Source of the DNA: Dictyostelium discoideum
Lineage: Eukaryota
Length of the DNA: 64,000 nucleotides
NCBI GenBank assembly: GCA_000004695.1
Contig: CM000151.3
Coordinates: forward strand, 3,488,001-3,552,000
Direction of reading: 5' to 3'
Under the pieces are notes generated by a model, which saw nothing but the letters and a program-made list of their open reading frames with translations, did no database searches and had not been told where the DNA came from. Positions 1 to 64,000 of this stretch are shown here, in pieces. How positions within the stretch are numbered: position 1 is the first letter of the stretch; every line of letters starts with the position of its first letter. The position numbers were made by a program, and so were the translations under genes.

Positions 1-33
1 AATTTTTTAAATTGTTTTAAAGATTATTTATCA

Positions 34-2587
34 ATGGATATTATTGAATTTATTGTTAGAGGTATTTCATTTCAAGTACGTAGTTATTGTAATCTTATTA
101 AACCAATCGAGCAATGGAAACAAAAAACCTATCAACAAAGATATCAACAATTCAAGAAAGCATTGCATTTAAATAATGAAGTTTATAAAAGAATCGTTTG
201 TAATGGCGTTTGGAAATCGGAGAAATTAGATTACATTTATCGTTATAAAAGTGACCAGTTATCATTGGTTGGTATAATTGAAAGTGATTGCTCAGATTTA
301 TTCATTTCAACATTATTAATCGATTCAAATAGTTATGAACAATTGGAGAATGTTTGGAGATTAATTTGTAATTTTGATTCATTTTCAATTGCTTCCAAAT
401 TTTTAATTGAATTTTTCAAATTGGATAAGGTTAATAATAAATTAAATTTTTCAATTCATCCATCATCAGATGCAAATGAAAATTATAAAAGAACTAAAAC
501 ATCAACCAATTCAAATTTATCGATTGATCTCGTTAGATTATTAGAGTTTACAACTACAAACTTTAGTATCAATGTTGCAAAACTTTTAATTTCAAAATTC
601 CCAACATTTATAACTTCAATACCATCAAGAAATAGTTTATGGGGTATTGAATCAAGATCTTCGCTAAATCCAATTGAAAATCATTTTAGAATTTTAAATT
701 GTTCTTTTGATTTTAATAATCATCAAATTCCAATTGATAAACAAAAAGATTATATTAATTTATTTACAAAAAATTTAATTCATTTTAATACTGAAATTAA
801 TGAAATTGAAGATTTAATTTTAAAAGAACGATATCATATATCAATTAGATCAATTAATAATAATAATCATGATGATGATGATTATGATGATTATGATGAT
901 GATGATGATCATCATTCTGGTTGTAACAATAATAATAATAATAATAATGATGGTGATCATAATGAAGATGAAAATAGTATTAAAGAAGAAAGTTTAATAG
1001 AATTTTCAAATTATAAAGTTGATTCAATGATTTCAAGATTATTAAAATATAATGCACCGTCAACAACTATTATTGCTTTATTATCAAATTTAGTTTGTAA
1101 TCATATGGGTGTTTCTCAAAGAATTTTAATACTTTCAACATTAATTGAAGAAATTCAAATGATAGAATCATTATTAGTTCAAAATGATAGTTTTAAAACT
1201 TTTATGCTTTGCGAATCAATGGTTTCAACACCAAATAGATGGAGTAAACAAAGTATTCCATTGGTTTTCTTTGCTTATATTGGTAGTGATATTTTAAATT
1301 TAAAAGAACGTCCAATGTTTTATAAATTCTTTGATTTAAATCCAAGATTATTATTATCAATCATACCAGTACCATTAATTTTTAAAACTTTTTTAAGTTG
1401 TTCAGATATAATTAGAAATAATTTTGAAGATGATTTAATTAATTTTGAAGATGATGATTCAAGTAGTGTTAATTTCTTTGGTTTCACTTCAAACTTTTCA
1501 AATTCTGATCAAGATTATTTGTCGGCTTTAGAAACTTGTTTTGAAAATTCAAATGTTTTCAATGATCAACAATTAAAACAAATGGCAAGAAAGCTATTAA
1601 CTTTTTCAAAGAGAGAAAATCAATCTAGAATCGCTGAATCTGAACTATTGGAAGAGTTGGAACTTGAAGAAAAAAGAAAGAAACAAAAACAACAAGAAAA
1701 AATTAAAAAAAGATTAAAAAGAGAGAAAAGATTAAAAGAAAAACAAGACTTACTCTTAATTAAACTTGAAAAACAAAAAGAAAAACAACTTGAAGAACAA
1801 ATGAAAAAAAGAGAAAAGAAACTACAAAAATTGGAAAGAAAAAGATTATATAAAAAACTTCAAGATGATGAAAAACAAAAATTAATTGAAAAACAAAAAC
1901 AAAAAGAAAAAGAAAAAGAATTATCAAAACAAAAAGAAAAAGAATTTGAATTATTAAAACAAAAAGAAATTGATGAAATTAAACAAAAAAGTATTCAAGA
2001 AATTGATGAAATTAATAAAAATATTCAACAAAATCAATTAAAAATTGATGAAATTAATAAAAAATTAGAAATTAAAGAAATTCAAAATTTTCAATTACCA
2101 TTATTAAATCAACAACAACAACAACCACCACCACTTCAATTATTAAAACAACAGCAACAACAACCATCATCATCATTAACTATTCAATTAGAATCAATAA
2201 CACCAATTTTAGAACCAAAAAATGATAATGTAGTTTTATTAAAATCATCAATTGAAACTCCAATTGATTCTGTAAAGAAAATTCAATCAATTATTGAAAT
2301 TCAATTAGAAGAAGAAAATCAAAAGAAAAAAGAAATGGAAACAATTGATGAATATGAAGAGATTAATATTAATAAAAAACAAATTAATAGTAATATGAAA
2401 TGGGGTGGAATTGGTGAACCATCTTGGATTTCTGTTAAAAAGGATAATAAAAAATCAAAATCAACAATAACAACATCAACAACACCAACAACAACAACAC
2501 CAGCAAAAGTAATTACATCACAATTCAAAAATGAACAAACTAAAAAATTAATAATTGAAAATAATAAAAAACAAAATTTAATCAATG

Positions 2588-2659
<72 letters not shown>

Positions 2660-3984
2660 TAAATAATATAATTCAAGATGAAGATTTTGTATCAATTGGT
2701 AAATTTAAATTTAATAGAAATGAATCAAATATATTAGGTAGAGGTTCAAATGGTACATTAGTATTTAAAGGTTTATGGAGTGATAAAATACCAGTTGCAA
2801 TTAAACAAATGCAAAAAGCATTCAATCCACTTATCAATAAAGAAGTTGAAGCATTAATTTCATTAACAAGTAAAAATTGTTCAAATATGATTAGATATAT
2901 TGATAAAGAGGAAGATAAACTTCATGTATATTTAGGTTTAACATTATGTGATGGATCATTACAGAATTTAGTTGAAAGTGGTAAATTAAATGATTTTGTT
3001 ATTTCATCAAACAAATCAATTATTGAACTTGCAAAAGATATTCTCTTTGGTATTCAATTCCTTCATTCTCATGATATTGTTCATAATGATTTAAATCCAC
3101 GTAATATTTTAACATTAATTGGTAAAACTAGTAATAATAATAATAGTTCAAATAACTCATTCATTATATCAGATCTTGGATTAAGTAAAATGGAAGTTGA
3201 ATCATCATATTCATTTACAAGTAATATACCAACAGGTCAAGGTGGTTATCATCCATTTGAAGTATTACAAAGTAAAAGAATGACAAAATCTGTCGATATA
3301 TTTTCATTGGGTTGTATTTTATTTTATCTTTTAACAAATGGTCAACATCCATTTGGTAATGATAAATTATTTCGTATAGTTAATATAATTTCAAATAAAA
3401 TGAATCTAACTCCATTGAATTCAAATCAATTGGCTTGTACTTTAATTAAATCAATGATTTCAAAAGATGAATCAATTAGACCAACCATCCAAAATGTTTT
3501 AAATCATCCATTGTTTTGGAATTTAGAAAAGAAAATACAATTCATTGATGCAGCTTTAAATTTAATTAAAGAACCTTCAAACTCAAGTTACAATTCAAAG
3601 TTAACAAAACAATTAAATCATTGTGATGATAATGATGAACCATTTTTAAATGATTCTTGGAATCATTTAATTGATGTAACCAATCTTTTAACACCAACAA
3701 AAGGTTCAAAAATAACCATTTCATATCAATATGATAAAGTTAGAGATTTAATTAGATTCATTAGAAATACAATTGCTCATCATAAAGAAATTAAAAGAGC
3801 AATCATTCAACAATTTCAAAATCAACAATCACGTCCAAATTTAGAAGTTTTAGAGTATTTATCAAGTCAAGATTCTATCTTATTATATTTTGAATCAAAA
3901 ATTCCAAATTTAATTCATCATATTTATCAACAATTAAAACAATATTCTTTAACTATTGATTATTTATTTAATTTTTATAATTAA
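34..3984 (+). CDS. Ire1/RNase L-like protein: N-terminal region, Lys/Glu-rich coiled-coil, poly-Asn/Gln tracts, C-terminal protein kinase domain fused to KEN (kinase-extension nuclease) domain. Dictyostelium irl (IRE-like) family type. May have an upstream exon outside the window, because the frame is open to position 1.
   Basis: A 1316-aa ORF. Kinase motifs: GRGSNGTLV (Gly loop), [22 protein letters not shown] (catalytic loop), ISDLGLSK (DFG-equivalent), HPF...LQSK (APE region). KEN motifs: [19 protein letters not shown] and [18 protein letters not shown], compare Ire1 HPFFW...LLRALRNKKHHY. Paralogous to the ORF at 52442-56569. Confidence 0.85.
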
Positions 3985-4273
3985 AAAAAAAAAATAATAA
4001 ATAAATAAATAAATTCTAATCAAGAATTAATAAATCAAAAAAAAAAAAAAAAAGTGAATAAATAAATAAATAAAAAGTGAATAAATAAATAAAAAAGTGT
4101 AGATTTTTTTTTTTTTAGGGTAACATTTTGTTTTTATTTTTTAATAACTCTTTTTCAAACTTTATATATACAAATTCATTATTCAAACAATTACTATTTA
4201 TATTTTATTATATTTTTATTATTTTTATTATTATTATTTTTTATTGCTATATATATTTTTTTTTATTTTTTTT

Positions 4274-4930
4274 TTATAAATCAATTCTAAAAAATTTTCT
4301 TTCAAAACCATATAACATTTCTTGATGATAATATTTAAGACCAGCTTTTTGAATAATTGATAAAGAACCAAAATTATCAATTCTGGCAGTTGCATAAATT
4401 GTATATAATGGTTTTCCAATTAAACCTGGACCGGTTGAAATTAAATGATTTTCTTTTTTAATTGCATCAGACATACAATGTACTAATACTTCTAACATTT
4501 CTGAACCATAACCTTTACCCCAATGATTTTTATCTATTATAATTGCCAATTCAGCTTCACCATCAACTTTACCATACATAAACATTACATGACCAATGAA
4601 ATCATTATTTAATTTATTAAATACCATTAAACCATTACAAACATCTTGATTTTTCCAACCTTCTATCCATTGATCAACATCTTGGTCAACTTGCTCCTTT
4701 GTTTGAACTCCATAGCCATATTTAACTGTATTCACTGGATCACATAATAATTGATAAAAAGTTTCTCTATCTTTAATATCATTAGTTATATTTCTAATTA
4801 ATAATCTATCTGTAATAATTTTAACATTTAATCCTTTTTTTTCTGATTCATCAACTTTATCATCAATATAAAATTCAACTGTAGATTCATTAATTTTATT
4901 ATTATAATTTTTATAATTATAAATTGTCAT
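4274..4930 (-). CDS. GNAT-family N-acetyltransferase
   Basis: A 218-aa ORF with acetyl-CoA binding motif A (HWGKGYGSEMLEVLVHCM) and RimJ/RimL-like organisation. Confidence 0.75.
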   Translation of the reverse strand: MTIYNYKNYNNKINESTVEFYIDDKVDESEKKGLNVKIITDRLLIRNITNDIKDRETFYQLLCDPVNTVKYGYGVQTKEQVDQDVDQWIEGWKNQDVCNGLMVFNKLNNDFIGHVMFMYGKVDGEAELAIIIDKNHWGKGYGSEMLEVLVHCMSDAIKKENHLISTGPGLIGKPLYTIYATARIDNFGSLSIIQKAGLKYYHQEMLYGFERKFFRIDL

Positions 4931-5444
4931 TGTTTTTTTATTTTTTTTTATTTTTTTTAAATATCAATGTTTAAACTATATATAAAATTATTATATATAA
5001 ATAAATTTTTCAGAATTTGTCGTTCGTTTTTTTTTTAAAGTTTGTTTTCGAGTTTTAAAAAAAAAAAATTAAAAAATAAAATAAAAAATTATTTAAAAAA
5101 AAAAACAAAACAAAAAATGTTAAAAATATGGATATTTGCTGATATTAAAATGAAAAGAATAATTTTTTCAATTGAAATTTCAAACAAAATTATTATTGAT
5201 TTGTTTAAAAAATCTTGGTGGTATAATTTCCCAAAAAAAAAAAAAATTAATTTTAGAATTTAATTATTTTTTTTTTGCCTGTTTTTGTTTTAATTTATTT
5301 TTTTTTTTTGACCAAAACACCTAGTTTTTTTACTTTTCAGATTTAATAAAAAAAAAATATATATATATATTTACTACAACATAATATATAGTTATTTCTT
5401 TTTTTTTTGTTTTTAAAAAAATTACAACTTTTTTTATTTATTTA

Positions 5445-5473
<29 letters not shown>

Positions 5474-5479
<6 letters not shown>

Positions 5480-6770
5480 AATTTTTCTAATCCATTCCTT
5501 ATGATCAATAAGAGTTATATCTTCTTCATTTGAAATTGATTTTAAATATTTTGTTAGATGGAATAAGACATTATCACCATACTTTTTAGCATCTTTAATT
5601 TTAAAAGGTGGAACATGTACACCATTCTTTGGATTCATTGCAAAGTTTTTGGAGAGATCATCAACATGTAAAGTATTTTTCATACTAAAGAATTTACCTA
5701 AATGTTGATGTTTCCAAATTACTTCCAATGCTTTTACATTATGTTTAATTTTAGTTCTCTCTTTACCATTGATGGTTCTATAGGTTGTTACCTTAAACAT
5801 TAATGTTTGATCCATTACAAAACAAATTTTAAAACGTGGATTAGTTAATAATCCCAACTCTGTTAATTTAATTTCAATCCATTTCCAACTAGTTTGAGAC
5901 CAAATTCCAATATCATAATGTTGATAGGATTGTACTAAAAATTCTTCTAAATGTGGTCTTTTCATATCTATATTTATTTAAAAAAAAAAAAAAAATTAAT
6001 TATTTATTTTATTTTATTATATTATTTTATTTTATTTATTTTATTTTATTTTATTTTTATTTACTTTCAACATCTTGATCTTTAAAATCTAAAATTGTAT
6101 GATCTAAATCTAAAACTAATAATTTTTTATTTGGTCTTGGGTCATTAATTAAAGAGATATCATTTGAACGTTCAATCATTGCAAGTAATTGATTTTTATT
6201 TTTTTCAATATGAGAGATTTCATCAGAATCTGGGATATAATCAAATTCGAAATCATTGAATACCTCATCGGTATCACCACTTGTTTTTGGAACGTCAGCA
6301 ATAATATTTGACTCTGGTGTACCCATCATAATGATACTATGATTATCTTGAATTGATAATGATTCTATTATCATTTCATCAGTTGGTTGTTTACCTTTTG
6401 ATAATCCTAAAATTTTTTGTCTCTTTGATAATACATTTGTCATTGTTTCCAATTGTCTCTTTAAATCAAAAACTGTTGAACTCTTTGAAATCAATACTTT
6501 ATATTCTTTACCATTCCATTTGGTTTTTATTGTAATTTTTGAATTTTCTTCATTTATTATTGTTGTTGTTGTTGTGGTTGTTTTTGTTTTTAAATCAGAG
6601 TCATTTATAATATTAGTTGTTGTTGTTGTTGTAGTTGTAGTAGTGGTATTAGTTGTAGTGTTATCATTTGTGTTATTACTATTAGAATCTGTTGTTGTTA
6701 TTATACTATTTATTGTTGACTCTGTTGTTGTTGGTGGATTAGTTGTTGAGGATGAAACTATTGTATCCAT
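5474..6770 (-). CDS. UBLCP1 homolog (ubiquitin-like domain-containing CTD phosphatase 1). Two exons, 6770..6065 and 5967..5474, with an AT-rich intron 6064..5968 (GTAAAT...ATATAG).
   Basis: Exon 1 encodes a Thr/Asn-rich N-terminus, a UBL domain (KWNGKEYKVLISKSSTVFDLKRQLE...IMMGTP) and an FCP/SCP-type DxDxT motif (LVLDLDHTIL). Exon 2 (MKRPHLEEFLVQSYQHYDIGIWSQTSWKWIE...) aligns with human UBLCP1 [29 protein letters not shown]. The phase-1 junction gives VE-N-MKRPH in frame. Confidence 0.85.
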
Positions 6771-7248
6771 TTTTTTTTTTTTTTTTTAAATTGAAATATT
6801 GAGTTTTATTTTATATTGTTTTTATAAAAAATAAAAAAAAAAAATTTAAAAAAGAAAAATGAAATAAAAAAAATTATGTGTGCTTTCTTTTTTTTTTTTT
6901 TTTTTAATTATTTTTTATTTTTTAATTATTTTTGTTAATTGTTCATGGGGTTAGAAAAAAAAAAAAAAAAAAAAATTTATTAAATTAAAAAAAAAAAAAT
7001 GAAAAAAAAAAAAAACTATTTTTTAAAAAAAAAAATAAAAAAAAATAAAATAAAAAAAGATAATTTAAATTAATAAAAAAAAAAAAAAGAAATAAGGGAA
7101 ATAAAATATTAAAAAAACTAATTCTATTAATAGGATTAACTAAGTTTTTTTTTTTTTTTTTTTTTTTTTTATAAATTTAATCTAATCCTTTGGATTTCAA
7201 ATAACAATTTTAAATTTTTTTAATTTTATTTTTATTTTTATTTTTATT

Positions 7249-7291
<43 letters not shown>

Positions 7292-7453
7292 AAAATTTTT
7301 TTTTTTTTTTTTTTGAAAATTTTATTTGTATTACACCACAAAATTAGTTTTAAAAAAAAAAAAAAATATCAACAACCTTATACCTACCCTATAAATCAAT
7401 AATTATTGAAATTTAATATTAAACAAATACACATATATATATAAATTTAGAAA

Positions 7454-7896
7454 ATGTCTGAAACTAAAGTAAGTATTTTTTTTTTTTTTTTTTTTTTTAA
7501 AAATCTATTTTTATAAGTGCATTGTTTTTTTTGTGAACTTACACCCCCTTTCCCCTATTTAAATTTAATAAAGGGAAATAGAAATTATTTTATATTAATA
7601 ATAAACTATTTTATATTATTTTATAGCCAATGACCGAAGAAGAAAAGAAATTTTTTGATAAATATGGAAGATTACCAACTCCATCAACACTTTTATCAAA
7701 AAGAGTTTGTATTACAGTTTTAATCTTTATCCCTCCCCTTTTACTTTTATTTAAATATGTTGGATATTAATACAGGTATTCTTTCACTTTTTTTTTTTTT
7801 TATTTATTTTAGGATAAAAAATATTTTGACTCTGCAGATTGGGCAAAGGGTCAACAAACTGATGCAAAAGAAGTTAAACAACCAGAAACCAAATAA
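7454..7896 (+). CDS. Endosulfine/ARPP-19 family protein (Greatwall-kinase substrate, PP2A-B55 inhibitor), 58 aa. Three exons, 7454..7468, 7627..7704 and 7813..7896; donors GTAAGT and GTTTGT, acceptors TTATAG and TTTTAG.
   Basis: Spliced product MSETK|PMTEEEKKFFDKYGRLPTPSTLLSKR|DKKYFDSADWAKGQQTDAKEVKQPETK. KYG+LP...LL.KR and YFDS(G/A)D(Y/W) are the endosulfine signature, including the Greatwall-target Ser. Confidence 0.7.
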
Positions 7897-8265
7897 ATTT
7901 AACAAAAGAATAAAACATTAAAAAAATAAAAAAATAAAAAATAAAAAAAAAAAATAAAAAATTAAAATGAAAAAAAAAAGTTAAAAGTAAAAAAAAAAAA
8001 ATAAAAGAAAAAAGAGTAGTATAGGAAAGATTCAAAAAGAAGTAAATATAAAAGTTTGGTTTTTTTTTTTTTTTTCTCAAAAATAATAAATGAATTCAAT
8101 TGCCATAATAATTAATAATAATAATAAAAAAAAAAAAAAAAAATTAAAAGTAATTCTAATTGTGAAACTTTTTTTTTTTTTTTTTTTTTTTTTGGTATAA
8201 ACAAATAATAAAAATATAAAAAAAAGAATTATTATTTTCAATTTTTAAACCCCCTGTCTCCTCCC

Positions 8266-8302
<37 letters not shown>

Positions 8303-8360
8303 AAACCAGTTTCTTTGAAAATAAAACAATTTCAAATTTGAGCTTCAAAATCTTTTAAAA

Positions 8361-8396
<36 letters not shown>

Positions 8397-9428
8397 CAAT
8401 TATTTTTTTTAATTAAAACAAGATATGTCAGATTGAGGAAATGAAAGTATCTTGTTAAAAAATAAATTTTAAAGAAGATATTAAAAAATTGGTTGGAAAA
8501 TATTATATAAAAATAAATAAATAAATTAATAAATAAATAAATAAAAATAAAAAAAGAAATTCCAATAATCAAAAAAATAAAAAAATAAAAAATAAGAATA
8601 AATCTTTTGTTTTATTTATTCTTTTCCTTTTTATATTTTATTAAATAAATAAATTTTTTTATAATTTTTTTTTTTTATTGTTAAAAATAAATTTAAATTT
8701 ATTTCTATTAGAAATATTTAAAGGAAAGGATTAATATCTTCACATTGTTCATGTTTCTTCGTTTGGGAATTCTTGATCTATTTCACTACAACATAGCACT
8801 TTTATTGAATTGAAAAGCTTGGTTTTTTATTTTTATTATTATTAATATTATTACTATTATTTTTATTATTTTTATAATTAATAATACTATTATTGAAATA
8901 TTGCGAACTTGAATTATAATTTCGAGAAATAGAAACAATTAATTGATGAATCTAATTTACATAATTAAGAAAAAAAAAAATATTTTAATTTTCATTAAGA
9001 ATTCAATAAATTAAGATTTCTATTTCTTAAATAATAAATTTTTTTTTTTTATTATTGTTTTTTATAATTTTGGATCCCAAAAAAGCATCAAAAAAAAAAA
9101 GGAAAAAAATAAAAAAAAAAGATAAAAATAAATAAAAAAAAGGATAAAAATAAATTAAAAAAAAAAAAAAAAAAAAAAGAGTGGGATTATTTTTTTTTTT
9201 TTTTTTTTTTACAGTAGTTTATATTTTATTATTTTTGTTTTTTGTTTGTTTTTATAAAAGATTTGAAAAAGTCTAATTTCTTAATTTTAAACTATCTATT
9301 TAAAGAATTTAAAAAAGACTGATAAGACTAAAATTAAACCAAGTGTTGAATATAAAACGATTCTAAATAATAAAAAAATTAAAAAAGAATACATAAAGGA
9401 ATTAGTTTTTTTTTTTTTTTTTTTTTTT

Positions 9429-11044
9429 TTATATATAGTTTAATAAAACATACTTTTGATTTCTTTCATCTAAATTTTTCATTGGCGTCTTTTGAATAAT
9501 TTCTAAAGTTTTATCTTGAACTAAAATAGTATTACATTTAATAGTATTGCTAATTGTATTGAATTTATTTTTAATAGTATTTTGTTTAGTAGTAGTTGTT
9601 GTTGTTTGTTGATTGCTTTGTTGTTGTTGTTGTTGTTGTTGTTTTAATTTATCATTTAAAATTACAGATTCATAAGAAGGTGGTGGTGGTAATGGTTTTG
9701 ATCTATTAATTACAGTATTTGAATTTAAAACTACTGAACCAGAGTCATTGTTATTACTAGTGATTGTATTATGAATTACGACTGAACCAGTATCAATTGA
9801 ACCACTGAAAACATTTGGTTTATAAATTACAGAACCAGAAGTAGTTTCACCAATATCATTACTACTATTTGAGTTATTATTTAATAATTTACTTAAAAAT
9901 TGTGGTTTATTATTATTATTATTATTATTATTATCATTTGGTTGTTGTTTTGGTGAAACTGAAGGACCAATTGATTTTCTTTTTTTTGATTTTAATTTTA
10001 TAGCCATTTGAGTTAATTCTTTTAATGCATCTGGTTTTGCACTTTTAATAAAAGGATGATCTAATAATTGAGAAGGTGACCATCTTTCATTGATATCTTT
10101 AGTTAAACATTTATCAACGAATGATACAAACTCTGGTGACCATTTCTTTGGATCTTTAAAAGTTGGTGGAGGTCTTCTACCAATCATATACATGGCTCTC
10201 ATTGGATTAACCTCGGAAAGTGGTGGTTCACCATCGGCCAATTCAATGGCAACTATACCTAATGACCAAACATCGATTTTATTATTGTAATCGGTTTGAT
10301 TTAGAATTTCAGGTGCCATCCAATAGGGCGTACCTGCGATTGAACCTTTGGAAAAAGTGGATTGGATTTGTTGAGAGACGCCAAAATCTGCGATTTTCAC
10401 TTGACCAGTTTCATCCAATAGAATATTTGCCGATTTAATATCACGATGTATGATTTGTTTAGAATGTAAATAAACCAAACCCAATAATGATTGTTGAAGA
10501 ATCAATGAGATCTCTTTCTCTTTAAAAGTTTTACCAATCGATTGCATAATATCATTAAAAGAGGAAAGTGAACAATAATCCATCAAGATCCAATATTTAT
10601 TCTTTAACATTATCGATCCAAAATAACTAACAACATATGGATTATTACATTTCTTTAGAATTTGAATCTCTTTACTAATTGGTTCAACATCATTTGCTTC
10701 GAAAATTTCAAATTCTTTAATTGCAATCGATGTATTTGATGATTTATGAATTGCTCTATAAACTGATCCAAATGATCCTTCTCCTAATTTCTCTTGAATT
10801 TCAAATGATGTTTCACCTCCTGAACTCCAATTTAAATCTAAATCAACATGAACTTTATGTACTAATGAATTTGGTTGTGATATATCAATTTCTTTAAATA
10901 ATTAAAAAAATAAAAAATTAAAAAAAAAAAAAAAGTTAATAATAAAAAAAAAAAAAAAAAAAAAAATTGAAAAAAAAATTAAAAAAAAATTTTAGATTAT
11001 AATTTACCTTTTGGGTTTGATCCACTTCTAAATAATCTAACCAT
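9429..11044 (-). CDS. STE20-family (MST/PAK-like) Ser/Thr protein kinase, 499 aa, with an Asn/Gln/Thr-rich C-terminal tail. Two exons, 11044..11008 (MVRLFRSGSNPK + 1 nt) and 10891..9429; intron has a GTAAAT donor and TTTAAAG acceptor.
   Basis: Exon 2 has GEGSFGSVY, IAIK, HRDIKSANILL, DFGVS and the STE20 signature GTPYWMAPE. Exon 1 was found by the in-frame ATG plus GTAAAT donor. The total of 1500 nt is in frame. Confidence 0.8.
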
Positions 11045-11368
11045 ATTTAAAAATAAGGTTTTAATGAATTAAAATTGGAGAAAAAAAATAAAAAAAAAAA
11101 ATAAAACAAAAAAAAAAAAATAAAGGAGAAAAAAGTTTTTTTATAAAAAAAAAAAAATATTTGCATGCCAAAAAAAAAATTATAAAAAAAAAAAAAAAAA
11201 AATCAAAAAAAAAAAAAATTAAAAATCAAAAAAAATTAAAAATTAAAAAAAATTAAACCAACTGACTATTCTAAAAATAGGAAAATATCTTTTTTTTTTT
11301 TTTATTTTTTTTTCAAATTTAAAATTTCCATTGTTTTTTTTTTTTTTATAAAATATATTTATAGATTT

Positions 11369-12451
11369 TTAATAATCATTGATATCTTGATATACATAAT
11401 GTAATTGAATTGGTTCTGTTAATTCCAAAGGGGTGTGACAACAACCAGTTTTTGGAGAGCAAGAATCAATTGTACAATCATTACCATCATCACAAGAAAT
11501 TGGAGAATGACAACAACCAGTTGTTGGAGAACAAGAATCTATAGTGCAAGCATTACCATCATCACATGAAATTGGTGAATGACAACAACCAGTTTCCATT
11601 GAACAAGAATCTGCAGTACATTGATTACCATCATCACAACTAATTTGATTATGACAACAACCAGTTGAAGGGGAACAAGAATCGGTAGTACATTGATTAC
11701 CATCGTCACAAGAAATTGGAGAATTACAACAACCAGTTTCAATTGAACAAGAATCGGTAGTACATTGATTACCATCATCACAGGTTATTTGATTATGACA
11801 ACAGCCAGTTGAAGGCGAACAAGAATCAAAAGTACATTGATTACCATCATCACAAGTTATTTCATTATGACAACAACCAGTAGACTCTAAACATGAATCA
11901 GTGGTACATTGATTATTATCATCACATGAAATTGGTAAATTACAACAAGCACCAGTTGAATTTGAACAAGTATCAGTGGTACATTGATTAATATCATCAC
12001 AAGAAATTGGAGAATAACAACATTCACCAGTTGAAGGTAAACAAGAATCAACAGTACAAGCATTACCATCACAACATTCTACATTTGTATGGGTACAACA
12101 ACCAGTTTCTTTTAAACAACCATCATTGGTACAAGCATTACCATCATCACATGAAATTGGGGAATAAAAACAACCACTAGATTTTGAACAACCATCAATG
12201 GTACAAGCATCACCATCATTACATTCAATATTGATATGTGTACATCCAGTTTCAATTGAACAACCATCAGTAGTACAATGATTACCATCATCACAATTTA
12301 TTTCAATATGGGTGCAACATCCTTGAATACATAAATCTGTTGTACATTGATCACAATCATCACAATCTAAATTACAATCACATAATTCTTGGCAATTAAT
12401 AATTAAAATTATTATTAAAATTATTAAAATAAAAAAATATTTTTTAATCAT
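11369..12451 (-). CDS. Secreted Cys-rich protein built from about 13 tandem Dictyostelium CTDC repeats (C-x-D-G/D-N-x-C-T-x-D-x-C units)
   Basis: N-terminal signal peptide MIKKYFFILIILIIILIINC. Repeats of about 24 aa (SPISCDDGNQCTTDSCS...TGCCH) give 72-bp DNA periodicity. Confidence 0.8.
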   Translation of the reverse strand: MIKKYFFILIILIIILIINCQELCDCNLDCDDCDQCTTDLCIQGCCTHIEINCDDGNHCTTDGCSIETGCTHINIECNDGDACTIDGCSKSSGCFYSPISCDDGNACTNDGCLKETGCCTHTNVECCDGNACTVDSCLPSTGECCYSPISCDDINQCTTDTCSNSTGACCNLPISCDDNNQCTTDSCLESTGCCHNEITCDDGNQCTFDSCSPSTGCCHNQITCDDGNQCTTDSCSIETGCCNSPISCDDGNQCTTDSCSPSTGCCHNQISCDDGNQCTADSCSMETGCCHSPISCDDGNACTIDSCSPTTGCCHSPISCDDGNDCTIDSCSPKTGCCHTPLELTEPIQLHYVYQDINDY

Positions 12452-13161
12452 TTTATTTGTTTATATTTATATTTAATTTATTTGTATTTATTTATTTGTA
12501 ATTATATTTTAATATTATAATTATTATTAATAAAATTATTTTTTTAATTTTTTTTTATTTTTTTTATCAATTTATATTTAAAAAAGATAAGTTGACATAT
12601 TTTCTTAAATTAATAAATTTTCTATTTATTTTATAATTTATTTTATAATTACTTTATTAATATAAATTATTAATTTATTATTTTAAATATTTTTTATTTA
12701 AAAATTTTTCCAATTCCAGTCATTTTTAATAAAACAATATTTTAATTTCTTAAATAATCCATTTTAAGTTTGTTTTATAATAAAATGATACTTTTGAATG
12801 AATTTAATTGTTTTTTTTATTTTTATCACTTTGAAATTCTTTTTTTATTCATTTTTTTTTTTTTTATTTATTTTATCACTTTCATTTTTATTCATTTTTT
12901 TTTTTTTTTTATTTTTTATTTTTTTTTTTTTTTTTTTAATTTTTTTAATTTATTTTTATTTTTATTTTTATTTTTATTTTTTATTTTGTTATTCATTATT
13001 TTTTTTATTATTTTTTTATTATTTATTTTTTATTTTTTCACACTCACACTCTTATTTTTTTATTATTTATTTTTTATTTTTTCACATTCACCCAAAAAAA
13101 AAAAAAATTTGGCACATTAACAGTATTATTAATAATTTCAAAATTTTCAAAAATTCATCAA

Positions 13162-13588
13162 ATGTTAAATCATAACCAAGAAGAAAATGATATTCAAGAA
13201 ATAATATCTGATACTGATTCAGAAACGGAATCAGAATCTGATTCAGATTCAGAGAGGAATAAAGGAAAATTCAGACATAATAGTAGATTTGAATCATGTA
13301 AAAGATTTAAATCAAAAGCAAGTAAATTTAATATTAATAATAGAAAAGAAGTTATTGAAATTAGTGATGATGATGATACAGAAGATGAAGATCTTCAAAA
13401 AGCAATAGCATTTTCTTTAGGTACAACTACTATCGGAAATAATAATAATAATAATCGTTCACATATATTATCAATGATTAGAAATAAAAATAATTCTTCA
13501 CCACCTTTACTTGAAAATTCAATTGATAGAAATCAATTTTATTCAAATAAAAAATCATCATCATCATATAATAATTTTAACAATAATT

Positions 13589-13670
<82 letters not shown>

Positions 13671-13675
13671 TAATA

Positions 13676-13710
<35 letters not shown>

Positions 13711-14199
13711 GATAAAAAAGAGAGTGGTACAATTATTGGTGGAGTTTTAATTGATAAAAATGAGAATTATAAATTTAAACCAAATTCATTTTATTTAAAT
13801 TCAACAAATGAACAACCTAGAATTTGTACAATTAATACATTATCATTTAAAGATTTAATAAAGAAACCGGGAATGGTTGGAGCATTGGTAAGTGGATTTG
13901 CACTTGATCCAGAATGGGTAATAAAAGAGATACGAAAAGAACATGGTAACAAAGTTAAATTTACATTTGTAAAGAATTATAGTAAACCTGAAACAAAAGG
14001 TCGCCATGCTATTAATGATTTCATTACAGTTATTAATCCACCATTATTTAATTATCAACTATATCATTCAAAATTAATGATTTTCACGTTTGTTGATTTA
14101 GTTAGAGTTGTAATACCATCTTCAAATCCAACAAAATTTGATTATTCAGGTTGGGGTCAAACAATTTGGTTTCAAGATTTTTTAAAAAAACAACCAAAC

Positions 14200-14276
<77 letters not shown>

Positions 14277-14506
14277 AACAACAACCACAACAACAACTAC
14301 TACTACTACTACAACTGCAACTGCAACAAATAATTCAAATTCAAATTCAAATAATGAATTGGGTATTGAATTTTTAAATGGTTTAAAACACTTTTTAAAA
14401 AGTTCTGGTGTTGAAGAGTTTGCTTTTTTGGATGATTTTGATTATTCAAATTGTGCAGTTAAATTAATAACATCAATCCCAGGAATTTATAAATTAGAAA
14501 AATCAA

Positions 14507-14569
<63 letters not shown>

Positions 14570-15047
14570 GTAATGATGAAAATGTTGATAAAACAAGTTC
14601 AAGTTTTGGTAGTGGTATTTATACATTACAAAAATATTTAAATCAATATTACAAGGATCAAGAAAATAATACAGTAGTAAATGAAAATCAATCACCTCCA
14701 TATAAATATGTAAAGGATTTATATTGTCAAACATCATCTTTAGGTGGTGATAGAAGTGATTTTAGAAATGTTTTTACAAATTACGTACTATGCAATAATC
14801 AAAATCAAAATTCAAATAATCAAAAAAGAAATAAAAGTGTATTGAGTGACAAGCCATTACATATTATTTTTCCAACTAAAAATTGGATAAGAGGTAATCC
14901 AATTAGAGCTATGACTTCAGGTTGTTTATTTTTATCAGTTAAAAACTATGATAATGATAATTCATCTTTTAGTCATTTTTCTTCAAAATATTTTTATCGT
15001 AAAGATTTAGTTCATCATAGTAAAATTATGGTTGGTACAACTACCTT

Positions 15048-15087
<40 letters not shown>

Positions 15088-15366
15088 AATAATAATAATT
15101 ATAATAATAATGATGATAGAATAAAATATGATTGGGTATATACTGGTAGTCATAATTTTTCTTTATCAGCTTGGGGTGCTTTCCAAAAGAATGAAAGTCA
15201 AGTATCAATTTCAAATTTTGAAATTGGTGTTTTATTATTGAATCCAAATCCATCATTAAATGATTTCACTTTACCTGATTGGGTGAGAAATATTCCTTTC
15301 AATATACCATCAAATTTTTATAAACCAAATGAAGTTCCATTCATTCAAGAAGTAGAATTTAATTAA
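13162..15366 (+). CDS. Tyrosyl-DNA phosphodiesterase 1 (TDP1) homolog with an N-terminal ubiquitin-interacting motif (UIM) and long poly-Asn/Thr inserts
   Basis: UIM: DDTEDEDLQKAIAFSLG. The two HKN motifs of TDP1/PLD superfamily: HSKLMIFTFVDLVRVVIPSSN...GWGQTIWFQDF (human [21 protein letters not shown]...QGIWLSPLY) and WVYTGSHNFSLSAWGAFQKNESQVSISNFEIGVLLL (human [36 protein letters not shown]). Confidence 0.85.
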
Positions 15367-16468
15367 TTTTAATTTTTTAACAAAAAAAAAAAAAAAAAAA
15401 TAAAAAAAAAACTAAATTAACCATTATTTTAAAATTGTTTGTAAATAAAAAAAAATAAATAAAGAGAATAAAAAAAAAGATTAAAATAACAATTGTTAAA
15501 ATAAGGAAAAAACTAAGATTATATTAAAATAATACCCCTTTTACGATTTTCCTATTTTGAATATTTTCAGATTAGGGAATTTTCTTTTTGGCTATTGGAT
15601 TTTACTTAAAATAGTAAAAATTCCTTTTTAAAATTTCAAATAATTTTTAAAATTGAAAAATGATCGAGTATAAAAAGAATAAACTTTTTTGAAAATAAAA
15701 AAAAAAATAATCACTCAAACAAATGTAAAAAAAATAAAAAATAGCAAATAGAAAAAAAAAGTAAACCTGACTCTTTTTAAAAAGGTTTAGATAAAAGTTG
15801 ATTGATTATTTAAATTAAAAAAGAAAAAGGTAAAGTAACTATTAATCTAACTTAAAATTTTTTTTTTTATTTTATTGAAAAAAAAAAAAAAGAAAAAATG
15901 TTTTTCATTATAACAATTATAATCTTGATAATAATATTATATGAATCAATACTAATCAAATGATAGAGAAAGGAAAGATTTATCTATGCACTATATCATA
16001 AAGATCATATAAATATTATTTTCAAAATAATAAAATGAACCAACACCAATCAAATGTAAGAGAAAGGATAGATTTATCTATACACTATGGCATTTTGAGA
16101 AGATGATTTCATTTAAAAAATTAAAACTAAAAAACTAAAAAAAAAGTAAAAATTTTTTTTTTCATTGTTATTTAATTAATTTCCAAATTAGAATAATAAG
16201 AACAAATTTTTTTTTTATTTTTATATTTTTTTTTTTTTTTTTTTATTGAAAGAATTAAAAAAGAGTTGATTCTATCAGAAACATCTTTTTTTTAATTAAT
16301 GAATTATACTTTTGTTATTTTTATTTTTTTTTTTTTTATTTTTTATTTTTTTTTTTTTATTTTTTTCACTTTTTTTTTTTTTTTTTTTTTGAATTTTTTT
16401 TTTTAATAATTAAATAATACTTTGTACTTTTTTTTTTTTTTAATCAATTATTTAAAATAAAATTTAAA

Positions 16469-17086
16469 ATGGATAGTTGTGATTATAAATCATATGCACA
16501 GGCATTAGATTTAGTTAATGATAAAGAATTAATTGAAGAATATAAGAAATATCATAAAAATGTTTGGAAAGAAGTAAATGAAGCATTATGCTCAATAGGA
16601 ATTAAAAAAATGAAGGTAAATTTTACAATTATAATAATTGATTTCATTTATTATTTATTATTTATTATTTTTAATTTAATTATCCATAAAAATTTATTTT
16701 CTAATTTTTTTTTTTTTTTTTTTTTTTCTAAATTTAGATTTTTTTACTTGGAACCCATCTTTTTATGTATTATGAAGCAAGAGCTGATTTTGATCCAAAA
16801 ATTGATTTCCAAAAATATACAGAATTAACACCAAAAGCAAATGAATGGGATAACTTAATGAGGTAAATTTAGATCTTTTTTTTTTTTTTTTTTTTTTTTT
16901 TTATTCCTATAATATTTATTAAATATTATTTTTTTTATTAATGTTGTATAAAATTTATATTTTTTATTTTTAAAAAAAAGAAAATTTCAACAAAAAATAT
17001 CTGATATTCCAGAAAATCAATTAGGTGAATGGTGGAGTCCAATGGATTTAGTTTATGATTTGGATTGGTTTAAACAACAACAATAA
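16469..17086 (+). CDS. L-rhamnose mutarotase-like (RhaM/DUF718 family) small protein. Three exons, 16469..16615, 16738..16862 and 16981..17086.
   Basis: Exon 1 (EEYKKYHKNVWKEVNEAL) matches RhaM EEYQRRHNPIWPELEAVL. Exons 2-3 encode IFLLGTHLFMYYEA...GEWWSPMDLVYDLDWF. Donors are GTAAAT and splice phases are consistent. Confidence 0.65.
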
Positions 17087-17654
17087 AAAATTAAAAATAA
17101 TTAATTAAAAAAAGTAATAATAAAAATGATAATTAATATTTTTTTTTTTTTTTTTTTTTTTAAAATAAAATAAATTTAACTTTTTAAACACACACAAAAC
17201 AAAAAAGAGGATAGATAAATGTTATTTTTTTAATTTTATTATTACTATATCTTGATATTATAAAATTACTATAAAATAATATAATAAATAATAATAATAA
17301 TAATAATAAATTTTAATATTTATATTTTTTTTTATTTATTCTTTTTTTTTTTTTTACAGATAAATCCATTTTTTTTATTTTATTTTTTTTTTTTTTTTTC
17401 TTTTTTTTTAAATTAAAAATTAAATCCACCTTCTTTTTTTTTTTTTTTATTTTTTTATTTTTTTAATTTTTTTTTTTTTTTTTTTTATTATTATTTTTTT
17501 ATTTTTTTATTTTTTTTTTTTGTTGTTATTGTTTTTTTTCTTTATTCTTAAAAACAGCTAAATAAATTATTTAGTTCAATTATATATATATAAAATTAAT
17601 CATATAATAATAAATTCATTAATTCAAACAGAAGAATCTTTAGATGATGATCAA

Positions 17655-19927
<2,273 letters not shown>

Positions 19928-20571
19928 AAAAAAAAATAATAAAAATAAAAAATAAAATTAAATTTCAAATTTTTTTTTTTTTTTTTTTTATATATATTTT
20001 TTTATTTTTTTTTAGGGTACTTTATGATAAACTTCAAAACAACTAGGATTCATAGGTTTGCCATGTTGGCATTCAAATCTTGTTTGAATTTTGCAATTTG
20101 GACGACATTGGAATTTTTTAGAGGTATTAAATGGGGTGATATGTAAAATGGTCACCACATGTATCTTTTCTCAAAGAATTGTTTTAGAAGTTCTGATAGG
20201 TACTCAAGATAGTCTATGGGGTTATTTTTTTTTTATGTATTAAATAACTATATTCAATATAAACATTCTTCAATATTGAAAACCCACCATTTATATGATT
20301 TATGAGAATGGCTATACATTTGAGCCAATTTGTTGAAAGTAAATATAGAATAGAATCATTATTCCCATTACAAGCAAATATATACTCATCAATAGAATAT
20401 ATTTGGCTTGGTGAAATCAATGATTGGGTGTTTTTTTCAAACAAACTCAAAAAATCTCAAATATTATATGTTAATTTAGGTATTTTATAATTTGTAATTC
20501 GTGTATATCACATGTTAAAATTTAAAAAATTTATTTATTTTTATTTAAAAGAAATAAAATTATTTATTTTT

Positions 20572-21483
20572 TTAAATGGATGATCCACTTCCTGTACCAC
20601 TTCCACTTGCACTTCCACTATTACTACTTCCACTATTACCACTTCCACTATTACTACTTCCACTATTACTTCCACTATTACTACTTCCACTATTACTACT
20701 TCCACTATTACTGCTTCCACTATTACTACCAGATGCACTACCAGATGCACTACCAGAAGCACTACCAGATGCACTACCAGAGGATGTTGAACAACCACTA
20801 CCAGATCCATAAAAATCTAAATCAACACTAACACCACATTGATTTGTATTGCCAATATATTGTTTCATTGCTGGTGAAGTCCAACCACCAAATTCATAAA
20901 AAGCGGTATCGGAAAAAGATGGATTATCATCATAATGAGCATACCAAAGTGGATATTGACTTAGAGTTGATAAATTACCAACAGTTTGTGGCCATTCTCC
21001 TTCACTACTGTATACACCTACTAGAACACCAAGACCTTGTGCAGTTTCAACAGCTTCTTGAACATAATCGGCATTATCACTCTCTGCTCCCCAACAACCA
21101 TCACATTGTTCAACATCAATCCATAACATATTGAAATTGATACCATCGGATTTTAAACTAGAAACTAAACTTTGAATTGCACTTGATGCTGGATAATTAC
21201 CATCACATTCACTACATAAAAATGCATAAAGATCAATATTATCGAAACCAGCTTGTTCTGCTGCCGATACAACAGATGAAATATTTGAATTATATTGACC
21301 ACCTCCTGACCACACTTGAATTATAACTCTTTGATTATTACTAGCTAAACATGACCATTGAGAATCTGAAATTCCAACTGAAATCTCTGATGAGAAATCA
21401 ATGGCACATTCACCACTGACGAAAATAACAATAGATAAAATAATACTTGATATTATTAAAAAAATATTATTCATTTTATTCAT
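20572..21483 (-). CDS. Secreted GH25-type (Entamoeba/Chalaropsis-type) lysozyme-like protein with a C-terminal (Gly-Ser-Ala/Asn)n tail
   Basis: Signal peptide MNKMNNIFLIISSIILSIVIFVSG. The GH25 fold pattern is present: VIIQVWSGGGQY...AGFDNIDLYAF, MLWIDVEQ, PLWYAHYDD, GGWTSPAMKQY, VDLDFY. Tail is SGSASGSASGS...SNSGSSNSGS. Confidence 0.55.
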   Translation of the reverse strand: MNKMNNIFLIISSIILSIVIFVSGECAIDFSSEISVGISDSQWSCLASNNQRVIIQVWSGGGQYNSNISSVVSAAEQAGFDNIDLYAFLCSECDGNYPASSAIQSLVSSLKSDGINFNMLWIDVEQCDGCWGAESDNADYVQEAVETAQGLGVLVGVYSSEGEWPQTVGNLSTLSQYPLWYAHYDDNPSFSDTAFYEFGGWTSPAMKQYIGNTNQCGVSVDLDFYGSGSGCSTSSGSASGSASGSASGSASGSNSGSSNSGSSNSGSSNSGSNSGSSNSGSGNSGSSNSGSASGSGTGSGSSI

Positions 21484-22355
21484 TTTTTAAAATATGTATA
21501 AAAATAAAAATAATTAAAATTTGGGTGTGATTTAAATAGTTTTTTTTTTTTTTTTTTTTTTCAAAAAAAAAATTCTAAAATATCTAAAAATATCACAAAA
21601 TATCAAAAAAAAAAAAAAAAAAAAAAATATCTAGAGAAAATTTTAAAAAAAAAAAATTAATATATTAAAATTAAAATTTTAAAATATTATTATTTAAATT
21701 ATCCTAAATTTTTAATTATTTTAAAACAAGTCCCTGGTGACTTTACCAATATTAAAAATAAATTTTAATTAAAAAATAATATTTTTTTTTTAGTTTTAAA
21801 ATTTGATTTTCTTTTTTTTTTTTTTTTTTAATAAAAATCGATGGAAAATTATTTTTAATATAAACAAAACCAATTTTATTAAATTAAAAAAGTAAATTTT
21901 GTTAAATAGTTTGAAAAAAAGGTGGAACAATTGTAACATGTTCAAATGTTTCATTTATTATAATTTTTTTTTTTTTAATATTGATTAATCACTTTTTAAC
22001 TATTAAATCAAATATTCAGTAATTTATAGGATTATAATCCTACACATACCGAATTTCTCAAATTCTGTAGCTCTATTAGACATAGAATTCAAAGACCAAG
22101 AATCTAGGCAATCAATAAATCCAAAAGAAGAGAAGAGACAATAAGAGCTAAGGATACATCCCTCAAATTCATTTTGAAAAAAAGATACTATTATTTTTAT
22201 TGTTATTTTTTTTTTCAGTTTTAAAATTAAATCAATATTTTTTTTTTTTTTTTTTTACCTGTGATCAGACCTTCAAGGAATGTCCTTGTGTCTTTTCGGC
22301 GGTGTTTGTTAAACGGTTTTATTTTTATTATTCAATTGTATTAAATTTTTTAAAC

Positions 22356-22365
<10 letters not shown>

Positions 22366-22430
<65 letters not shown>
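22366..22430 (-). repeat. Poly(A) tail, about 65 nt, of the TRE3-like element (T-run on the + strand)
   Basis: A homopolymer lies directly after the ORF2 stop. Confidence 0.6.
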
Positions 22431-22435
22431 ACTAC

Positions 22436-25400
22436 TTAAATTGGAAGAGGGTTCGGAGCTGCTGGGGTTTGCCAGGCTTTGTTGAATTTGTATTTGTGAA
22501 GATCTTGATTGGTGTTTTTTAGTATTGCTTCGTCGTGTTTGATTTTCTTTAGTGTGATGAATTTTTCAGTTTCGATGAGATTTAGTAATTCTGTTTCTAT
22601 GACCTTTTGCTCGAATTTTGGCTCTGGTTTGCTTTCATCAGTGTTGAACAATTTGTGACAGATTATCTTCCATAATTGGTGTGCTATTATTCCTATGAGA
22701 TTGGGGAAGATTCTCTCAGTTCTGTTGTATTTTGATATGTCTAAGGTATCCATTGACCATCTTTGGATTTTGATGAATGATAATTTGTTAACTGTTGATA
22801 TGATGGTTTTTTCAATATCTAGGATATCTTGGCATAGAGTGAAGAGGTGAGAATAAGGGTCTCTGAATAGGTGGCCACAGATCTTGCATCTGGTGTCTCT
22901 TTCGTGGTTGATACCTGGAAGTGATCTTGAGAAGAATCTGAAGAGGGTGTTTCTACCTTTTTGGTGAGAAATGCTGTTGATGTTTATGAATACTTTGGGT
23001 ATTGCTGTGTTGTATCTCACCGCCCATAACTTCTGCCATTCTGTTCTTCTTGGTGTTGGGTGTCTGTCTTTGATCATGAGTTCGTAAATTTCTTTCAGTT
23101 TTAGTGGTTCATCATTGTCGTTTCTTATACAGTCTGGAAGTTCATTTATCTTTGGATGGTTTTGGTAAAATTTGACTCTGAATACACCCCAGTGTCTGCA
23201 CATATCGTTGAGGGTTGAAGTGTGGGCTTTTTTCTACTTAATTGCTCCATGTACCATTCTTGTAAGGTATTGTTGTTGTTGTTGTAGTTGTTATGGAGTA
23301 GCCTGTTCATGTACCAGATTTTGAATGCTATATGTCTTAGTTCTATATCCCATAATTTTATGCCTCCTTCTTTCCAATCTGCATATGCTCTGTCTATTTT
23401 CATCATAGTTTTGTATTTTCTCTCTTCTGTATATGTATTCTTAACTGAGGAGAATAAGAACCATCTGGTCATGTTATTGATTTCCTCAATTTGTTCTTCA
23501 TTTAGATTATCCATGTATTGATGGTATGTTAATTTGGATAGAACGTATGTTTTGAGAATTGTCATCTTTGCCTTCATCGTTATTGCTTGTGATTTCCATT
23601 TGATTAGATTGTTTTTCATTTCTTGGATTAAAGTGTTGTATTTTGAATTTAAACCTGTTTTGGTGAAATTGAGGCCAAGATATCTTTCTGGGACTGTACT
23701 CTCTTGGAATGGTAGATCGTGTGGTTTATCTCCTATTGCTATCATTACTGTTTTCTCTTTGTTTAACGATGATGACGTTGCTGAGCAGTACTTTTGGATT
23801 TTAGTATTAATTTTCATTAGTTCTTCTGTGGAGTTTGTAAAGGTTGCTATGTCGTCAGCAAATGCAGTGAGTTTTAATGATTTGGAATTTGGTAGAGTGA
23901 AGCCTTTGATTGTATTATCATTGATGATATCTATTAGAAGTGGTTCTAAAACTAGAGCAAAGATTGTTGGTGATATTGGGTCTCCTTGTTTTGTTCCTGT
24001 TCTGATTGTTATTCCATTGACTAAAAAGTCGTTGATCTTTATTTTGTTTTTAGTATCTTTGAGTAGGTTTAGTAGGATCGCTGTGAATTTTGGGGGGATA
24101 CCAATATGCTCTAATGTTCTTGTGATACTCTTGTGGCTGATTGAATCGAATGCTTTGTTAAAATCGTAAAAGGTAATGAGTGTATTGTTCTTTCTTTTGT
24201 TACTTATTTCTATTACTTCCTTCATGATCTGAATATTGTCTTGGATGAACCTGTTTGGAACAAAGCCGTTTTGAAATTTGTTGATAATTTTACTGGTGAT
24301 ATCTAATAATCTACTGTTGAGAATTTTGCTTAAAATTTTGTAATCTGTATTGAGAAGGGTGATTGGTCTTCTATTTGAAATGTTTAGTTCATCTCCTTTT
24401 TTGAATATTGTTGTTATTACTCCTTCTTTGAATTTTGTGGGGATTTCTTTCTTATTTGTGAGGAGGTCGTTGAAAGCTATAGTCAATATTCTTGCTATTG
24501 AGTTGATGTGGTACTTGTAGAATAGTGCATTGATACCGTCTAAACCTGGAGATTTGTGGATACTTGAAGTTTTGATTGCTTTGGTCACTTCATGTATTCT
24601 TATCGGTCTGTCTATCTCGAGTTTCTTGATTAAATCAACGTCTACTTCCCATTTTTCTAATAACTTCTTGTGGGTTTCTTCGTTATCTTCTTTCTCTTCA
24701 TATTGATCTTGATAGAATTCAACAAATCTTTTTGCTATGTTCTCTTTATCTGATATGGTCTTATTATCTTTATCTTTTATTTGGAATATTGATTTATCTT
24801 TGGCTCTGGATTTAAGGATACTTGTGAGGTATTTGCTTGGTGTTTCTTGATGCAGGTGGAGTTTTAATTTTATATCCCATGCTTTTACCTTTCTTTCTTC
24901 TTCTAATATTCTACTTATTTCTTCATTGAGTTCTTTTCTCATCTTTGGAATGATATCACTATTTCCAAGTAATTTGTGGATTACGTATTTTCTTTTGTTC
25001 TTTTCTTTCTTTATTTTGTTTTGTTCTTTTTTTAAATAATCTCTGATGACATTATTTTTAAATTTCGTCCATTCCTCCACTGATTTGATCTTATCTTTGT
25101 TCTTACTGATTAATTCTGATAACCCATCATGTATATGTTTGTTGTTGAGAATTTCTTTACATAATGTCCAAGGGAGTCTTTCTAGTTTGGTTGTTGTTGT
25201 TGTTGTTGTTGTTTCTCTGTTGGTTTGTATTGTGATTGTGATGGGAAAGTGATCTGATTTGTTGAATACTGTGTTGTGGACTACCAGTTTTGAATTTTGG
25301 TTTAGTAGTGTTGGATGACAGTAGATTCTATCTAGTCTCTTCATTGATCTTGGAAATGTTGGAGTGTTTTCTTCAATACCAGTATCTAGTAGCATGTCTT

Positions 25401-25881
25401 GGTCTATTATTTTACGTAATTCAGTACCGAAGAAGCTGTTGCAATCGTGGTTGTTATTGAAGTCGCCTGCTATTATTTGATGGTTGATTGAATTATATTT
25501 TTTAAACAGTGATTTTGAGTTGATTATGAAGGTGTTTCTTTCAGATATAGTCGCTGGAGCATTGATCAATAATATGTTGATAGAATTAAAGGAATTGTAT
25601 TTAATTGATAGTATTCTACCATCATCGTCTTTGAAGTTTATTGATATGTGGCCTTTTCTTGTATCTCTATTTTCTATTGCTATGCCAGTTCCTTTACCTG
25701 AACCATGATCTATTCTTTCAAAGTTGAACATTGTTTTGTGGTGGTTGAATCCATTGAAATTAGTTTCAGTTAGGAGTGTTAATTGAGTGCCAATTCTTTT
25801 TATCGTTTCTTCTGTTTTATTCTTAGCGTTGGTTGATTGATTACCTCTGCAGTTCCATAGTAATAATTTTAATTGTTCCAT
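22436..25881 (-). CDS. TRE3-like ORF2: apurinic-type endonuclease + reverse transcriptase + C-terminal CCHC-like domain. It is split by an apparent frameshift at 23146-23203 into a 911-aa ORF and a 255-aa ORF.
   Basis: RT motifs FYDFNKAFDSISHKSI, QGDPISPTIFALVLEPL, AFADDIATF. C-terminal CKICGHLFRDPYSHLFTLC. The endonuclease N-terminus starts LLLWNCRGN. Confidence 0.7.
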
Positions 25882-25950
25882 TATTTTCTAATACTACTGG
25901 CAATTGGAAACTTGGTACCATTGCTTGTAGTAATTTTATTGATAGGTTTT

Positions 25951-25985
<35 letters not shown>

Positions 25986-26762
25986 TTTGTTTAGGTTGTT
26001 GATTGTTGTATTGCTTGTTGGTAATTGATGTGTGATTGTTGTTGGTGTGGTTGTTGTTTGTGTGGTTGTTATTGGTGTGGTTGTTATTGGTGTGGTTGTT
26101 GATGCATTAGTTGTTGGTGGAGTTGATGGTATTGGTTTAGTTGTATTTGTAGTTGTTGGTTGTTGATTTTTATTACTTGTGTTTTTTTTTTTTCTAACAT
26201 CTCTTATTTCTTTATTGTTATATTCAGAGATGAAGGCTCTTATTGGATGCTTACTACCTTTTATAGCATCAATGTTTGTTTTAATGATTGAGATATCATC
26301 TTCTTTGTTAAATAATAGAATGCATGAATATCTAATCACATCTGGTAGCATTACTATGTTGCATTCATCTATTAGTAATGGCTCCAATCCCCAGTTTTCT
26401 TTTACCATTTGATTGTTTATTTTTTTTATTATGTTTTTTGTAAATGTGTAAAAGTGGACATAGTGATATCCTGGGGTGTAAAGTATGAATTTTTGCAGTG
26501 GGAAATCTTCATACTTGAAAGTGCTGTAACACTCGTGTAATAATGTGAATTTTTCTTTTAGTATTCTACCAAATACTGTTATACCTTTTTGTCTTCTGAC
26601 AATGTTAAGAGTACCATTAACTATGAAATTATCTATTAATTTTGTTGAATTACTATTTAATTCCAAGGTATGTGGGTAGAATAACCTTATTTGAATAGTT
26701 TTTTTATTTAACTCTTCTTCGCCTAAGTTGAGTTCACCTTTAAGTTTATCGAAAAAATTCAT
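25881..26762 (-). CDS. TRE3-like ORF1 (293 aa) with a Thr/Pro-rich C-terminus
   Basis: First ORF of the element. Its stop overlaps the ORF2 ATG (TAATG). Confidence 0.6.
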
Positions 26763-27060
26763 TTTTTTTTTTTTTTTTTTTTTTTTAGATTATTTTTATT
26801 ATTTTTTTTTTTTAATTATGTGTTTATATAAAAATATTTTTGATTTTTATTTTTATTTTTTTTTTTCTTTATCGTTTATTCAGATCTATTCTTATTCCCA
26901 ATCCAAGGATTGAAGGAATTAGTGTGTAGAGTAGATAGATTGAATGTAGTTGATGTTAGATTGATGGATATGTTTTTCTGTATCTAGTATCCGTTTGATC
27001 AACTGTAGGCTTTTAATTTTTTTAAAATTAAATCAATATGGAATTTAATTCTTTAAAATA

Positions 27061-27071
27061 GGAATCGAACT
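27061..27071 (-). promoter_or_regulatory. External B box (ex-B box, GGTTCGAnTCC-like) about 30 bp downstream of tRNAi-Met copy A
   Basis: Minus-strand AGTTCGATTCC. A downstream ex-B box is typical of Dictyostelium tRNA genes. Confidence 0.55.
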
Positions 27072-27100
27072 AGCGACATATTCTGTATAATTTTAAAATT

Positions 27101-27172
27101 TAGCTTCTCTAGGTTTCGATCCTAGGACCTCGAGGTTATGGGCCTCGCACTCTACCCCTGAGTTAAGAAGCT
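27101..27172 (-). tRNA. Initiator tRNA-Met (anticodon CAU), copy A
   Basis: A1:U72, C33 in the loop CCCAUAA, T-loop GGATCGAAACC and discriminator A. Near-identical to the human tRNAi-Met core (GGCCCATAACC...GAGGTC...GGATCGAAACC...GCTA). Confidence 0.85.
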
Positions 27173-27492
27173 GTCGATTCAAGCTAACGAATCTTATGAT
27201 TTTTCTGTAATAAAGTTACTCTATAAAATTAATAGATATTAAATATGCATATTACATTACTAATTATAGTTGACACACATTTAAATAATATAATAATAAT
27301 AATAATAATACTGTCAACTCATTATAAATAATATAAATACTAAAGAATAATTTTATAAACAATATTGAATATTATAAATATAAACTAATATTAAATAAAG
27401 ATAACAAAGTATTATTCAATTATATAATTATTAATTATATATTTATAAAGCTAACAAGCTTTATTACATTTCATATCAAATAACTAAATGTT

Positions 27493-27646
27493 GTCTGAAG
27501 TGTTCTAAAAAAAAAAAAAGGTAAACCAACCCCTCTTTTAGGGACCCTGTAAAAAAAAAATAAAATAAAATGAGATCTAGCATCTCAAGGAGAAGCAAAT
27601 AATTGCGTTATCCAATTCAAAAAAAAAAAAAAAGTCTGAAGTGTTC
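27493..27646 (+). mobile_element. Solo insertion of a roughly 100-bp A-tailed retro-module flanked by a perfect 13-bp target-site duplication GTCTGAAGTGTTC (27493-27505 and 27634-27646). It is either a SINE-like element or a TRE5 C-module-only copy.
   Basis: Structure: TSD, A13, GGTAAACCAACCCCTCTTTTAGGGACCCTG..GAGATCTAGCATCTCAAGGAGAAGCAAATAATTGCGTTATCCAATTC, A15, TSD. Other copies lie at 36352-36457 and 29805-29903, behind TRE5-like ORF ends. Confidence 0.7.
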
Positions 27647-27950
27647 CGGGATGTTTATGGTCATGAGTTTCGATTTCCAGTTGTGACTGAATTTTTCGAG
27701 TCTTCTTTTTATTGATGCGGTCCTATTGATTGACTCTCGGTTATCAGTGCATCTTAGTTCTTGACGTAGTTGCTTTTCTACTATCTTTCTTGTTCTATCC
27801 CATTCGGCATCTCTCGCTTTTTTGATTTTATGAATTATTTGGTTCTCTGTTATTATTGTAGTGTTATCGTTGAATTTTATTTGGTTTCTTCTGTACCATA
27901 TCGATTCCATAATGGCTGTCTTTTTTTCCAAGATATTCTAATTTGGAGAA
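27647..27950 (-). mobile_element. Fragment of a TRE5-like ORF2 3' region, interrupted by the module insertion
   Basis: The encoded peptide ...AEWDRTRKIVEKQLRQEL...EKFSHNWKSKLMTINIPEHF is homologous to the ORF ends at 29877-30200 and 45729-46247. Confidence 0.5.
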
Positions 27951-28019
27951 AAAAATTTGATAAATCCTGAACATTCACTGAATGAATAGTGCATTTTTGT
28001 TGTTACAGATCCTTTCTCA

Positions 28020-28110
28020 AACAGGGATGAAAACTATATATGTTAATATATGTCGCTTATTCATTGGCGATTATTACATTTTCATCATTTGGATATACAA
28101 TCTTAAGAGA
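28020..28110. repeat. Inner inverted-repeat arm, about 85% identical to the reverse complement of 29440-29530
   Basis: cagggatgaaaactatatatgttaatatatgtcgcttattcattggcgattattacattttcatcatttgg versus the reverse complement of 29461-29530. Confidence 0.55.
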
Positions 28111-28291
28111 GATATACAAAAACAACCAACAAAAACAACTTCTTTTTGATTATTTCATTTTTCATATAAAAAGACTTAAAAACAAATAAATAAAGTCACT
28201 TATTTAAAAAAGCCATCTTTTTATTTTATTTTAATTTATTTTTTTTTTTTTGAAAATTTTGATTGGTGTAAACTTCTATTGGGGTTGGCGC

Positions 28292-28330
<39 letters not shown>

Positions 28331-28403
28331 TTTTTTTTTGCTCAAACTATTATATTTTGTTCCCTTTAAAAATGAAATAAAAAAGAAATATTGAAAAAAC
28401 GAA

Positions 28404-28502
<99 letters not shown>

Positions 28503-28599
28503 TAATTATAGCATCAGCATCAGTTAAAGGTATTGAATGGGATGAAATTCTATACAATTGAAGCATTGGATACTTGTTTTGTCATCAGTATTACCAAAA

Positions 28600-28878
28600 T
28601 TATAATGACTTGAACCATAACTTAAATGGAATATTCAATTGATCTCCATTTTTTTTTGATTTTTTACCTCTAAATGATTCTCTGGGATAACGTTTACAGT
28701 GATCCATTATAACTTTATTAACATTAACTTGTTGATGAATACTACTACAATGTCTGGAGTAGTGTGTTTTAAATTGCCCACAATCCAAACAATAACTATC
28801 TTCATCATAAAGATCATCTTCAATTGAAATAGATTTAACTTCTTTTTTAATTAATTGTTCATCTTCTTCCTTTATCAT
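28600..28878 (-). CDS. Hypothetical small (92 aa) acidic protein with a C-x2-C...H-x4-C zinc-finger-like motif, at the centre of the palindromic region
   Basis: The ORF has non-low-complexity composition (YCLDCGQFKTHYSRHCSSIH...DHCKRYP). No homolog recognised. Confidence 0.3.
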   Translation of the reverse strand: MIKEEDEQLIKKEVKSISIEDDLYDEDSYCLDCGQFKTHYSRHCSSIHQQVNVNKVIMDHCKRYPRESFRGKKSKKNGDQLNIPFKLWFKSL

Positions 28879-29439
28879 TACTTTAATACAAAAAATACAA
28901 ACTCCAAGATCTCAATTATAAAATATTGATTGTGAACACATTATAGTACATACTTTACATTTAATTAAATCTTTAAAACTTCTAAAAATAAAAAAAAAAA
29001 ATAAAAAAAAAAAAAATTAATATGTGTAAATATTTAATAAAATATATTATATTTATATTAAAATAATATTTAAAATTTATATTATATTTATTTTTAAATA
29101 ATAATTAATAAAAAAAAAAAATTTTGAAAATATATAAAAAAAAAAAAAAGAGTTATTGCAATAGAAAATTATGATTTTTTTTAAAAAAAAAAAAAAAAGG
29201 TATTTTGGTGATCTAAATTTAAAAAATTCGTTTCTTTATAAAATTAATTTTAGTATAAATAGTTTAAATAAAATAAAGATAAACATTATTTTTAGTAGTA
29301 AAAGAGATAAATATATTATATATATAAATTATTATTATTATTATTTCTGTGTGTTCACGTATATTATGTATTTTATACAAGTTTCAAAATGTTTTTTACT
29401 TTTATTAATTTTTTTCTTTTTTTGTGAATCTTGAATAAT

Positions 29440-29530
29440 GGAAATTATTATATATTCAAATGATGAAAAATGTAATAATCGCGAATAATTAAGCGACATA
29501 AATTTATATTTAAGTTTTTATCCCTGGTAA
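29440..29530. repeat. Inner inverted-repeat arm, partner of 28020-28110
   Basis: See 28020-28110. Confidence 0.55.
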
Positions 29531-29793
29531 AATACAAATATAGAAATAGATCTGTAGCTGAAAAGACGTTAACAAATACAAGATTCTTACTTTATTCTCA
29601 GAAATTTTAGTAAAATTTATTTTAGTATAAATAGTAAATAAAATAAAAATTCATTGTTGTTTTATTCCAAATTGTGCACAAACTAAACTTATAATTTTTA
29701 TATAAGAGATATAATATTATTTTTTTTTTATTATTTATTATTAATTATTTCTGTGTGTTCAAGGGTCAAATTATTAAAAGTATTTAATAGGAA

Positions 29794-29901
29794 TTTTTTT
29801 TTTTGAATGGAATAACGCAATTTTTAGTTGCTTCTTCTTGAGATATAACTCATTTTATTAATTTTATTATTAGATATTACAGGTGCCTTTTAAGGTTGTA
29901 T

Positions 29902-29954
<53 letters not shown>

Positions 29955-30202
29955 TTGGGGGGTGTAGAGTGTGTTTAGTGACGTAATATATTTGTTGAGG
30001 TTTGATGGTAGTGCTACTGTGTGTAGTGGTGAGTTCCAGTGTTTGCTAAATCTTTCGAGTTGTAGGGAGATGATGTTTTTGAATTTTTTTGTTTGTTCGT
30101 TGTTGGTTGCTTTTTTTTCTTGTCTGATTAGTTTGTATATGTTGTTTTTTGTTTTTCCCAGGCTGCTGTTATTTAATAGAAATTGGAATACGACGTTCAT
30201 TA
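29794..30202 (-). mobile_element. 5'-truncated TRE5-like 3' fragment. Layout: ORF2 end, A-tract (29904-29951), diverged C-module copy (29805-29903), A-tract.
   Basis: ORF end ...ERFSKHWNSPLHTVALPSNL. The module copy GAATGGAATAACGCAATT... is about 80% identical to the 36352-36457 and 27519-27620 copies. The 5' end abuts the boundary of inverted-repeat arm B at 30203. Confidence 0.55.
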
Positions 30203-30625
30203 CACAAATGTAATAAAGCTTGTTAGCTTTATAAATATATATAATTAATAATTATATAATTGAATAATACTTTGTTATCTTTATTTAATATTAGTTTATA
30301 TTTAATATTCAATATTGTTTATAAAATTATTCTTTAGTATTTATATTATTTATAATGAGTTGACAGTATTATTATTATTATTATTATTATATTATTTAAA
30401 TGTGTGTCAACTAAAATTAGTAATGTAATATGCATATTTAATATGTATTAATTTTATAGAGTAACTTTATTACAACAAAATCATAAGATTCGTTAGCTTG
30501 AATCGACAGCTTCTTAACTCAGGGGTAGAGTGCGAGGCCCATAACCTCGAGGTCCTAGGATCGAAACCTAGAGAAGCTAAATTTTAAAATTATATAGAAT
30601 ATGTCGCTAGTTCGATTCCTATTTC
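30203..30625. repeat. Inverted-repeat arm B, partner of 27056-27477
   Basis: See arm A. Confidence 0.8.
30508..30579 (+). tRNA. Initiator tRNA-Met (CAU), copy B
   Basis: Identical to copy A in reverse complement. Confidence 0.85.
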
Positions 30626-30659
30626 ATTTATTCAGAATCGAACTAGCGAGAACTTATAA
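30610..30659 (+). promoter_or_regulatory. Pair of inverted ex-B boxes (CTAGTTCGATTCC ... GAATCGAACTAG), 31 and 66 bp downstream of tRNAi-Met copy B
   Basis: A perfect 12-bp inverted repeat separated by 16 bp. Arm A retains only the first box, because the TRE3-like element begins after it. Confidence 0.5.
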
Positions 30660-30889
30660 TTATCCAAACGGTTTTAAGAATTTATTGAAATTAATTTTTA
30701 TTATTCATGAACATGGTTTAATAACATTGATCAAAAAAAAAAAAAAAAAAAACCAATAATATTAATACAATATTTTACAATTAAAATTTTTAATTTGATT
30801 ATTTAAATTGAAAAAAGAATAATAAATTTAAATTTTAAAATTCAAAAATATTAAAAAAAAATTGATATTTTAGATAAACTAATTAATCA

Positions 30890-30928
<39 letters not shown>

Positions 30929-31163
30929 ATTTTAATCAACTGTATTAAAATATTTTTAATTTTTTAATATAAAATTAAAAAAATATAATTTTCTTTAGTT
31001 AGATTCCTCAATAATAATTATAGCTTTTAAAAAGATAAATAAAAAAAGAAATATATAAATTAAAAGACTAAACATAAAAATTAAATTATAAAAAAGAAAA
31101 TATTTTATTAAATAATTATTAAATTATAAAAATAAAATCCAAACAAAAAAAAAAAAATTGATT

Positions 31164-31196
<33 letters not shown>

Positions 31197-31294
31197 TTAA
31201 ACCCCAAAAAGTAAAAAGATTTTTTTTTTTTTTTTGTTTTCTTTTAAAAGTTTGAGATTATTTTAAAATTGGGAAATTTCACTTGCCCCCAATA

Positions 31295-31326
<32 letters not shown>

Positions 31327-31559
31327 TTAGTTTTTAAAAAATCAAATCTTTGCAAAAATAAATTTAAACAATGATTACTTTTTTGTCAATTTACAAAAAA
31401 AATTAAAAATAATTAAATTTAAAAAATAAAAAAAAAAAAAAAAAAAACCAATTAAAAAAAGAAAAAGTATAAAAAGAAAAAAAATTTTTAATTAAAATCA
31501 TTAAATTGAAAAATTAAAATTTCATACAAATTATCTTTTTAAATAATAAAATTTATAAA

Positions 31560-32321
31560 ATGTCTACCCAAGGTTTAGTTCAACTTATCTCAAATGCTCA
31601 ATGTCATTTAAGAACCTCAACCAATTACAATGATGTCCACACTCAATTTAATGCTGTTTTAAACTATAAAAACAAAGGTACCAATACTATTGATGGTTCA
31701 GAAGCTTGGTGTTCATCAATCGTAGATACCAACCAATACATTGTTGCTGGTTGTGAAGTTCCACGTACTTTTATGTGTGTTGCTCTCCAAGGTCGTGGTG
31801 ATCATGATCAATGGGTTACATCATACAAAATCCGTTATTCATTAGATAATGTTACCTGGTCTGAATATCGTAATGGTGCTGCTATTACTGGTGTAACTGA
31901 TCGTAACACTGTTGTTAATCATTTCTTTGATACTCCAATTAGAGCTCGTTCAATTGCTATCCACCCATTAACCTGGAATAACCACATTTCATTAAGATGT
32001 GAATTCTACACTCAACCAGTACAAAGCTCAGTCACTCAAGTTGGTGCAGATATTTACACTGGCGATAACTGTGCCTTAAATACCGGTTCAGGTAAACGTG
32101 AAGTTGTTGTCCCAGTTAAATTCCAATTTGAATTTGCTACTCTCCCAAAGGTTGCCCTCAACTTTGATCAAATCGATTGTACTGATGCTACCAATCAAAC
32201 TCGTATTGGTGTTCAACCAAGAAACATTACCACCAAAGGTTTCGATTGTGTTTTCTACACTTGGAATGCTAACAAAGTCTATTCATTAAGAGCTGATTAC
32301 ATTGCTACTGCTTTAGAATAA
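31560..32321 (+). CDS. dscC: Discoidin I chain (N-terminal discoidin/F5-8 type C domain plus C-terminal H-type lectin domain), first gene of a tandem pair. The symbol is tentative, based on the literature statement that two discoidin I genes are closely linked.
   Basis: A 253-aa [27 protein letters not shown]...[10 protein letters not shown]. Recognised as discoidin I from memory. Confidence 0.9.
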
Positions 32322-32666
32322 ATTTTTAATCTTATTATTAAAATTGTAATTTAATTTTTAATCAAATTTAATAAAAAAAAAAAAAAAAAATCCAAATTCA
32401 AGATTTTGTTTATTATATTTTTTCCATTTCTAAACTATTATTATTAAATTTGAAATAAAAAATGATAAAAAAAAAAAAAAAAAAACTGTATTTTTATAAT
32501 ATCCAATCTAAATTAATTATCGTCAATCTTTAAGGAATAAAAACTTTTTTTTTCATTGAAAAAACAATAAAAAAAAAATAAAAAAAATCAATAAAAAAAA
32601 AAAAATCATAAAAAAAAAAAAGATATAATTATTTTCAATCATAAAAATTCCAAATTTACAAATTTA

Positions 32667-32704
<38 letters not shown>

Positions 32705-33044
32705 TTTAATAATCAAACCATTACAAAAAAAATTTACAATCATTTTAATTTTATTTTTTTTTTCACACCAATTGCGACAGCTAGGAAAAATCTGAAAAGT
32801 GGGGTGATTTTTATTAAATTTTAAAAAATTTATACCCATTAATTTTTTCAATAAAAATAGTTGGTCATTTTACAAAATTAAAAAATTAAAAAAAAAATAA
32901 ATTAAATCTTTAATTTTAATTGGAAAAAAAAAAAAAAAAAAACTATAAAAAGAAAATATGATTTTCATTTTAAAATCATTAAACTGAAAAATTAAAATTT
33001 CATTTATACAAATTATCTTTTTTTAAATTCAACACACAATTAAA

Positions 33045-33806
33045 ATGTCTACCCAAGGTTTAGTTACACTTCTCGGAAATGCTCAATGTCATTTAAGAAC
33101 CTCAACCAATTACAATGGTGTCCACACTCAATTTAATGCTGCTTTAAACTATAAAAACAAAGGTACCAATACTATTGATGGTTCAGAAGCTTGGTGTTCA
33201 TCAATCGTAGATACTAACCAATACATTGTTGCTGGTTGTGAAGTTCCACGTACTTTTATGTGTGTTGCTCTCCAAGGTCGTGGTGATCATGATCAATGGG
33301 TTACATCATACAAAATCCGTTATTCATTAGATAATGTTACCTGGTCTGAATATCGTAATGGTGCTGCTATTACTGGTGTAACTGATCGTAACACTGTTGT
33401 TAATCATTTCTTTGATACTCCAATTAGAGCTCGTTCAATTGCTATCCACCCATTAACCTGGAATAACCACATTTCATTAAGATGTGAATTCTACACTCAA
33501 CCAGTACAAAGCTCAGTCACTCAAGTTGGTGCAGATATTTACACTGGCGATAACTGTGCCTTAAATACCGGTTCAGGTAAACGTGAAGTTGTTGTCCCAG
33601 TTAAATTCCAATTTGAATTTGCTACTCTCCCAAAGGTTGCCCTCAACTTTGATCAAATCGATTGTACTGATGCTACCAATCAAACTCGTATTGGTGTTCA
33701 ACCAAGAAACATTACCACCAAAGGTTTTGATTGTGTTTTCTACACTTGGAATGAAAACAAAGTCTATTCATTAAGAGCTGATTACATTGCCACCGCTTTA
33801 GAATAA
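33045..33806 (+). CDS. dscD: Discoidin I chain, second tandem gene, about 97% amino-acid identity to the first. Symbol tentative.
   Basis: A 253-aa [43 protein letters not shown].... It differs from the upstream copy at a handful of residues (Q8T, I10L, S11G, D25G, V33A, A238E). Confidence 0.9.
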
Positions 33807-33924
33807 ACAAATAATTTTTTAAAAAATTATTAAAATTGTAATTTAATTATTAATCAATTTTAAAAAAAAATAAAAACAAATAAAATTTAATTTTATTTTT
33901 TTTTATTATAAAACAAAAAGCTTT

Positions 33925-33981
<57 letters not shown>

Positions 33982-36313
33982 GTTAAACATATTTATATTA
34001 ATCAAAAATAATTATCTTTTTTTATTTTATTTTTTGATCAATAGACCAGATTATATAATTATTCTAACAGTATTCAAAAAAAATAAAAAAAAAAAACATG
34101 ATACACCCATAAAAACTAATGTCATAAATTTTTTTTTTTTTTTTTTTAAGGTGAATTATAATATTTATTTTTTCCATAAATTTTTTATTTACAGCAATAA
34201 ATAATTAAAATTAATTTTCGTTTTTTCATTTTTTTTCATTTTCCATTTTATTTTTTTTTTTAATTCCCAAACACTTTTTTTAATTTTTTCAATTTTTTTT
34301 TTTTTAATTCTCTTAACCAAATATCTATATATTTTAAATTTTTTTTTTAAATTCAAATAAATAAATAAATTAAAATGTTTTCAAAAGGAATCAATATAAT
34401 GGGTCACTCTTAAAATAAAAAAAATAAAACAATAATGATAAAAAAAAAATAAAAATATTAGTGTAATAGGAAATTTATGGACTCAGAAAAACAATATATT
34501 TATTTTTGAAATTGTACCCTCTACAAAGAAAAAAAAAAAAATAATCACACAGAAATAAAATAATTATTTTTTTAATTTATTTTTTTCTTTTTTTTTTTCA
34601 AAACTAATTTTTATATGAAATAAAAAAATAAAAGTAAAAAAAAATAAAAAAAAAGGCAACGAACATACACCAGCACCTCATAAAATTACTTTTCACCACT
34701 GAAATTTTTACATCCCTTACTAATTTTTAATTTCATTTTTTTATTTATTTTTTTCTTTTTTTTTTTTTTTCTTTTTTTTTTTTACTTTTTTTTTTGGTTA
34801 ATAAAAAAATAAATAAATAAATAAACAAATAAAAAAATAAATAAATTTTTTGAGTTAATCTATAAAGCAGGTTTAGCAAATGGAGTTTGGTTTTTAATAT
34901 TTTTAGGGGTATCATTGTTGGTAATTTAGGTACAGCGGCAATAATTGATATAGCAGGTTTAGCAAATGAAGTTTTATTTTTAGGTGATCATTATCGATAT
35001 TGGGATTTGCAACATTGGGTAAACCAGCAAAAGTTAATGGTAAAGGACAAATAGCAGAGAATCAAACTAAGTATTAATATGAACCATCATCAGGAGATAG
35101 GAACAAGATGATACAACAACAACAACAACAACAGGTAAAAGAAAAACTAAAGATACAGACAATAGTTCAAATAAAAAAAGAGTGTAAGTTTTATATTTAA
35201 AGATAGACCAATTCGATTACTGGTGACCATTACTTTATAGTGGTATAAGTCAATCATTCTTTTTTTGGTGTATTCCCTCAATTACTTAGTAAAGAATGGA
35301 TTGGTAAAGCTGTGGCTTTTTTTACGATGCTTCTGTTAGTAATTTCGGAGCTTCACCTGGTAAAGGTAAACAAGCTGCAAAGAATTAGAAAAGATTAAAT
35401 ATTTAGAAATGACATGACGTTAAGCTATTAAAGTTACAAAAATGTAAATAATCATAATAAATTAATAAATCAATAAATCAATAAATTAAAAAATAAATTA
35501 ATTAATAAATAAATAAATAAATAAATAATTAAATAATTTTTAAAAAGTACTCTAATTTTGGAATTATTTGTTTTTTTCTTTTTCTTTTTTTGCTCTAAAA
35601 CTTTTTTTTTTCTTATTTTCATATACACTACTTTTATTTTATTTATTAATTTTGTGCAAATAAAATTAACATAAGAAAATACTCGACACACGAGAAATTT
35701 ATTTTATATTATAATTTTTAATATTATGATTATTTTCATTCTTGAAACTTCTTTAAGTGCTTCACGACAAGCCATATCTGAACATTTAACCATCAAATCA
35801 TTCTATGCAGTTTGATTACCTTCATCAAGTGAAGCACCTAAATAACCACTTCAATAAAAACTATTTTATGTATGTTTTGGACACTTAAGAAAAACTACAG
35901 AGTTTATTTTTCAATTTATCACTATACTGCTCAAATTAACTTAATAAATGACTATATTTTTTAGAAAAAAAAAGTAAAAAATAAAGAAATTCATGACTTA
36001 ATAAAGTAAACAGTGAATCAAAAATGTAAACCGAAGTTATTTGAGGCCATGGTGGATCAGTTGAGACGGCTAATGTGTTTATACCTGAACATGTACATGT
36101 AGTATTGTTCTTCTGTTTATAGAGTTTGGAGTTGGTGATTATATGTACACATTATTATTAAAGAATGAAATTCTTGATTTATACCAATCACTAGATAATT
36201 CAGCATTAACACCAAATATAATACAAGGTCATAGAAAATATTTTGAATAATTGATTTTAAAAGCAAAAAAATTATAAGCATCACATGATAAATTATAAAC
36301 ATTACATGATAAA

Positions 36314-36802
36314 TTTTAAACATATGCACAGTTTTTTTTTTTTTTTTTTTTGAATTGGATAACGCAATTATTATTTGCTTCTCCTTGAGATGCTAGATCT
36401 CATTTTATTTTATTTTTTTTTTTTTTTACAGGGTCTCTAAAAGAGGGGTTGGTTTACTTTTTTTTTTTTTTTTTTTTTTTGTTTCGAATTTTGAATTGTA
36501 TTATTACTTTTGATTAAAACATCTTTTTTGTCCAAACTTTTTTCTAAATCTTTTTTTATTTTATCGTCTGGTTCGTGATTGATGTTTATGACGTATTTGA
36601 ATTGTTTTTTTTTTAATTGAGTTTTATCCACAATTTCGCTTATTTTTTGTAGGCATTTGTGTTGCTTAATATTTGTGGTGTTGTTTGTGATTTTCATTTT
36701 ATTTTCTTTCTATTTTTTTTATTTTTCTTTAAAAAGTTAAAAATCTGGAAATTTTCTGATTAACTTGGGTTCCAGGTTTTTTTTTTTTAAACATATGCAC
36801 AG
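36314..36802 (-). mobile_element. 5'-truncated TRE5-like insertion (ORF2 end, A-tract, C-module 36352-36457, A-tract) flanked by an 18-bp TSD TTTTAAACATATGCACAG (36314-36331 and 36785-36802). Its 5' end lies about 50 bp upstream of tRNA-Leu.
   Basis: The ORF end ...DLEKSLDKKDVLIKSNNTIQNSKQ is homologous to 46330-46420. Divergent orientation and roughly 48 bp distance from the tRNA are the classic TRE5 pattern. Confidence 0.7.
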
Positions 36803-36834
36803 GAGTTTGGTGAAAAAATTTTAAACATATGCAC

Positions 36835-36913
36835 GGGAGATTGGTCGAGTGGTTAAGACAATAGATTTAGGCTCTATCCTCCGGGGTCGCGGGTTCGAAC
36901 CCCGCATCTCTCA
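36835..36913 (+). tRNA. tRNA-Leu (anticodon UAG), type II with a long variable arm
   Basis: GGGAGAT acceptor (one G-U pair), D-arm GTCGAGTGGTTAAGAC, anticodon stem-loop ATAGA-TTTAGGC-TCTAT, variable arm CCTCCGGGGTCG and T-arm GCGGGTTCGAACCCCGC. Confidence 0.8.
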
Positions 36914-37440
36914 CATTCTTTTTATCCATTTAAATATCTAGATTTCCCTGAAATTTACCTAATAAGGTTAAATAAAATTAAAAAAAGAATGAGGTCAACC
37001 ACATTAAATTGGTAGGAATTTATTTGAGTTTTTACTATTTACGAATAACATTTATTTATTTGATCTATAATTTCATTTTTTTATATATTAACATTATATT
37101 ATTAAGGTTTTTAAAATTTTATTTATTTTTTTTTTTTTTTTATTTTTTTTTTTTTTTTTGAAACTCACACATAATATTGCATGCAGAAATACAAATTTAA
37201 AAAAAATCCGAATTAACACCTATTATTACTAAAATATCTACATCTAGATCAAGTAAATAATTAATTAATATCAAATAAATAATAATAATAAAAATCATAC
37301 ACATTATATGTGCTCATTTTTGAGTAGCTAATCTAAAGAATCTGGTTAAACTTTATATTGTGTGATACTACTGTATGTTAGTATTAGTTGTGCATGTCCT
37401 TGCATCCACTTTACACTGAATGAATAGTAATCAATGTGGT

Positions 37441-37629
37441 TGGGTCAACTGACATAATTTGCGATATTTGCATGGGAGGTTGGTCAGCTGACATTATTAA
37501 CATTGTTCGCAAGGGAGGTTGGTCAGCTGACATTATTAACATTGTTCGCAAGGGGTAGTTTAGCTGACATTATTAACAATATTGGCATGGGAGGATTGTC
37601 AACTGTCATTATTAACAATATTCACAAGG
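37441..37629. repeat. Minisatellite, about 4.5 tandem copies of a 40-41-bp unit (GGGAGGTTGGTCAGCTGACATTATTAACATTGTTCGCAAG)
   Basis: Direct tandem repeats read in the sequence. It lies immediately upstream of the discoidin pseudogene fragment. Confidence 0.7.
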
Positions 37630-37631
37630 TC

Positions 37632-37770
37632 ATGGTGCTGCTATTACTGGTGTAACTGATCGTATCACTGTTGTTAATCATTTCTTTGATACCCCTATTG
37701 ATGCTCGTTCAATTGCTATCCACTCATTAACCTGGAATAACCACGTTTCATTAAGATGTGATATCTATAG
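37632..37770 (+). pseudogene. Discoidin I pseudogene fragment (about 135 bp of the discoidin-domain coding region, no start or stop)
   Basis: [43 protein letters not shown] matches discoidin residues 106-148 with several substitutions. It is about 90% identical at the DNA level to 31876-32010. Confidence 0.75.
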
Positions 37771-38452
37771 ATTATATAAATTATTATTAATTATTCAAGG
37801 GTCACACATCGTTTATTGATATATCCAAAATAATATAAGTATTCCATAAAGTTAGAATACGAGATTCATTACAATTTGTAAGGTATGCAGTAGTTCTTTG
37901 TTACAATAATTATTTATATTATTAAATTCATTTTCATTTATTATATTTATTCATTTACATTTTTCATTTGTAAATTAGTTTATTTTGTATATTCTTTATA
38001 AAGTTATTATTTTGAGTTTAATGTGCTGACGCTCCAACATAACAAATAAATCTTAATATATCGATATTAAATAAAAAAAAAATAAAAATAATAACTACAA
38101 GCAATAAAATTCATTTTGCCTTAAATTACTTCTTTCCTAGCTTAGCCCTCCCAAATAGTTTATTCGTGATACACAAATTACCTTTTTAAATCATCAAATT
38201 GTTCAATTTTATTTTGTAAATTAACCTTTTTCCATAATCAATCTCAATTGAAGATGGATTACCTCTAAACCAATGTTAATATATATATTATATAGTTTAC
38301 ATTAATAATAAAAATAAATTTATATATAAATATATCATATTAAATATAAAAAAAAAAGAAAATATTAATAATAAAAATTAAATTAAATATTTAATATATA
38401 ATATATTTTAAATTTATACTTTAAGTAAAAATATAAAACCAAACAACAAATT

Positions 38453-38495
<43 letters not shown>

Positions 38496-38532
38496 CATTA
38501 ATTATTACATTTATTGTATAATTTTATTTATT

Positions 38533-40833
<2,301 letters not shown>

Positions 40834-40916
40834 TATAATATTTGTGAGTGAGTGTGTTGTGTTGTGTAAATATATAATACCAGTTTTTGGTTTTTTTTTT
40901 TTTTTTTGGTATAAAA

Positions 40917-40966
<50 letters not shown>

Positions 40967-41157
40967 TAAGGATTCTAGTAATTAATTTGGTTCAAAAAAA
41001 AAAAAAAAAAAAAAATAAAAAAAAAATAAAAAAAATTTTAATAAAAAAACAGTTAAAACCATCTTTGAAAAAGGCTAAAAATTTCAAAAAAAAAAAAAAT
41101 ATTCCATGATATGAGATTTACTTTTTTTTTTTTTGATAAAGAAGATATTTATTTTTT

Positions 41158-41204
<47 letters not shown>

Positions 41205-42275
41205 AAAGGTTTTTTTATTATTATTAATAATCCAACCATAACAATAAAATTTAATCGGTTATTATTAATAAAAACAATCTAAAAAAAAAAAAAAAAAAAA
41301 AATATTGGTAACATTCAAACCAGACACCAAAAAAAAAAAAAAAAAAATTTTTAATTAAAATTTATTTAAATAAATTTTATTTTTCATTTTTTTTTTTTTT
41401 TTCAAACAATAATTTAAATTTATTAATAATTTATATAAATTAAGTATAGATAAATAGAGCACTCAAAAATACACAAAATGATATAAAATTAAAAAAAAAT
41501 GAATGTAATCATTCTGTTTTTTGAATTTTTTTTTTTTTATTTTTTAAAAAATTATCATTCATTTTCAATACTTTCAAAATTATTTTTTTTTTTTTTGAAA
41601 TTTTTTTTATCAATAATAACTGATTTAATTTTATCTATTTTTTAATATGAATTTAGTATAGATAAATAGAGTACTCAAAAAAAAAAAAAAATACACAAAA
41701 TGATATCATCAAATATTTGTCACAAAATTACCATATTATTTTCAGCATGCTGTTTTTAGGGTGAAATTATTTTTTAATTTCTCTTTTATTTTATAACTTT
41801 TTTTTTTTCATACAATCAGATTAAAATAAATTAAAAAAAAAAATAAAAATAAAATAAAATATAATTTTTATCACTATTTTTTAAATTAATTTTTATTTTG
41901 GAAATAATTAAAAGTGATTTTTTTTAGGGGACTTGTCTAATCGGGAAAAAAAAATTAAAATTATTTTTTTTTTTTTTTTTTTTTTATGCAATCAGATCAG
42001 AAATTTTTTACTTTTTTTGGTTTCTCCAAATCGGTGTAGTCTTTTAATAGAAAAATTCTATTTTATTTTTAGTATAAAAAGTAATTTTTTTTTTTTTTTA
42101 TTTCATTCAAAAAAGACAAAGTTATAACTTATAACTTATAATTATATAAAAAAAAAAAAAAAAAAAAAAATATACTTAAAAAAACAATAAAATTGTTATT
42201 AAAAAAAAAAAAAAATTATTTAAATAATTTTTTATATAATTTATTCTTTGACAAAATTAAAGAGGTAATTATTAT

Positions 42276-42327
<52 letters not shown>

Positions 42328-43219
42328 AACCAAACAAACAATAATTAATTTTTTTAAATAACTTTTTTTAGAAATAGGTTGTTTTATGTATATGTGGATT
42401 TTTTTATTTTTTTAATAAATATTTGTTTGGTTATTAGTTTATTTAGTATGAATCGGTACTAATCCAATTGCCAGAGAATCAAAGGATTTTATTCTTTTTT
42501 AAGATATATCTTTTCATTCTCGGGCATTGTTGAAAGGTAGATTGTATATTAAACAGCTGTTTCACTAAATAATATATTTCTTAATTAAATTTTTAAAAAA
42601 AAAACTTTTTTATAAATCATTAAACACAGAATAAAATATGGGAATTATTTAATTTTCAATCAAGGTAAATAATTAAAATACTTTTTATTCTAATAATTAT
42701 AATAATAATAAAAATAATTAGTTTTACTAATATTAATTAATATTATGGGTTGGTTGGTATAAAACTAAAATTAAAAAATCAAAGTTTAAAGAACTATATT
42801 TTTATGAAATCAGTGTTTCTGATTGTGTTGGATGATCCCAAACAAAATCCCAAACAAAATCAAAATAAAACAAATAAAACAAATAAAAACAAATAAAAAC
42901 AAATATAAACAAAAACATAAACAAAATAAAATAAAATAAAATAAATAATTAAACAAAAAAGAAAAAAGAAAAAACAAAAAAATAAAAAACCAAAAACAAA
43001 AAACAAAAAAAAAAAAAAAAACAAAAACAAAATAAATAATCCAAAATTTAATTAAATTTTTAAAGTTTAATTGTTTTGAAATTTCACAACGTTATCAATT
43101 AGAAATAATACTTTTATGGGAATTGGATTTTTTATTATTTTTAAAATTTTGAAAACTAATTATTTTTATTATTATTATTACTTTTTTTTTTATTTATTTA
43201 TTTTTTAATTATTATTTAT

Positions 43220-43990
43220 TTAATTTTGATTTAATTTAATTTCTCTTTTAAAAACTTTTAATTTTTCATTTTGATAAGAATTTTTTGAAAAAATATAAGT
43301 ATTTTTAATGAAATCAAAACTTTTAATATGTTGATATTCATTAATTAAACGATTTAAATCCAATAAATATTTATCAAAATCACAAGTACTATTAATTGCA
43401 CCTGTTTCAAAATGTGTAATCGTTTTATTACCACTCAAGAGTATTTCTTCAATCACTTGAGTAGTTGTTGAACTCCACATTAAAAATGTTGAAATTGATT
43501 TATTTGATGAAATTAATGAACCAATCTCTTTATTAAATGAAGTTGGAGTTTTTTTATTTTTTGGGAATTTTAAAATTCCACCTCTAACTCGGCACCAATG
43601 ATTAAATGTAACTTTTTTCATTGTTTTGTTCTCTTTAAATAATTGTTTAAAAACTTGCCAGTTATTTGAAAAAGTTTTATTCTCTACTAATAAACCTAAA
43701 CTACCACCACTACCATCTAAAAAACTATCACAACTACATCCTAAACCCAATTCTCTTCTTTCAACATTATTTGATAATAAATAAATTAAATTATCATAAC
43801 AAAAATTAATTGAAAATAATTTTAAATTTCTAAATGTTTTAAATAATGAATTTAAATCACCCAATGAAAATGTTGAATATAAATTTTCAAAATGTGATAA
43901 ATTTGATAAATAATATTTTAAATTATCTTCTTTTTTTTCTTCTTCTTTTTCTTTTTCTTTTTCTTTTTCTTTTTGTTGTTGTTGTTGTTT

Positions 43991-44033
<43 letters not shown>

Positions 44034-44377
44034 ATTGAATAAGATAATAATTTAATTATTGGTATACCATCAATATCACTCTCACCATTAATAACTAAAA
44101 AATCTAAATTTTTTGACCAAATATCTAATGATTTAAATAAAACTTCTTTTGATGGACAATATTCAGTAGAAATTGATAATACTTTTTGAACTCTTTTTCC
44201 AAATTCTTCAATTGATTCAACGGTTTGAAATCTTTTAAAATTAATTTTATATAATTTTAAATTAATCATTGTACTATTACTTTGATAAAGAGAATTTATA
44301 ATATCTAAAATTTGACTATTTTTTAAATTAATGTTTCTAACTATAAATTTTTTAAATATTATATTTTCTTTATTATT

Positions 44378-44408
<31 letters not shown>

Positions 44409-44959
44409 AGTTGTTGTTGATAATTAACTAATTTTTCAATACCTTTATTTGCTAAATTAAAATCAAAACAAACTTTAATACCATCTTTTTTATTTTTATA
44501 ATAAAATAATTCATCTGTATGATCAAAATGTAATTTTAATGTTTTTACATTTTCTTTTTTTATAATTGAAAATTTTCCAATTCTTTCAATAAAATCTTTT
44601 GATTCTGATGTTTTTATTTTTGTTGTCATTATTTCGGTGGTAGTATTATTATTATTATTATTATTATTAAAATTTTTTTCAAAATCTAAATTATAATTAA
44701 AATCAATTGAAACTGTTAAATTATTTGATAATGTTTTAAACCAATCATGATTCACTAATGCCAATGAAATCATTAATTCTTTAATTAACTTTTCATTATC
44801 TCTATAATCAATATCTTCAATTTTAATGAAATCAATTAATTTATTATTTCTATCAATATGTTTACATAATATTTTAATTATATATTTTTGAATATATAAT
44901 GGTAATTTTATAATTTTATTATTATTATTACTATTATTGTTAATATTGTCGGTTATCAT
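43220..44959 (-). CDS. Hypothetical protein (579 aa), tandem paralog of 38533-40833
   Basis: Shares the N-terminal KLPLYIQKYIIKILCKHIDRNNKLIDFIKIEDIDYRDNEKLIKELM and C-terminal MKKVTFNHWCRVRGGILKFPKNKKTPTSFNKEIGSL blocks with the upstream gene. Confidence 0.6.
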
Positions 44960-44988
44960 TTTGTGGTCATTTAAAAAATTGTTAATTT

Positions 44989-45027
<39 letters not shown>

Positions 45028-45430
45028 AATTCTTATTATTCTCAATGTCATAAAAACATTTTCATCGCCATATCGCAACATTTTTTAATAATATCTCCCA
45101 AACCATTTTTTTTTTTTTTTTTTTTTTTTCAAAACAATGGTTTATGAAAATTCCACAATTTGAATTTGTTTTGTTGAAAAATGAATATTTAAATTATTAA
45201 TCTTTAAAATTAAATCAAATTGTTAAATTTATAGATAAATATATATAAATCAAATTGAAGTTTAGTAACTTGCGAAAAACCTTACAAAATGTTGAATTTA
45301 TAAGTTATGCAATATAAATATATAAATAAAATATATGTTAAGAAAGAGATAATAATTACAACAAATAAAGAGTTTATTATTGTTATGAAAATTGTAAAAA
45401 CGAAAAACTGTTTATTTTTATTTTTATATT

Positions 45431-45540
45431 TTCGGTTTTAACTTTTTTTTTTTACCTAAAAGCGGTGTATATTTTCGGTTTTAACCGTTTTTTTTTTTTT
45501 ACCTAAAAGCGGTGTATTTCGGTTTTAACCGAACTTCGTA
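45431..45540. repeat. About 2.5 tandem copies of a roughly 47-bp unit (TTTCGGTTTTAACCGTTTTTTTTTTTTACCTAAAAGCGGTGTAT) downstream of tRNA-Glu. Each contains the palindrome CGGTTTTAACCG.
   Basis: Direct repeats read in the sequence. The terminal unit ends GGTTTTAACCGAACTTCG, which is weakly ex-B-box-like. Confidence 0.5.
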
Positions 45541-45566
45541 AAAATATCAATTTTAGTAAAAAAAAC

Positions 45567-45637
45567 TCCCCATTCGGGAATCGAACCCGAGGTACCAGTG
45601 TGAAAGACTAGAGTGTTACCGACTACACCAATGAGGA
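45567..45637 (-). tRNA. tRNA-Glu (anticodon UUC)
   Basis: Minus-strand TCCTCATTGGTGTAGTCGGTAACACTCTAGTCTTTCACACTGGTACCTCGGGTTCGATTCCCGAATGGGGAG. It has a 7-bp acceptor stem with one G-U pair, a CUUUCAC anticodon loop and a T6 terminator. Confidence 0.8.
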
Positions 45638-45682
45638 ATTATATGGAAATATTTGATTAAACAAGAAAATTTAATTATTTTA

Positions 45683-46457
45683 TTTATATGAACACCATCC
45701 AAAATTAACTCCTGGCCAAAAAGAAATAATGATCAAAATGAATAGCAAACACCTTCCATTTAAAGAAATTAAAAAAATAATAAACATGGAAGGTAGAGAC
45801 CTATTATGGAGATACACACAGAAAGCACTACCAAAAATATACAACATGCCATGCCAACAGTATGGGGAAGATGAGACTTCAGAACATATATTCTTCAACT
45901 GCAAAGCCCACATCAAAAACACACAAGAAATCTTCAACTACACATTAACCAAGTGTGGACACACCTGGAATGTTAAGATTTTAAACCATCTACAAATTGC
46001 ACTAATATCCAATTTAATAGCTATTATATTCGAAAAAATTTGGCACAAAAGAAACAAACTCATCCACGATGAAATAGAAATAGTAATTCATAGACAACAA
46101 GTCATACGTGAACTAATTAAAACACAAAGAGTTGCATGGGATAGGACACAAGCGGTTATAAACAAAACATTAAGAATCAAATCAAAGCAATGGCCAGAAG
46201 AACAAAATAAATTAGACTCATTAATCTCTAAAGTTATTACAATTTAACAGACAATGGAACTCACCTCTTCACGCAATAGCACTTCCCAAACATCTCAAAA
46301 AATACAATAATTCACTCAGTACTCTCTATAAATGAAAAAAAAAAAAAAAAAAAAAAAATATAAAAAAAGATTTAGAAAAAAATTTGGACAAAAAAGATGT
46401 TTTAATCAAAAGTAATAATACATTCAAAATTGCGTTATCCAATTCAAAAAAAAAATA
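45683..46457 (+). mobile_element. 5'-truncated TRE5-like element (ORF2 C-terminal Cys-His region, then 3' end ...CAAAATTGCGTTATCCAATTC(A)10) whose 5' end is about 46 bp upstream of tRNA-Glu
   Basis: ORF 45729-46247 (CQQYGEDETSEHIFFNCKAH...) is homologous to the ORF2 C-terminus at 22436-23203 and to the fragments at 27617-27931 and 29877-30200. A short TSD-like TAATTATTT flanks it. Confidence 0.65.
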
Positions 46458-47484
46458 ATTATTTAATTTAATATTCAAAAGAAATAATTATTAAATTTCA
46501 ACAATTTACAAATATTAATCAAATCTCTTCTTTCAAAATCACTAAATTAATAATTTACAGTTTGATATTTATTCAAACTCTGTATTCATAAAAACTCAAT
46601 TATCAATTTACATATTACAAAAACCGATTAACATAATTATAAAAATCTAAAATTAATATCTAAATAATATTACAAAAATTTCAGTACAAAATTAAATTTT
46701 ATTTAAAATTCTATTAAAATAAATTAAAAATTGTATAAATAAATAAATAAATAAATAAAACTAAAAATTAAATTAAACTAAATAAATACCATATAAATAA
46801 ATAAATTAAAATTAGTTATATTCACTGCAGCTTTACATTTTGTATTCAATAGCTATTGGCATAATTAGGAGATGTGATAAAGTCAGAATTAGATAAGGTC
46901 ATTCTATAGAAAAAGGATCGAATATTCCCTTTTGATATAATGGTCATCTCTGTAGATTATAACCAAAGTAGGCTATTACATTTGGCGACATTGCTTGTTA
47001 GAATCAACAACCAGCCCAAGTAAAAAAAAAAAAAAAAATATAAACAAAGTTTAATAAAAAAAAAAATATAAACAAAATTTAATTATTAAATTACATTGTT
47101 AATATTAATAAGTTTTTAATAAAATTAATAGTAATTGTAACAAGATCTCAAAAAAATATCTTGTTAATACTAATATTTATTTAATTTTATGAAATGTTCT
47201 AAACAGAACATTTAAAAAATAACTATTAATATTGAATTGATAATTCAATATTAATTATTACTAACTTAATTCATTTTAATAAATTGTTTCATTTTATATA
47301 ATAAACTCACTAAACACAACTAAACAATAATTCAAAAATAAATAATAATAATTTAGAATATAGTTTTGTTTCAACATTTTGTTATGACACATACAATTCA
47401 GAAAATAATAATAATTTATTTTATTGTTTTGTTTAAAGGGGTTTTCTCCCGTTGTAATTTAATTTTAAAATTAAATTTAATTTT

Positions 47485-47526
<42 letters not shown>

Positions 47527-47639
47527 AAATTAATTTGAATTTCACAAAAGTTTTCATAACAGATATTAGATACCAGATATTAAAAATGCCACACACAAAA
47601 TCACCATATAAAATAATAATTAAATTAAAATAATATAAT

Positions 47640-50600
47640 ATTGTAGTTTAAATTGGATCTAACCCTATCGGCCGAGGTTGGAGTAGTTAATAGATTTGAG
47701 TTCGCTCAAATCTAAGGACTATAAAAGGAAACTAGGTTTCCAATTCAACCTCAGTAGTAAATATATACAAACAATAAAAACACGATAGGGCTACGGTCAT
47801 TAATTAATTTTGTGTACATTTATTTCTTAAATAATTAATCATTTTACTTTAATAATAGAATAAATAAATAATTAAATTTTATTAAATAATTTATTTTAAG
47901 AGAATGTCAACTAATAATAACGAAGATATTGATAATGATGAATTGCAACAACAGGATAATGAGGAACAACAGCAACAACCACAGGTATCAACATTCAATG
48001 AACAGCAACGTCAGATAAGGGAACAGCAGCAGGTAATAGATAAACAAAATCAACTTCTTCAACAACACATTCAATTAATAAATCAACAATCTCAACAACA
48101 ATTGAATAATCATACGACACCACCATCATCACCCAACATTACAACACCAATAACTTCAGCAGCAATAACCAACACAATAAAGAAATCATTAGGAAAAATT
48201 AACACTGATGATACCGACCACCAGTTGTTACAGTAATGATTACAATTAAACAATAATAATTAAAATAATAATTTATTTAGTTTTATATAATTTAGAGTTT
48301 TCATTCGAAACTTCTCGGTCGAAAATTGTAAAAACTAAAAAAAAATAAAGTTAGTTCTGATTGACCTTTACAGCATTCTTATAATATTAATTGTTTTCCT
48401 TTGTTTACTAAGACAAAAACATTAAAGCATAACCCAAACACACTCAAACTCAAACACATATCAACAATTGATGGTAGAGCTATTTTAGCAGACGTTATAT
48501 TTCCAAATCAATTACCAATTGGTATTCTTGGAATTTATGCACCAGCATCAAATGATACCATCAAAAAGAATTCATAACAACTTCACTACAAACACTTCTC
48601 CACAACCACTCAACAAACCCAATACCAAACCAATCCCAACATGTATCTATTATCGCAGGCGATTTCAACTGTATCCACAACGACAATTCACTATTAGACG
48701 ATATTATCCAATCCTACACATACCAACACCATCTAATTGATCAAGGTGAATTTAAAAACACTCCAACTCATACACATGGCAACAGATTAGATAGAATATA
48801 TACTCATTACAATAGAATAGACCCTGAAAATTTATACACAAGTCCACCAAATTCCATCTTCATTATCAGATCATAATCCAGTATCAACAACAATTTCTTC
48901 ACCTTTTCAAATAAATAAACATAAGAAAAGATGGATATTATCACCTGGTACTGCAAATGACCATGAAGCAATCAATATTATCAATCATTTAATAACTAAT
49001 CACAATAACACATCAATCAATCAATTTACAAATTGGTCAAAAGTAAAATCAAAAATTATTAAAACTCTAAAAAACTATCAATATAACAAAGACAAACAAA
49101 CTCAACGTGCAAAACAAATACTATTAGAAAAAGCAGCAAAATTTAAACATCTTGAAAAACAATGCATCGCTGAATACAATATTATATGTAACAAAAACAA
49201 ATTACATCAAAACCACACAAACAAATAAAGGAGAAATACCTATAAGTATCTATCAGCAATACTAAACAAAGATCAAAAGATGCAAAAATTACCTTCTGAG
49301 AATACTTCCCTTCATCGTCAACATCAACCAAACTGGTTTCGTACCCTACAGATTTATCATAGACAACATCATCAACATCAATGAATTAATCAACTACCTC
49401 AAATCTAAAAACCTCCCTGGTAACATCACACTATTTGACTTCTTTAAAGCATTTGATTCTCACGATAGTATTAAAAGAACATTAATTCATATTGGTATAC
49501 CAATAAAATTAATAAATATAATCCACAAGCTTTTATCTGACTCACAAGCAAAAATTTCAATTAATGGTAAAACGACTAGAAAATTCGATATTAAAAGTTG
49601 TGTAAAACAAGGTGACCCAATCTCAGCCACTTTATTTGTAATTGTAATTGAAATATTAGCAAGAACAATAAATGCAGACAATACAATAATTGGATTACCA
49701 ATTTCACCCAATCCACAAATTAAAATCAAATTTACCCAATTTGCAGAAGACTCTACAACATACAACATCAACTACGAACAACAACAACAATCAATCAAAC
49801 ATTTCGATAATTTCTGCGCTTCAACATCATCATCATTAAATTTTGACAAAAGTGCAATAATAGAAATCAACCCCCACAAAATCACTGATAAACACTTAAT
49901 AAACAACATTCCACAATCAAAAAGAATACCAATAACCAAAAAAGATCAATCAGAAAGAGTTCTTGGCTATTTCTTTAATCATAATGGTTTACATAGGAAA
50001 TTACCAGAAACAATGAAAACACTGATCAAATCATTAGTACTATGGAAAACTAGTGGCACAACATTAAAAACAAAAACAACCATCATAAACACTTACTCAC
50101 TATCACCAATAACATATTTATCATACCTTGAAGAATTTACAAAAGATGAAGAAATTCAAATTAATAAATTAATCTCATGGTTTATGAATTCTCCCGCAAA
50201 TTCTGAATCACCAACTCTCAATACCAATTCCATTGAAAACAACACATCAACCATCCATTCACGTGCAAAAATACCTTTGATGTGTTATGATAGATCATTA
50301 AAACTATTAAAAGAAGGTGGTTGGGGTATGTGGAATATACAATTACGACAAGCTGCTCAAAAGATTTGGATATACAACATATTTTTACAAATGCATAAAT
50401 CTGCAAACAATTCAATATACATGATAAGTTGGATGGATCAAATCATCAACAAGTCAATCTCTTCTCCATTCCTTATAAAAATCAAAAAAGAATGGGAAAA
50501 CTATGCAACTCAAATTAGATATCTAAAAGATAAAATTCAAACCCTACAACCAATATTAATAAAAAACCAAACCACTCAAACATTAACCACAAATAATATT

Positions 50601-51650
50601 TCACTACCACCAACACTCAAAGAAATCTACTCGACAATACTCAACAATCACCAATGTAAATCAAAAGACTATATAGGAAAGAAATATTCAGATCTACTTC
50701 TTACTTCGCACCAACAATCAATATAACTATTATGGAAATACACATACGACCAACTATTTGTCAAAATTCAAAAATTAAAAGATCCAAAAGGCCGTGATAC
50801 AATGCAAAGATTCCATGCTAGATGTCTTCCGATTAATCATCTACACAACAAAGTTTGCTCCATTTGCAACAATGAAATGAATAATGATCCCTATGGTCAT
50901 TTGTTTTTCAATTGTCAGCACACAATCAACTTCATAAACCACGACAAATTAAAATATTTTATATATAAAAATTGCAATGGAAACAAAAACTGGTCACTAA
51001 CAAAAAACCAAACAACAAAATTATACACACTCATTTATAAACCACAAACAAACAACAAAGCATTTAAACCAGATCCAACTATCAATATTAATTTTCATTT
51101 TGCAGAAAACGCACAATATAAAAAATACAGGTTCAACTGGAATTATATAAACACAAATCTTGATCTAGTCAGAACACATGCATATTGGAACATAATCTCA
51201 TTAGTTATTCACCAAATATGGATATGGTTATGCAAATCATTATTTGACATCAATATAACTCAATCAATTGACAATTGGAACAACCAAATAAACAACACAA
51301 CACTAGATTATGATATATTAAAATCAAAATGGCACAAGCTAATAAGATTGGAATATTCCAGAACATTATCAAACTTTAACCAATACTCAATTAAAAACAA
51401 CCTCACAAAAACTCAAAAAGAAACCCAATGGCCCGAAACCATCAAAAAATTTAAAAAAGAATGGAGCATAAACACAAACCAATGCTGAAACCAATTCCAA
51501 CAATTACACCACCAATTAATTATTAATTACCTAATCTAAAATAACATACCATTTTAAATTCACAAAAACTAAAAAACCTAAAATAAATAAATAAAGTACT
51601 AATTGTATACTACAATAGTTTATTTATATCAAAAAAAAAAAAAAAAATTA
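47640..51650 (+). mobile_element. Degenerate TRE3-like non-LTR retrotransposon. ORF1 (47904-48236) is intact, but ORF2 is broken by many stops and frameshifts. It ends in A16, about 50 bp from the 3' end of tRNA-Phe, tail to tail.
   Basis: The frame-shifted RT region reads LFDFFKAFDS...QGDPISATLFVIVIEIL...FAEDSTTY (YADD degraded to FAED). The ORF2 C-terminal pieces (MKTLIKSLVLWKTSG..., EGGWGMWNIQLRQAAQKIWIY, CSICNNEMNNDPYGHLFFNC) parallel the ORF2 at 22436-25881. Confidence 0.65.
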
Positions 51651-51654
51651 AAGC

Positions 51655-51672
51655 AGAGATCGAACTTGCGAT
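51655..51672 (-). promoter_or_regulatory. Ex-B box (GCAAGTTCGATCTCTGC) about 30 bp downstream of tRNA-Phe
   Basis: A GTTCGATC match to the B-box consensus in the typical ex-B position. Confidence 0.5.
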
Positions 51673-51697
51673 CAAAGGATTTTTGTGTGTAAAAATT

Positions 51698-51771
51698 TGC
51701 CTCAGGCCGGGATCGAACCAGCGACCTTAAGATCTTCAGTCTCACGCTCGTACCAACTGAGCTACTAAGGC
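51698..51771 (-). tRNA. tRNA-Phe (anticodon GAA)
   Basis: Minus-strand GCCTTAGTAGCTCAGTTGGTACGAGCGTGAGACTGAAGATCTTAAGGTCGCTGGTTCGATCCCGGCCTGAGGCA, very close to canonical eukaryotic tRNA-Phe (CCAGACTGAAGATCTGG core). Confidence 0.85.
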
Positions 51772-52441
51772 TTGGTGAAAATGTAAATTTTATTAGCAGT
51801 TACAATATTAAGAAAAATTCAAAAAAAAAAAATTATAATTTTTTTTTTCTATTTGTTCAGGATTACAATAACAAATTAATTTTAAATAAAAAATTTACTT
51901 TTATTCGAACAAAAATCAAATGAAATTTCAAAACTCAATATAAATAAAAAAAAATGGTTTTTGTTATTCCTTCGAATAAAATATAATAAAGATAAATATT
52001 CAGCGCACATTATTTAAATTATATTAAAATTTAAATATATATTAAAATAATAGTAATCCTTAGTATCACTAATCAAATATATATTTAGATATAATTTAAT
52101 TGTTTAATTAAATTTTATATTTAATTAAAAAAAAAAAGGAAAGGAAAGGAAAGGAAAGTATTTAAAGAATTCGGGACAATTCAACTATAAAAAGAAGCCA
52201 ACCTTCTAATTTACCAAGAAAAATCATAAAGAGGTTGGGTACGTAGCCAAATTTATATGTTATTTCTTTAAGTTTATTTAAAAAAAAAAAAAAAAAAAGT
52301 AATAAATGGCTTTAAAATTTATTTATTATTAGTATTACTATTATCTTTTTTTAATGAAACTTAAATAAATATGAAAACATATTATACAAATAATTGTTTA
52401 TTATTATTATTATTTTTTTTTTTTTTTTTTTTTTTTTTTTC

Positions 52442-56569
<4,128 letters not shown>

Positions 56570-56618
56570 TAAAATTTCACTATATATTAATCCATAATTG
56601 ATATTAATAATTTAGAGA

Positions 56619-56951
<333 letters not shown>

Positions 56952-56954
56952 TTT

Positions 56955-56988
<34 letters not shown>

Positions 56989-57112
56989 CTATTAATTTCA
57001 AAACAAAAATTAAAAAAATATATATATAAAAATAATAATATTGATGTGTATTTTTGTGTGTTTTATTTATCTATACTAAATTCATATTAAAAATTAAATT
57101 TAAATTGTTATT

Positions 57113-57144
<32 letters not shown>

Positions 57145-57737
57145 TGAAAAATAAAAAAAAAAAAATGAATATTTTTTTTTTTATTTTTTTTTTTTTTTTG
57201 GGTTTATAATTTGAATGTTACTACCATCAAACAAAAAAAAAAAAAATGAAAAAAAAAAAAAAAAAATATTTTGGGTGTGGGTAAACTTAAAAATTAATTA
57301 CATTATTAAATCTGAGTTTTGTGATTGAGTTAAAACAGTGTGGGTAAACTTAAAATAAAAAAATAAAAAATAATTTAATATAATTAAATTGGTTATTCAT
57401 GTGAATGCACAAAAAAAAAAAAAAAAGATTAAAGAAAAATTAAAAAAAATAAAAATAATTTAATATAATTAAATTGTTAAAAAAAACTATTTGTTTGAAA
57501 TATTTTATACTAAATTATCTTTTATTTTTCTTTTTCCAATAATAAAAAAAAATAAAAATAAAAATTGATACTTTTTTATTCTTAAACTGAGATATATATG
57601 TTTTTTTTTTAATTTTACTTTTTTTTTTATTTTTTTTTTGAAAACCTATTTAATCAATTTTTTTTTTTTTATTATTTTTAATTGTAAAATAAAATAGAAT
57701 CAATCTTTTTAATAATAAAAAAAAAAAAAAAAAAAAA

Positions 57738-58181
57738 ATGAAATATTCATTTACTTTAATCATTGTTTTATTATCATTACTTTCATTATGTAATTTATCA
57801 AATTCTCAAATGTTTGGTCAAAAATGCAATTTACCACCAATTTCACAAACTCTTGATAATGGTTCACAAGTTGTTATCTTATTAGCAGAATTATTACAAA
57901 ATGATAAAGTTATAAGTTCATATAATAATACATTTTCAAAAGGAACTGGTTCAACATTTTTCAGTGATCCAAATAATGTTTGTGTTTTTAATTCTGGTGA
58001 AAATCTTCATATTGAATATAAAGTTGTTAGTGGTAGTAGTGGTACTTTTTATTATGAAGATTGTAAAAGCAATGATTCAATTCCCACTAGTTCAAGTACT
58101 GTTAAATTATATAATGGTGGTTTTGTTTTTATGGGTAGTAAATTTACATATCAATATAAATTAACTTTAAAAACAAATTAA
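57738..58181 (+). CDS. Hypothetical small secreted protein (147 aa)
   Basis: N-terminal signal peptide MKYSFTLIIVLLSLLSLCNLSNS, four Cys, ordinary composition. No family recognised. Confidence 0.5.
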   Translation: MKYSFTLIIVLLSLLSLCNLSNSQMFGQKCNLPPISQTLDNGSQVVILLAELLQNDKVISSYNNTFSKGTGSTFFSDPNNVCVFNSGENLHIEYKVVSGSSGTFYYEDCKSNDSIPTSSSTVKLYNGGFVFMGSKFTYQYKLTLKTN

Positions 58182-58509
58182 AATAAACAAAAAGATAAAA
58201 ATAAATTTTCTTTTTTCAAATAATAGGAATAATTTTTTATTTTTTTTAATTTTTTATTTTTTTTATTTCAGTTGATTAAAATATTCAATAATGTTTTATA
58301 TATTTTATTCCCTACTCGTTTTTCTTAAAATAAAAAACAATTAAAAAAAATTAAATTAAAAAAACAGAATGATTCATTCAAAAAAAAAAAAAAAAAAAAA
58401 AAAAATGAAAATATTTTTTTTTTCTCCAATTAAATAAAAAATATCCAAAGGGAAATTAGTGAGATTTTTATTTTTATTTTTAATTTTGAGACAATTTATT
58501 ACATAAAAA

Positions 58510-59587
58510 ATGTCAGAACAACAACCAATAACCACAACAACAACAACTAACTCTCAACCTAAACAATTAACAAAAGAAGAAATTGAACAACAAGATAAAT
58601 GGATAGAGTAAAGTAAACTTTTTTTTTTTTTTTTTTTTTAATAAAGTAATAATTTAATTTCTAACATTTTTTTTCTTTTTTATATTTTTTATTTATTTAT
58701 TTTTTTTTTTTTTTAGAATTCAAAATGAATTAAAGAAAAGTTTAATTGAAAAAGATGATTTTAATTTTAAAATTGATGATGAAAATAAAATGAATACAAC
58801 ATTGAAATATATTGGTGGTGTTGATATTAGTTTTGTAAAAGATAATGATATTGATGCATGTGCATCATTAATTGTAATAGAATATCCATCATTGAAAATA
58901 GTTTATAAAGATATTGAATTTGTTAAATTAAGTGAATTATATATTCCAGGATTTTTAGCATTTAGAGAAACTCCTCATTTAATTAAATTAATTAATAAAT
59001 TAAAACAATCAATAACCTATAACCATTTATTACCTCAAATTATAATGATTGATGGTAATGGTATTCTACATCCACGTGGATTCGGTTTAGCTTCTCATTT
59101 AGGTGTTTTAATTGATATTCCAACAATCGGTGTTGGTAAAACTTTCTTTCATGTTGATGGTTTATCAACAAAAGAAATAAAATCAAAAGTTGAATCTGAA
59201 AGATTAAAATATTTATCAACAACAACTACCACTGATGTAACAACAACACCCTCACCCAATAATAATAAAAATAATAAAAATAATAAAATTAAAAACAATA
59301 ATAATAATATAAGAGAAGATATAAATATAGAAGTTCCATTAAAAGGTGAAAGTGGTAGAATTTGGGGTTCAGCAATATTAAGTAATAGTAACTGTAAGAA
59401 TCCAATTTATGTTTCAGTGGGACACCGAATTTCATTAGAGACAGCTTTAAAGGTTGTTAAATTAACTTCACCATACAGAGTACCTGAATCAATTAGACAA
59501 GCAGATTTATTATCAAGAGATTATATTAGATTAAATTTTAATAAAATACAAACCACTGCTACAACTACTACAACTACTACAAACTAA
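58510..59587 (+). CDS. Endonuclease V (ENDOV/nfi family) homolog. Two exons, 58510..58607 and 58717..59587; intron has a GTAAAG donor and TTTTAG acceptor.
   Basis: [34 protein letters not shown]...[17 protein letters not shown]...[41 protein letters not shown]...[17 protein letters not shown]...[16 protein letters not shown] is colinear with human ENDOV (VGGVDVSFVKGDSVRACASL...LVDGNGVLHHRGFGVACHLGVL...ISVGHRMSLEAAVRL). Exon 1 encodes [31 protein letters not shown]. Confidence 0.8.
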
Positions 59588-59765
59588 TTGTAATAAATTT
59601 TTTAAACTTTTATCTACAATATATTATTATATTTTTTTTTTATTTAATTTTTTTTTTGTTTTTGTTTTTTTTTTTATTATTATTATTATTACTTGTGGTT
59701 TTATGTTTTGATTAATTGAGGTTACATTTTATAATTATATGATGAAAAATAATAAAAAAAAAATT

Positions 59766-60414
59766 TTAAACTTGACTAAAATTTTTAACAGCAGCTTCAC
59801 CACTATTCCAATGGAAAGTATCTAATTCAATTGGACCAGAAATTTCAATACCTTCTTCACCAGCGACAGAGATTTGAATCTTTTTAGAAGATCTAGCATC
59901 TCTGTAAAAAAGTACTCTTAAACAATCTTGAATTAATTGTTTAGCTTGTTCTAAATTCATATTTGGATTTTCATCTCTTGCTTTTCTTAATAATGGTAAT
60001 GCAATATGTGAACCATAACCAGTTGTAATAATATCATCTTTGTAACAAGTTCCAACTAAATCAACTTTACCTAAAAAGCTAAAATAAAAAAAAATAAAAA
60101 TGTATTTAAAATTTTACATTATATTAATATAAATATAAATATAATAATAATAATAATTTTAAAAAAAATAAAAAATTAAAAATTAAAATTTTTACCTTTT
60201 ACCACCTTGATAACCCATAACAACTAAAGTATTCCAGAGTGGATTACCTCTATTTCTTTGATTGTATAAAACACGAGCTAAATAATTCCAGATTTCTTCT
60301 GAACTTAATTTTGAACCATCATCCATACAATGATCATCAGTACTATATTATTTCAAAATAAAATAAAATAAAAAAATGAAAATGTAAATTAGTAAATCAT
60401 ATAATTAATAATAT

Positions 60415-60505
<91 letters not shown>

Positions 60506-60854
60506 ATATAGATTTTATATAAAATTATTACATACACTAAATCATTAAGAGTATTTGTAATTGATTGAAAATCACTATATTCACCACTTGCACCAACAAT
60601 AGTATAGCCACCAAATTTCTTCATTCTTTCAGTGCTATTAAATCTTGCTAATGAACCATATGATAATAACATATCTGAACCCATTACAACACCTTTATCA
60701 TATTTAATTGCAATAACTGATGTACCTGTAACAATTGGGTCTCTAAATAAAATGATTCATTATAATTATTTAAATAGATAAATTAATAAGTGTTTGTTTT
60801 TATTGGTTATTTTTTTTTTTTATTTTATTTATCAGTTTATTTGATGATTATGTG

Positions 60855-60890
<36 letters not shown>

Positions 60891-61007
60891 TTACAATGTT
60901 TTTTGTTTTCCACCTAAATGTGGATTATATTGTGGTTGTTGTGGTTGTTGTTGTTTAAAGTAATCTACTTGTCCATATACTGGAAAGTTAACATGTTCGT
61001 GTGACAT
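59766..61007 (-). CDS. psmB4: Proteasome subunit beta type-4 (PSMB4/beta7) homolog, 259 aa. Four exons, 61007..60895, 60742..60536, 60342..60196 and 60078..59766.
   Basis: Spliced protein [99 protein letters not shown]...|TDDHCMDDGSKLSSEEIWNYLARVLYNQRNRGNPLWNTLVVMGYQGGK|SFLGKVDLVGTCY...NLEQAKQLIQDCLRVLFYRDARSSKKIQISVAGEEGIEISGPIELDTFHWN. It is colinear with human PSMB4 ([34 protein letters not shown]...LGASGDYADFQYL...MNPLWNTMVIGGY...RVLYYRDARS). Donors are GTAAAT, GTATGT and GTAAAA, all in phase. Confidence 0.85.
60424..60506. repeat. (TTA)n microsatellite inside psmB4 intron 2
   Basis: Perfect trinucleotide repeat of about 27 units. Confidence 0.9.
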
Positions 61008-61317
61008 TTTGTATGTTTAATATGTATTTGTGATGAAATAAAAAAAAAAAAATAAAAAAATAAAAAATGAAAAAATTAAAAAAAAAAAAATTTTGTGAAC
61101 AGCAAAAAATTTAATTAAAAAAAAAAAAAAAAATAAAAAAAAAAAAATAAAAAAAAAAAAAAATTAAAAAATAAATAAAAAAAAAAAAAAATTAAAATGG
61201 AGTTGCTTGGAAAAAAAAAAAAAAAAAAAAAATTATATATTTCTTTTTTTTTGAATGTATATTAAGATATATTATTATTAAAAAAATTATTATTTAGGTC
61301 AATTGTTTTTTTATTTA

Positions 61318-61560
61318 TTTAATAAAAAAAAAAAAATTTTATTGATTTACTTTGTACTTTCATTTTTAATTTTATTATCAATCAATTCTTTTGGATTACA
61401 AAAATTAAAATATAAATATATTTTTGGATTTCTTTGCATGTTGACAATACAAAATGAATCTTTAGCACTAAATCTCGTGACACTTTTATTTGGTTCAATA
61501 TATTGAATTTCACCCATTCTAAAATCAACTTCTTTAATAGGGTCATGGCTACGGCATTTA
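61318..61560 (-). other. Member of a local family of small Cys-containing coding exons (no ATG in frame). The open frame encodes RTQWKNTFEIKCRSHDPIKEVDFRMGEIQYIEPNKSVTRFSAKDSFCIVNMQRNPKIYLYFNFCNPKELIDNKIKNESTK.
   Basis: Shares the pattern TFE(I/L)(S/K)C ... (I/V)(D/E)Y(C/I)EP(D/N) ... (E/D)SFC(I/V)(A/V)N(V/M) ... P ... F(K/N)xC with copies at 61985-62170 (+), 62521-62800 (-) and 63023-63419 (-). Confidence 0.4.
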
Positions 61561-61684
61561 ATTTCAAATGTATTTTTCCATTGTGTTCTTTATTTAATAA
61601 AATAAAATAAAAAAAAAAATATTTAAAAATTAATTAAAAGTATTATAAACTCTACAGATTATATTTTTTGAAATTAAATAAATG

Positions 61685-61717
<33 letters not shown>

Positions 61718-63022
61718 TATTTGATAAATAAGGAAATAATTTTAAAATAACCCTTTGTATAATTGTTTTCCAAATAAAGTTTTAATAAAGATCCCTCAAA
61801 TAATAATAATAAAAATTAACTTTATTTATCAACATTTTGGAAAATTATTTTGTTTAAAAAAAAAAAAATAATAATAAAAAATATAAACAGAAATTGAATG
61901 GTCAAAACAGAAAAAGTATCATATATTATTTGTAGTTCTTTCAATCATAATAGTCTTAATATTAATGTTATTTATCAACATTTTATTGTAACAATTAAAG
62001 ATGACTATTTTTTTTACAAACCATTATCAAAAGATTCAGATGGTAACTTTTGAAGATACTCATGCAAAAGAATCATTTTGTATAGCAAACATGGGTCTTT
62101 CTCCAAATGATTGTTTTTATTTTAAAAAATTACAAATATTAGAATTTTTAAAAAATGACCAATAAATCTCTCAGTAAATAAATTTTAATTTTAGTTTAGA
62201 AATGGTCTAATCTCTTTATTATGTTTATTAAATACCTTTTTTTTTTTTTTTTTTTTTTTTTTTATTTTGAATTTTAAAAAATTGTCAATGATAAATATTT
62301 GTAAAACAACTTAATTATTAAATATATAATTATATTGTTTTATTTTCAAACCTTTTAATATTAAAAGATTAAAATTAGAATTGGATAGTTATATCATACA
62401 AAGAAACTTAATTTTTAGTTTTAAAAAATAAAAATTTTAAAAAATTATAAAAATAAAAAATAGTGAAATTGTTTTGTTTATTTTTGTTATTTTTTAGTTT
62501 TAAATTCATTTTTTATAAAATGTAATACTTCACAAAGTTTAAAATGCAAACACAAATTTGGAGTACGATTTACATTTGCTATACAAAATGATTCTTTATA
62601 TGAGTATCTTGGGAAGTATCATCTGGTTCACAGTAATCGATTTGATAAATTTTCATTGTATTTGGAATACCATAATGGGAATTAATATTAGTACAGGAAA
62701 TTTCAAATGTTTTATTCACAATTTTAATATAAGGGGCAGTGATTATATCAAATCTTGGGTAGGAATTTGTGTCTTTTGAAAATAATTATTATAAATAAAA
62801 CAATTCTTATTTTATAATTTTTGTTTACATTATTATTTTACTCAATTAAATTATTTTTATTCTTTATGGCAAATATATTAATTATTCATTTTATTTTAAA
62901 AAAAATATAAATAAAATAAAAAAATAAATAAATAAATAAAAAAATAAAAAAATAAAATAACCACAACTTCAAATAAAACAAAATTGAATAAGAAAAATTT
63001 AATTGTAAATTTATTTATTGAG

Positions 63023-63419
63023 TTATTTTTTTTTAAAAAACTTTAGCCCATCACAAGTTTTAAAAGCCAAACCAACCATTGGATTACAATTAACGTTTGC
63101 TACACAAAATGATTCTTTGTATGAGTATCTTGAGAAACTATCATCTGGTTCGCAATAATCAATTTCATGAATTACCATTACAGGAGAATAGTAGTTAGGG
63201 GCATTAAATGCAAGAAAGCTCAAAAGTTTTCTCTTGAATTTTAATATAAGGTTTAGAGTCTATTAATAATTTAGAGGGGTTATTTGAATTATTTGATAAT
63301 GGCTTGCAATAAAGTTCTTCCTCTTTAATTGATAATATAAAACTTTCACTAGTTATAGGAAATCGACCATTGACGTATGTTATAGATATAATATATGATA
63401 TATTATCAATGATGCCCAT
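63023..63419 (-). pseudogene. Frameshifted copy of the same small Cys-exon family (two overlapping ORFs, 63204-63419 and 63023-63223)
   Basis: ...YIKIQEKTFELSCI // SFLAFNAPNYYSPVMVIHEIDYCEPDDSFSRYSYKESFCVANVNCNPMVGLAFKTCDGL. The copy at 62521-62800 also needs a 1-nt frameshift. Confidence 0.4.
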
Positions 63420-63740
63420 TTGTTTAATTATTGATTATTTTTTAATATTTTTTTTTTTTTTTATTTTTTCAATTAAGAAATTAAAATTTTATTATTTTAA
63501 TCTAAATTTTTTAGATGATAAATTACAAATTTGTATTTCGACTATTTATGGATAAACTTTTATTTATAAAAAAAGAATGAGATCATGGGTTTAATTACTT
63601 AAATTTTTAAAAAAAAAATACATTGGTCTATTTGATTTGTCAATTAATTGTAAAATAAAACATTACAATTGATCCTTATTAAAATTTATTTATTTTATTA
63701 TTATTTGTACAAAATTATTTTTTATTTTTTATTATTTATT

Positions 63741-63971
63741 TTATTGATTTAAGGTTAATTTACAATTTCTAATTGACTGTTTTTGAATACAATAACCAGT
63801 TGCGGCAGTATAACCAAAATAGGCAAATTTTGGGAAAGTTATATTTGCAGATGGTATTTCTATATTAGTTAATAAGATTTGACCATTATAAATGATTTTA
63901 ATTGATGAATTTAAATGATTATATTCAATTCTAACATTATTTGTATTATTTATAATTGAGTTATTTGTCAT
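63741..63971 (-). CDS. C-terminal part of a gene extending beyond the window end. It may be an L-type (legume-like) lectin domain.
   Basis: The peptide ...YNGQILLTNIEIPSANITFPKFAYFGYTAATGYCIQKQSIRNCKLTLNQ contains a GF(S/T)A(A/T)TG-like motif typical of legume-lectin folds. Weak call. Confidence 0.25.
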   Translation of the reverse strand: MTNNSIINNTNNVRIEYNHLNSSIKIIYNGQILLTNIEIPSANITFPKFAYFGYTAATGYCIQKQSIRNCKLTLNQ

Positions 63972-64000
63972 TGAATAACTATGAATTACATTTGTTAATA

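Follow-up and report, generated by a model that had tools for sequence, protein, structure and literature searches.

Proteins in which a kinase domain is followed by a domain of the kinase-extension nuclease (KEN) type are known from the ER-stress sensor Ire1 and from RNase L. Ire1 carries a signal peptide, a luminal sensor and a single transmembrane (TM) helix; stress makes it oligomerise and cleave mRNA site-specifically for splicing or decay, and its RD-type loop (HRD..K) serves trans-autophosphorylation of the activation loop. RNase L is soluble and its sensor is an ankyrin array binding 2-5A. It is a proven pseudokinase, which binds ATP but does not transfer phosphate; it keeps the nucleotide-binding residues and loses both the Arg of HRD and the Lys of the catalytic loop, the same two losses as in the proteins described here, so retained residues by themselves do not prove kinase activity. 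In the yeast mutant Ire1(D797N,K799N), the RNase is licensed by nucleotide binding without phosphotransfer (PMC3082176). In tyrosine kinases and the JAK2 JH2 domain, a basic residue four positions after the catalytic Asp (D+4) supplies the function of Lys168 and contacts the ATP phosphates (PMC4718504).

In Dictyostelium, the kinase domain of IreA is required for ER-stress survival, according to a 2018 review. The 2006 Dictyostelium kinome of Goldberg et al. gave the same catalytic-loop string for all six Irl paralogs and an RNase(L) domain for every Irl protein; none of them is apparently membrane-bound, IreA alone being so, and all were scored as predicted active (Table S2, 'a'). Our literature search with irlA-F and the duplicate-locus names found no functional, genetic or biochemical study of any Irl protein, and the paralogs are not mentioned in a 2026 RIDD micropublication.

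Identity and gene models of irlB and irlF

We analysed a window of 64,000 nucleotides of Dictyostelium discoideum DNA (CM000151.3, positions 3,488,001 to 3,552,000). It contains an open reading frame of 1316 amino acids on the forward strand (34..3984) and one of 1375 amino acids on the reverse strand (52442..56569). The former is irlB and the latter is irlF: both match the published IrlB and IrlF rows exactly, including the strings of Figure S1/Table S2, the inserts, the internal IrlB peptide and the IrlF N-terminus. Both genes were thus already catalogued in the 2006 kinome, and the finding itself is not new. As expected of the Irl subfamily, the two proteins combine VAIK/VAVK, HNDLNPRN and DLG motifs with a KEN/RNase(L) domain and lack a membrane anchor. 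The two genes are located in a duplicated segment of chromosome 2.

The open reading frames are as the sequence-only reading had described them, but the gene bounds needed revision at both 5' ends. The irlB coding sequence (1..3984, forward strand) has its first in-window ATG at 34 and its stop codon at 3982-3984; since no stop interrupts the frame up to the first base of the window, and the published protein begins ~133 residues upstream of the in-window one, irlB is cut by the window edge. For irlF, all on the reverse strand, splice reconstruction gives an overlooked 5' exon (exon 1, 56788..56951), which matches the published IrlF N-terminus, a GT..AG intron of 307 nt with a long TTA repeat inside (56481..56787), and the main coding exon 2 with the stop codon (52442..56480), reproducing the published ...PTNK-IYSGANKF junction. 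The exon 1 product and the published IrlB N-terminus have the motif TV[IL]ECLI[HN]LC in common.

An Ire1-like kinase-KEN module

Both proteins consist of a divergent, predicted alpha-helical N-terminal region, a charged low-complexity linker, a kinase domain and a KEN RNase domain. The IrlB kinase domain (2725..3516, forward strand) is of the Ire1 type (Pfam Pkinase E 5.8e-34; PDB Ire1 E 6e-43) and is followed by the KEN domain (3517..3981; Pfam Ribonuc_2-5A, 41.6 bits). The IrlF kinase domain (52940..53788, reverse strand; Pfam Pkinase E 9e-32) has an insert rich in Asn that separates the catalytic loop from DLG, and is further supported by AlphaFold2 (AF2) modelling and Foldseek. Ribonuc_2-5A is detected only in IrlB; the IrlF KEN domain (52445..52939, reverse strand) falls below the Pfam threshold because of poly-Gly/Gln inserts, and was assigned from its 70% identity to IrlB across the KEN and from the AF2 model, which matches full Ire1 kinase-RNase chains. 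Over the C-terminal ~470 residues as a whole, IrlB and IrlF are 70% identical. The Pfam PK_Tyr_Ser-Thr model also scores well over threshold.

The closest solved relatives are yeast and human Ire1 (PDB search, E 6e-43 to 1e-39). The AF2 model of the IrlF kinase-KEN region (pLDDT 78.3, pTM 0.80) can be superposed on complete Ire1 kinase-RNase structures across ~470-488 columns, and its best 45 Foldseek matches are all Ire1 kinase-RNase structures, with target-normalised TM scores of 0.75-0.86. RNase L is absent from the best 50 Foldseek matches to this model, from the best 60 PDB matches to the kinase-KEN region, and from the PDB matches to the KEN alone at E<=10. Specifically, at this threshold the Irl KEN alone matches only Ire1, which argues that the likeness to RNase L is convergent. 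These data bear out the earlier assignment of both genes as Ire1/RNase L-like kinase-KEN paralogs, show that both the sequence and the predicted fold of the module are Ire1-like, and place Irl, by sequence comparison, far closer to Ire1 than to RNase L.

Catalytic motifs of the two domains

In IrlB, the glycine loop GRGSNG lies at 2737-2754 and VAIK at 2794-2805 (forward strand, coordinates verified). The catalytic loop HNDLNPRN (3082..3105, confirmed by coordinates and the family alignment) has the HRD Arg and Lys168 each replaced by Asn and an Arg at D+4; in the numbering of the 1316-residue frame these are N1018, N1021 and R1023, and the catalytic Asp is D1019. It is followed by DLG (3172-3180) and a full-length activation segment (3172..3261) ending in HPFE, the equivalent of APE. 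In IrlF, the same loop lies at 53408..53431 (reverse strand, coordinates verified), and DLG (53276-53284) opens an activation segment (53195..53284) ending in HPVE. The replacement of both Arg and Lys, pointed out in the sequence-only reading, is therefore real in both proteins, and so are the intact glycine loop and VAIK.

The KEN cluster R-F-I-R-N-x3-H-H is present in both proteins, within the RNase motif at 3754..3783 in IrlB and at 52649-52678 in IrlF (coordinates verified). As aligned with yeast Ire1, the RNase residues Y1043, R1056, N1057 and H1061 correspond to Y, R, N and H in IrlB, the Tyr lying in SYQYD (3721-3735) and the others in the RNase motif, with the Asn and His as N1245 and H1249 of the 1316-residue frame. 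The catalytic set of the nuclease is thus intact, as had been proposed.

Conservation across the clade

We compared 27 HND-type sequences, which lack Arg165, with 123 classical Ire1 sequences. Residues G50/G52/G55, K72, E91, D166, N171, D184, G186, E208, D220 and R280 are kept in 26-27 of the 27 HND-type sequences. The four catalytic residues of the KEN persist in 25-26 of them, which argues that the RNase chemistry is under selection. The classical sequences have R165 in 121/123 and K168 in 122/123. Arg at D+4 occurs in 24/27 HND-type sequences versus 3/123 classical ones; the corresponding 2x2 table (119/24/4/3) does not hold independent observations, because the coupling goes back, in essence, to a single ancestral event and a handful of outgroups. 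Gln occupies position 201 in 18/27 HND-type sequences, and the activation segment is conserved at full length, with a median of 42 residues versus 44 in Ire1 and 18 in RNase L; its loop includes the conserved motif SS[YF]SF. Altogether, Irl carries a fixed catalytic-loop package: HRD Arg to Asn, Lys168 to Asn, gain of Arg at D+4, Thr201 to Gln, and APE to HPxE.

With the motif columns left out of tree building, the HNDLNPRN sequences come out as a monophyletic clade, with HNDITPRN and then HNDITPQN, HNDVTPHN and HCDIKPRN as stepwise outgroups. Members occur in D. discoideum, D. firmibasis and Acytostelium, with a relative in Clastostelium, and this spread indicates that the motif has been retained for a long time. 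HNDLNPRN itself is identical in 23 sequences from several genera whose overall identity is 42-77%. One Acytostelium sequence, P0035, looks truly degenerate, lacking both the Arg and the KEN residues. The dN/dS values between IrlB and IrlF, 0.39 for the kinase and 0.66 for the KEN, are only moderately below 1 and come from the Nei-Gojobori method, which is unreliable at 22% G+C. A value near 1 for the N-terminal region was discarded, the alignment there being close to random.

N-terminal regions, linkers and topology

The in-window N-terminal region of IrlB (1..1635, forward strand) diverges fast and is predicted, with low confidence, to be all-alpha. It contains no Pfam domain and a homology search returned no homologs. 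AF2 with IrlF as the sole partner gave an unusable model (pLDDT 35.8, pTM 0.27). The N-termini of IrlB and IrlF are 26-30% identical, as compared with 70-78% for the kinase-KEN regions, and their common block comprises only 132-141 residues. Iterative HMM searches among the clade N-termini either were contaminated by poly-Asn or did not reach IrlB/IrlF, and a 9-sequence profile of the N-terminal module of the wider clade yielded no homologs and no PDB match at E<=10. By hhalign, the IrlB/IrlF profile gave a weak colinear match to this module (E 0.13).

Two clade members, P0023 and the Acytostelium sequence P0034, have ankyrin (ANK) matches ahead of the kinase, and the wider-clade module is weakly ANK-like (hhalign E 0.0014 versus 0.84 for the control). 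IrlB and IrlF have no Pfam ANK match, hhalign of their profile against the ANK consensus gave E 0.93, and a regular expression for the canonical ANK motif had zero matches in any clade member.

The N-terminal region of IrlB leads into a Lys/Glu-rich charged segment (1636..2088, forward strand), which is mostly not heptad-like by composition and heptad analysis, with a short coiled-coil-like stretch near its end. In IrlF, a Lys/Glu-rich and poly-Gln low-complexity linker precedes the kinase (53855..54562, reverse strand, composition analysis). The hydrophobic occupancy of a/d positions in the Lys/Glu segments is 0.26-0.33 against a background of 0.23, heptad character being confined to short stretches. 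The Gln runs of IrlB are limited to two, each of five residues, and 22 consecutive Asn precede its kinase; the 34-residue poly-Gln run belongs to IrlF. Hence, of the long Lys/Glu coiled-coil and poly-Gln segment ascribed to both proteins, the Lys/Glu richness stands, while the coiled-coil signal is mostly near background and a long poly-Gln is found in IrlF only. Dimerisation through a coiled-coil is weakly founded given this near-background occupancy, and we dropped it as a firm feature.

Neither protein has a segment of TM grade: the maximal Kyte-Doolittle mean over 19 residues is 1.82 in IrlB, for the part that follows its first ~133 residues (which lie outside the window), and 1.56 in IrlF, and the most hydropathic stretches contain proline or charge. 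Pfam detected no luminal domain in either. Within the same bounds for IrlB, these results agree with the kinome paper and with the earlier view that TM and luminal domains are missing.

Comparison with Ire1, RNase L and other kinases

The kinase-KEN arrangement of Irl is homologous to that of Ire1 and IreA. Its kinase part shares with theirs the glycine loop, VAIK, the Glu of alphaC, the catalytic Asp and Asn, DxG and an activation segment of full length, and its KEN part shares the residues Y/R/N/H. Unlike Ire1, it has no signal peptide, luminal sensor or TM helix (for IrlB, downstream of the ~133 residues beyond the window), and possesses instead an N-terminal region that is long and unrelated, as well as a charged linker; its loop reads HNDLNPRN rather than HRD[LI]KP[QH]N, with Gln for Thr201 and HPxE for APE. 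DLG had been taken as a mark of degeneracy, but it does not serve as one. DMG and DLG variants are common in genuine Ire1, the middle residue of DxG being F in 70, M in 42, V in 6 and L in 2 of the 123 classical sequences, and IreA itself has DMG.

With RNase L, Irl has in common that it is soluble, that a kinase-like domain is joined to a KEN domain, and that amides replace the Arg of HRD as well as the Lys of the catalytic loop (HQDLQPQN in PDB 4OAU/4OAV and 4O1O, the structures used for comparison). By analogy, its nuclease would be licensed by nucleotide binding and dimerisation. RNase L differs in having Gln rather than Arg at D+4, DFD rather than DLG, and an activation segment of ~18 residues without the APE Glu rather than one of ~42 with the E208 equivalent; for its ankyrin sensor, IrlB and IrlF gave no matching signal by Pfam or hhalign. 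The earlier comparison with RNase L thus holds for the two lost residues and fails for the compensating Arg, DLG and the activation segment.

The yeast mutant Ire1(D797N,K799N) carries the same Lys-to-Asn change as Irl; it differs in that the catalytic Asp, kept in Irl, is also lost, that no compensating Arg is present, and that shut-off is defective. The Irl Arg occupies exactly the position, two residues downstream of Lys168, of the basic residue in tyrosine kinases (HRDLAARN) and JAK2 JH2 (Lys677), although Irl falls outside the TK and JAK groups and its activation-segment consensus lacks other signatures such as the PxxW P+1 loop.

Together, the description of the kinase as degenerate has to be qualified: the losses of Arg and Lys are real, while DLG is ordinary and the core residues and activation segment are kept. 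A pseudokinase as defined by Manning is missing at least one of K72, D166 and D184; IrlB and IrlF have all three, as do 26-27 of the 27 clade sequences. The possibility, raised in the same reading, that the Lys function is supplied from elsewhere finds a candidate at the sequence level in the D+4 Arg (24/27). The active site thus looks remodelled rather than degenerate. We lean slightly towards residual or altered-specificity phosphotransfer over a dead kinase, a choice that sequence cannot settle; a nucleotide-licensed RNase is plausible with or without phosphotransfer.

Discussion

irlB and irlF are members of an amoebozoan group of kinase-KEN proteins that are soluble and derived from Ire1. 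On balance, we favour by a little the proposal that these have a nucleotide-licensed RNase. In this proposal the kinase domain would bind ATP or ADP, and the Arg at D+4 may take over the gamma-phosphate contact of the lost Lys, as its counterpart does in tyrosine kinases and JAK2 JH2. Nucleotide binding, by analogy with Ire1, would promote a back-to-back dimer in which the KEN RNase site is assembled. Unlike in Ire1, autophosphorylation of the activation loop probably does not gate activation, the RD pocket being gone. The activating input would be cytosolic, not ER-luminal, and would come through the fast-evolving N-terminal region, a sensor role that is pure inference; the output, by analogy, would most likely be cytosolic RNA cleavage.

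A closer parallel to RNase L, in which the kinase domain binds ATP or ADP without transferring phosphate and acts as a nucleotide-dependent dimerisation scaffold for an active KEN, is possible, though we regard it as doubtful. It would account for the uncharged amides at the same two loop positions (HQDLQPQN vs HNDLNPRN) and for the solubility of Irl. Loss of the HRD Arg abolishes the pocket that reads the activation-loop phosphate, the sole well-established purpose of Ire1 kinase activity, and Thr201 to Gln together with APE to HPxE changes the substrate-binding region. Yeast Ire1(D797N,K799N), whose K799 is this Lys, is kinase-dead with an RNase that still responds to nucleotide (PMC3082176); however, the mutant lost the Asp together with the Lys, so the Lys-to-Asn change is not isolated, and Irl keeps the Asp. 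Moreover, the D+4 Arg of 24/27 sequences could by analogy supply the Lys function, Irl keeps a full, conserved activation segment as well as the pair E208-R280 and the Gly of DxG, where RNase L lost them or has DFD, and DLG/DMG is normal for Ire1 in a family that the kinome authors predicted to be active. That authors' prediction would sit well with a main output of dual-specificity or tyrosine-directed phosphorylation, the KEN being chiefly a dimerisation or regulatory appendage; nevertheless, we consider this quite unlikely. The receptor-tyrosine-kinase arrangement of the D+4 Arg (HRDLAARN-like), Gln in place of any Ser/Thr at position 201 in 18/27, and the PK_Tyr_Ser-Thr score are set against the KEN catalytic residues kept in 25-26/27 clade members and the missing PxxW P+1 loop and other tyrosine-kinase hallmarks.

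The motif changes could also mark the early degeneration of redundant recent paralogs. The relatively high dN/dS (0.39-0.66), the large homopolymer inserts within both domains, the IrlF KEN that Pfam no longer recognises, and the position in a duplicated chromosome 2 segment would fit such decay. Yet both genes keep long intact reading frames, HNDLNPRN is invariant across 23 sequences of several genera at 42-77% identity, and Acytostelium P0035, in which both the Arg and the KEN residues are gone, exemplifies decay within this clade; we hold this explanation to be very improbable.

More speculatively, and in our judgement improbably, Irl might be an amoebozoan counterpart of RNase L derived independently from Ire1: a set of cytosolic nucleotide-licensed RNases whose N-terminal helical-repeat region, ankyrin-like in some members, senses a cytosolic ligand, stress or infection, and which diversify as RNA-decay effectors in stress or in antibacterial or antiviral defence. 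The change of the same two loop positions as in RNase L fits this idea. So do the ANK matches in P0034/P0023 with the E 0.0014 of the wider-clade module, and the expansion to six paralogs with N-termini 26-30% identical beside kinase-KEN regions at 70-78%.

The narrower value of this work lies in sorting DLG as ordinary and HND/N with the D+4 Arg as conserved remodelling, with the Arg singled out as the residue of first interest. More broadly, IrlB and IrlF are soluble relatives of the ER-stress sensor Ire1 that combine a kinase site of remodelled appearance with an intact RNase site. Should nucleotide binding by the Irl kinase domain prove to license a cytosolic RNase, Dictyostelium would provide a genetically tractable derivative of Ire1 that is soluble by nature, and with it a system for learning how occupancy of the kinase domain governs KEN nucleases and how a design like that of RNase L can evolve twice.

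Two soluble kinase-KEN proteins of the Ire1 family

The window has typical Dictyostelium character, with a G+C content of ~20% and long poly-Asn and poly-Gln tracts. The two kinase-KEN ORFs, 34..3984 (+) and 52442..56569 (-), share 70% identity across the last ~470 residues, and their N-termini have a single common block of ~132 residues at ~29% identity. Both exactly match rows in the supplementary alignment and table of the published kinome (Goldberg et al. 2006, PMC1420674), and were identified as IrlB (DDB0220009, by a published 26-residue insert) and IrlF (DDB0229362, by a published 13-residue N-terminal string). The same catalogue marks both genes as within the chromosome 2 duplication and describes an expanded IRE family of seven members, every one with an RNase(L) domain, among which IreA alone appears membrane-bound (PMC1420674). 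A soluble kinase-KEN architecture with an intact nuclease is already published; we found no experimental work on irlA-F in the literature searched.

Both genes outlined in the sequence-only reading exist, with corrected coordinates. The irlB frame has no stop codon as far back as window position 1, and the published IrlB numbering runs ~133 residues ahead of the ORF, its starting peptide being absent from the window; thus the window cuts irlB. The published irlF model has a 5' exon (56951..56788) spliced to an acceptor at 56480 (-). The intron is 307 nt long with GT..AG ends, and the reconstructed splice gives the published junction '...PTNK-IYSGANKF', in frame and with zero stop codons. A long (TTA)n microsatellite inside this intron (56620-56740, -) is translated into poly-Leu within the mechanical ORF 56619..56951 and explains why that ORF overruns the splice donor.

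In Pfam, Pkinase matches each of the two proteins and Ribonuc_2-5A (KEN) matches IrlB, while the KEN of IrlF has no match even at E 0.05 because of poly-Gly/poly-Gln inserts. The AF2 model of the IrlF kinase-KEN part (14 sequences; pLDDT 78.3, pTM 0.80) is confident outside the inserts, and Ire1 kinase-RNase chains, aligned over ~470-488 columns, make up all of its top 45 PDB hits in Foldseek. Among solved structures, yeast and human Ire1 are closest in sequence (E 6e-43 to 1e-39), and the yeast RNase residues Y1043, R1056, N1057, and H1061 align with Y, R, N, and H in IrlB. Additionally, a hydrophobicity scan found no transmembrane-grade segment in IrlB or IrlF. All these findings bear out the proposal of soluble kinase-KEN proteins with an intact nuclease motif. 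The Lys/Glu-rich segment, previously read as a long coiled-coil with poly-Gln, is real, but its a/d hydrophobic occupancy (0.26-0.33) is near background (0.23) and only short stretches near IrlB 657-700 and IrlF 886-930 (heptad-analysis numbering) are heptad-like; it therefore mostly resembles a charged helix or linker rather than a dimeric coiled coil, and the poly-Gln details were also corrected. Between the catalytic loop and DLG, both kinases carry an Asn/Ser-rich insert, ~22 residues in IrlB (3106-3171, +) and ~41 residues in IrlF (53285-53407, -), which AF2 predicts to be disordered. In the published alignment it is absent from the other Irl paralogs (PMC1420674).

A remodelled catalytic centre

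When IrlB kinase-KEN was searched exhaustively with phmmer against 1.84 billion representatives, ~25 close relatives (42-77% identity) ranked first and classical Ire1 proteins came next. The resulting domain alignment comprises 150 sequences, 27 with Asn for the HRD Arg (HND-type) and 123 classical. The catalytic-loop and DLG motifs had been read correctly, and were already present twenty years ago in kinome Table S2, which lists all Irl paralogs with VAIK/VAVK, HNDLNPRN, and DLG and as 'kd, a' (good kinase domain, predicted active), and IreA with HRDIKPHN and DMG (PMC1420674). DLG fails as a sign of degeneracy: at the middle position of DFG, 70 of the classical sequences have Phe, 42 Met, 6 Val, and 2 Leu, and IreA, whose kinase domain is needed to survive ER stress (2018 review), itself carries DMG, so that DLG and DMG are ordinary in the Ire1 family.

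The HRD Arg and loop Lys are both replaced, but the term 'degenerate kinase' is an overstatement, since G50, G52, G55, K72, E91, H164, D166, N171, D184, G186, E208, D220, and R280 are each kept in 26-27 of the 27 HND-type sequences. These sequences share a package of R165 to Asn (27/27), K168 to Asn (24) or Thr (3), and D+4, the fourth residue after the catalytic Asp, to Arg (24/27), together with T201 to Gln (18/27) and APE to HPxE. Among classical Ire1 proteins R165 and K168 are nearly invariant, and D+4 is Gln, His, or Ala, with Arg in just three. Loss of the catalytic-loop Lys thus goes together with a new Arg two positions further on; the 2x2 table (119/24/4/3) represents essentially one evolutionary event and does not amount to a statistical test. 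The Irl Arg occupies the position (D+4) at which a basic residue does the job of Lys168 in tyrosine kinases (HRDLAARN) and JAK2 JH2 (Lys677) (PMC4718504).

In an NJ tree built with the motif columns left out, the HNDLNPRN sequences form one clade of 24 tips, the sole exception inside it being P0035 (HNDLNPSN). The stepwise outgroups carry HNDITPRN, then HNDITPQN, HNDVTPHN, and HCDIKPRN; the last, bearing both Lys and Arg, is a plausible permissive intermediate. The named proteins of the clade belong to D. discoideum, D. firmibasis, and Acytostelium subglobosum, and the HNDITPRN outgroup to the protosteloid amoeba Clastostelium recurvatum; the arrangement is therefore old and under constraint. 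P0035 (A. subglobosum, 1819 aa), the only clade member without the D+4 Arg, also lacks Arg and Asn of the KEN motif (KCICDTVKHQ), and its activation segment is shortened; this single case hints that the D+4 Arg and the RNase site may be kept or lost together. Another clade protein, P0024 (1920 aa), has FACT-Spt16 N-lobe and Peptidase_M24 domains ahead of its Irl part, probably a merged gene model rather than a real fusion.

The RNase L-style pseudokinase analogy stands in part. In the RNase L strings, all taken from PDB target sequences retrieved with an RNase L fragment, the human (4OAU/4OAV) and pig (4O1O) segment reads HQDLQPQNILID..., with a further 23-residue string after a gap. HRD Arg and loop Lys are both lost there, at the same two positions as in Irl proteins, so that the analogy fits better than the DLG argument would imply. 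RNase L nevertheless carries Gln at D+4 where Irl has Arg, and Asp in place of the DxG Gly that Irl retains; its D184 and D220 equivalents are just ~18 residues apart and the APE Glu is missing, whereas the Irl activation segment is of full length (median D184-D220 span 42 residues, classical Ire1 44) and well conserved, with the consensus D.GLSKm.v..Sf.fth.P.GqgGyhpaEV. RNase L inactivity has been ascribed to its non-canonical C-lobe and activation loop, its nucleotide-binding residues being canonical (pseudokinase review, PMC4718504). Searched by itself against the PDB, the Irl KEN finds Ire1 and nothing else (E ~1e-4), with RNase L absent at E<=10, so the resemblance is best read as convergent, and Irl lies between Ire1 and RNase L. 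The catalytic centre is thus remodelled in a conserved way, which plausibly keeps at least nucleotide binding and possibly catalysis; as to phosphotransfer, we lean, if only slightly, to retained or altered activity.

Divergent N-termini and genomic neighbourhood

No Pfam family lies upstream of the kinase in IrlB or IrlF, and AF2 gives this region a pLDDT of 35.8. A word-indexed search found no N-terminal homologues, a negative to be read cautiously since the Irl proteins of D. discoideum and D. firmibasis and the N-terminal module sequences were likewise missed, all present in the underlying collection by exhaustive search and exact look-up. Most clade N-termini are connected by pairwise similarity, and a common module of ~300 positions was profiled in 13 members, not reaching IrlB/IrlF. 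In Irl-clade proteins of other species, Pfam places ankyrin matches upstream of the kinase, in P0034 (residues 67-150; Ank_4 25.0 bits, Ank_3 23.9 bits), P0023 (180-323; Ank_3 30.4 bits), and, sub-threshold, P0025 (373-434). Their ANK-kinase-KEN order resembles RNase L, while the kinase-KEN module itself is Ire1-like. In hhalign, the module profile has a weak likeness to ankyrin (E 0.0014 vs 0.84 for a reversed-consensus control), unlike the profile of IrlB and IrlF (E 0.93), which makes an ankyrin-type sensor a lead for the wider clade rather than a finding for irlB/irlF themselves.

Comparing IrlB with IrlF by the Nei-Gojobori method gives a dN/dS of 0.39 in the kinase and 0.66 in KEN, with extreme base composition as a caveat, indicating purifying but not tight selection. 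The N-terminal dN/dS was discarded as meaningless, the alignment there being near random. The two genes differ abruptly in divergence along their length: at synonymous sites it rises from ~0.23 in the kinase domain to 0.7-0.8 in the N-terminal half, and protein identity drops from 70-78% to 26-30% N-terminally. Possible explanations are misalignment, very rapid evolution of the N-terminus, or gene conversion affecting the 3' half.

Five tRNA genes lie between irlB and irlF: tRNA-Met (27101-27172, -), a second tRNA-Met (30508-30579), tRNA-Leu-TAG (36835-36914), tRNA-Glu-TTC (45565-45638), and tRNA-Phe-GAA (51698-51771), the last at ~670 bp beyond the stop codon of irlF. A non-LTR retrotransposon (22436-26762, -) adjoins the first tRNA-Met at ~340 bp, where local G+C is raised to 32%. 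Its 911-aa ORF (23146-25881) encodes an Exo_endo_phos endonuclease and an RVT_1 reverse transcriptase, with a 293-aa second ORF directly upstream, as expected of a tRNA-targeted TRE-type element. The neighbouring ORFs encode a GNAT acetyltransferase (4274-4930, -), the C-terminal two thirds of a protein kinase domain (9429-10610, -), which is likely a single exon from a larger gene, a 12-repeat Dicty_CTDC protein (11369-12451, -), a tyrosyl-DNA phosphodiesterase (Tdp1) homologue (13162-15366, +), and a TraB/PrgY/GumN family protein (18506-19927, +); no functional link of these five to the irl genes is evident.

Proposed mode of activation

Yeast Ire1(D797N,K799N), in which the catalytic Asp and this same Lys are changed to Asn, has undetectable kinase activity, yet its RNase remains ADP-responsive in vitro and splices HAC1 in vivo, with defective shut-off (PMC3082176). 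The nucleotide-licensed nuclease of the sequence-only reading is thus feasible in this fold. The mutant shares the loop Lys-to-Asn change with Irl but lacks the catalytic Asp that Irl keeps, and so does not isolate the effect of the Lys change. We propose that the Irl proteins would be cytosolic, nucleotide-licensed Ire1-type RNases, whose activation would be independent of the RD-pocket/activation-loop phosphate switch and may be driven via the divergent N-terminus.

What the first reader, a model, noticed from the sequence alone, without database searches (positions are those of the whole stretch)
13162..15366. TDP1 ortholog carrying an N-terminal ubiquitin-interacting motif
The catalytic HKN-motif halves are clearly TDP1. 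The N-terminus adds a canonical UIM (DEDLQKAIAFSLG) after an acidic Ser/Asp-rich stretch. Metazoan TDP1 has no UIM, so this suggests recruitment to ubiquitinated (for example, degraded Top1) adducts through a built-in reader.
Basis: partly seen in the sequence, partly recalled or inferred. Interest (0 to 1): 0.5.

Follow-up and report, generated by a model that had tools for sequence, protein, structure and literature searches.

The report
TDP1 with built-in SUMO/ubiquitin reader
This Dictyostelium gene encodes the DNA-repair enzyme TDP1 with a short ubiquitin-binding motif, and a likely SUMO-binding motif directly before it, on its flexible N-terminus; the same add-on occurs in TDP1 of many non-animal eukaryotes, which suggests the enzyme is guided to tagged, DNA-trapped topoisomerase.

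Summary
Window 13162..15366 (+) is one intron-less 734-aa ORF encoding TDP1 (Pfam PF06087, E = 6e-46) with both HKN catalytic motifs intact.

Residues 73-86 (TEDEDLQKAIAFSL) match the UIM consensus. The Pfam UIM score is borderline: 15.7 bits in the full protein and 22.6 bits as an isolated peptide, against a 21-bit cut-off. Conservation settles the matter:
- Three of five other dictyostelid orthologues keep a canonical UIM.
- 30 of 150 TDP1 representatives carry a UIM upstream of the catalytic domain (0.9 expected). They include Amoebozoa, five fungal phyla, a malawimonad, a euglenid and a glaucophyte.

Directly upstream lies a SUMO-interaction-motif-like core (VIEI, residues 64-67) with a CK2-type acidic tail. 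It is present in every dictyostelid orthologue and sits within 30 residues upstream of the UIM in 10 representatives (0.013 expected).

The most likely function is a composite SUMO/ubiquitin reader that brings TDP1 to modified TOP1-DNA crosslinks. Binding itself is untested.

I found no paper linking TDP1 to a UIM. I rate this a new variant of a known kind, of moderate interest.

The parts
13162..15366 (+). Complete intron-less TDP1 ORF, 734 aa plus stop codon
   Evidence: ORF list. Pfam PF06087 E = 6.3e-46. Nearest relatives are dictyostelid TDP1s.
13204..13254 (+). N-terminal acidic Ser/Thr cluster ISDTDSETESESDSDSE (aa 15-31). CK2-type sites; possibly a weak second SIM-like element together with I11/I14/I15.
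   Evidence: Read from the sequence. Comparable hydrophobic-plus-acidic N-termini occur in Heterostelium (LIFDLD...), Acytostelium (LVYNVDDD...) and D. purpureum (VLSFDSDSEDE). Function is inferred.
13255..13347 (+). Basic Lys/Arg-rich stretch (aa 32-62); putative nuclear localisation or DNA-contact region
   Evidence: Sequence composition only. Inference, not tested.
13351..13362 (+). SIM-like hydrophobic core V64-I65-E66-I67
   Evidence: Meets the SIM core definition of at least 3 of 4 V/I/L (PMC12751080). Non-helical in the AF2 model. An equivalent core with acidic tail occurs in all five other dictyostelid orthologues.
13363..13392 (+). Acidic, phosphorylatable linker SDDDDTEDED (aa 68-77). 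It serves as the SIM acidic tail (CK2 consensus at S68 and T73) and also as the acidic N-cap of the UIM.
   Evidence: Read from the sequence. The recurring D-D-x-D-T-E-P-E motif follows the SIM cores in Heterostelium, P. violaceum, Acytostelium and Cavenderia. Acidic/CK2 flank as described in PMC12751080.
13378..13419 (+). Ubiquitin-interacting motif TEDEDLQKAIAFSL (aa 73-86). Core is L78-x-x-A81-I-x-x-S85.
   Evidence: Pfam PF02809 scores 15.7, 17.6 and 22.6 bits depending on context, against a 21-bit cut-off. AF2 places a helix at 75-86, in the best pLDDT stretch of the N-terminus. Nearest solved sequences are the ataxin-3 and RAP80 UIMs.
13831..15246 (+). TDP1 catalytic domain (aa 224-695), interrupted by poly-Asn, poly-Thr and poly-Ser tracts
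   Evidence: Pfam envelope. Alignment to human TDP1 chains.
14065..14127 (+). First HKN motif: H302, K304, N322
   Evidence: The H-to-N spacing of 20 residues equals that of human H263/K265/N283 (PMC5778467).
15016..15156 (+). Second HKN motif: H619, K621 ... N665, with a Ser/Asn homopolymer insertion between K and N
   Evidence: These positions are invariant or nearly so across 150 representatives.

Best explanation
The ORF encodes the Dictyostelium orthologue of tyrosyl-DNA phosphodiesterase 1. The catalytic HKN domain removes 3'-phosphotyrosyl peptide remnants of trapped topoisomerase I.

Its disordered N-terminal regulatory arm carries a compact composite reader:
- A parallel-type SUMO-interaction motif, VIEI followed by SDDDDTEDED, probably strengthened by CK2 phosphorylation of S68 and T73.
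- A single-helix ubiquitin-interacting motif, LQKAIAFS, running straight on from it.

Proposed mechanism. Trapped TOP1-DNA crosslinks are SUMOylated, then ubiquitylated by a SUMO-targeted ubiquitin ligase, and trimmed by the proteasome. The SIM-UIM arm binds the SUMO/ubiquitin marks on the crosslinked protein or its immediate surroundings. This concentrates TDP1 at the lesion, so the phosphodiesterase can act as soon as proteolysis exposes the tyrosyl-DNA bond.

Shown here: TDP1 identity, intact catalytic residues, presence and conservation of the UIM, and its co-occurrence with SIM-like cores.

Inferred: ubiquitin and SUMO binding, the identity of the marked target, and the order of events.
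For: TDP1 identity:
- Pfam 6e-46, both HKN motifs, dictyostelid orthologues as top hits.

UIM:
- It matches the consensus acidic4-phi-x-x-A-x-x-x-S.
- Pfam E is 0.014 in full length and 8e-5 as a peptide.
- A helix at 75-86 is the most confident element of the N-terminus.
- Orthologous UIMs occur in P. violaceum, Acytostelium and Cavenderia.

Family-wide:
- 30 of 150 TDP1 representatives have a UIM core upstream of the catalytic domain, against 0.9 in composition-preserving shuffles (max 5).
- Pfam UIM reaches E <= 0.05 in 18 of 150.
- Balamuthia has three copies at 39.8 bits.
- A profile of the TDP1 UIMs retrieves ataxin-3 (4.5e-10), Vps27, S5a/Rpn10, STAM2, USP25/28, Hrs and RAP80.

SIM:
- The core plus acidic tail meets the published definition (PMC12751080).
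- It is found in all six dictyostelid proteins.
- 33 of 150 representatives have it, against 3.1 expected.
- It lies within 30 aa upstream of a UIM in 10 proteins against 0.013 expected, and downstream in only 1.

Convergence:
- Other TDP1s carry different ubiquitin readers at the same end: NZF/RanBP2 fingers, five of them with the C-T-F-x-N signature, plus CUE and UBM.

Pathway context:
- TOP1-DPCs are sequentially SUMOylated and STUbL-ubiquitylated in human and yeast (PMC7673754).
- Tandem SIM-UIM modules read hybrid SUMO-ubiquitin chains in RAP80 (PMC3646854).
- TDP2, the sister activity, uses an N-terminal UBA-like ubiquitin reader (PMC5778467).
Against: - The window's UIM is below Pfam's gathering score in its native context (15.7 against 21 bits) and lacks the C-terminal acidic residue of the consensus.
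- There is only one UIM. RAP80-type avidity for chains uses tandem UIMs.
- The two other dictyostelid orthologues have lost or degraded the UIM: D. purpureum, the only other Dictyostelium species in the set, and Heterostelium. The motif is therefore dispensable in some lineages.
- SIM-like patterns are loose, and acidic low-complexity sequence is common in these genomes.
- In budding yeast, siz1 and slx5 mutations are additive with tdp1 (PMC7673754). In fission yeast, Tdp1 becomes essential without the STUbL pathway (PMC5778467). Both point to parallel pathways rather than a linear one, at least in those species.
- No binding or localisation data exist for this protein.
Confidence: 0.55

Rival explanations
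1. The UIM acts in cis on TDP1 itself. It would promote coupled mono-ubiquitylation, or fold back on a ubiquitin or SUMO attached to TDP1, and so control the enzyme's stability, activity or residence time rather than target it to a modified substrate.
For: - UIMs are known to direct coupled mono-ubiquitylation of their host proteins (established knowledge of endocytic UIM proteins, not tested here).
- Human TDP1's N-terminal arm is itself a hub of modification, including SUMOylation at K111 that promotes accumulation at breaks (PMC5778467).
- USP25's SIM promotes its own SUMOylation between its UIMs (PMC3646854).
Against: - Convergent acquisition of several unrelated ubiquitin readers (UIM, NZF, CUE, UBM) and PAR readers (PBZ, WWE) at the same position fits recruitment modules better than one particular cis-regulatory mechanism.
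- Multi-copy UIMs, such as the three in Balamuthia, suggest chain avidity.
Confidence: 0.15
2. The UIM docks TDP1 onto the degradation machinery rather than the substrate. It would bind ubiquitin-like domains of shuttle factors (Rad23, Dsk2, Ddi1 type) or chains held at the proteasome or p97, so TDP1 travels with the protease that trims the crosslink.
For: - The TDP1 UIM profile's strong PDB hits include the S5a/Rpn10 UIMs, which are known to bind UBL domains as well as ubiquitin (established knowledge).
- TDP1 needs prior proteolysis of the adduct (PMC7673754).
Against: - This does not explain the tightly linked SIM-like core.
- No direct evidence either way from sequence.
Confidence: 0.1
3. 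The hydrophobic-plus-acidic element with its conserved Thr (DDDD-T-E-P/D-E) is not a SIM. It would be a CK2-phosphorylated ligand for an FHA domain of an end-processing partner (PNKP, aprataxin or APLF type), as in XRCC1 and XRCC4, with the UIM working independently.
For: - The Thr within D-D-x-D-T-E-P-E is strikingly conserved after the hydrophobic cores in four dictyostelid genera.
- TDP1 leaves a 3'-phosphate that PNKP must remove.
- PNKP lies about 1.1 kb downstream of TDP1 in D. purpureum.
- Some TDP1s carry FHA domains themselves, which shows phospho-reading is used in this system.
Against: - The FHA ligands of XRCC1 and XRCC4, as I recall them, have no V/I/L core, whereas that core is the conserved feature here.
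- The D. purpureum PNKP record lists no FHA domain.
- The directional adjacency to UIMs (10 upstream, 1 downstream) matches described tandem SIM-UIM modules.
Confidence: 0.1
4. The UIM-like and SIM-like strings are chance products of acidic low-complexity sequence and have no function.
For: - The Pfam score is sub-threshold in native context.
- The motif is lost in D. purpureum and Heterostelium.
- The genome is rich in simple repeats.
Against: - UIM cores are enriched about 30-fold over shuffled N-termini.
- SIM-to-UIM adjacency is about 750-fold over shuffles and is directional.
- UIMs pass Pfam's cut-off in several orthologues.
- UIM status tracks catalytic-domain relatedness: 16 of 28 against 7.4 expected.
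Confidence: 0.05

Closest known systems
Human and yeast TDP1 (PLD-superfamily HKN phosphodiesterase, PF06087)
   Same: Same catalytic domain with both HKN motifs. Same two-part layout of a disordered N-terminal regulatory arm plus a C-terminal catalytic domain. In human TDP1 the arm is dispensable for catalysis and needed for recruitment (PMC5778467).
   Different: The human arm is described as a target of phosphorylation, PARylation and SUMOylation (S81, K111), not as a reader, and no UIM is reported. Here the arm carries reader motifs for ubiquitin and probably SUMO. The catalytic domain is also split by long Asn, Thr and Ser homopolymers.
RAP80 and USP25/USP28 tandem SIM-UIM modules (hybrid SUMO-ubiquitin chain receptors)
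   Same: A short hydrophobic SIM with an acidic, phosphorylatable flank lies close to a UIM helix in a disordered region of a DNA-damage-response protein (PMC3646854, PMC12751080). There are weak Pfam hits to RAP80_UIM and USP_UIM_N. USP25, USP28 and RAP80 UIMs are retrieved by the TDP1 UIM profile.
   Different: RAP80 and USP25 have two UIMs whose spacing sets linkage preference, whereas the window protein has one. HMMER alignments to USP25/28 covered only the UIM core, not the SIM. The effector here is a phosphodiesterase, not a scaffold or a deubiquitinase.
TDP2 N-terminal UBA-like domain
   Same: A tyrosyl-DNA phosphodiesterase that carries its own N-terminal ubiquitin reader and also binds SUMO. 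Ubiquitin-binding mutants only partly rescue etoposide sensitivity (PMC5137425; PMC5778467). This is the closest functional precedent.
   Different: The catalytic fold is unrelated (EEP rather than PLD/HKN) and the ubiquitin-binding fold differs (a helical bundle rather than a single UIM helix). SUMO binding in TDP2 maps to the catalytic domain rather than to a linear SIM.
Other lineage-specific TDP1 N-terminal or inserted modules (echinoderm PBZ, plant TDP1-beta HIRAN, FHA-bearing TDP1s)
   Same: The same principle applies: a conserved catalytic core with an interchangeable recruitment module. Evidence: PBZ in Acanthaster TDP1; PBZ, WWE, FHA, NZF, CUE and UBM in other representatives; HIRAN in plant TDP1-beta (PMC7762302).
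   Different: Those modules read poly(ADP-ribose), phospho-threonine or DNA 3' ends. The module here reads ubiquitin and probably SUMO.

Membership tests
TDP1 (Tyr-DNA_phospho, PF06087) | Profile match above the curated cut-off | tested here: met
   157.6 bits against a 22-bit cut-off, E = 6.3e-46, residues 224-695
TDP1 (Tyr-DNA_phospho, PF06087) | Two HKN motifs (His, Lys, Asn in each half) | tested here: met
   H302/K304/N322 and H619/K621/N665. They align to the human TDP1 motifs and are invariant or nearly so in 150 representatives.
TDP1 (Tyr-DNA_phospho, PF06087) | 3'-phosphotyrosyl-DNA phosphodiesterase activity | not testable with these tools
   Needs an enzyme assay
UIM (PF02809) | Consensus: acidic x4, hydrophobic, x, x, Ala, x, x, x, Ser, x, x, acidic | tested here: met
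   E74-D-E-D77, L78, Q, K, A81, I, A, F, S85, L, G. All positions are met except the final acidic residue, which is T88.
UIM (PF02809) | Profile score at or above the gathering score of 21 bits | tested here: inconclusive
   15.7 bits in the full protein, 17.6 in the N-terminal 135 aa and 22.6 as a 34-aa peptide. The score depends on the composition correction of the surrounding sequence.
UIM (PF02809) | Single short alpha-helix in an otherwise unstructured region | tested here: met
   AF2 single-sequence model: helix at 75-86, with the 81-90 block having the highest pLDDT (74) in a chain of mean 57.6. Confidence is modest.
UIM (PF02809) | Conservation at the equivalent position in orthologues | tested here: met
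   P. violaceum 26.9, Acytostelium 19.5 and Cavenderia 15.3 bits as peptides. Heterostelium (Ala replaced by Val) and D. purpureum give no hit. 30 of 150 family representatives have a UIM core.
UIM (PF02809) | Binds the Ile44 patch of ubiquitin | not testable with these tools
   Needs a pull-down, NMR or ITC
SUMO-interaction motif (SIM) | Four-residue hydrophobic core with at least three V/I/L | tested here: met
   V64-I65-E66-I67. Definition from PMC12751080.
SUMO-interaction motif (SIM) | Adjacent acidic and/or phosphorylatable Ser/Thr stretch | tested here: met
   S68-DDDD-T73-EDED follows the core (the parallel-SIM arrangement). S68 and T73 fit the CK2 pattern S/T-x-x-D/E (sequence).
SUMO-interaction motif (SIM) | Conservation and above-chance occurrence | tested here: met
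   Present in all five other dictyostelid orthologues. 33 of 150 representatives have it, against 3.1 in shuffles (max 10). The motif definition is loose, so this is supportive and not proof.
SUMO-interaction motif (SIM) | Binds the SUMO beta2/alpha1 groove | not testable with these tools
   Needs a binding assay with Dictyostelium SUMO
Tandem SIM-UIM hybrid-chain receptor (RAP80/USP25 type) | SIM in close proximity to UIM(s) | tested here: met
   Ten residues separate the core (64-67) from the UIM hydrophobic position L78. Ten TDP1 representatives show a SIM within 30 aa upstream of a UIM, against 0.013 expected.
Tandem SIM-UIM hybrid-chain receptor (RAP80/USP25 type) | Two or more UIMs giving chain avidity or linkage selectivity | tested here: not met
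   Only one UIM in the window protein. Balamuthia has 3, and 8 of 150 representatives have 2 or more. The window protein may work like a tSIM-UIM reader but should not be filed as a RAP80-type tandem-UIM receptor.
Tandem SIM-UIM hybrid-chain receptor (RAP80/USP25 type) | Preferential affinity for mixed SUMO-ubiquitin chains | not testable with these tools
   Needs defined hybrid chains and affinity measurements

The most novel reading that the evidence does not exclude
A SIM-UIM (or more generally ubiquitin-reading) N-terminal arm is the ancestral or default state of eukaryotic TDP1. It would physically couple the phosphodiesterase to the SUMO, then STUbL, then ubiquitin marking of trapped topoisomerase I. 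Animals and budding yeast, the only lineages studied, would be the exceptions, having replaced direct reading with PARP1/PBZ-based recruitment and cis-SUMOylation. The hand-over from proteolysis to TDP1 would then be hard-wired in most eukaryotes and could be dissected genetically in Dictyostelium.
Probability: 0.3. Interest if true: 0.7.

Novelty: new variant of a known kind. Interest (0 to 1): 0.5.

Why it matters
How TDP1 is brought to a trapped topoisomerase at the right moment, after the bulky protein has been marked and trimmed, is still explained mainly through PARP1 and modification of TDP1 itself in human cells.

A ubiquitin-reading, and probably SUMO-reading, motif built into TDP1 across Amoebozoa, fungi and several protist lineages suggests a direct physical link between the SUMO/ubiquitin tagging of DNA-protein crosslinks and the enzyme that finishes the repair. 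This mirrors what is known for TDP2.

Dictyostelium is genetically tractable. Point mutations in residues 64-67 and 78-85 give a clean test. The observation also warns that the two standard models, human and budding yeast, may be atypical for TDP1 regulation.

Tried and rejected
1. Word-indexed homologue searches with the full protein and with a homopolymer-stripped version each returned one hit, because poly-Asn and acidic words swamped the index. A catalytic-only alignment found only two dictyostelid orthologues. The exhaustive representative search solved this.

2. Exact-sequence look-ups of the window protein found nothing, so I could not name the species or strain. The Dicty_CTDC repeat gene next door and the composition indicate a Dictyostelium genome.

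3. I suspected the missing UIM of D. purpureum was hidden in a mis-called intron. The locus is indeed one uninterrupted 798-aa ORF. The restored segment, EEEEEEDLKKKALDDLRSQLS, has non-canonical spacing and gives no Pfam UIM hit, so I rejected the idea. The motif is degenerate there.

4. My first boundary for 'upstream of the catalytic domain' used an HKN regular expression. It missed 56 proteins, and an earlier version counted five false UIMs inside the conserved L..A..SSF..D..W core. I replaced it with hmmsearch-defined boundaries.

5. A profile of SIM+UIM segments was meant to align across the SIM of USP25/28. HMMER aligned only the UIM core, so that resemblance rests on the literature.

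6. Literature searches for TDP1 with UIM or ubiquitin-interacting motif, and for Dictyostelium with TDP1, found no description of this architecture. Domain databases could not be consulted.

7. Conserved linkage to PNKP, seen in D. purpureum, is not present in this window.
Full report
**What is at the coordinates**

Window 13162..15366 on the + strand is one uninterrupted ORF of 734 codons, from ATG to TAA. A very T-rich promoter-like region precedes it. Asparagine makes up 23% of the residues because several poly-Asn, poly-Thr and poly-Ser tracts are inserted.

Pfam's Tyr-DNA_phospho model covers residues 224-695 with 157.6 bits against a 22-bit cut-off, E = 6.3e-46. phmmer aligns both halves to the human TDP1 crystal-structure chains. 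The two HKN motifs that define TDP1 within the PLD superfamily (PMC5778467) are intact. They are H302/K304/N322, with the same 20-residue H-to-N spacing as human H263/N283, and H619/K621/N665. The TDP1 assignment is secure. The neighbouring gene at 11369..12451 (-) consists of 12 Dicty_CTDC repeats, so the window comes from a Dictyostelium-type genome. The exact protein is not on record in the collections I could query.

**The UIM**

The sequence E74-D-E-D-L78-Q-K-A81-I-A-F-S85-L-G fits the UIM consensus (four acidic residues, hydrophobic, x, x, Ala, x, x, x, Ser) except for the trailing acidic position.

Pfam's UIM model matches residues 73-86, and the score depends on context. The gathering score is 21 bits.

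| Context scored | Bits | E-value |
|---|---|---|
| Full protein | 15.7 | 0.014 (whole library) |
| N-terminal 135 aa | 17.6 | 0.0032 |
| 34-aa peptide | 22.6 | 8e-5 |

By Pfam's curated threshold the call is therefore borderline. Three other results support it:
- A single-sequence AlphaFold model of residues 1-135 is largely disordered (mean pLDDT 57.6). A helix at 75-86 coincides with the UIM, and the 81-90 block has the highest confidence, 74.
- The closest solved sequences to the peptide are the ubiquitin-binding UIMs of ataxin-3 and RAP80.
- The motif is conserved in orthologues, as described next.

**Orthologues**

The word-indexed search was defeated by low-complexity words. An exhaustive HMMER search with a catalytic-domain profile found 2850 TDP1-family representatives and returned the best 150. 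The closest are dictyostelids. Their UIM scores as isolated 34-aa peptides are below.

| Species | Sequence at the UIM position | Pfam UIM, bits |
|---|---|---|
| Polysphondylium violaceum | DEDEDLRYAIKLSLEQS | 26.9 (21.5 in full length, above cut-off) |
| Window protein | TEDEDLQKAIAFSL | 22.6 |
| Acytostelium subglobosum | EEDESLKLALALSMD | 19.5 |
| Cavenderia fasciculata | YDDDLEYAIQQSLLD | 15.3 |
| Heterostelium album | EEDQILQEVLKRSL (Val replaces the key Ala) | no hit |
| D. purpureum | EEEEEDLKKKALDDLRSQLS (wrong spacing) | no hit |

For D. purpureum I fetched the locus. The deposited 658-aa model removes in-frame sequence, and the region is one uninterrupted 798-aa ORF. The restored segment still lacks a canonical UIM. 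The UIM is thus canonical in three of five other dictyostelid orthologues and degenerate in two.

**The motif is family-wide**

I defined the region upstream of the catalytic domain with hmmsearch boundaries and counted motifs in the 150 representatives.

| Measure | Observed | Composition-preserving shuffles |
|---|---|---|
| Proteins with at least one UIM core (40 instances; 8 proteins with 2-3 copies) | 30 | mean 0.9, max 5 |
| Proteins with a SIM-like core plus acidic tail | 33 | mean 3.1, max 10 |
| Proteins with that SIM within 30 aa upstream of a UIM | 10 | mean 0.013 |
| Proteins with that SIM downstream of a UIM | 1 | not computed |

Pfam independently reports UIM at E <= 0.05 in 18 of the 150. 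Examples are Balamuthia mandrillaris at 39.8 bits with three copies and Keelungia at 25.3 bits.

Named carriers:
- Amoebozoa: the dictyostelids, Balamuthia, Pelomyxa.
- A malawimonad: Gefionella.
- A euglenid: Keelungia.
- A glaucophyte: Cyanophora.
- Fungi from five phyla: Nowakowskiella, Gongronella, Lobosporangium, Kwoniella, Aulographum and Patellaria.

Their catalytic domains are only 21-46% identical to one another. UIM status still tracks catalytic relatedness: 16 of 28 UIM-positive proteins have a UIM-positive nearest neighbour, against 7.4 expected, and only 9 of 2000 label shuffles reach that. The motif is therefore inherited within lineages rather than random noise.

A profile built only from the 39 TDP1 UIM segments retrieves almost exclusively bona fide UIMs from the PDB. 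These are ataxin-3 (4.5e-10), Vps27, Rpn10/S5a, ZFAND2B, STAM2, USP25, USP28, Hrs, RAP80 and ANKRD13D. One caveat: the segments were selected with a UIM-like pattern, so this test is partly circular.

Directly upstream of the UIM lies V64-I65-E66-I67, followed by S68-DDDD-T73-EDED. This meets the current definition of a SUMO-interaction motif: a four-residue core with at least three V/I/L, flanked by acidic and phosphorylatable residues. The acidic stretch follows the core, as in parallel SIMs, and such flanks are typical CK2 targets (PMC12751080). The acidic tail doubles as the acidic cap of the UIM.

Every dictyostelid orthologue has at least one such element:
- Heterostelium: VVVIDLDDDDTEPESE.
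- P. violaceum: IIVLDDEDTEPED and IISIITNDDEDTEPED.
- Acytostelium: TIIDVQDLDDDDTENE.
- Cavenderia: QIINVDDDDDTEPED.
- D. purpureum: LLVIEEDDDDD.

They often share a conserved D-D-x-D-T-E-P-E tail. Examples from distant lineages with the SIM directly before the UIM are VVITDSDDEMVDEDADLARAIALSLQ (Keelungia), VVTISDDEDDPELAAAIALSLQ (Gefionella) and AIVVDDDDDEDLQAAIRASLQ (Cyanophora). The directional adjacency counts are in the table above.

**Convergent readers**

Other TDP1 representatives carry different modification readers at the same end:
- Seven begin with a RanBP2/NZF-type zinc finger. Five of these have the C-T-F-x-N dipeptide that I recall as the Npl4-type ubiquitin-binding signature; this rests on my own knowledge and was not tested. 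Two combine the NZF with a UIM (Pfam counts).
- Single cases carry CUE or UBM.
- Others carry the poly(ADP-ribose) readers PBZ and WWE, or FHA domains.
- Plants insert a HIRAN domain in TDP1-beta (PMC7762302).

The N-terminus of TDP1 thus behaves as a slot for recruitment modules, and ubiquitin readers are the most frequent occupant among the 150 representatives scanned.

**Mechanism**

Established knowledge gives the framework:
- TDP1 hydrolyses the 3'-phosphotyrosyl bond only after the trapped TOP1 has been proteolysed.
- TOP1-DNA crosslinks are modified in sequence by SUMO and then, through a SUMO-targeted ubiquitin ligase (RNF4 in human, Slx5-Slx8 in yeast), by ubiquitin, which leads to proteasomal trimming (PMC7673754).
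- Tandem SIM-UIM modules in RAP80 bind hybrid SUMO-ubiquitin chains about 80-fold better than homotypic chains and recruit repair factors (PMC3646854).
- TDP2, the 5'-tyrosyl counterpart, uses an N-terminal UBA-like domain to bind ubiquitin and also binds SUMO (PMC5778467).

I therefore propose that the SIM-UIM arm of this TDP1 binds SUMO/ubiquitin marks on or around the crosslinked TOP1 and concentrates the enzyme at the lesion. Binding, the identity of the target and the order of events are all inferred.

Points against a simple linear pathway:
- In budding yeast, siz1 and slx5 are additive with tdp1.
- In fission yeast, Tdp1 is essential when the STUbL pathway is missing.
- The window protein has a single UIM.
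- Two dictyostelids have let the motif decay.

The rivals are listed in their own section: cis-regulation by coupled ubiquitylation, docking to UBL shuttle factors or the proteasome, an FHA-ligand reading of the acidic Thr motif, and chance. Chance is strongly disfavoured by the enrichment statistics.

**Comparison and membership**

- The protein is a member of TDP1; profile and catalytic motifs were tested and met.
- The N-terminal helix qualifies as a UIM by consensus, predicted structure and conservation. The Pfam threshold result is inconclusive, and ubiquitin binding cannot be tested here.
- The VIEI element qualifies as a SIM by its loose sequence definition and by conservation. SUMO binding cannot be tested here.
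- It should not be filed as a RAP80-type tandem-UIM receptor, because the second UIM is absent. It may still work like one.

**Novelty and verdict**

Five literature searches, plus a term check within a plant TDP1 phylogeny paper, found no paper that links TDP1 to a UIM or describes this architecture. Domain databases, which may list it automatically, could not be consulted.

The enzyme and both motifs are well known, and the combination appears undescribed. Its breadth across eukaryotes, with absence from the two standard models as far as I could check, is the interesting part. I rate it a new variant of a known kind, with interest 0.5. My confidence in the proposed mechanism is 0.55. By component it is about 0.98 for TDP1 identity, about 0.8 for a functional UIM, about 0.55 for a functional SIM and about 0.45 for TOP1-DPC as the target.

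Noticed in passing
L001:3001-5397 (D. purpureum contig GL871288.1): The deposited D. purpureum TDP1 model (P0006, 658 aa) splices out in-frame sequence. The locus is one uninterrupted 798-aa ORF whose extra ~140 residues include a second SIM-like element (YIYLSDSEEE) and an acidic run plus helix at the position where other species have the UIM. The gene model is probably wrong.
   Followed up: yes
L001:6507-8057 (-): In D. purpureum a PNKP gene (PNK3P + AAA_33 domains) lies about 1.1 kb downstream of TDP1. PNKP is the enzyme that removes the 3'-phosphate TDP1 leaves behind. This linkage is not present in the window.
   Followed up: partly
P0001, P0005, P0018 (Heterostelium, Cavenderia, Pelomyxa): These TDP1 orthologues are named 'protein-tyrosine phosphatase 3' in NCBI and UniRef. 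This looks like a propagated misannotation of a tyrosyl-DNA phosphodiesterase.
   Followed up: no
P0039, P0066, P0068, P0079, P0123, P0131, P0139 (TDP1 representatives): Seven TDP1s begin with a RanBP2/NZF-type zinc finger, five of them with the C-T-F-x-N dipeptide typical of ubiquitin-binding NZFs. P0068 and P0123 (Nowakowskiella) combine NZF and UIM. CUE, UBM, PBZ, WWE and FHA modules also occur in the family.
   Followed up: partly
window 14194-14350, 14512-14571 and 15052-15117: Long Asn, Thr and Ser homopolymer tracts are inserted inside the catalytic domain. One lies between the H-x-K and the Asn of the second HKN motif (K621 to N665, against 21 residues in human). The fold evidently tolerates large loop insertions.
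   Followed up: no
window 34-3984 (+): A 1316-aa ORF with a protein kinase domain followed by a Ribonuc_2-5A (KEN) domain, which is an IRE1-like architecture.
   Followed up: no
window 11369-12451 (-): A 360-aa secreted-looking Cys-rich protein made of 12 Dicty_CTDC repeats (E = 2.6e-108). It is diagnostic of a Dictyostelium genome.
   Followed up: no
window 6057-6770 (-) and 16469-16828 (+): A 237-aa ORF with a ubiquitin-family domain, and a 119-aa ORF whose first ~50 residues match L-rhamnose mutarotase (rhaM) before running into low-complexity sequence. The latter is probably the first exon of an intron-containing gene.
   Followed up: no
window 13030-13100: The T-rich region just upstream of the TDP1 start contains a near-perfect direct repeat (ttattttttcacactcacac / ttattttttcacattcaccc). 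It may be a promoter element or a replication-slippage duplicate.
   Followed up: no

Follow-up and report, generated by a model that had tools for sequence, protein, structure and literature searches.

A nearly intact TRE3 retrotransposon downstream of a tRNA-Met gene in Dictyostelium discoideum, with ORF2 split at an A run

The TRE3 elements of D. discoideum, TRE3-A to TRE3-D, are a family of non-LTR retrotransposons that target tRNA genes (Szafranski et al. 1999, Glockner et al. 2001, via PMC5006619 and PMC5911963). According to these two papers, TRE3 has two ORFs. ORF2 lies in the -1 frame with respect to ORF1 and encodes APE, reverse transcriptase (RT) and zinc finger in this order. The untranslated regions (UTRs) are short and the element ends in oligo(A). 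Insertion occurs 40-150 bp 3′ of tRNA genes, or 3′ of an external B box (ex-B box), in the orientation of the tRNA gene. The element described here agrees with the published family in all of these respects and differs from it by a 1-nt contraction of a run of seven A residues (A7), which splits its ORF2. It lies in the window, by which we mean the whole 64,000-nt stretch of DNA that was analyzed. The locus is an ordinary, nearly intact copy of a known element and represents nothing new as a family. We are confident that, taken as a whole, it is best explained as a full-length TRE3 copy in which the contraction of A7 to A6 is the only cause of the split. The main value of the analysis lies in correction: the split ORF2 is a minority indel, a 63-nt A run previously taken for the tail is internal, and both ends of the element are reset.

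Boundaries and target site

The element spans 27019-22239 on the minus strand and is full-length at 4,781 nt. These bounds are given by an exact 20-nt repeat, ATATTGATTTAATTTTAAAA, which flanks the element as a target-site duplication with its 5′ copy at 27020..27039 and its 3′ copy at 22219..22238, both on the minus strand. The ends were defined from eight aligned 3′ ends, the target-site duplications and a second 5′ end in another copy, L011. The 5′ UTR (26763..27019, minus strand), the boundary of which is set by the duplication, starts (A)AATTAAAAGCCTACAGTTGATC; L011, an independent copy, begins at the same AGCCTACAGTTGATC after the poly(A) of another element. L011 is cut at window-equivalent 23407 and is hence silent on the state of the A run. 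Five other copies were examined; four have duplications of 13-18 nt, and none was found for L005. The 5′ truncation points of other copies vary, falling at 26355, 24892, 23792 and 23304 in window coordinates. The hallmarks of non-LTR elements are all present, namely a terminal oligo(A) of 12-19 nt, duplications of 13-20 nt (L005 excepted) and variable 5′ truncation. A blastn search of the element against the window returned only the tRNA flank repeat and no second element copy.

The element targeted a Pol III gene, a tRNA-Met(CAT) that ARAGORN places on the minus strand at 27172..27101. With A1:U72 and the T-loop AUCGAAA, features typical of eukaryotic initiator tRNA, this tRNA is presumably of the initiator type. 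Its 3′ end is 81 nt from the 5′ end of the element on the same strand. The proposal of the first-pass annotation that a TRE3-type non-LTR retrotransposon lies 3′ of a tRNA-Met gene is supported. An external B box, AGTTCGATTCC, is located at 27061..27071 on the minus strand, 30 nt 3′ of the tRNA and with one mismatch to GGTTCGAWTCC; searching the window for this consensus gave six matches against 0.35 expected. The element was inserted by target-primed reverse transcription 81 nt 3′ of tRNA-Met and 41 nt beyond this external B box, taking the orientation of the tRNA and generating the 20-nt duplication. Four other copies lie 36-120 nt 3′ of tRNA-Lys, Ser, Asp and Gly genes, again on the same strand. 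L008 and its tRNA-Pro are about 240 nt apart, and in the case of L002 and L004 another element lies between the copy and its tRNA. The copies examined are independent insertions, since each is 3′ of a different tRNA gene and has its own 5′ truncation point.

The tRNA-Met gene has an inverted twin at 30508..30579, and the two reside in inverted-repeat arms at 27056-27447 (arm A) and 30232-30624 (arm B), with the B-box-like AGTTCGATTCC 3′ of each tRNA. The 5′ junction of the element had been placed at the end of arm A (27056). Instead, the arm and the 5′ end at about 27019 are separated by 36 nt of host DNA, which include the target-site duplication. The second, inverted ex-B box reported for the other arm is indeed there, as GAATCGAACTAGCG at 30635-30648 on the plus strand; it is outside the element and forms a 14-bp hairpin with 30605-30618. 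The reconstructed empty site contains no counterpart of this inverted box in arm A, and its palindrome homology beyond the insertion consists only of low-complexity AT matches past CCTATTT. Since the target-site duplication is intact, the insertion removed nothing, and the lack of an inverted ex-B box in arm A is independent of TRE3. The idea that the insertion had eliminated such a site is not supported. In short, the insertion neither adjoins the tRNA palindrome nor cost it an ex-B box.

Coding capacity and the 3′ end

ORF1 (26762..25881, minus strand) is intact with 293 aa and is 98% identical to a GenBank entry, 'gag [Dictyostelium discoideum]' (AAD43058.1), given without an element name. 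It ends with UAAUG, overlapping the start of ORF2. The first part of ORF2 (25881..23146, minus strand) is a 911-aa frame, in which Pfam identifies an AP-endonuclease and a reverse transcriptase (Exo_endo_phos, residues 8-211, 2.5e-9; RVT_1, residues 494-738, 2.3e-36). According to the frame analysis, the 28 codons at its end, past 23228, represent out-of-frame read-through. The second part (22436..23233, minus strand) is in the -1 frame and encodes the C-terminal region with a CCHC motif. Within it, the ATG-delimited ORF of 255 aa (23203..22436, minus strand) carries the motif CKICGHLFRDPYSHLFTLC. ORF calls and this motif confirm the earlier description of minus-strand ORFs of 911 and 255 aa with a Cys-His C-terminus. 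A CX2CX9HX4C pattern was recognized in the C-terminal sequence of ORF2, and no Pfam zinc-finger model matched the 255-aa ORF. A Forkhead hit on this ORF was below threshold (18.4 bits versus a cut-off of 27) and is regarded as spurious. The order AP-endonuclease, reverse transcriptase and Cys/His zinc finger is preserved, with the last domain in the -1 frame in this copy. The exact sequences of the three ORF products of the window are absent from the protein collection.

The stop codon is followed by an A tract of 63 nt (22365..22427, minus strand) that begins 8 nt after it (TAA GTAGTAGT), rather than 5 nt as had been noted. The long A run described in the first-pass annotation thus exists at 22427-22365, but it is not the tail of the element, because a 108-nt module and the terminal oligo(A) lie beyond it. 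Other copies have an A tract of 29-40 nt, and that of the orthologous locus L006 is 34 nt long. The module (22257..22364, minus strand) is nearly identical in eight copies, and its last ~47 nt are predicted to form a stem-loop (z = -2.29; 3/200 shuffles fold as well). The true terminal oligo(A), at 22239..22256 on the minus strand, is 18-19 nt long; in other copies it measures 12-19 nt. The target-site duplication comes immediately after it. From 5′ to 3′, the layout comprises the 5′ UTR, ORF1, the UAAUG stop/start overlap, ORF2 with AP-endonuclease, reverse transcriptase and CCHC domain, the variable internal A tract, the structured 108-nt module and the terminal oligo(A).

The frame change in ORF2

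The site of the frame change was located at 23227..23233 (minus strand) by a 7-copy alignment and a cross-species alignment. The run at 23233-23228 is A6 in this copy (AGT AGA AAA AAG CCC) and A7 in intact copies (AGT AGA AAA AAA GCC). The -1 frame (frame B) opens exactly at this run, with a TAG at 23236-23234 and an open frame from 23233 onward. Restoring one A yields a single ORF2 of 1148 aa with no other stop or defect. The restored junction is identical to that of P0042, a protein of 1147 aa that is 99% identical to the restored ORF2 over its full length and likewise over the C-terminal 316 aa. Frame B is moreover collinear with the continuous homologues P0001, P0004, P0006, P0027 and P0042. 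The frame change had been assigned to the overlap of the two ORFs at 23146-23203, but it occurs upstream at 23233-23228, and homology to the continuous relatives follows frame B from 23233. A_AAT_TTT at 23174-23168, inside that overlap, was considered as a slip site and rejected because the homology to continuous relatives is in frame B already upstream of it (LNDMCRHWGVFRV versus LREMVDRWKDFRN).

In the 7-copy DNA alignment, A6 is seen at this locus and its orthologue L006 as well as in L001 and L003, and A7 in L002, L004 and L005. Among the copies sampled, only three loci were A6: this one, DDB_G0271026 and DDB_G0268528. The copies were chosen through protein clusters, and the sample is not complete, 15 of 55 cluster members being listed. 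At least eight D. discoideum gene models (P0053, P0054, P0057, P0058, P0059, P0062, P0063 and P0065) are continuous and read ...EQLSRKKAHTSTLNDMCRHW..., and a 1147-aa Logan protein also reads straight through ORF2. There is likewise no break in the corresponding stretch of P0055, P0060 and P0064 (D. citrinum), P0043 (D. cf. discoideum), P0027 (D. dimigraforme), P0004 (D. firmibasis) and P0007 (T. lacteum). The DNA of D. dimigraforme has a spacing of 12 nt, the same as the A7 form, and in L007, a copy from D. citrinum, this run is of yet another, third length. Since three independent D. discoideum insertions have A7 in their DNA, and gene models and relatives are continuous, the split is a minority indel and not the architecture of the family. 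The refuting condition named in the first-pass annotation, that TRE3 elements share the two-ORF arrangement, was thereby checked: a single continuous frame is seen in most D. discoideum copies and in five other species, and the split is not family-wide. With regard to annotation, the AX4 models DDB_G0271026 and DDB_G0268528 span the same frameshift by an artificial intron.

The contraction places the CCHC domain in the -1 frame, so that the encoded ORF2 protein is predicted to end after the reverse transcriptase. Given this truncation, the copy is most likely not autonomous, though every other part of it is intact. Of the two readings offered by the first-pass annotation, an inactivating indel is favored and a programmed frameshift is not.

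Alternative readings and the recurrence of A6

Homopolymer length errors are frequent in long-read assemblies, and a true ORF2 that is continuous could have been split by a sequencing or assembly error. We consider this extremely improbable. L006 represents the orthologous locus in an independent assembly (GCA_054883475.1) and has the same A6 and the same ORFs of 911 and 255 aa, from which we conclude that the frameshift is real. P0011 and P0013, the AX4 gene models of the other two A6 loci, read ...SRKKPTLQPSTICADTG..., the shift being bridged by the artificial intron, and this reading agrees with the DNA of L001 and L003. It is equally hard to credit a real third gene, an ORF3 of 255 aa whose translation would start at the ATG at 23203. 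Such an ATG-initiated ORF does exist, but homology to continuous ORF2 extends in frame B over the 10 codons that precede the ATG (LNDMCRHW versus LREMVDRW and similar) and passes into frame A at the A run, and most copies lack the division.

The recurrence of A6 is a minor question for an element family that has been studied well. The remaining A6-A12 runs of the ORFs are invariant, as none of 31 run-by-copy observations varies. Because A6 is present in three independent insertions while the other runs do not change, random slippage after insertion is a poor explanation for the recurrence. The pattern hints that retrotransposition acted on A6 RNAs themselves and that A6 may not be fully inactivating. 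The three loci may derive either from one A6 source RNA, mobilized in trans or by leaky recoding, or from repeated slippage; possible accounts are trans-mobilization, leaky recoding and a hot spot of slippage specific to this site. The first of these is possible, though on balance we doubt it: A6 would have arisen once, and ORF2 protein from A7 elements would have copied its RNA on three or more occasions, with A6 elements as non-autonomous passengers. The three A6 insertions at different tRNA genes and the constancy of all other runs argue for such a history, as does a synonymous G at 22610 common to the window and L001. Trans-mobilization has a precedent in D. discoideum, where TRE5-A.2, which lacks ORF2, is mobilized by TRE5-A.1. 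However, L003 is A6 without this G, and no other variant is common to the A6 copies. A distinct A6 clade was accordingly rejected, all inter-copy differences apart from the 22610 G being private (22763A and 23776G are examples in this copy), and the third run length in D. citrinum L007 suggests an indel hot spot at this site. Trans-mobilization is a sub-hypothesis on the origin of A6 that is compatible with the preferred reading of a TRE3 copy split by an indel, and is not opposed to it.

Leaky recoding is considerably less probable. According to this explanation, a ribosomal -1 slip on A_AAA_AAG, or an RNA polymerase adding an A, would yield full-length ORF2 protein, and A6 elements would still propagate. 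The slippery heptamer (X_XXY_YYZ) is present as A_AAA_AAG at 23233-23227 in frame 0, with frame B opening exactly there, and is found only in A6 copies. The predicted slip product is the intact protein, this copy is otherwise intact, and three independent A6 insertions occurred while other homopolymer runs stayed invariant. On the other hand, folding predicts neither a stem-loop nor a pseudoknot downstream (z = +0.55; 139/200 shuffles fold as well), and the first ~38 nt 3′ of the heptamer are unpaired in the minimum-free-energy fold. The flanks are identical in A7 copies, hence there is no selection for frameshifting, and A7 is both the majority and the cross-species state. The heptamer itself arises automatically from any contraction of A7 to A6 in this codon phase. 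Slippage on A_AAA_AAG is also far weaker in eukaryotes than in bacteria. It is improbable that a sub-lineage of A6 elements with at least three independent insertions is still mobile through low-level ribosomal or transcriptional -1 slippage that restores ORF2 protein in cis. If this were true, a recoding site would have been caught at birth in a non-LTR retrotransposon.

The A6 allele resembles the programmed sites of E. coli dnaX and IS elements (A_AAA_AAG) and of retroviral gag-pol (X_XXY_YYZ) in its heptamer, its correct phase and a -1 fusion that would be functional. Unlike those sites, it has no downstream stimulatory structure, and the TRE3 heptamer is a deletion by-product in a minority of copies, in a family whose intact members need no frameshift here. 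Among retrotransposons, TRE5-A belongs to the same superfamily, and the ORF2 of the present element is about 33% identical to that of a TRE5-like element in the window. The ORF1 of TRE5-A is unrelated to that of this element, and the insertion sites of TRE5 lie about 48 bp upstream of tRNA genes, to which it is oriented oppositely, unlike the element described here. The two are alike in their 3′ ends, as the B and C modules of TRE5-A (PMC5911963) also form a modular 3′ UTR that ends in a short structured module and oligo(A).

Layout of the element and position of the frame change

The window is very AT-rich and contains five tRNA genes. We take the tRNA-Met(CAT) gene at 27172..27101 (minus strand) to encode an initiator tRNA according to textbook identity rules, as did the first-pass annotation; it has A1:U72 and the T-loop AUCGAAA. 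An ORF scan found three ORFs downstream of this gene on the same strand: ORF1 (293 aa, 26762..25881), the first part of ORF2 in frame A (911 aa, 25881..23146) and its second part in frame B (255 aa, 23203..22436). The 911-aa ORF carries an AP-endonuclease domain (Pfam Exo_endo_phos, residues 8-211) and a reverse transcriptase (RVT_1, residues 494-738), and the motif CKICGHLFRDPYSHLFTLC is present in the 255-aa ORF. ORF1 is 98% identical to GenBank 'gag [Dictyostelium discoideum]' (AAD43058.1). ORF1 and ORF2 meet in a UAAUG overlap, which matches the published -1 frame of ORF2 relative to ORF1 in TRE3-A (PMC5911963). The initial TRE3 label and ORF layout are thus borne out by the three minus-strand ORFs, the domains, the gag match and the overlap. 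Both the element and the genome are known, and the focal copy has the usual anatomy of TRE3; it is full-length and intact apart from a minority single-base contraction.

The change from frame A to frame B is a -1 shift, and frame B is open from 23233, right after a TAG at 23236-23234 and upstream of its ATG at 23203. Relatives were found with a query spanning the frame junction. ORF2 is one continuous frame in P0001, a D. discoideum protein of another subfamily, and in proteins of D. dimigraforme (P0027), D. firmibasis (P0004), D. citrinum (P0006) and Tieghemostelium lacteum (P0007). Because these continuous relatives (e.g. EQISNSKYISIGLREMVDRWKDFRNNF) are collinear with frame A to ...EQLSRKK and with frame B from AHTSTLNDMCRHWGVFRVKF on, the frame break lies in AGT AGA AAA AAG CCC (23238-23224). 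The same collinearity excluded the slippery-looking A_AAT_TTT at 23174-23168, inside the overlap, as the site of the shift. The addition of one A to the window sequence produced a single ORF2 of 1148 aa with zero further interruptions.

Length of the A run among copies

Six D. discoideum loci from the independent assembly GCA_054883475.1 were compared as DNA. L006 is the orthologue of the focal locus (99.3% identity over 5.1 kb) and shares its tRNA-Met and ORF set. L001-L005 result from separate insertion events behind genes for tRNA-Lys, Ser, Ser, Thr and Asp, with differing 5' truncation points and with target-site duplications in four of the five; none was found in L005. The focal run (23233-23228) has six A residues (A6) in the window, L006, L001 and L003, and seven (A7) in L002, L004 and L005. 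The restored ORF2 protein matches P0042 (1147 aa) over its full length at 99% identity, and P0042 reads ...EQLSRKKAHTSTLNDMCRHW..., exactly as predicted from the restored ORF2. Eight further D. discoideum gene models of the P0042 cluster (P0053, P0054, P0057, P0058, P0059, P0062, P0063 and P0065) read likewise, and cluster members from D. citrinum (P0055, P0060, P0064) and D. cf. discoideum (P0043) run through the corresponding stretch without a break. D. dimigraforme DNA has the 12-nt spacing of the A7 form. The AX4 models DDB_G0271026 (P0011; L001, 6001-6887) and DDB_G0268528 (P0013; the L003 locus) follow the A6 reading to ...SRKKPTLQPSTICADTG and then pass through an artificial intron to INELPDC. 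These public models, which join both A6 frames as ...ICADTG/INELPDC..., are annotation artefacts over retroelement fragments.

The first-pass annotation had left open whether the split ORF2 was an inactivating indel or a programmed frameshift. The 1-nt contraction is real and present in two assemblies. It is not the architecture of the family, as at least nine D. discoideum loci have A7 compared to three with A6. The consensus ORF2 is a single continuous frame.

In frame 0, A6 copies read A_AAA_AAG, and slippage by -1 at this heptamer would yield exactly the intact protein. The heptamer arises automatically from any A7-to-A6 contraction in the same codon phase. Three results speak against a programmed frameshift site: its flanking sequence is identical in A7 copies, the two-frame layout is not conserved among copies or species, and the downstream 120 nt are no more stably folded than shuffled sequences (z = +0.55), with ~38 unpaired nt at their start in the predicted fold. 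A weak version of the frameshift explanation is kept alive by one observation: among copies read as DNA, the nine other A6-A12 runs in ORFs are invariant (0/31 run-by-copy observations), whereas the focal run differs in 3/6. A hand-calculated Fisher's exact test gave p ~0.003, or ~0.02 with a 12-locus denominator, on a sampling of loci biased by how they were found. Since the other runs are stable, slippage after insertion does not explain three A6 insertions well. It is more likely that all three derive from A6 RNA, which was either trans-mobilised by A7 elements or restored through occasional slippage. A search of SNPs for an A6 clade found no clear one, with a single synonymous site shared by the window and L001. 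Alternatively, A6 recurrence may reflect a site-specific hot spot, as a D. citrinum copy (L007) has a third length at the same run. This copy (~6325-6340) has AGC followed by A7, 2 nt below the intact spacing, which places it in a third frame; indels seem to be favoured at this run in more than one species. The sole remaining curiosity of the focal element is that the A6 allele recurs in three insertions that occurred independently.

Insertion site and neighbouring elements

The boundaries, tail and palindrome inference of the first-pass annotation need correction. A 20-mer, (A)TATTGATTTAATTTTAAAA, directly follows the terminal oligo(A) at 22238-22219 and recurs at 27039-27020; in four other copies, duplications of 13-18 nt abut the truncated 5' ends. 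In L011, a separate insertion that retains a 5' end, the element begins with AGCCTACAGTTGATC, behind a poly(A) belonging to another element. Because of the flanking duplication and the L011 start, the focal element spans 27019-22239 (4,781 nt). The insertion point is 81 nt after tRNA-Met and 41 nt after the external B box AGTTCGATTCC (27071-27061, minus strand, a B-box-like match), within the published TRE3 window of 40-150 bp downstream of tRNA genes (PMC5911963). The inverted repeats do end at 27056 (arm A) and 30624 (arm B), but the 5' junction does not coincide with the end of arm A, as 36 nt of host DNA lie between. The second, inverted external B box reported in arm B is present at 30635-30648 in a 14-bp hairpin. 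The insertion had been suggested either to have removed such a site from arm A or to postdate it; since the target-site duplication is intact, the insertion deleted nothing. In the reconstructed empty site, no homology to arm B was found past CCTATTT. The TRE3 insertion has no part in the asymmetry of the arms.

Other retroelements were observed in the window. A second, degenerate non-LTR element lies at 45690-51660 (+), between tRNA-Glu (45565-45638, -) and tRNA-Phe (51698-51771, -). Fragments of its ORFs share 88-99% identity with P0048/P0049, proteins of a different TRE family ~33% identical to TRE3 ORF2, and it ends in oligo(A) at ~51657, just before the external-B-like AGTTCGATCTC of tRNA-Phe. 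By position and orientation, this fits a putative TRE5-type element of ~6 kb with approximate boundaries, inserted ~50 bp upstream of tRNA-Glu in opposite orientation. The spacer that separates the palindrome arms holds a 104-aa ORF (27617-27931, -), followed by T/A runs; it is 30-33% identical to P0051/P0052, resembles the extreme C-terminus of another TRE-type ORF2, and is probably left over from a further retroelement that lay between the two tRNA-Met genes. Two neighbouring host genes encode a GH25 lysozyme-like protein whose tail is long and rich in Gly/Ser (20572-21483, -) and a 1375-aa protein kinase (52442-56569, -).

Elsewhere, L010 (7847-8611; also P0001) belongs to a different TRE3 subfamily (P0046 cluster) with only ~60% identity in ORF2. 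Its last ~780 bp, comprising the C-terminal ORF2, A tract and 3' module, are 97% identical to the focal element; this mosaic or recombinant 3' end is common to both subfamilies. L011 (5560-5810, 9336-9400) lies directly behind another TRE's poly(A). Its 5' UTR is interrupted by a ~170-nt segment repeating the neighbour's 3' end, and an inverted copy of that neighbour breaks L011 at window-equivalent 23407; together, these TREs form a nested group behind tRNA-Phe. L002 (5402-5772) has two focal-type 3' ends in tandem: a second copy begins within ~45 nt after the first copy's module and oligo(A), with its truncation at window-equivalent 23304, as in L001.

The 3' end of the element

Alignment of eight 3' ends revealed an order of parts common to every copy. 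The stop codon TAA is followed by GTAGTAGT (GTAGT in L003), an internal A tract (22427-22365), a nearly invariant 108-nt module (22364-22257) and a terminal oligo(A) of 12-19 nt, beyond which the flanking DNA is unrelated. What had been described as a ~65-nt A tail beginning 5 nt past the stop is therefore the internal tract, which begins 8 nt after TAA. It is variable, with 63 nt in the window, 34 nt in L006 (from 6640) and 29-40 nt elsewhere; the window and L006 differ either because tract length is polymorphic among strains or because of the assemblies. A stem-loop around CAAGGA-CAU-UCCUUG is predicted for the final ~47 nt of the module (22303-22257, minus strand; z = -2.29, equalled by 3/200 shuffles). 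This structure is a candidate for recognition by the reverse transcriptase, and in this it would resemble the role proposed for the 3' modules of TRE5-A.

Follow-up and report, generated by a model that had tools for sequence, protein, structure and literature searches.

Eichinger et al. are said to have described, in 2005, pairs and triplets of Dictyostelium discoideum tRNA genes with identical anticodons. Outside this group, the palindromes of the human Y chromosome and the inverted repeats of plastids are homogenised by arm-to-arm gene conversion. Retroelements that target tRNA genes form clusters in Dictyostelium, with TRE5 located upstream of the gene, TRE3 downstream, and solo LTRs of DGLT-A (H3R) upstream (PMC5006619, PMC5911963, PMC3159450). 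TRE5 is found 37-90 bp upstream of the tRNA gene (PMC5006619), its 5' end toward the gene, with 3' ends that carry the described C-module (PMC3159450); TRE3 is found 40-150 bp downstream, in the same orientation as the gene (PMC5911963; PMC5006619, Table 1); and Dd_DGLT-A, which has an LTR of 265 bp, is found 13-33 bp upstream (PMC5006619, Table 1) and comprises only 20 copies (PMC5006619).

Here we analyze a palindromic locus of D. discoideum that brings these themes together, using as the window the entire 64-kb stretch of DNA. The explanation that we favor, with a probability of roughly 70%, is that an old and short head-to-head tRNA duplication has been maintained by gene conversion and overlaid with a symmetric stack of tRNA-targeting retroelements.

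Two initiator tRNA genes in inverted arms

ARAGORN identified two tRNA-Met(CAT) genes of the initiator type, tRNA A (27101-27172, minus strand) and tRNA B (30508-30579, plus strand), which are identical in sequence and have a CAU anticodon and a cloverleaf structure. In a hand reading with standard numbering, the acceptor stem (AGCTTCT...AGAAGCT) ends in an A1:U72 pair, which we take to be a mark of eukaryotic cytoplasmic initiator tRNA-Met. The T loop has A54 and A60 (AUCGAAA replacing T-psi-C), with GGATCGAAACC present in all copies of all species, and the anticodon stem (CGAGG/CCTCG) contains G30:C40 and G31:C39 but A29:U41, where the initiator criterion is three consecutive G:C pairs. An ex-B-like motif is located about 25-30 nt downstream of each tRNA; the B-box-like sequence AGTTCGATTCC, 30 nt past each gene, is kept in D. 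citrinum as well as in five other genomes. The ex-B box of tRNA B (30604-30619, plus strand) reads TCGCTAGTTCGATTCC; that of tRNA A (27061-27076, minus strand) has this sequence in reverse complement and is kept in all relatives including D. citrinum. In AX4 alone, 15 nt of the ex-B region are repeated once more in inverted orientation (GAATCGAACTAGCGA; 30635-30649, minus strand) just outside arm B.

The outer arms are inverted relative to each other (27056-27471 against the reverse complement 30624-30206) and are 97.15% identical over 421 columns, with 5 mismatches and 3 short indels; two adjacent mismatches fall at the proximal TSD of the outer LTRs. The original prediction of two inverted arms of about 97% identity, each with a tRNA-Met gene and an ex-B box, is thereby borne out; the inner ends are at 27471 and 30206, not at 27477 and 30203. 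In the AX4 form, arm A (27056-27471, minus strand) consists of an ancient tRNA unit (27056-27205), a solo LTR (27206-27468) and 3 nt, and arm B (30206-30624, plus strand) consists of 3 nt, a solo LTR and an ancient tRNA unit (30475-30624). Only about 150 bp per arm, from the ex-B box to position -33, is an old head-to-head duplication. A search for renewed arm homology past the TRE3 element (21500-22450 against the region to the right of arm B) produced low-complexity matches only.

The tRNA pair in relatives and concerted evolution

The same head-to-head pair was detected in the syntenic GH25-discoidin interval of L006, with 185-nt arms that are 96.8% identical, and of L004, with 147-nt arms that are 98.6% identical; in L005, the 128-nt arms (98.4%) are now in direct orientation. 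Four genomes beyond AX4 and the independent assembly L001 have two copies of the tRNA, two D. citrinum assemblies have a single copy and D. dimigraforme has none; the discoidin loci of D. firmibasis and of one D. dimigraforme (L007, L008) are not syntenic and were uninformative. The LTR, TRE3 and TRE5 pieces of AX4 are missing from the pair both in D. cf. discoideum and in divergent isolates of D. discoideum, and a search of the relatives' loci for the two outer LTRs (LTR_a and LTR_b), the inner LTR R, TRE3 and the AX4 spacer content found these in none; one BLAST without a low-complexity filter returned mostly (ATT)n noise. Given that the pair of L006 and L004 is free of the AX4 TRE3, TRE5 fragments and LTR, those insertions are later than the duplication, and the proposal that a TRE-mediated rearrangement created or bounded the duplication is not supported.

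In every genome, the identity between the arms stops just past CCTATTT. The outer flanks on the B side are orthologous (scores of 63-87 against a shuffle maximum of 35-38), and those on the A side are too diverged for orthology to be established by alignment. The arm positions outside the tRNA group by genome and not by copy: arms A and B of AX4 are 96-100% identical at these positions, compared with 77-89% between AX4 and L006 and 56-75% between AX4 and L004, and a compensatory change in the T stem is common to both L004 arms. The arms thus are closer to each other than to their orthologs, which indicates concerted evolution, and the similarity patterns point to gene conversion between them.

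Solo LTRs upstream of both genes

LTR_a (27206-27468, minus strand; 263 bp) and LTR_b (30209-30474, plus strand; 266 bp) are solo LTRs that lie 33 nt upstream of tRNA A and tRNA B, respectively. Both have TG..CA termini with 10-bp terminal inverted repeats (TGTAATAAAG...CTTTATTACA), and they differ from each other by 2 substitutions and 3 small indels, being approximately 99% identical in substitutions. Their length and position agree with those published for DGLT-A, their termini and TSDs with the general properties of Ty3/gypsy elements, and we denote them DGLT-A-like, a family name set by structure and published parameters only; no further copies were seen in the 64-kb window and ten other loci. 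The flanks of LTR_a form an imperfect TSD (TTTTC, 27201-27205; TTTC, 27469-27472), and those of LTR_b a perfect 5-bp one (ACAAA, 30204-30208 and 30475-30479). Because the TSDs differ between the arms, LTR_a and LTR_b are probably the products of two parallel, independent integrations.

Two DGLT-A integrations that hit an identical position with identical orientation and left near-identical LTRs are a priori unlikely in a family of this size (PMC5006619), and a single integration that was then copied to the other arm by gene conversion of the tRNA region, with the rest of the history as in the favored explanation, would account for the near-identity of the LTRs and their equal position and orientation through a process, arm-to-arm conversion, that is evident at this locus anyway. 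What such copying fails to explain is that the TSDs differ between the arms and are self-consistent within each. Moreover, beyond the LTRs arm A continues into fragment X and arm B into LTR R (see below), two sequences that share no homology; with X already present, a conversion tract would have lacked an anchor on its distal side, and a small TRE5 insertion within X seemingly predates LTR_a. We therefore consider the copying of a single LTR unlikely, albeit worth keeping in mind.

TRE3 and TRE5 elements

A full-length TRE3-type non-LTR retrotransposon (22239-27019, minus strand) shares the orientation of tRNA A and lies 81 nt downstream of it. The element consists of ORF1 (25881-26762), ORF2 (23146-25881) with APE and RT domains (Exo_endo_phos, RVT_1), an internal A-run, a 3' module and an A-tail, and is flanked by a 20-nt TSD, TTTTAAAATTAAATCAATAT (22219-22238 and 27020-27039). 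The two ORFs, the APE and RT domains, the distance, the orientation, the A-tail and the TSD are all as expected of TRE3, and because its own TSD is intact, the element is a simple later insertion. From its 5' end (27019) to the end of arm A there are 36 nt, namely the 20-nt TSD plus 16 nt. On the other side, 36 nt likewise separate the start of arm B from the 5' end (30169) of a TRE5 fragment, and this gap is occupied by the first 35 nt of another LTR. Hence the arm junctions, supposed to coincide with retroelement ends, are indeed close to such ends on both arms but match them only approximately.

Fragment X (27472-28000, minus strand, the 5' end coordinate being approximate) is a 5'-truncated C-terminal portion of a TRE5-family ORF2 that stands where the initial ~250 nt of LTR L (see below) would be. 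Its orientation, sense relative to tRNA A, is non-canonical, and it has neither a C-module nor a 3' tail, so that the history of arm A requires one deletion or rearrangement that is unexplained. Inserted into X is a mini TRE5-A fragment (27506-27633, plus strand) composed of an A-run, a C-module and A15, with a perfect 13-nt TSD, GTCTGAAGTGTTC (27493-27505 and 27634-27646). The mini fragment shares 92.6% identity with a TRE5 3' end (36337-36471) that itself lies 47 bp upstream of a tRNA-Leu gene in the window, and it seems to be older than LTR_a. Fragment Y (29794-30169, minus strand) is a 5'-truncated TRE5 with the 5' end toward tRNA B, comprising the end of ORF2, A48, a C-module and an A-tail; the B-module is absent, hence it is TRE5-C-like. 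The TSD of Y is TATTTAATAG(G)AA, 12-13 nt (29781-29793 and 30170-30181). A Pfam search gave no match for X or Y. The mini TRE5 and Y both show the C-module, oligo(A) tail and TSD, with the TRE5 copy elsewhere in the window as the yardstick. Their 5' ends are now 333 and 338 nt from the tRNAs, and 66-67 nt once the LTRs are removed; distance and orientation are canonical for TRE5 only with these later LTRs taken out.

These observations bear on the reading of the 416-bp block (LTR, tRNA and ex-B box) as one recent inverted segmental duplication, made or bounded by TRE3 and TRE5 around an older palindrome. The 97% identity does run unbroken through LTR, tRNA and ex-B box, and both arm ends are within 36 nt of retroelement ends. 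However, some 265 bp in each arm belong to a solo LTR whose TSD is not the same in the two arms; the boundary of the arms is exactly the LTR terminus; the flanks of each LTR agree with each other and differ between the arms; the TRE5 fragments come to the canonical distance only after removal of the LTRs; TRE3 carries its own intact 20-nt TSD; and L006 and L004 have the tRNA pair but lack the LTR, TRE3 and these TRE5 fragments. One such duplication would give both arms the same insertion TSD and relatives the whole block either twice or once; the TSDs differ, and relatives have the tRNA pair without the LTR. A single recent duplication of 416 bp, as originally predicted, appears quite improbable.

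The inner inverted pair and the core

The second inverted pair predicted inside the outer arms is real (28022-28101 against 29526-29447; 85% identity over 81 nt, local score of 48 against a shuffle maximum of 29). Its left half contains LTR L (28002-28078, plus strand), the last ~80 nt of a second, R-type LTR ending in ...GGCGATTATTACA, and its right half contains the 3' end of LTR R (29470-30204, minus strand; TGTAATGAACG...GCGATTATTACA), a complete R-type solo LTR of ~348 bp without the insertion of fragment Y that interrupts it. Over its entire length, LTR R can be aligned with a solo LTR of D. cf. discoideum (L002) that precedes a tRNA-Ser gene by 13 bp, and the start of LTR R was 32 nt upstream of tRNA B before the arrival of LTR_b. 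With the insertions removed, the AX4 arms are colinear with the L006 arms, and in this alignment the remaining 23 nt of each inner copy (28079-28101, minus strand, for arm A; 29447-29469, plus strand, for arm B) match the ancestral upstream segment -28 to -50, with a score of 15 that is reached by 0.1% of random windows. The inner pair is thus the end of the second LTR type joined to the displaced -28 to -50 segments of the ancestral arms, and because of this 23-nt flank, it does form part of the same palindrome.

An interpretation of the inner pair as terminal inverted repeats of a ~1.5-kb DNA transposon (28022-29526) with a zinc-finger ORF could appeal to the CAGGGAT at the start of both copies, the small ORF enclosed between them, and a MITE-like 83-bp perfect palindrome of the same sequence in D. 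citrinum. This candidate was rejected because the termini are an LTR end and ancestral flank and there is no TSD around 28022 and 29526: the right copy runs on into the full ~348-bp LTR homologous to the L002 solo LTR, the similarity takes in 23 nt of ancestral tRNA upstream sequence, and the ends of the repeats (...ATTACA / TGTAAT...) are directed inward instead of outward. No other copies of the 1.5-kb unit were seen in the ~190 kb of compared loci, and we regard a transposon origin as very improbable.

Between the halves of the inner pair there is, as predicted, an unpaired core with a small zinc-finger-like ORF. This 1345-bp spacer (28102-29446) contains a TRE5-related piece (28109-28194), an (ATT)n microsatellite (28405-28500), a 92-aa ORF with a CX2CX5HX4C motif (28600-28878, minus strand) and a third, partial R-type LTR (29235-29357, minus strand). 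A Pfam search with the 92-aa protein yielded no match, and a protein search retrieved only the AX4 gene model DDB_G0273271 and one ORF of D. cf. discoideum, which is located in a non-syntenic tRNA-Ser/retroelement cluster. The model DDB_G0273271, which joins the core ORF by splicing with part of a TRE5 ORF2 and with codons read over the ex-B box, is a spurious chimera. On the outcome of these searches, the small ORF is not a conserved host gene. The possibility that it is the zinc finger of a TRE ORF2 was examined by tblastx against the TRE5 fragment of L006 and rejected, given that X alone was matched.

Finally, a false inverted duplication in the reference assembly, in favor of which we found nothing except that the region is repeat-rich and extremely AT-rich, can safely be dismissed because an independent assembly (L001, GCA_054883475.1), which is colinear and differs over 26500-31600 only in four homopolymer runs, reproduces the structure and the inter-arm differences, and two copies exist in four further genomes.

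Proposed history of the locus

The favored explanation, an old tRNA duplication under a stack of insertions, can be laid out as a scenario. Once the D. discoideum lineage had separated from D. citrinum, one initiator tRNA-Met unit would have been duplicated, consisting of the tRNA with its ex-B box and the adjoining 50-65 bp or so on the upstream side. Copy A would be ancestral and copy B new: tRNA A is the counterpart of the single D. citrinum copy since their orientations agree, and tRNA B would be the derived copy. The duplication presumably was a DNA-level event, for example, template switching at the tRNA gene. Copies A and B would then have been held near-identical by gene conversion centered on the tRNA gene, with both genes serving as Pol III-bound landing pads for tRNA-targeting retroelements. 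With integration at a fixed distance and in a fixed orientation, two divergent tRNA genes would therefore accumulate a mirror-symmetric stack of insertions between them.

We infer the following order of insertion. An R-type LTR element would have entered about 30 bp upstream, moving the -28 to -50 segment of each arm inward and giving rise to the 85% inner pair. TRE5 fragments of different subfamilies, with different TSDs, would next have inserted independently about 55-65 bp upstream of each gene. Each gene would then have received a DGLT-A-like element at 33 bp upstream, which was reduced to a solo LTR, after which the arms seem 416 bp long, and TRE3 would have entered the site 81 bp downstream of copy A. 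Gene conversion together with parallel targeted insertions would thus make an old 150-bp duplication seem a young 416-bp one, and the age of the palindrome cannot be read from the high identity of its arms. The nested-palindrome appearance that results from such stacking is typical for the D. discoideum genome.

The locus provides a compact, phylogenetically dated case of tRNA gene gain, the copy number among related species being zero, one or two, and shows Pol III-targeted retroelements piling up and reshaping the intergenic region beside the discoidin I genes. With one copy in D. citrinum and two here, a higher dosage of tRNAi-Met from the pair is plausible. More broadly, the head-to-head tRNA pairs of the D. 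discoideum complex might be long-lived mini-palindromes with arms of ~150 bp, homogenized by conversion over species-level divergence and acting as paired landing pads, with one retroelement family integrating independently at a matching nucleotide and orientation in both arms, a generalization to which we give somewhat less than even odds. If it is valid, the paired landing pads (for the DGLT-A-like LTR and possibly the R-type LTR) would be natural replicates of Pol III-directed integration, and the mini-palindromes would be a source of local inversions such as that of the discoidin block in L005.

Comparison with known systems

The locus is one of the D. discoideum same-anticodon tRNA pairs and triplets of the kind attributed to Eichinger et al. 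in PMC8163159, with identical tRNAs a few kb apart on one chromosome; in contrast to a recent pair, however, it predates strain-level and species-level divergence and evolves in concert. The insertions resemble those of the known tRNA-targeted clusters of Dictyostelium (PMC5006619, PMC5911963, PMC3159450) in distances, orientations, TSDs, 5' truncation, A-tails and the C-module, as well as in that nested insertions drive older ones away from the tRNA, and the known mechanisms of TRE and DGLT-A are left unchanged. Unlike in those clusters, there are two divergent targets, resulting in a mirror-image stack; the R-type LTR is ~350 bp long, compared with 265 bp for the published DGLT-A LTR; and the TRE5 fragment X is in the wrong orientation. 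Ty3 and solo sigma elements at yeast tRNA genes (PMC6101501, PMC5911963) are similarly position-specific, in that they insert some tens of bp upstream, produce a 5-bp TSD and are reduced to solo LTRs, although the host and the element family differ, and the 33 bp observed here is at the far end of the DGLT-A range.

The resemblance to the human Y palindromes and plastid inverted repeats lies in paralogous arms that are more alike than orthologous arms, and in the inversion of the flanking DNA, here in one isolate (L005). The difference is one of scale and content: at this locus, the arms span only ~150-185 bp, the homogenized core is a Pol III gene, and identity fades within tens of bp of that gene.

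Initiator tRNA-Met gene pair in the discoidin I locus

The window (G+C content ~20%) encompasses two tandem discoidin I genes (31560-32321 and 33045-33806) that belong to AX4 chromosome 2 (8.48 Mb) and whose products exactly match discoidin I chains C/B and D of AX4. The 10-kb interval between the GH25 lysozyme-like gene (20572-21483) and the first of these genes is filled by an inverted structure in which ARAGORN identified two tRNA-Met(CAT) genes, copy A (27101-27172, minus strand) and copy B (30508-30579, plus strand), which are thus arranged head-to-head; the B-box-like ex-B motif AGTTCGATTCC is located 30 nt past each gene. Initiator tRNAs are distinguished by A1:U72, A54 and A60 in the T loop, C33 and three G:C pairs in the anticodon stem. 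Given the A1:U72 pair, the T loop AUCGAAA (A54, A60), C33 and two of the three canonical anticodon-stem G:C pairs, the encoded tRNA-Met is predicted to be of the initiator type. Its folding appears to be preserved between species by compensatory changes, with A7:T66 in the acceptor stem of Dictyostelium citrinum versus T7:A66 in D. discoideum, and C51:G63 in the T stem of both D. cf. discoideum copies versus T:A in the others.

Over 421 alignment columns, outer arm A (27056-27471) and the reverse complement of outer arm B (30206-30624) are 97.15% identical, with 5 mismatches and 3 short indels; the trailers of the two tRNA genes differ at one position only (C/T at 27082/30598). A second assembly (GCA_054883475.1, a 3.6-Mb contig) is colinear with 22394-42384 and, within 26500-31600, retains the palindrome, differing in four homopolymer runs only and reproducing all differences between the arms. 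The inverted structure is therefore real, which settles the concern about an assembly artefact. Just outside arm B, the ex-B region is repeated as a perfect 15-nt inverted copy (30604-30618 and 30635-30649, TCGCTAGTTCGATTC and GAATCGAACTAGCGA, with a 16-nt spacer), which is present in AX4 and the second assembly and absent from the divergent D. discoideum isolates L005 and L006; it may have arisen by templated insertion or be what is left of another copy.

Each discoidin protein of the window has two AX4 accessions (EAL70633/EAL70750 and similar), which fits a location of the window within the known large chromosome 2 duplication of AX3/AX4; if so, the AX4 tRNA-Met copies at both loci together would number four. 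The discoidin I genes dscC and dscD themselves form a tandem duplication (31454-32417 and 32930-33910, 93.7% identity over 985 bp), and a 133-bp discoidin fragment (94%) lies downstream, at 37629-37761, near a tRNA-Leu gene. Other repeats in the window include an inverted repeat near both ends (2456-4033 and 54061-52394, 80-90% over ~1.5 kb in three blocks, 48 kb apart), a direct repeat of ~2.3 kb (38445-40782 and 43154-44947, 75-91% in several blocks, 4.7 kb apart), and a tandem array with a 72-bp period at 11.4-12.4 kb (11436-12364).

Retroelements within and between the arms

The arms are composite, each consisting of an LTR and a tRNA unit. In arm B, a 266-bp LTR (LTR_b, 30209-30474) starts with TGTAATAAAG, ends with CTTTATTACA, and stops 33 nt short of tRNA B; the 5-bp sequence ACAAA is perfectly duplicated on the two sides of this LTR (30204-30208 and 30475-30479). 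Its mirror copy in arm A (LTR_a, 27206-27468, 263 bp) is flanked by TTTTC and TTTC. Dd_DGLT-A has a 265-bp LTR and inserts 13-33 bp upstream of tRNA genes, and many of its solo LTRs, once named H3R, are known (PMC5006619). LTR_a and LTR_b have the characteristics of Ty3/gypsy solo LTRs and, by these published values of length and position alone, would fit Dd_DGLT-A. The boundary of arm B is therefore an LTR end and not, as originally predicted, the end of a TRE5 fragment. Similarly, arm A had been described as ending at the 5' end of a TRE3-like element, which actually lies 36 nt from the arm end. This element (22239-27019), a simple insertion, is complete, with APE and RT domains and an intact 20-nt target site duplication (TSD); it has the same orientation as tRNA A and begins 81 nt downstream of that gene.

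Directly inside arm B is an LTR of a second, R type (LTR R, 30204 to 29470, minus strand, TGTAATGAACG to GCGATTATTACA), into which a 5'-truncated TRE5 fragment, Y (29794-30169), is inserted; Y comprises the ORF2 end, an A48 run, a C-module and an A-tail, and has a TSD of 12-13 nt. After removal of Y, all of LTR R can be aligned with a solo LTR of ~398 bp that is located 13 bp upstream of a tRNA-Ser gene in D. cf. discoideum. Adjoining arm A is X (27472 to ~28000, minus strand), a C-terminal ORF2 fragment of the TRE5 family interrupted by a 128-bp TRE5-A 3' end (mini-TRE5, 27506-27633) with a perfect 13-nt TSD. With the TRE5-A fragment of the window at 36332-36788 as reference, the C-module of mini-TRE5 is 92.6% identical to that TRE5 3' end and only 74% identical to the C-module of Y. 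The C-modules of TRE5-A and TRE5-C differ by ~22%, and a 3' B-module is found in TRE5-A only (PMC3159450); mini-TRE5 and Y thus appear to represent different subfamilies and independent insertions. The reference fragment, with its B- and C-modules, shows textbook placement, 47 bp upstream of tRNA-Leu(TAG) (36835-36914) in the opposite orientation.

The two halves of the second inverted pair (28022-28101 and 29447-29526) share 85% identity along 81 nt (score 48, compared to at most 29 in shuffled sequences). Its right half consists of the 3' end of LTR R and 23 nt past it; the left half (28002-28101) combines the final ~80 nt of another R-type copy, LTR L, with the same 23 nt. When all AX4 insertions were removed in silico, both arms became colinear with those of L006, and the 23-nt segments (28079-28101 and 29447-29469) fell at the expected position, -28 to -50 upstream of the tRNA, with a score of 15, reached by 0.1% of random windows. 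This match indicates that the inner pair belongs to the same ancestral arms: judging from the alignments, it is a distal arm segment displaced inward by an R-type LTR, together with the end of that LTR. The palindrome can be called nested only in this limited sense. In D. citrinum (L003, 8716-8799), the same LTR-end sequence forms an 83-bp perfect palindrome with outward-facing ends (36-nt arm TGTAATAATCGCGAATAATTAAACGACATAAATTAA, 11-nt loop and the reverse complement), with TATT as a possible TSD.

The spacer between the inner halves (28102-29446) does contain the small zinc-finger-like ORF of the original prediction (92 aa), for which no Pfam match was found. DDB_G0273271, an AX4 gene model of 125 aa on the minus strand, joins 28600-28878, 27641-27840 and 27043-27080. 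These segments are the core ORF, part of the reading frame of X, which is a TRE5 ORF2 fragment, and 12 codons that run over the ex-B box of arm A, and tRNA A itself falls within an 'intron'; the model is thus chimeric and almost certainly spurious. The sole homolog of the core ORF is found in D. cf. discoideum, in a non-syntenic tRNA-Ser/TRE5/LTR cluster, and the ORF is absent from the spacers of L004-L006; it is best regarded as repeat-derived.

Age and concerted evolution of the pair

Syntenic intervals were retrieved from other genomes via the neighboring proteins. D. citrinum (two assemblies, L003 and L009) has one tRNA-Met gene, in the copy-A orientation and with ex-B, in an interval of ~2 kb. 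The genes are paired head-to-head in L006 (arms of 185 nt, 96.8% identity) and in D. cf. discoideum (L004; 147 nt, 98.6%). LTR_a and LTR_b, LTR R, TRE3 and the AX4 spacer content are all absent from the syntenic intervals of L003-L006, L009 and L010; the spacers of the relatives contain other TRE5 fragments. Arm identity stops just past CCTATTT, beyond the ex-B box, in every genome, and the B-side outer flanks are orthologous (scores of 63-87 versus a shuffle maximum of 35-38). These observations point to a single duplication that predates the divergence of these lineages (~10-25% in non-coding sequence) and postdates the split from D. citrinum. The proposed TRE-mediated origin does not hold, considering that L004 and L006 carry the pair without the TRE3, the TRE5 fragments and the LTRs of AX4.

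In the D. discoideum isolate ACTFIR (L005 3800-19800, compared with 19000-37000 of the window), tRNA B, the two discoidin genes and a further ~2 kb form a block whose orientation is opposite to that in AX4 and D. citrinum. The tRNA-Met genes of this isolate therefore point the same way, as direct repeats separated by 8.7 kb. TRE5 fragments are found close to the breakpoints, suggestive of recombination between retroelement copies in inverted orientation. The interval of D. dimigraforme (L010, 8444-10785) lacks a tRNA-Met gene and instead holds two divergent discoidin I genes arranged as an inverted pair; thus, inverted duplications seem to recur at the discoidin locus. In D. cf. discoideum, copies of a tRNA gene's 5' part and upstream flank occur several times upstream of the gene itself (L002 8660-9790, ~40-nt units at tRNA-Ser; L004 7213-7402, a 66-nt partial copy at tRNA-Met), and these repeats look like long target duplications from repeated insertions very near the gene.

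Outside the tRNA, the shared ~150 bp are 93-100% identical between the two arms of one genome, compared with 56-89% for orthologous arms taken from different genomes. The compensatory T-stem change and a tRNA-to-ex-B spacer specific to the lineage occur in both arms of D. cf. discoideum. Given a single old duplication, arms that track each other in this manner imply arm-to-arm gene conversion, as far as sequence comparison can tell. Identity declines with distance, to 88-89% in the -28 to -65 part in both AX4 and L006.

Order of the insertions

As observed, the distances from the TRE5 5' ends to their tRNA genes are 333 and 338 nt; with LTR_a and LTR_b removed, they shrink to 66 and 67 nt (target edges at 53-55 nt). 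Only the latter distances are within the published TRE5 insertion range of 37-90 bp (PMC5006619), and the orientation of both elements is correct (PMC5911963). The TRE5 insertions of both arms thus probably predate the DGLT-A-like LTR there, which would mean that two LTR-free tRNA copies existed at that time. X, in the sense orientation relative to tRNA A, lacks a 3' tail and occupies the place of the first ~250 nt of LTR L, and would require an extra deletion or an atypical insertion.

Two adjacent inter-arm mismatches sit exactly at the proximal TSD, and the flanks agree within each arm, proximal with distal, and differ between the arms (TTTTC/TTTC vs ACAAA/ACAAA). The arm A version is the uninterrupted ancestral sequence of L006 (GAAAAATCAT), and the arm B version takes in the last base of LTR R. 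From these arm-specific TSDs, our reading is that LTR_a and LTR_b integrated in parallel, both at the same position. Two hits at one position are disfavored by the small size of the family, only 20 copies, and by the ~99% similarity of the two LTRs. A single integration, subsequently copied to the other arm by conversion, would be the alternative; with the TSDs taken into account, we consider this scenario unlikely, and parallel integration remains our reading.

Relationship to known features of Dictyostelium genomes

Altogether, the observation of the original prediction is confirmed and its interpretation is partly supported. What is added here is the age of the tRNA-Met pair, the concerted evolution of its two copies, and parallel insertions by which it resembles a large, young palindrome. 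Pairing of tRNA genes is a known feature of Dictyostelium according to the passage of PMC8163159 that cites Eichinger 2005. The locus exemplifies two features already known from Dictyostelium, paired tRNA genes and pile-ups of tRNA-targeted retroelements.

Follow-up and report, generated by a model that had tools for sequence, protein, structure and literature searches.

The insert and its surroundings

The window, i.e. the whole 64-kb stretch of Dictyostelium discoideum DNA that was analyzed, has a G+C content of ~20% and matches contig JBTAPE010000001.1 of the comparison assembly, D. discoideum GCA_054883475.1, at the discoidin I locus. Two discoidin I genes lie there in tandem at 31560-32321 and 33045-33806 (F5/8 type C and H-type lectin, 253 aa, 91.5% DNA identity), and a third is present as a 139-bp fragment at 37629-37767, adjoining a tRNA-Leu/TRE5-A site. 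Non-LTR elements with EN and RT, TRE3-like in appearance, occupy 22436-26762 (-) and ~47858-51488 (+), flanking tRNA-Met and tRNA-Phe on the 3' side, and the two are in opposite orientations relative to their own tRNA genes. Ten ORFs of the window had no exact match in the protein collection. Between a tRNA-Met gene and a fragment of a TRE5-B-like element lies a short A-tailed insert flanked by a target-site duplication (TSD), and other TRE5 copies elsewhere in the window were used for comparison:

27101-27172, minus strand: tRNA-Met gene, the nearest Pol III gene, to the left of the insert
27493-27505: left copy of the 13-bp TSD, GTCTGAAGTGTTC (two copies per window, 0.01 expected)
27506-27506, plus strand: extra T at the 5' junction (C precedes the A-tract in full-length copies)
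27507-27519, plus strand: A13, rest of the B/C oligo(A) of TRE5-A.1 (reference ...attcgaaac(A)21gtaaac...)
27520-27618, plus strand: TRE5-A C-module body as assigned by alignment to reference 5705-5827, 99 nt, GGTAAACC...CCAATTC
27571-27613, plus strand: two 3'-terminal stem-loops (predicted fold -11.7 kcal/mol, z -2.8)
27619-27633, plus strand: terminal poly(A), A15, read from the sequence
27634-27646: right TSD copy, which is also the final stretch of the TRE5-B-like host fragment
27634-27925, minus strand: host fragment, a TRE5-B-like ORF2 C-terminus (...NIPEHFR...), 5'-truncated, and 3'-truncated at the TSD
29795-30205, minus strand: TRE5-C-like ORF2 end + A47 + diverged C-module + A10 (C-module identity to TRE5-A, 78%)
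36332-36772, minus strand: 5'-truncated TRE5-A, A10 + 3' B-module + A23 + C-module + A20 (98% identity to reference 5389-5827)
45690-46453, plus strand: TRE5-A truncated within ORF2, ~52 bp upstream of tRNA-Glu

An earlier sequence-only reading of this DNA had described an A-tailed module of roughly 125 bp, flanked by a perfect 13-bp TSD, that moved as an independent retro-insertion. The duplication and the independent movement hold: GTCTGAAGTGTTC occurs at 27493-27505 and 27634-27646, on either side of the unit, and nowhere else in the window with one mismatch or fewer (0.01 expected by chance). The size is 128 bp as read from the sequence (T, A13, the 99-nt body and A15), and the site as a whole reads ...aaatgtt GTCTGAAGTGTTC T A13 GGTAAACCAACCCCTCTTTTAGGGACCCTGT A10 TAAAATAAAATGAGATCTAGCATCTCAAGGAGAAGCAAATAATTGCGTTATCCAATTC A15 GTCTGAAGTGTTC cggg.... 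This perfect 13-bp TSD, accompanied by an A15 tail, falls inside the range of ~10-16 bp published for TRE5-A (PMC9012585). Non-templated nucleotides are reported to be frequent at TRE5-A 5' junctions (PMC5391098), and the T at 27506 is probably one of them.

The 5' end of the insert (+) faces the 5' end of tRNA-Met (-), which is the canonical orientation of TRE5-A (PMC9012585). The distance between the two, 334 bp, is outside that usual for TRE5-A, which in the reference genome lies 37-211 bp from tRNA genes, most often (59% of copies) at 47±3 bp (PMC5391098). A search near the insert for a closer Pol III target found no B-box or Rfam RNA gene. The spacer upstream of tRNA-Met contains a 25-nt imperfect direct repeat, AAGCTAAC..., at 27181-27205 and 27448-27472 (72% identity, 267-bp spacing). 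A 267-bp insertion into the spacer, bounded by these repeats, could conceivably have displaced the TRE5 copies from the gene; without it the distance would be 67 bp. Because the locus is rearranged, how far the insert now lies from the tRNA gene does not reliably tell how far away it integrated.

On its other side the insert adjoins the edge of the TRE5-B-like host fragment, against the statement that TREs do not integrate into each other (PMC5391098). This fragment has 93-98% amino-acid identity to copies in two loci sampled from the comparison assembly (L023, 2402-2680, and L024, 12050-12139), the nucleotides being near-identical up to ...CCGGAACACTTCA, and its homology ends <10 nt from the left TSD edge. 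The TRE5-B-like family itself continues for ~300 bp past this breakpoint and ends without a C-module. That a rearrangement breakpoint coincides with the integration site is odd, and unusual for non-LTR copies. Twin priming and inversion between two C-modules were considered for the oppositely oriented fragment and rejected, as they fit neither the perfect TSDs nor the arrangement.

The surroundings contain several further duplicated or isolated pieces. Within a 97% inverted duplication (27056-27471 and 30624-30206), two tRNA-Met genes stand head to head, and an external B-box-like AGTTCGATTCC lies downstream of each. The site of the insert is between these two genes, a short way upstream of the discoidin I gene pair (31560-33806). 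The inner ends of this outer duplication coincide with a different TRE5 insert on each arm, and it may be that gene conversion was limited by these heterologous inserts. A second inverted pair (85%) is located at 28022-28101 and 29447-29526. An isolated TRE5-A A-module, the promoter module, lies at 28118-28261 (+); it is 84% identical to the reference, no further element sequence follows it, and no tRNA gene was found 47 bp to its left.

Identity and 3' hairpins of the insert

TRE5-A was formerly called DRE, and its C-module and 5'-truncated copies in D. discoideum are described by Siol in 2011 (PMC3159450) and reportedly by Marschalek in 1992. According to its published architecture, TRE5-A.1 is arranged as AB-ORF1/ORF2-BC, where the B-module (290 bp) holds the ORF1 start and is present a second time in the 3' UTR, and the C-module (134-137 bp) forms the 3' end (PMC3159450). 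In TRE5-A.2 most of ORF2 is missing, and a deletion of 72 bp in BC has spared the final 87 nt of C; the C-module of TRE5-C is 78% identical to that of TRE5-A, and TRE5-B is without a C-module (PMC3159450).

A full-length TRE5-A.1 from the same genome served as the reference (L013 12031-17857, 5827 bp; ORF1 of 444 aa, ORF2 of 1047 aa with reverse transcriptase (RT)). The insert aligns to positions 5705-5827 of this reference, i.e. from within the B/C oligo(A) to the final base, with ~90% identity to the C-modules of full-length TRE5-A.1 copies (89% to the L013 reference including indels) and about 91.5-92.6% identity to the window copy at 36332-36772. Relative to the full-length copies, the C-module body has lost 3 nt (ATA), has an internal A-run that is shorter, and carries one A-to-G change, which is private to the insert. 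The match to the published C-module was checked by means of the four mutated positions, the 78% identity between TRE5-A and TRE5-C, and the TRE5-A.2 deletion. By this alignment to the 3' end of a full-length element, the body of the insert is identified as the TRE5-A C-module, in line with the earlier assignment of the unit to TRE5. Since the insert holds the stretch that is deleted in TRE5-A.2, its template was apparently of the A.1 type. In the AX4 protein DDB_G0280833 the reading frame runs through B-An-'VNQPLF', the equivalent of GTAAACCAACCCCTCTTTTAG. A search with the 22-mer AATTGCGTTATCCAATTCAAAA gave three chance matches, in ciliate-like actin genes of JGI metagenomes, and none in GTDB genomes.

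The sequence-only reading had also placed the same unit directly behind the poly(A) of ORF2 ends at 36352-36457 and 29805-29903, and had recognized a native TRE5 terminus with the same 18 nt at 46399-46430. Each of these claims stands in part. The 36332-36772 copy does carry a related unit, but it is the 3' B-module and not an ORF2 end that precedes it. This copy has an 18-bp TSD, CTGTGCATATGTTTAAAA, at 36314-36331 and 36773-36790 and lies 45 bp upstream of tRNA-Leu; an ORF1 start in its upstream part was considered and dropped, as the duplicated 3' B-module accounts for the sequence. There is indeed an ORF2 end next to the second unit, but the unit (29805-29905, minus strand) belongs to a diverged (~78%) TRE5-C-like copy, and the 78% identity of its C-module matches the published TRE5-A/TRE5-C figure (PMC3159450). 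The third copy shares the 18-mer, which lies at 46428-46445, but its terminus is not native, most of B and C having been lost; its 3' end consists of UTR-A23 followed by the final 75 nt of B, the final 18 nt of C and A9.

Two hairpins are predicted for the last 54 nt of the insert, one pairing UGAGAU with AUCUCA (27571-27587) and the other GGA..GCAA with UUGC..UCC (27589-27613). The same fold is predicted for the 36332-36772 copy, and for the TRE5-C-like copy with a compensatory change from GGA/UCC to GAA/UUC. Retrotransposition requires stems I-III, which lie within the final 54 nt of the C-module, and the last 87 nt have been found sufficient by experiment (PMC3159450). The published mutated residues T15, C26, A35 and C38 (PMC3159450) lie in these stems when counted on the 36332-36772 and full-length copies, and the predicted hairpins of the insert correspond to the published essential stems I-III. 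The stems are intact in the solo copy, its ATA deletion only making the loop of the stem-III hairpin 3 nt shorter. The proposal that the insert pinpoints the minimal 3' recognition unit for TRE5-type retrotransposition is not borne out, as TSD-flanked stubs of 12-45 nt exist and the unit is already known from mutagenesis, which maps the hairpins to the last 54-87 nt. The integrated length records where cDNA synthesis or joining ended and not which RNA was recognized, and hence the insert defines no minimal unit.

Truncated copies and the origin of the insert

To place the insert among its relatives, every TRE5-A-type 3' end was catalogued in 20 loci (0.42 Mb) of GCA_054883475.1 that had been fetched through TRE5-A-derived proteins. 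Including the window, this gave 44 ends: three full-length TRE5-A.1, 17 TRE5-A.2, seven copies with the 5' end within ORF2, five that begin near the ORF2/B oligo(A) or within B, and 12 that comprise C alone or less, the shortest being 12-18 nt. Most of these 12 are flanked by TSDs. Besides the insert, these short copies are the following:

L014 ~13002-13150: second solo C-module with the same oligo(A) start (A27 + C + A26, TSD GTTTTGTAATTAAA)
L017 ~12013: short copy starting 19 nt before the B/C oligo(A)
L024, L015 and L023: three short copies, starting with AGAGACCCTGT, ACCCTGT and CCCCTGT, respectively
L017 12206: 39-nt stub
L014 (four) and L024 (one): five stubs of 12-60 nt

Further stub starts are TCTCAAGG and AATTGCG. 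Taken together, the copies form a continuum in which the insert has neighbors of similar and of shorter length. Five 3' stubs of ~17-125 nt lie in series at L014 12985-13420, and the TSD GTTTTGTAATTAAA recurs at the bounds of each. The series, which is the signature of repeated integration at a single tRNA-proximal site, occupies the far end of a TRE5-A array of 9.5 kb that lies upstream of tRNA-Thr. A different kind of array is found at L009 228-10360, which reads ORF1/ORF2-B-ORF1/ORF2-B-C, i.e. two complete units that share one B-module with no C-module between them, an arrangement that points to unequal recombination of a 5' with a 3' B-module.

The insert is very probably a dead-on-arrival, extremely 5'-truncated copy of TRE5-A that arose through target-primed reverse transcription. 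Such truncation was one of two alternatives offered by the sequence-only reading, and it is favored by the continuum of short copies with varied 5' ends. That the insert is simply one more 5'-truncated TRE5 insertion, which the same reading had named as the finding that would speak against anything special, is largely what was observed, with the caveat that starts in the A-tract are possibly enriched. As we infer the template and the order of events, a TRE5-A.1-type RNA with an entire C-module and the B/C oligo(A) before it would have been bound by TRE5-A proteins at its 3' hairpins, and the endonuclease would have introduced a bottom-strand nick at the left end of GTCTGAAGTGTTC. Reverse transcription would then have copied the poly(A) tail, gone on through the 99-nt C-module and halted within the internal oligo(A). 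The cDNA end may have been joined, with one untemplated T, to the top strand nicked 13 bp away, and repair would have produced the 13-bp TSD.

The other alternative offered was a SINE-like element, whereby an RNA made of the A-tract and C-module would constitute a separate non-autonomous lineage that uses TRE5-A proteins via the common 3' hairpins. We regard this as very unlikely. The insert (window 27507) and the solo copy at L014 ~13002 do both start in the B/C oligo(A), a 3-nt deletion and an A10 run that are absent from the sampled long copies link the insert to the L015 stub, and the element is recognized through the hairpins of its C-module (PMC3159450). Nevertheless, the 5' ends differ among the remaining ten of the 12 short copies, which use at least seven different positions, and the deletion-sharing L015 stub begins inside the C-module, not at the A-tract. 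At least three C-module variants are present among the short copies, and two of them, (i) and (ii), are also found on ORF2-bearing copies; the L014 solo copy, for example, has variant (ii), GCAACTAATAATTG, as do the ORF2-containing L007 and L016. The ATA deletion, which was seen in the window copy and the L015 stub (n=2) and in no long copy of the sample, sits in a slippage-prone AATAATAAT repeat. As the 5' ends of the short copies differ and two of their variants also occur in long copies, the pattern in the sample looks like a truncation continuum and not like a SINE lineage. Likewise, a pattern search for a B-box within 27506-27633 found no match, no sense promoter was found, and Rfam found no tRNA-, 7SL- or 5S-like RNA in the insert. 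The only C-module promoter known drives antisense transcription, and when ORF1 is left out of a reporter bearing the C-module, 99.5% of the activity is lost and 0.5% remains (PMC3159450). A secondary origin, in which a longer TRE5-A was inserted and the sequence upstream of the B/C A-tract was lost later by deletion or recombination, would suit the rearranged state of the surrounding 3 kb, with its inverted duplication, 3'-truncated TRE5-B-like fragment and A-module-only piece (28118-28261). The perfect TSDs directly abut the insert, however, so that the deletion would have had to end exactly at the TSD boundary, and we consider this origin extremely unlikely.

The 5'-truncated TRE5-A copy favored here resembles several known systems to differing degrees. 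With other 5'-truncated TRE5-A copies it shares the species, the C-module sequence, the 3' hairpins, the poly(A), a TSD within 10-16 bp and the tRNA-facing orientation (PMC3159450), but it differs from the known copies in its distance from the tRNA gene (334 bp, not ~47 bp), in adjoining another TRE fragment, and in its private A-to-G change and 3-nt loop deletion. TRE5-A.2 has the same C-module 3' end as the insert and is likewise non-autonomous, needing the TRE5-A.1 ORF2 protein in trans. Unlike the solo C-module, it has its own A-module promoter, an ORF1 and a defined structure, it has been amplified (17 copies in the sample), and it has deleted a stretch that the insert retains. Pairs of SINEs and LINEs with shared tails, such as eel UnaSINE1/UnaL2 (cited in PMC3159450), also comprise a short A-tailed unit with the 3' stem-loop of the partner LINE, but the insert is without an internal Pol III promoter, and the sampled copies show no common 5' end and no evident set of private mutations that would define a lineage. 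Mammalian dead-on-arrival L1 copies show the same early-ending target-primed reverse transcription, with a TSD, a poly(A) and a 5' junction that has untemplated nucleotides or microhomology; in contrast to L1, TRE5-A recognizes its own 3' hairpin, not poly(A) alone, and targets Pol III genes.

The insert is thus a known element behaving in a known way, since 5' truncation of TRE5-A is already documented and has been called 'typical of TRE5-A elements' in the literature. Being without a sense promoter or ORF, it cannot propagate. At most, it may add to the locus a predicted binding site for CbfA, a host factor published as binding the C-module, and a putative weak antisense promoter. It is a datum on the drift of integration sites away from tRNA genes in rearranged TRE graveyards, and on whether the truncation points of TRE5-A cluster at internal oligo(A). 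The stubs of 12-18 nt with TSDs in the sample bear on the minimum length of a product of target-primed reverse transcription.

Internal oligo(A) tracts as candidate truncation points

The sole, mildly novel lead is a possible hot spot for truncation or template switching at the oligo(A) tracts of TRE5-A. It is possible, and we put this forward tentatively as a refinement of the truncation reading, that RT stalls, dissociates or jumps template preferentially at the ORF2/B and B/C oligo(A), with the corollary that BC-only, C-only and internally deleted copies would be commoner than chance predicts. The 5' ends at window 27507, L014 ~13002 and window 36772 (A10 before B) lie in A-tracts, and junctions of internal deletions fall in the ORF2/B A-tract at L019 ~11995-12530, L017 ~4970-5434 and window 46337-46360. 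Starts in A-tracts account for ~3/20 truncated copies, whereas these tracts make up ~3% of the last 1.9 kb (rough Poisson p ~0.03), in a sample that is small and biased, the loci having been seeded on intact ORF1. Against such a preference, A-runs at junctions are ambiguous in a genome of 78% A+T, where they may be TSD ends, untemplated A or slippage, and most truncation points fall outside the A-tracts, a second cluster being found near CCCTGT, 80-87 nt from the 3' end. Among the 12 short copies, the B/C A-tract is the starting point of only two.

A stronger form of this idea is that the oligo(A) tracts are built-in stop or switch points for RT, by which C-only, BC-only and A'-BC mini-elements would be made systematically and from which both the AB...BC architecture and a nascent C-only lineage with the ATA deletion would have come. 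We consider it unlikely.

The copies at L019 ~11995-12530 and L017 ~4970-5434 are TSD-flanked mini-elements of ~0.53 kb that consist of the first ~65 nt of the A-module, a long A-run, B, an A-run and C. They are 5'-complete, internally deleted, non-autonomous derivatives of TRE5-A and are far smaller than TRE5-A.2. Another group of internally altered copies, comprising window 45690-46453 (+), L008 ~12180-12270 and L023 ~3100-3620, has B fused to the last 11-27 nt of C via microhomologies (AATT/AATTG). As these fusion copies are without the essential hairpins, they likely arose by template jumping or by later deletion.

Follow-up and report, generated by a model that had tools for sequence, protein, structure and literature searches.

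How did a short, dead piece of a discoidin I gene in Dictyostelium discoideum come to lie downstream of a tandem pair of such genes, beyond a tRNA gene and fused to a minisatellite? The locus that raises this question lies in a window of 64 kb, by which we mean the whole stretch of 64,000 nucleotides that was analyzed. The gene pair is a long-known textbook locus of Dictyostelium, and classical accounts of the discoidin I family include a truncated copy. In papers from 1981–84, Poole and Firtel reportedly described a third gene besides the two linked ones, together with a truncated fragment of a gene and with rearrangements in the neighborhood of Tdd repeats. We here combine the sequence features of the window with a comparison to nine related loci, and ask whether the fragment is what is left of a third member of the array or arrived by another route.

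The discoidin I gene pair and its concerted evolution

Two intronless genes of 253 codons each lie in tandem on the forward strand, separated by a spacer of 723 bp, exactly as described in the first-pass annotation, which had left the chains to be assigned. Exact protein look-up made this assignment. The open reading frame at 31560–32321 is dscC, encoding discoidin I chains B/C (31560–32318 being identical to DIS1B_DICDI / XP_644559), and the one at 33045–33806 is dscD, encoding chain D (33045–33803 being identical to DIS1D_DICDI / XP_644560). Both are thus the functional genes of the D. discoideum discoidin I lectin family themselves (dscA, dscC, dscD; DIS1A, DIS1B, DIS1D; 2W94), without any difference and with the same two-domain architecture. 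The domains PF00754 and PF09458 were found on the cluster of discoidin homologs as well as on the called genes, and PDB entry 2W94 (discoidin-1 subunit A) was matched over its full length (E = 3e-168), with about 95% identity to the crystallized A chain. The factor V/VIII C domains and Helix agglutinin gave partial matches to the discoidin I proteins. Developmentally regulated expression and the binding of Gal/GalNAc are properties that we take to be established for these exact proteins. The third gene, dscA, is located about 35 kb downstream, just beyond the edge of the window; a recent preprint names the members of the family DscA, DscC and DscD.

The coding sequences of dscC and dscD differ at 13 of 762 nucleotides (98.3% identity) and their proteins at 6 of 253 residues (97.6% identity). 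Self-BLAST delimited two repeat units on the forward strand, one at 31415–32417 that includes about 145 bp of 5′ flank and about 96 bp of 3′ flank around dscC, and the other at 32874–33910 that includes dscD with short flanks. The units are 91.5% identical over 1040 bp, with flanks that are far more diverged than the coding sequences, and the repeat period from dscC to dscD is 1485 bp. The pair is thus a 1.5-kb tandem duplication, in which gene conversion has kept the coding regions nearly identical. The case for conversion is that all 13 differences fall outside nucleotides 172–683 and that paralogs within one genome (13–20 nucleotide differences) are closer to each other than orthologs across lineages (32–48 differences), despite the shared synteny of the tandem pair in four lineages. 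All three discoidin I genes show concerted evolution, and the dead fragment has escaped the conversion that homogenizes the functional copies.

A dead discoidin fragment of the dscC/D type

A search with tblastn using the first of the two proteins as query yielded only one additional discoidin match in the window, at 37631–37768, covering residues 105–150 with 84.8% amino acid identity (E = 2.6e-21). The nucleotide match, between 37629–37767 and gene nucleotides 311–449, has an identity of 92.1% and an E-value of 1e-52, far beyond chance. We delimit the pseudogene fragment to 37629–37770 on the forward strand, a copy without indels of dscC/D nucleotides 311–452. It represents 139–142 bp of the 762-nt gene, and homology to the gene ends abruptly at both edges. 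The fragment had been described as 135 bp long and as spanning residues 106–148; it is real and mutated, as stated, but somewhat longer at both ends. Its distance from the dscD stop codon is 3.82 kb, in agreement with the earlier estimate of about 3.8 kb.

With its significant homology and truncation, the fragment bears the marks of a pseudogene. It is a dead, non-functional copy of part of a discoidin domain, because it has no ATG start codon, is preceded immediately upstream by in-frame stops and carries replacements in otherwise invariant columns. Its private substitutions number 10 in 139 nucleotides (7%), and the codon changes comprise seven non-synonymous against one to three synonymous ones. 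All seven replacements (N105H, N116I, R128D, P136S, I143V, E148D and F149I) are in columns that are invariant among 16 discoidin I proteins. The private divergence of 7% is at least as high as the neutral divergence estimated for each lineage (about 5%), and the fragment could therefore predate the split of the lineages compared here.

The affinity of the fragment is to the linked genes. Over 139 nucleotides it differs from dscC/D at 11 sites and from dscA at 15, and the four diagnostic sites (nucleotides 325 and 421–423) all show the C/D state and none the dscA state. With the private changes set aside, it is one step from the AX4-type dscC/D, four steps from the gene in the related locus L003, five from dscA and from L004, and six from L009. 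We therefore reject dscA as the donor, and a local origin stands on the match at the four diagnostic sites. The first-pass annotation had proposed that a higher identity to an unlinked discoidin gene would point to a transposed fragment, and the comparison with dscA came out the other way. When polarized with outgroups, the C/D states that the fragment shares against dscA look ancestral, and for this reason the exclusion of a dscA source is weak.

The tRNA-Leu gene and the minisatellite built on its junction

Between the gene pair and the fragment is a gene for tRNA-Leu (anticodon TAG; UAG) at 36835–36914 on the forward strand, identified with ARAGORN and by Rfam (RF00005, 58 bits). The Rfam scan of positions 30000–39000 showed nothing besides two tRNAs, and a scan for promoters and terminators of the bacterial type showed nothing, the models being unsuited to this eukaryote. 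Directly 5′ of the gene for tRNA-Leu, at 36801–36834 on the same strand, is a 34-bp partial duplicate of its 5′ junction, consisting of AGGAGTTTGGTG, a filler and the leader AAACATATGCAC. Equivalents of this junction unit are present in L003 and L004. Partial duplications of tRNA 5′ ends recur in these data, at genes for tRNA-Leu as well as for tRNA-Met.

The minisatellite occupies 37438–37629 on the forward strand, and its right end abuts the start of the discoidin fragment exactly. That such an array adjoins the fragment on its upstream side had been noted before, with 4.5 copies of a 40-bp unit; the values from Tandem Repeats Finder are a period of 39 bp and 4.9 copies (80% matches, score 214). 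Each unit is composed of a 12-mer resembling the 5′ end of the tRNA-Leu gene (GGGAGGTTGGTC), a filler with the palindrome GTCAGCTGAC and a leader-like end. Both a 12-mer search and an alignment of the units indicated homology to the 5′ junction units of tRNA-Leu in the window, L003 and L004, and a search of about 250 kb for the unit core gave a single non-self match, namely the unit immediately upstream of tRNA-Leu in L004. Judging from this resemblance, the minisatellite units derive from the 5′ junction of tRNA-Leu. Apart from the related L004 unit, the minisatellite was not found elsewhere in the window or in the nine related loci. A metagenome-wide scan with a 21-mer of the unit hit two copies of one unrelated contig with 42% GC, which we dismiss as a chance match.

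Retroelements near the tRNA genes

A retroelement was also expected between the genes and the fragment and is indeed present, in the form of a 5′-truncated TRE5-type non-LTR relic with an oligo(A) tail at 36332–36788 on the reverse strand. The tail appears as T20 on the forward strand (36332–36351), and the relic is enclosed by two 14-bp target-site duplications, AAACATATGCACAG, at 36318–36331 and 36789–36802. The proximal end is located 47 bp upstream of tRNA-Leu in the opposite orientation, with the T20 at the distal end. TRE5 elements insert about 44–54 bp upstream of a tRNA gene in the opposite orientation (PMC5911963), and the relic obeys this rule of distance and orientation, in addition to having the tail and the duplications. 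Furthermore, its distal (3′) module of 135 bp recurs upstream of both tRNA-Met genes and has several copies in L004. The assignment as TRE5-type is based on position, orientation, tail, target-site duplication and the recurring 3′ module. An 86-aa open reading frame inside the relic had no Pfam matches. Because the two target-site duplications are intact and match each other, the relic represents a simple insertion, neither a breakpoint of a deletion or recombination nor the agent of a deletion.

Elements of the TRE3 group integrate downstream of tRNA genes, at a distance of 40–150 bp (PMC5911963). An element with APE and RT domains at 22436–26762 is located downstream of a tRNA-Met gene and co-oriented with it, as expected for TRE3, at a distance of 5 kb upstream of dscC. 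Protein homologs indicate that it is multi-copy in Dictyostelium, and no name for the element was given among these homologs. The TRE5 and TRE3 systems differ from the case at hand in that neither of the two elements in the window touches the discoidin fragment, and the TRE5 relic bears no trace of a rearrangement that it would have caused.

A block confined to AX4-type genomes

Alignments across the boundaries with L004 and L003 showed that the minisatellite and the fragment are parts of a 639-bp block at 37340–37978 on the forward strand, in which they are preceded by a segment N1 (37340–37437) and followed by a segment N2 (37771–37978). The block was found only in the window and in L001, that is, in AX4-type genomes, and the two copies are 100% identical. 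Short-word BLAST of N1 and N2 (about 300 bp in total) against the window and all related loci returned nothing above shuffled controls, and a search for further copies of any part of the block, through the 64-kb window and about 190 kb of sequence from related loci, was negative. The boundaries (37339/37340 and 37978/37979) are not marked by direct repeats, and neither terminal repeats nor target-site duplications of the block were found. The sequence after 37770 is not A-rich and has no poly(A) tract, and the region 37140–38050 has no similarity to the APE and RT element of the window. At the junctions of the fragment we saw no convincing microhomology or mechanistic signature, the one exception being a weak overlap (TGGT/GCTG) on the left side.

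The discoidin fragment is absent from L003, L004, L006 and L009, and tblastn gave no third discoidin match in any of L003, L004, L006, L007, L008 and L009. L003, L004 and D. citrinum (L006) all have the conserved tRNA-Leu gene itself, which in the last of these follows a single dsc gene. The interval between tRNA-Leu and the next gene, a 766-aa one in the window, measures 1619 bp here and, in both L004 and L006, about 410 bp. The site of the block is occupied in L003 by about 750 bp of unrelated filler, in which a 138-aa open reading frame had no Pfam matches, and in L004 by 15 bp. On the other side of the tRNA, window positions 33957–36258 are shared with L003 and L009 and the TRE5 relic is shared with L004, while the gene-pair segment is inverted in L003. 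The instability that the first-pass annotation attributed to the region is thereby borne out, with a different insertion or deletion at the tRNA-Leu flank in each lineage examined. We infer that the block was inserted in the AX4 lineage rather than lost in parallel elsewhere. Nevertheless, L004 lacks the whole of 37340–38435, and since 37979–38435 is shared by the window and L003 but missing from L004, the latter may carry a deletion, and L003 may carry a replacement that removed an older block.

Origin of the fragment

We favor the hypothesis, to which we assign a probability of roughly 0.55, that the fragment is a small patch, either templated or captured, in a tRNA flank that is prone to rearrangement, and not the remains of a third gene. 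A short patch would have been written or ligated into the 3′ flank of tRNA-Leu, be it as a templated insertion, as filler DNA, during break repair or by replication template switching. The discoidin piece is copied from the interior of the coding sequence of a dscC/D-type gene, and the minisatellite is an expanded array of the short duplication unit found at the 5′ junction of the same tRNA-Leu. Taken together, the junction homology and the C/D affinity place the sources of both identifiable pieces 0.6–6 kb upstream on the same strand. That homology stops abruptly at the edges of the fragment, and that nothing in the gene region resembles N1 or N2, speak for a patch rather than an eroded gene, and a repair or template-switch mechanism is the probable cause. 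Templated insertions, filler DNA and FoSTeS/MMBIR-type events resemble the block in being short patchworks of nearby same-strand pieces (here the tRNA-Leu junction at 0.6 kb and dscC/D at 4–6 kb), and also in their setting, a site with recurrent, independent indels beside a tRNA gene. The block differs from them in having no clear microhomology and in containing two pieces of no recognized source, and age has blurred its signature.

We also considered the possibility that a third discoidin I copy arose in a larger segmental duplication and was later deleted down to 140 bp, which we regard as unlikely. The fragment does have the strand, orientation and type of dscC/D, the region is prone to rearrangement, as seen from the inversion in L003 and the differing indels at the tRNA-Leu flank, and the private divergence of 7% permits an old origin. 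Like unprocessed pseudogene fragments at the edges of tandem arrays, it is dead and incomplete, lies close to its parents in their orientation and escapes conversion. Unlike them, it consists of an internal 140 bp only, has a conserved tRNA gene between itself and the array, and is fused to a minisatellite derived from a tRNA junction. It is located about 2.8 kb beyond the register of the 1485-bp period, past a tRNA-Leu that is conserved even in D. citrinum and past blocks that are kept in the relatives, and outside of the 139–142 bp there is no resemblance to the gene flanks or to other parts of the gene. Seven other genomes have neither a third copy nor a longer remnant. The joint between a tRNA-Leu-junction unit and dsc nucleotide 311 is of the kind expected from a tandem duplication that reaches from dsc to tRNA-Leu, but a simple duplication of this sort predicts the joint upstream of the intact tRNA, and we observe the opposite, with the intact tRNA-Leu to the left of the array and the fragment; we therefore reject it. 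Finally, at least two large events would be needed where one small event suffices. Off register, with no flank homology, no fuller orthologous copy in the relatives and a TRE5 relic whose intact target-site duplications speak against a deletion by that element, the fragment lends no support to the earlier proposal of a third tandem copy that was removed by element-associated rearrangement.

Two routes that involve mobile elements appear more improbable still. During retrotransposition next to tRNA-Leu, a reverse transcriptase of the TRE3 or TRE5 type might have switched template to discoidin I mRNA, which is very abundant, and to the precursor of tRNA-Leu, thereby producing a chimeric cDNA patch. 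The fragment is an internal piece of the mRNA-coding region, an APE and RT element is present upstream of dscC, a TRE5 relic flanks the very same tRNA, and the site is in the downstream flank of a tRNA gene, which is where TRE3 elements integrate (PMC5911963). However, the start of the block is some 425 bp downstream of the tRNA, beyond the range of TRE3 (PMC5911963), it shows neither the poly(A) after the fragment nor the target-site duplication expected of a retrocopy, and it does not resemble the APE and RT element of the window. In addition, the minisatellite units hold only the 5′ leader and the first 12 nucleotides of the tRNA, unlike a copy of the mature tRNA. We attach just as little probability to the idea that fragment and minisatellite are cargo of an unrecognized mobile or composite repeat that carries a discoidin piece, such as the old “Tdd” repeats. 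N1 and N2 could belong to a mobile element, as they are of normal complexity and have no recognized source, and lineages either have the whole block or lack it; repeats around the linked discoidin I genes were reported in the 1980s. What counts against such cargo is that no part of the block has a second copy in the sequences searched, that its ends lack the repeats and duplications of a mobile element, and that the minisatellite units, being homologous to the tRNA-Leu junction next to them, point to a local origin.

Implications for tRNA gene flanks in Dictyostelium

The locus is ordinary and of little importance beyond its annotation. The genome comparison makes some modest additions, namely the concerted evolution of the genes, a fragment left out of conversion and limited to AX4-type genomes, lineage-specific indels at the tRNA flank and a minisatellite built from a tRNA junction. 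More tentatively, and with clear doubt on our part, the block at 37340–37978 may preserve the trace of a local event at a tRNA gene, either template switching or break repair, in which an expanded array of junction units was joined to 141 bp copied from the nearby, highly expressed discoidin genes. A single locus is insufficient to carry the claim that tRNA genes are fragile sites. If the indels at tRNA flanks and the minisatellite derived from a junction were found to be general across the genome, they would bear on tRNA genes as fragile sites in a very AT-rich and compact genome. And if our interpretation of the block is true, then it would suggest, along with the independent indels of L003 and L004 at this spot and the recurrent duplications of 5′ ends of tRNA genes, that the tRNA genes of Dictyostelium are hotspots for the insertion of templated patches, independently of the TRE elements.

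Discoidin I Genes and Their Concerted Evolution

The two discoidin I genes of the first-pass annotation are present, and exact-sequence look-up assigned their chains in Dictyostelium discoideum AX4: the ORF at 31560-32321 (plus strand, 253 codons) is "discoidin I, C chain and B chain" (DIS1B_DICDI, XP_644559), and that at 33045-33806 (plus strand, 253 codons) is "discoidin I, D chain" (DIS1D_DICDI, XP_644560). These genes, dscC and dscD, are separated by a 723-bp spacer and differ at 13 of 762 nucleotides and 6 of 253 residues. They form a classical, fully annotated and already known locus. Papers by Poole and Firtel from 1981-84 reportedly described a linked pair of discoidin I genes, together with a third gene and a truncated gene fragment, and are said to have noted rearrangements and Tdd repeats surrounding the linked pair.

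The domains of the family are PF00754 (F5/8 type C, discoidin domain) and PF09458 (H-type lectin), and the structure of discoidin-1 subunit A (2W94) gave an end-to-end match (E=3e-168). A 2026 preprint lists DscA, DscC and DscD as discoidin I and DscE as discoidin II. The third gene, dscA, was placed by means of a second D. discoideum assembly, GCA_054883475.1 (loci L001 and L002), which is 99.5% identical to the window. It lies at L002 10001-10762, equivalent to about window position 68,360, on the same strand as dscD, ~35.2 kb downstream of it and ~4.4 kb past the window's right end; at this distance of about 35 kb, it is in fact linked, if loosely.

The duplicated unit (31415-32417 versus 32874-33910, 91.5% identity) reaches just ~145 bp upstream and ~96 bp downstream of the coding region, and its flanks are far more divergent than its coding sequence. 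All 13 differences fall within nt 22-171 or 684-750, leaving an identical core of 512 bp between them. For comparison, we used orthologous loci from divergent D. discoideum strains (L003, L009), D. cf. discoideum (L004), D. citrinum (L005, L006), D. dimigraforme (L007) and D. firmibasis (L008). The window, L003, L004 and L009 share the tandem pair in synteny; there, the two paralogues within one genome are 13-20 nt apart and orthologues 32-48 nt apart. Across the discoidin genes of the window and L002-L009, within-genome paralogues differ by 13-37 nt and between-lineage orthologues by 32-91 nt, and even dscA, 35 kb away, is nearer to the dscC/dscD genes of its own genome than to its D. citrinum orthologue. 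We conclude from these sequence distances that dscA, dscC and dscD evolve in concert through gene conversion. An independent head-to-head discoidin pair, its members differing by 2 nt, exists in D. dimigraforme, and the C/D locus of D. citrinum holds a single gene.

A Dead Discoidin Fragment

A tblastn search of the whole window with the dscC protein returned a single further match at 37631-37768 (residues 105-150, 84.8% identity, E=2.6e-21), and at the DNA level 37629-37767 aligns with nt 311-449 of both dscC and dscD (92.1%, E=1e-52). The fragment described in the first-pass annotation thus exists, with its length revised from 135 bp to 139-142 bp and its residues to 105-150. It has no indels and no start codon, and in-frame stops lie just upstream. 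Tabulated site by site against 14 discoidin I genes, the fragment has ten private substitutions (nt 313, 347, 378, 382-384, 406, 427, 444 and 445). They cause seven replacements (N105H, N116I, R128D, P136S, I143V, E148D and F149I), every one of which hits a column that is invariant across 16 aligned discoidin I proteins of six species; differences among functional genes across this stretch are almost all third-position. Judged by its sequence, the fragment is a dead, non-functional copy.

Four sites (325 and 421-423) distinguish dscA from dscC/dscD, and all of them are in the C/D state in the fragment. With the private changes excluded, it is 1 step from dscC/dscD of the window, 4 from L003, 5 from dscA and L004, and 6 from L009. 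The proposed local origin is thereby upheld: the alternative of a higher identity to an unlinked copy was checked, and the fragment is nearer to the linked dscC/dscD than to dscA. By outgroup comparison its C/D states are probably ancestral, and they argue only weakly against a dscA-like donor. Since gene conversion has left dscC and dscD identical across this stretch, the donor is not assignable to either one. The one remaining non-private difference is a C at nt 375, the ancestral state, where all three AX4-type genes have T, which implies that copying predates the T substitution and that the fragment has since been exempt from conversion.

A Lineage-Specific Block Downstream of tRNA-Leu

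The fragment lies within a 639-bp block (37340-37978) composed of 98 bp of unmatched sequence (37340-37437), a minisatellite (37438-37629), the fragment and another ~210 bp of unmatched sequence (37771-37978). Neither unmatched segment had a match above shuffled controls in the window or any of the loci, and no third discoidin match of any length was found in the other genomes examined. Among the genomes compared, the block occurs only in the window and, 100% identical, in L001. Boundary alignments showed that D. cf. discoideum L004 aligns to the window through 37339 and resumes at 38436 with 15 bp between, and that strain L003 aligns from 37979 onward, with an unrelated filler of ~750 bp replacing 37010-37978. 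This filler (L003 3024-3778), in the tRNA-Leu downstream flank, is higher in GC and contains a 138-aa ORF without a Pfam match. Sequence 37979-38435 is common to the window and L003 and absent from L004, which suggests a deletion in L004. In D. citrinum, the distance from tRNA-Leu to the next gene is ~420 bp. The fragment's private divergence (7%) equals or exceeds the ~5% per-lineage neutral divergence estimated from synonymous and intergenic differences. The block may be an AX4-lineage insertion, or may have been lost twice elsewhere.

The minisatellite, first described as 4.5 copies of 40 bp, is confirmed as an array, with Tandem Repeats Finder giving a 39-bp unit in 4.9 copies (80% matches, score 214); its end is the fragment's first base. 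Full units start with GGGAGGTTGGTC, which differs at one position from the 5'-most 12 nt of tRNA-Leu, GGGAGATTGGTC. With up to two mismatches, this 12-mer occurs four times in the whole window (0.67 expected): at tRNA-Leu, in two minisatellite units and at one retroelement site. Within ~250 kb of window and loci, apart from self-matches, the 25-nt unit core matches only a 38-bp unit directly 5' of tRNA-Leu in L004, a partial tandem duplicate of the tRNA-Leu leader and 5' end, and a 34-bp version of it occupies the same position in the window and L003. The units align as tRNA nt 1-12, a short filler and a leader-like end (ATATGCAC, TTTGCAT or TTCGCAA). This shared architecture shows the minisatellite to be an expanded version of the tRNA-Leu 5' junction repeat, situated 0.6 kb downstream of tRNA-Leu. 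In the window around 27460 and 30217, and up to three times in L004 (5741-6013), the tRNA-Met 5' end is partly copied upstream of tRNA-Met genes. These copies parallel the tRNA-Leu junction duplicates, which hints at a recurrent process at the 5' ends of tRNA genes.

Neighboring Elements and Rearrangements

As previously noted, a TRE5 insertion and tRNA-Leu lie between the genes and the fragment. Sequence 33957-36258 is common to the window, L003 and L009, and is followed by a retroposed TRE5-type relic (36332-36788, minus strand) with a distal T20 run. The proximal end of the relic is 47 bp upstream of tRNA-Leu(UAG) (36835-36914). By a published rule (PMC5911963), TRE5 elements carry an oligo(A) tail and are oriented opposite to the tRNA gene upstream of which they insert, at a distance of ~44-54 bp; the relic fits this rule by position, orientation and tail. 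A perfect 14-bp direct repeat, AAACATATGCACAG, flanks it (36318-36331 and 36789-36802), and such matching target-site duplications mark the relic as a simple insertion that was not the breakpoint of a deletion or recombination. Its 135-bp distal module also lies upstream of both window tRNA-Met genes and in several L004 copies, including the orthologous one. The tRNA-Leu gene follows the discoidin genes in L004 and, at a distance of 4 kb, the lone C/D-type gene in D. citrinum, and in L003 it lies inside an inverted block; by this distribution, the tRNA gene itself is old.

That inversion was seen in L003 1-16250 aligned with window 30477-40792: the block of tRNA-Met, dscC, dscD and 33957-36255 is inverted relative to that of the TRE5 relic, tRNA-Leu and a 766-aa gene, with one breakpoint close to a tRNA-Met gene and the other at the relic's poly(A) end. 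The alignment identifies it as a structural polymorphism of the discoidin pair. The 766-aa gene (38533-40833, minus strand) and a 579-aa gene (43220-44959, minus strand) are Asn/Gln-rich paralogs with 84% similar 3' ends (38445-38965 versus 43154-43671) and no informative Pfam match; in D. citrinum the pair is ordered differently relative to tRNA-Leu.

Upstream, an inverted duplication (27056-27471 versus 30206-30624, 97% over 421 bp) carries two head-to-head tRNA-Met(CAT) genes, ~1 kb upstream of dscC, and both copies are also in L009. The sequence ~4.8 kb upstream of dscC holds a near-full-length non-LTR retrotransposon (22436-26762, minus strand) that L009 lacks at the orthologous site. Its ORF1 has 293 aa; its ORF2, with domains for an APE endonuclease and a reverse transcriptase, is split by a frameshift (911 + 255 aa) and is 98% identical to a 1147-aa protein from a cluster of 55 sequences. 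Located downstream of and co-oriented with tRNA-Met (27101-27172, minus strand), the element is classed as TRE3-type by position. It may be the "Tdd-3" of older literature.

Origin of the Fragment

Taking its anatomy, decay, C/D affinity and lineage distribution as observed, we favor, with a probability of roughly 0.55, a small local patch at a fragile tRNA flank, the mechanism of which is inferred: a short segment would have been copied or ligated from nearby same-strand sequences, perhaps as patching during repair or replication. This reading is preferred because the predictions of a third copy, a simple tandem duplication and reverse transcriptase-mediated capture are not borne out. The first-pass annotation is confirmed in what it observed and partly supported in its interpretation: the local origin holds, but it took the fragment for the relic of a third tandem copy removed by element-associated rearrangement. 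An eroded copy should be in register or contiguous with the array, retain residual flanking homology and have a fuller counterpart in some relative, and we saw none of these; nor does the intervening TRE5 relic, with its intact target-site duplications, bear any sign of having mediated a deletion. We therefore consider a third copy unlikely.

Capture by reverse transcriptase seems more doubtful still: it should have left an A-tail, target-site duplications and TRE sequence alongside, all three of which are absent, and the block begins ~425 bp from tRNA-Leu, beyond the TRE3 window (PMC5911963). We give similarly little credence to transport as mobile-element cargo. A simple tandem duplication from discoidin nt 311 to the tRNA junction would yield the observed joint between repeat unit and discoidin sequence, but it is rejected since that joint is predicted upstream of the intact tRNA gene and is found downstream. 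Within this otherwise well-known locus, the mildly new elements are the tRNA-junction origin of the minisatellite and a lineage-specific, indel-prone site.
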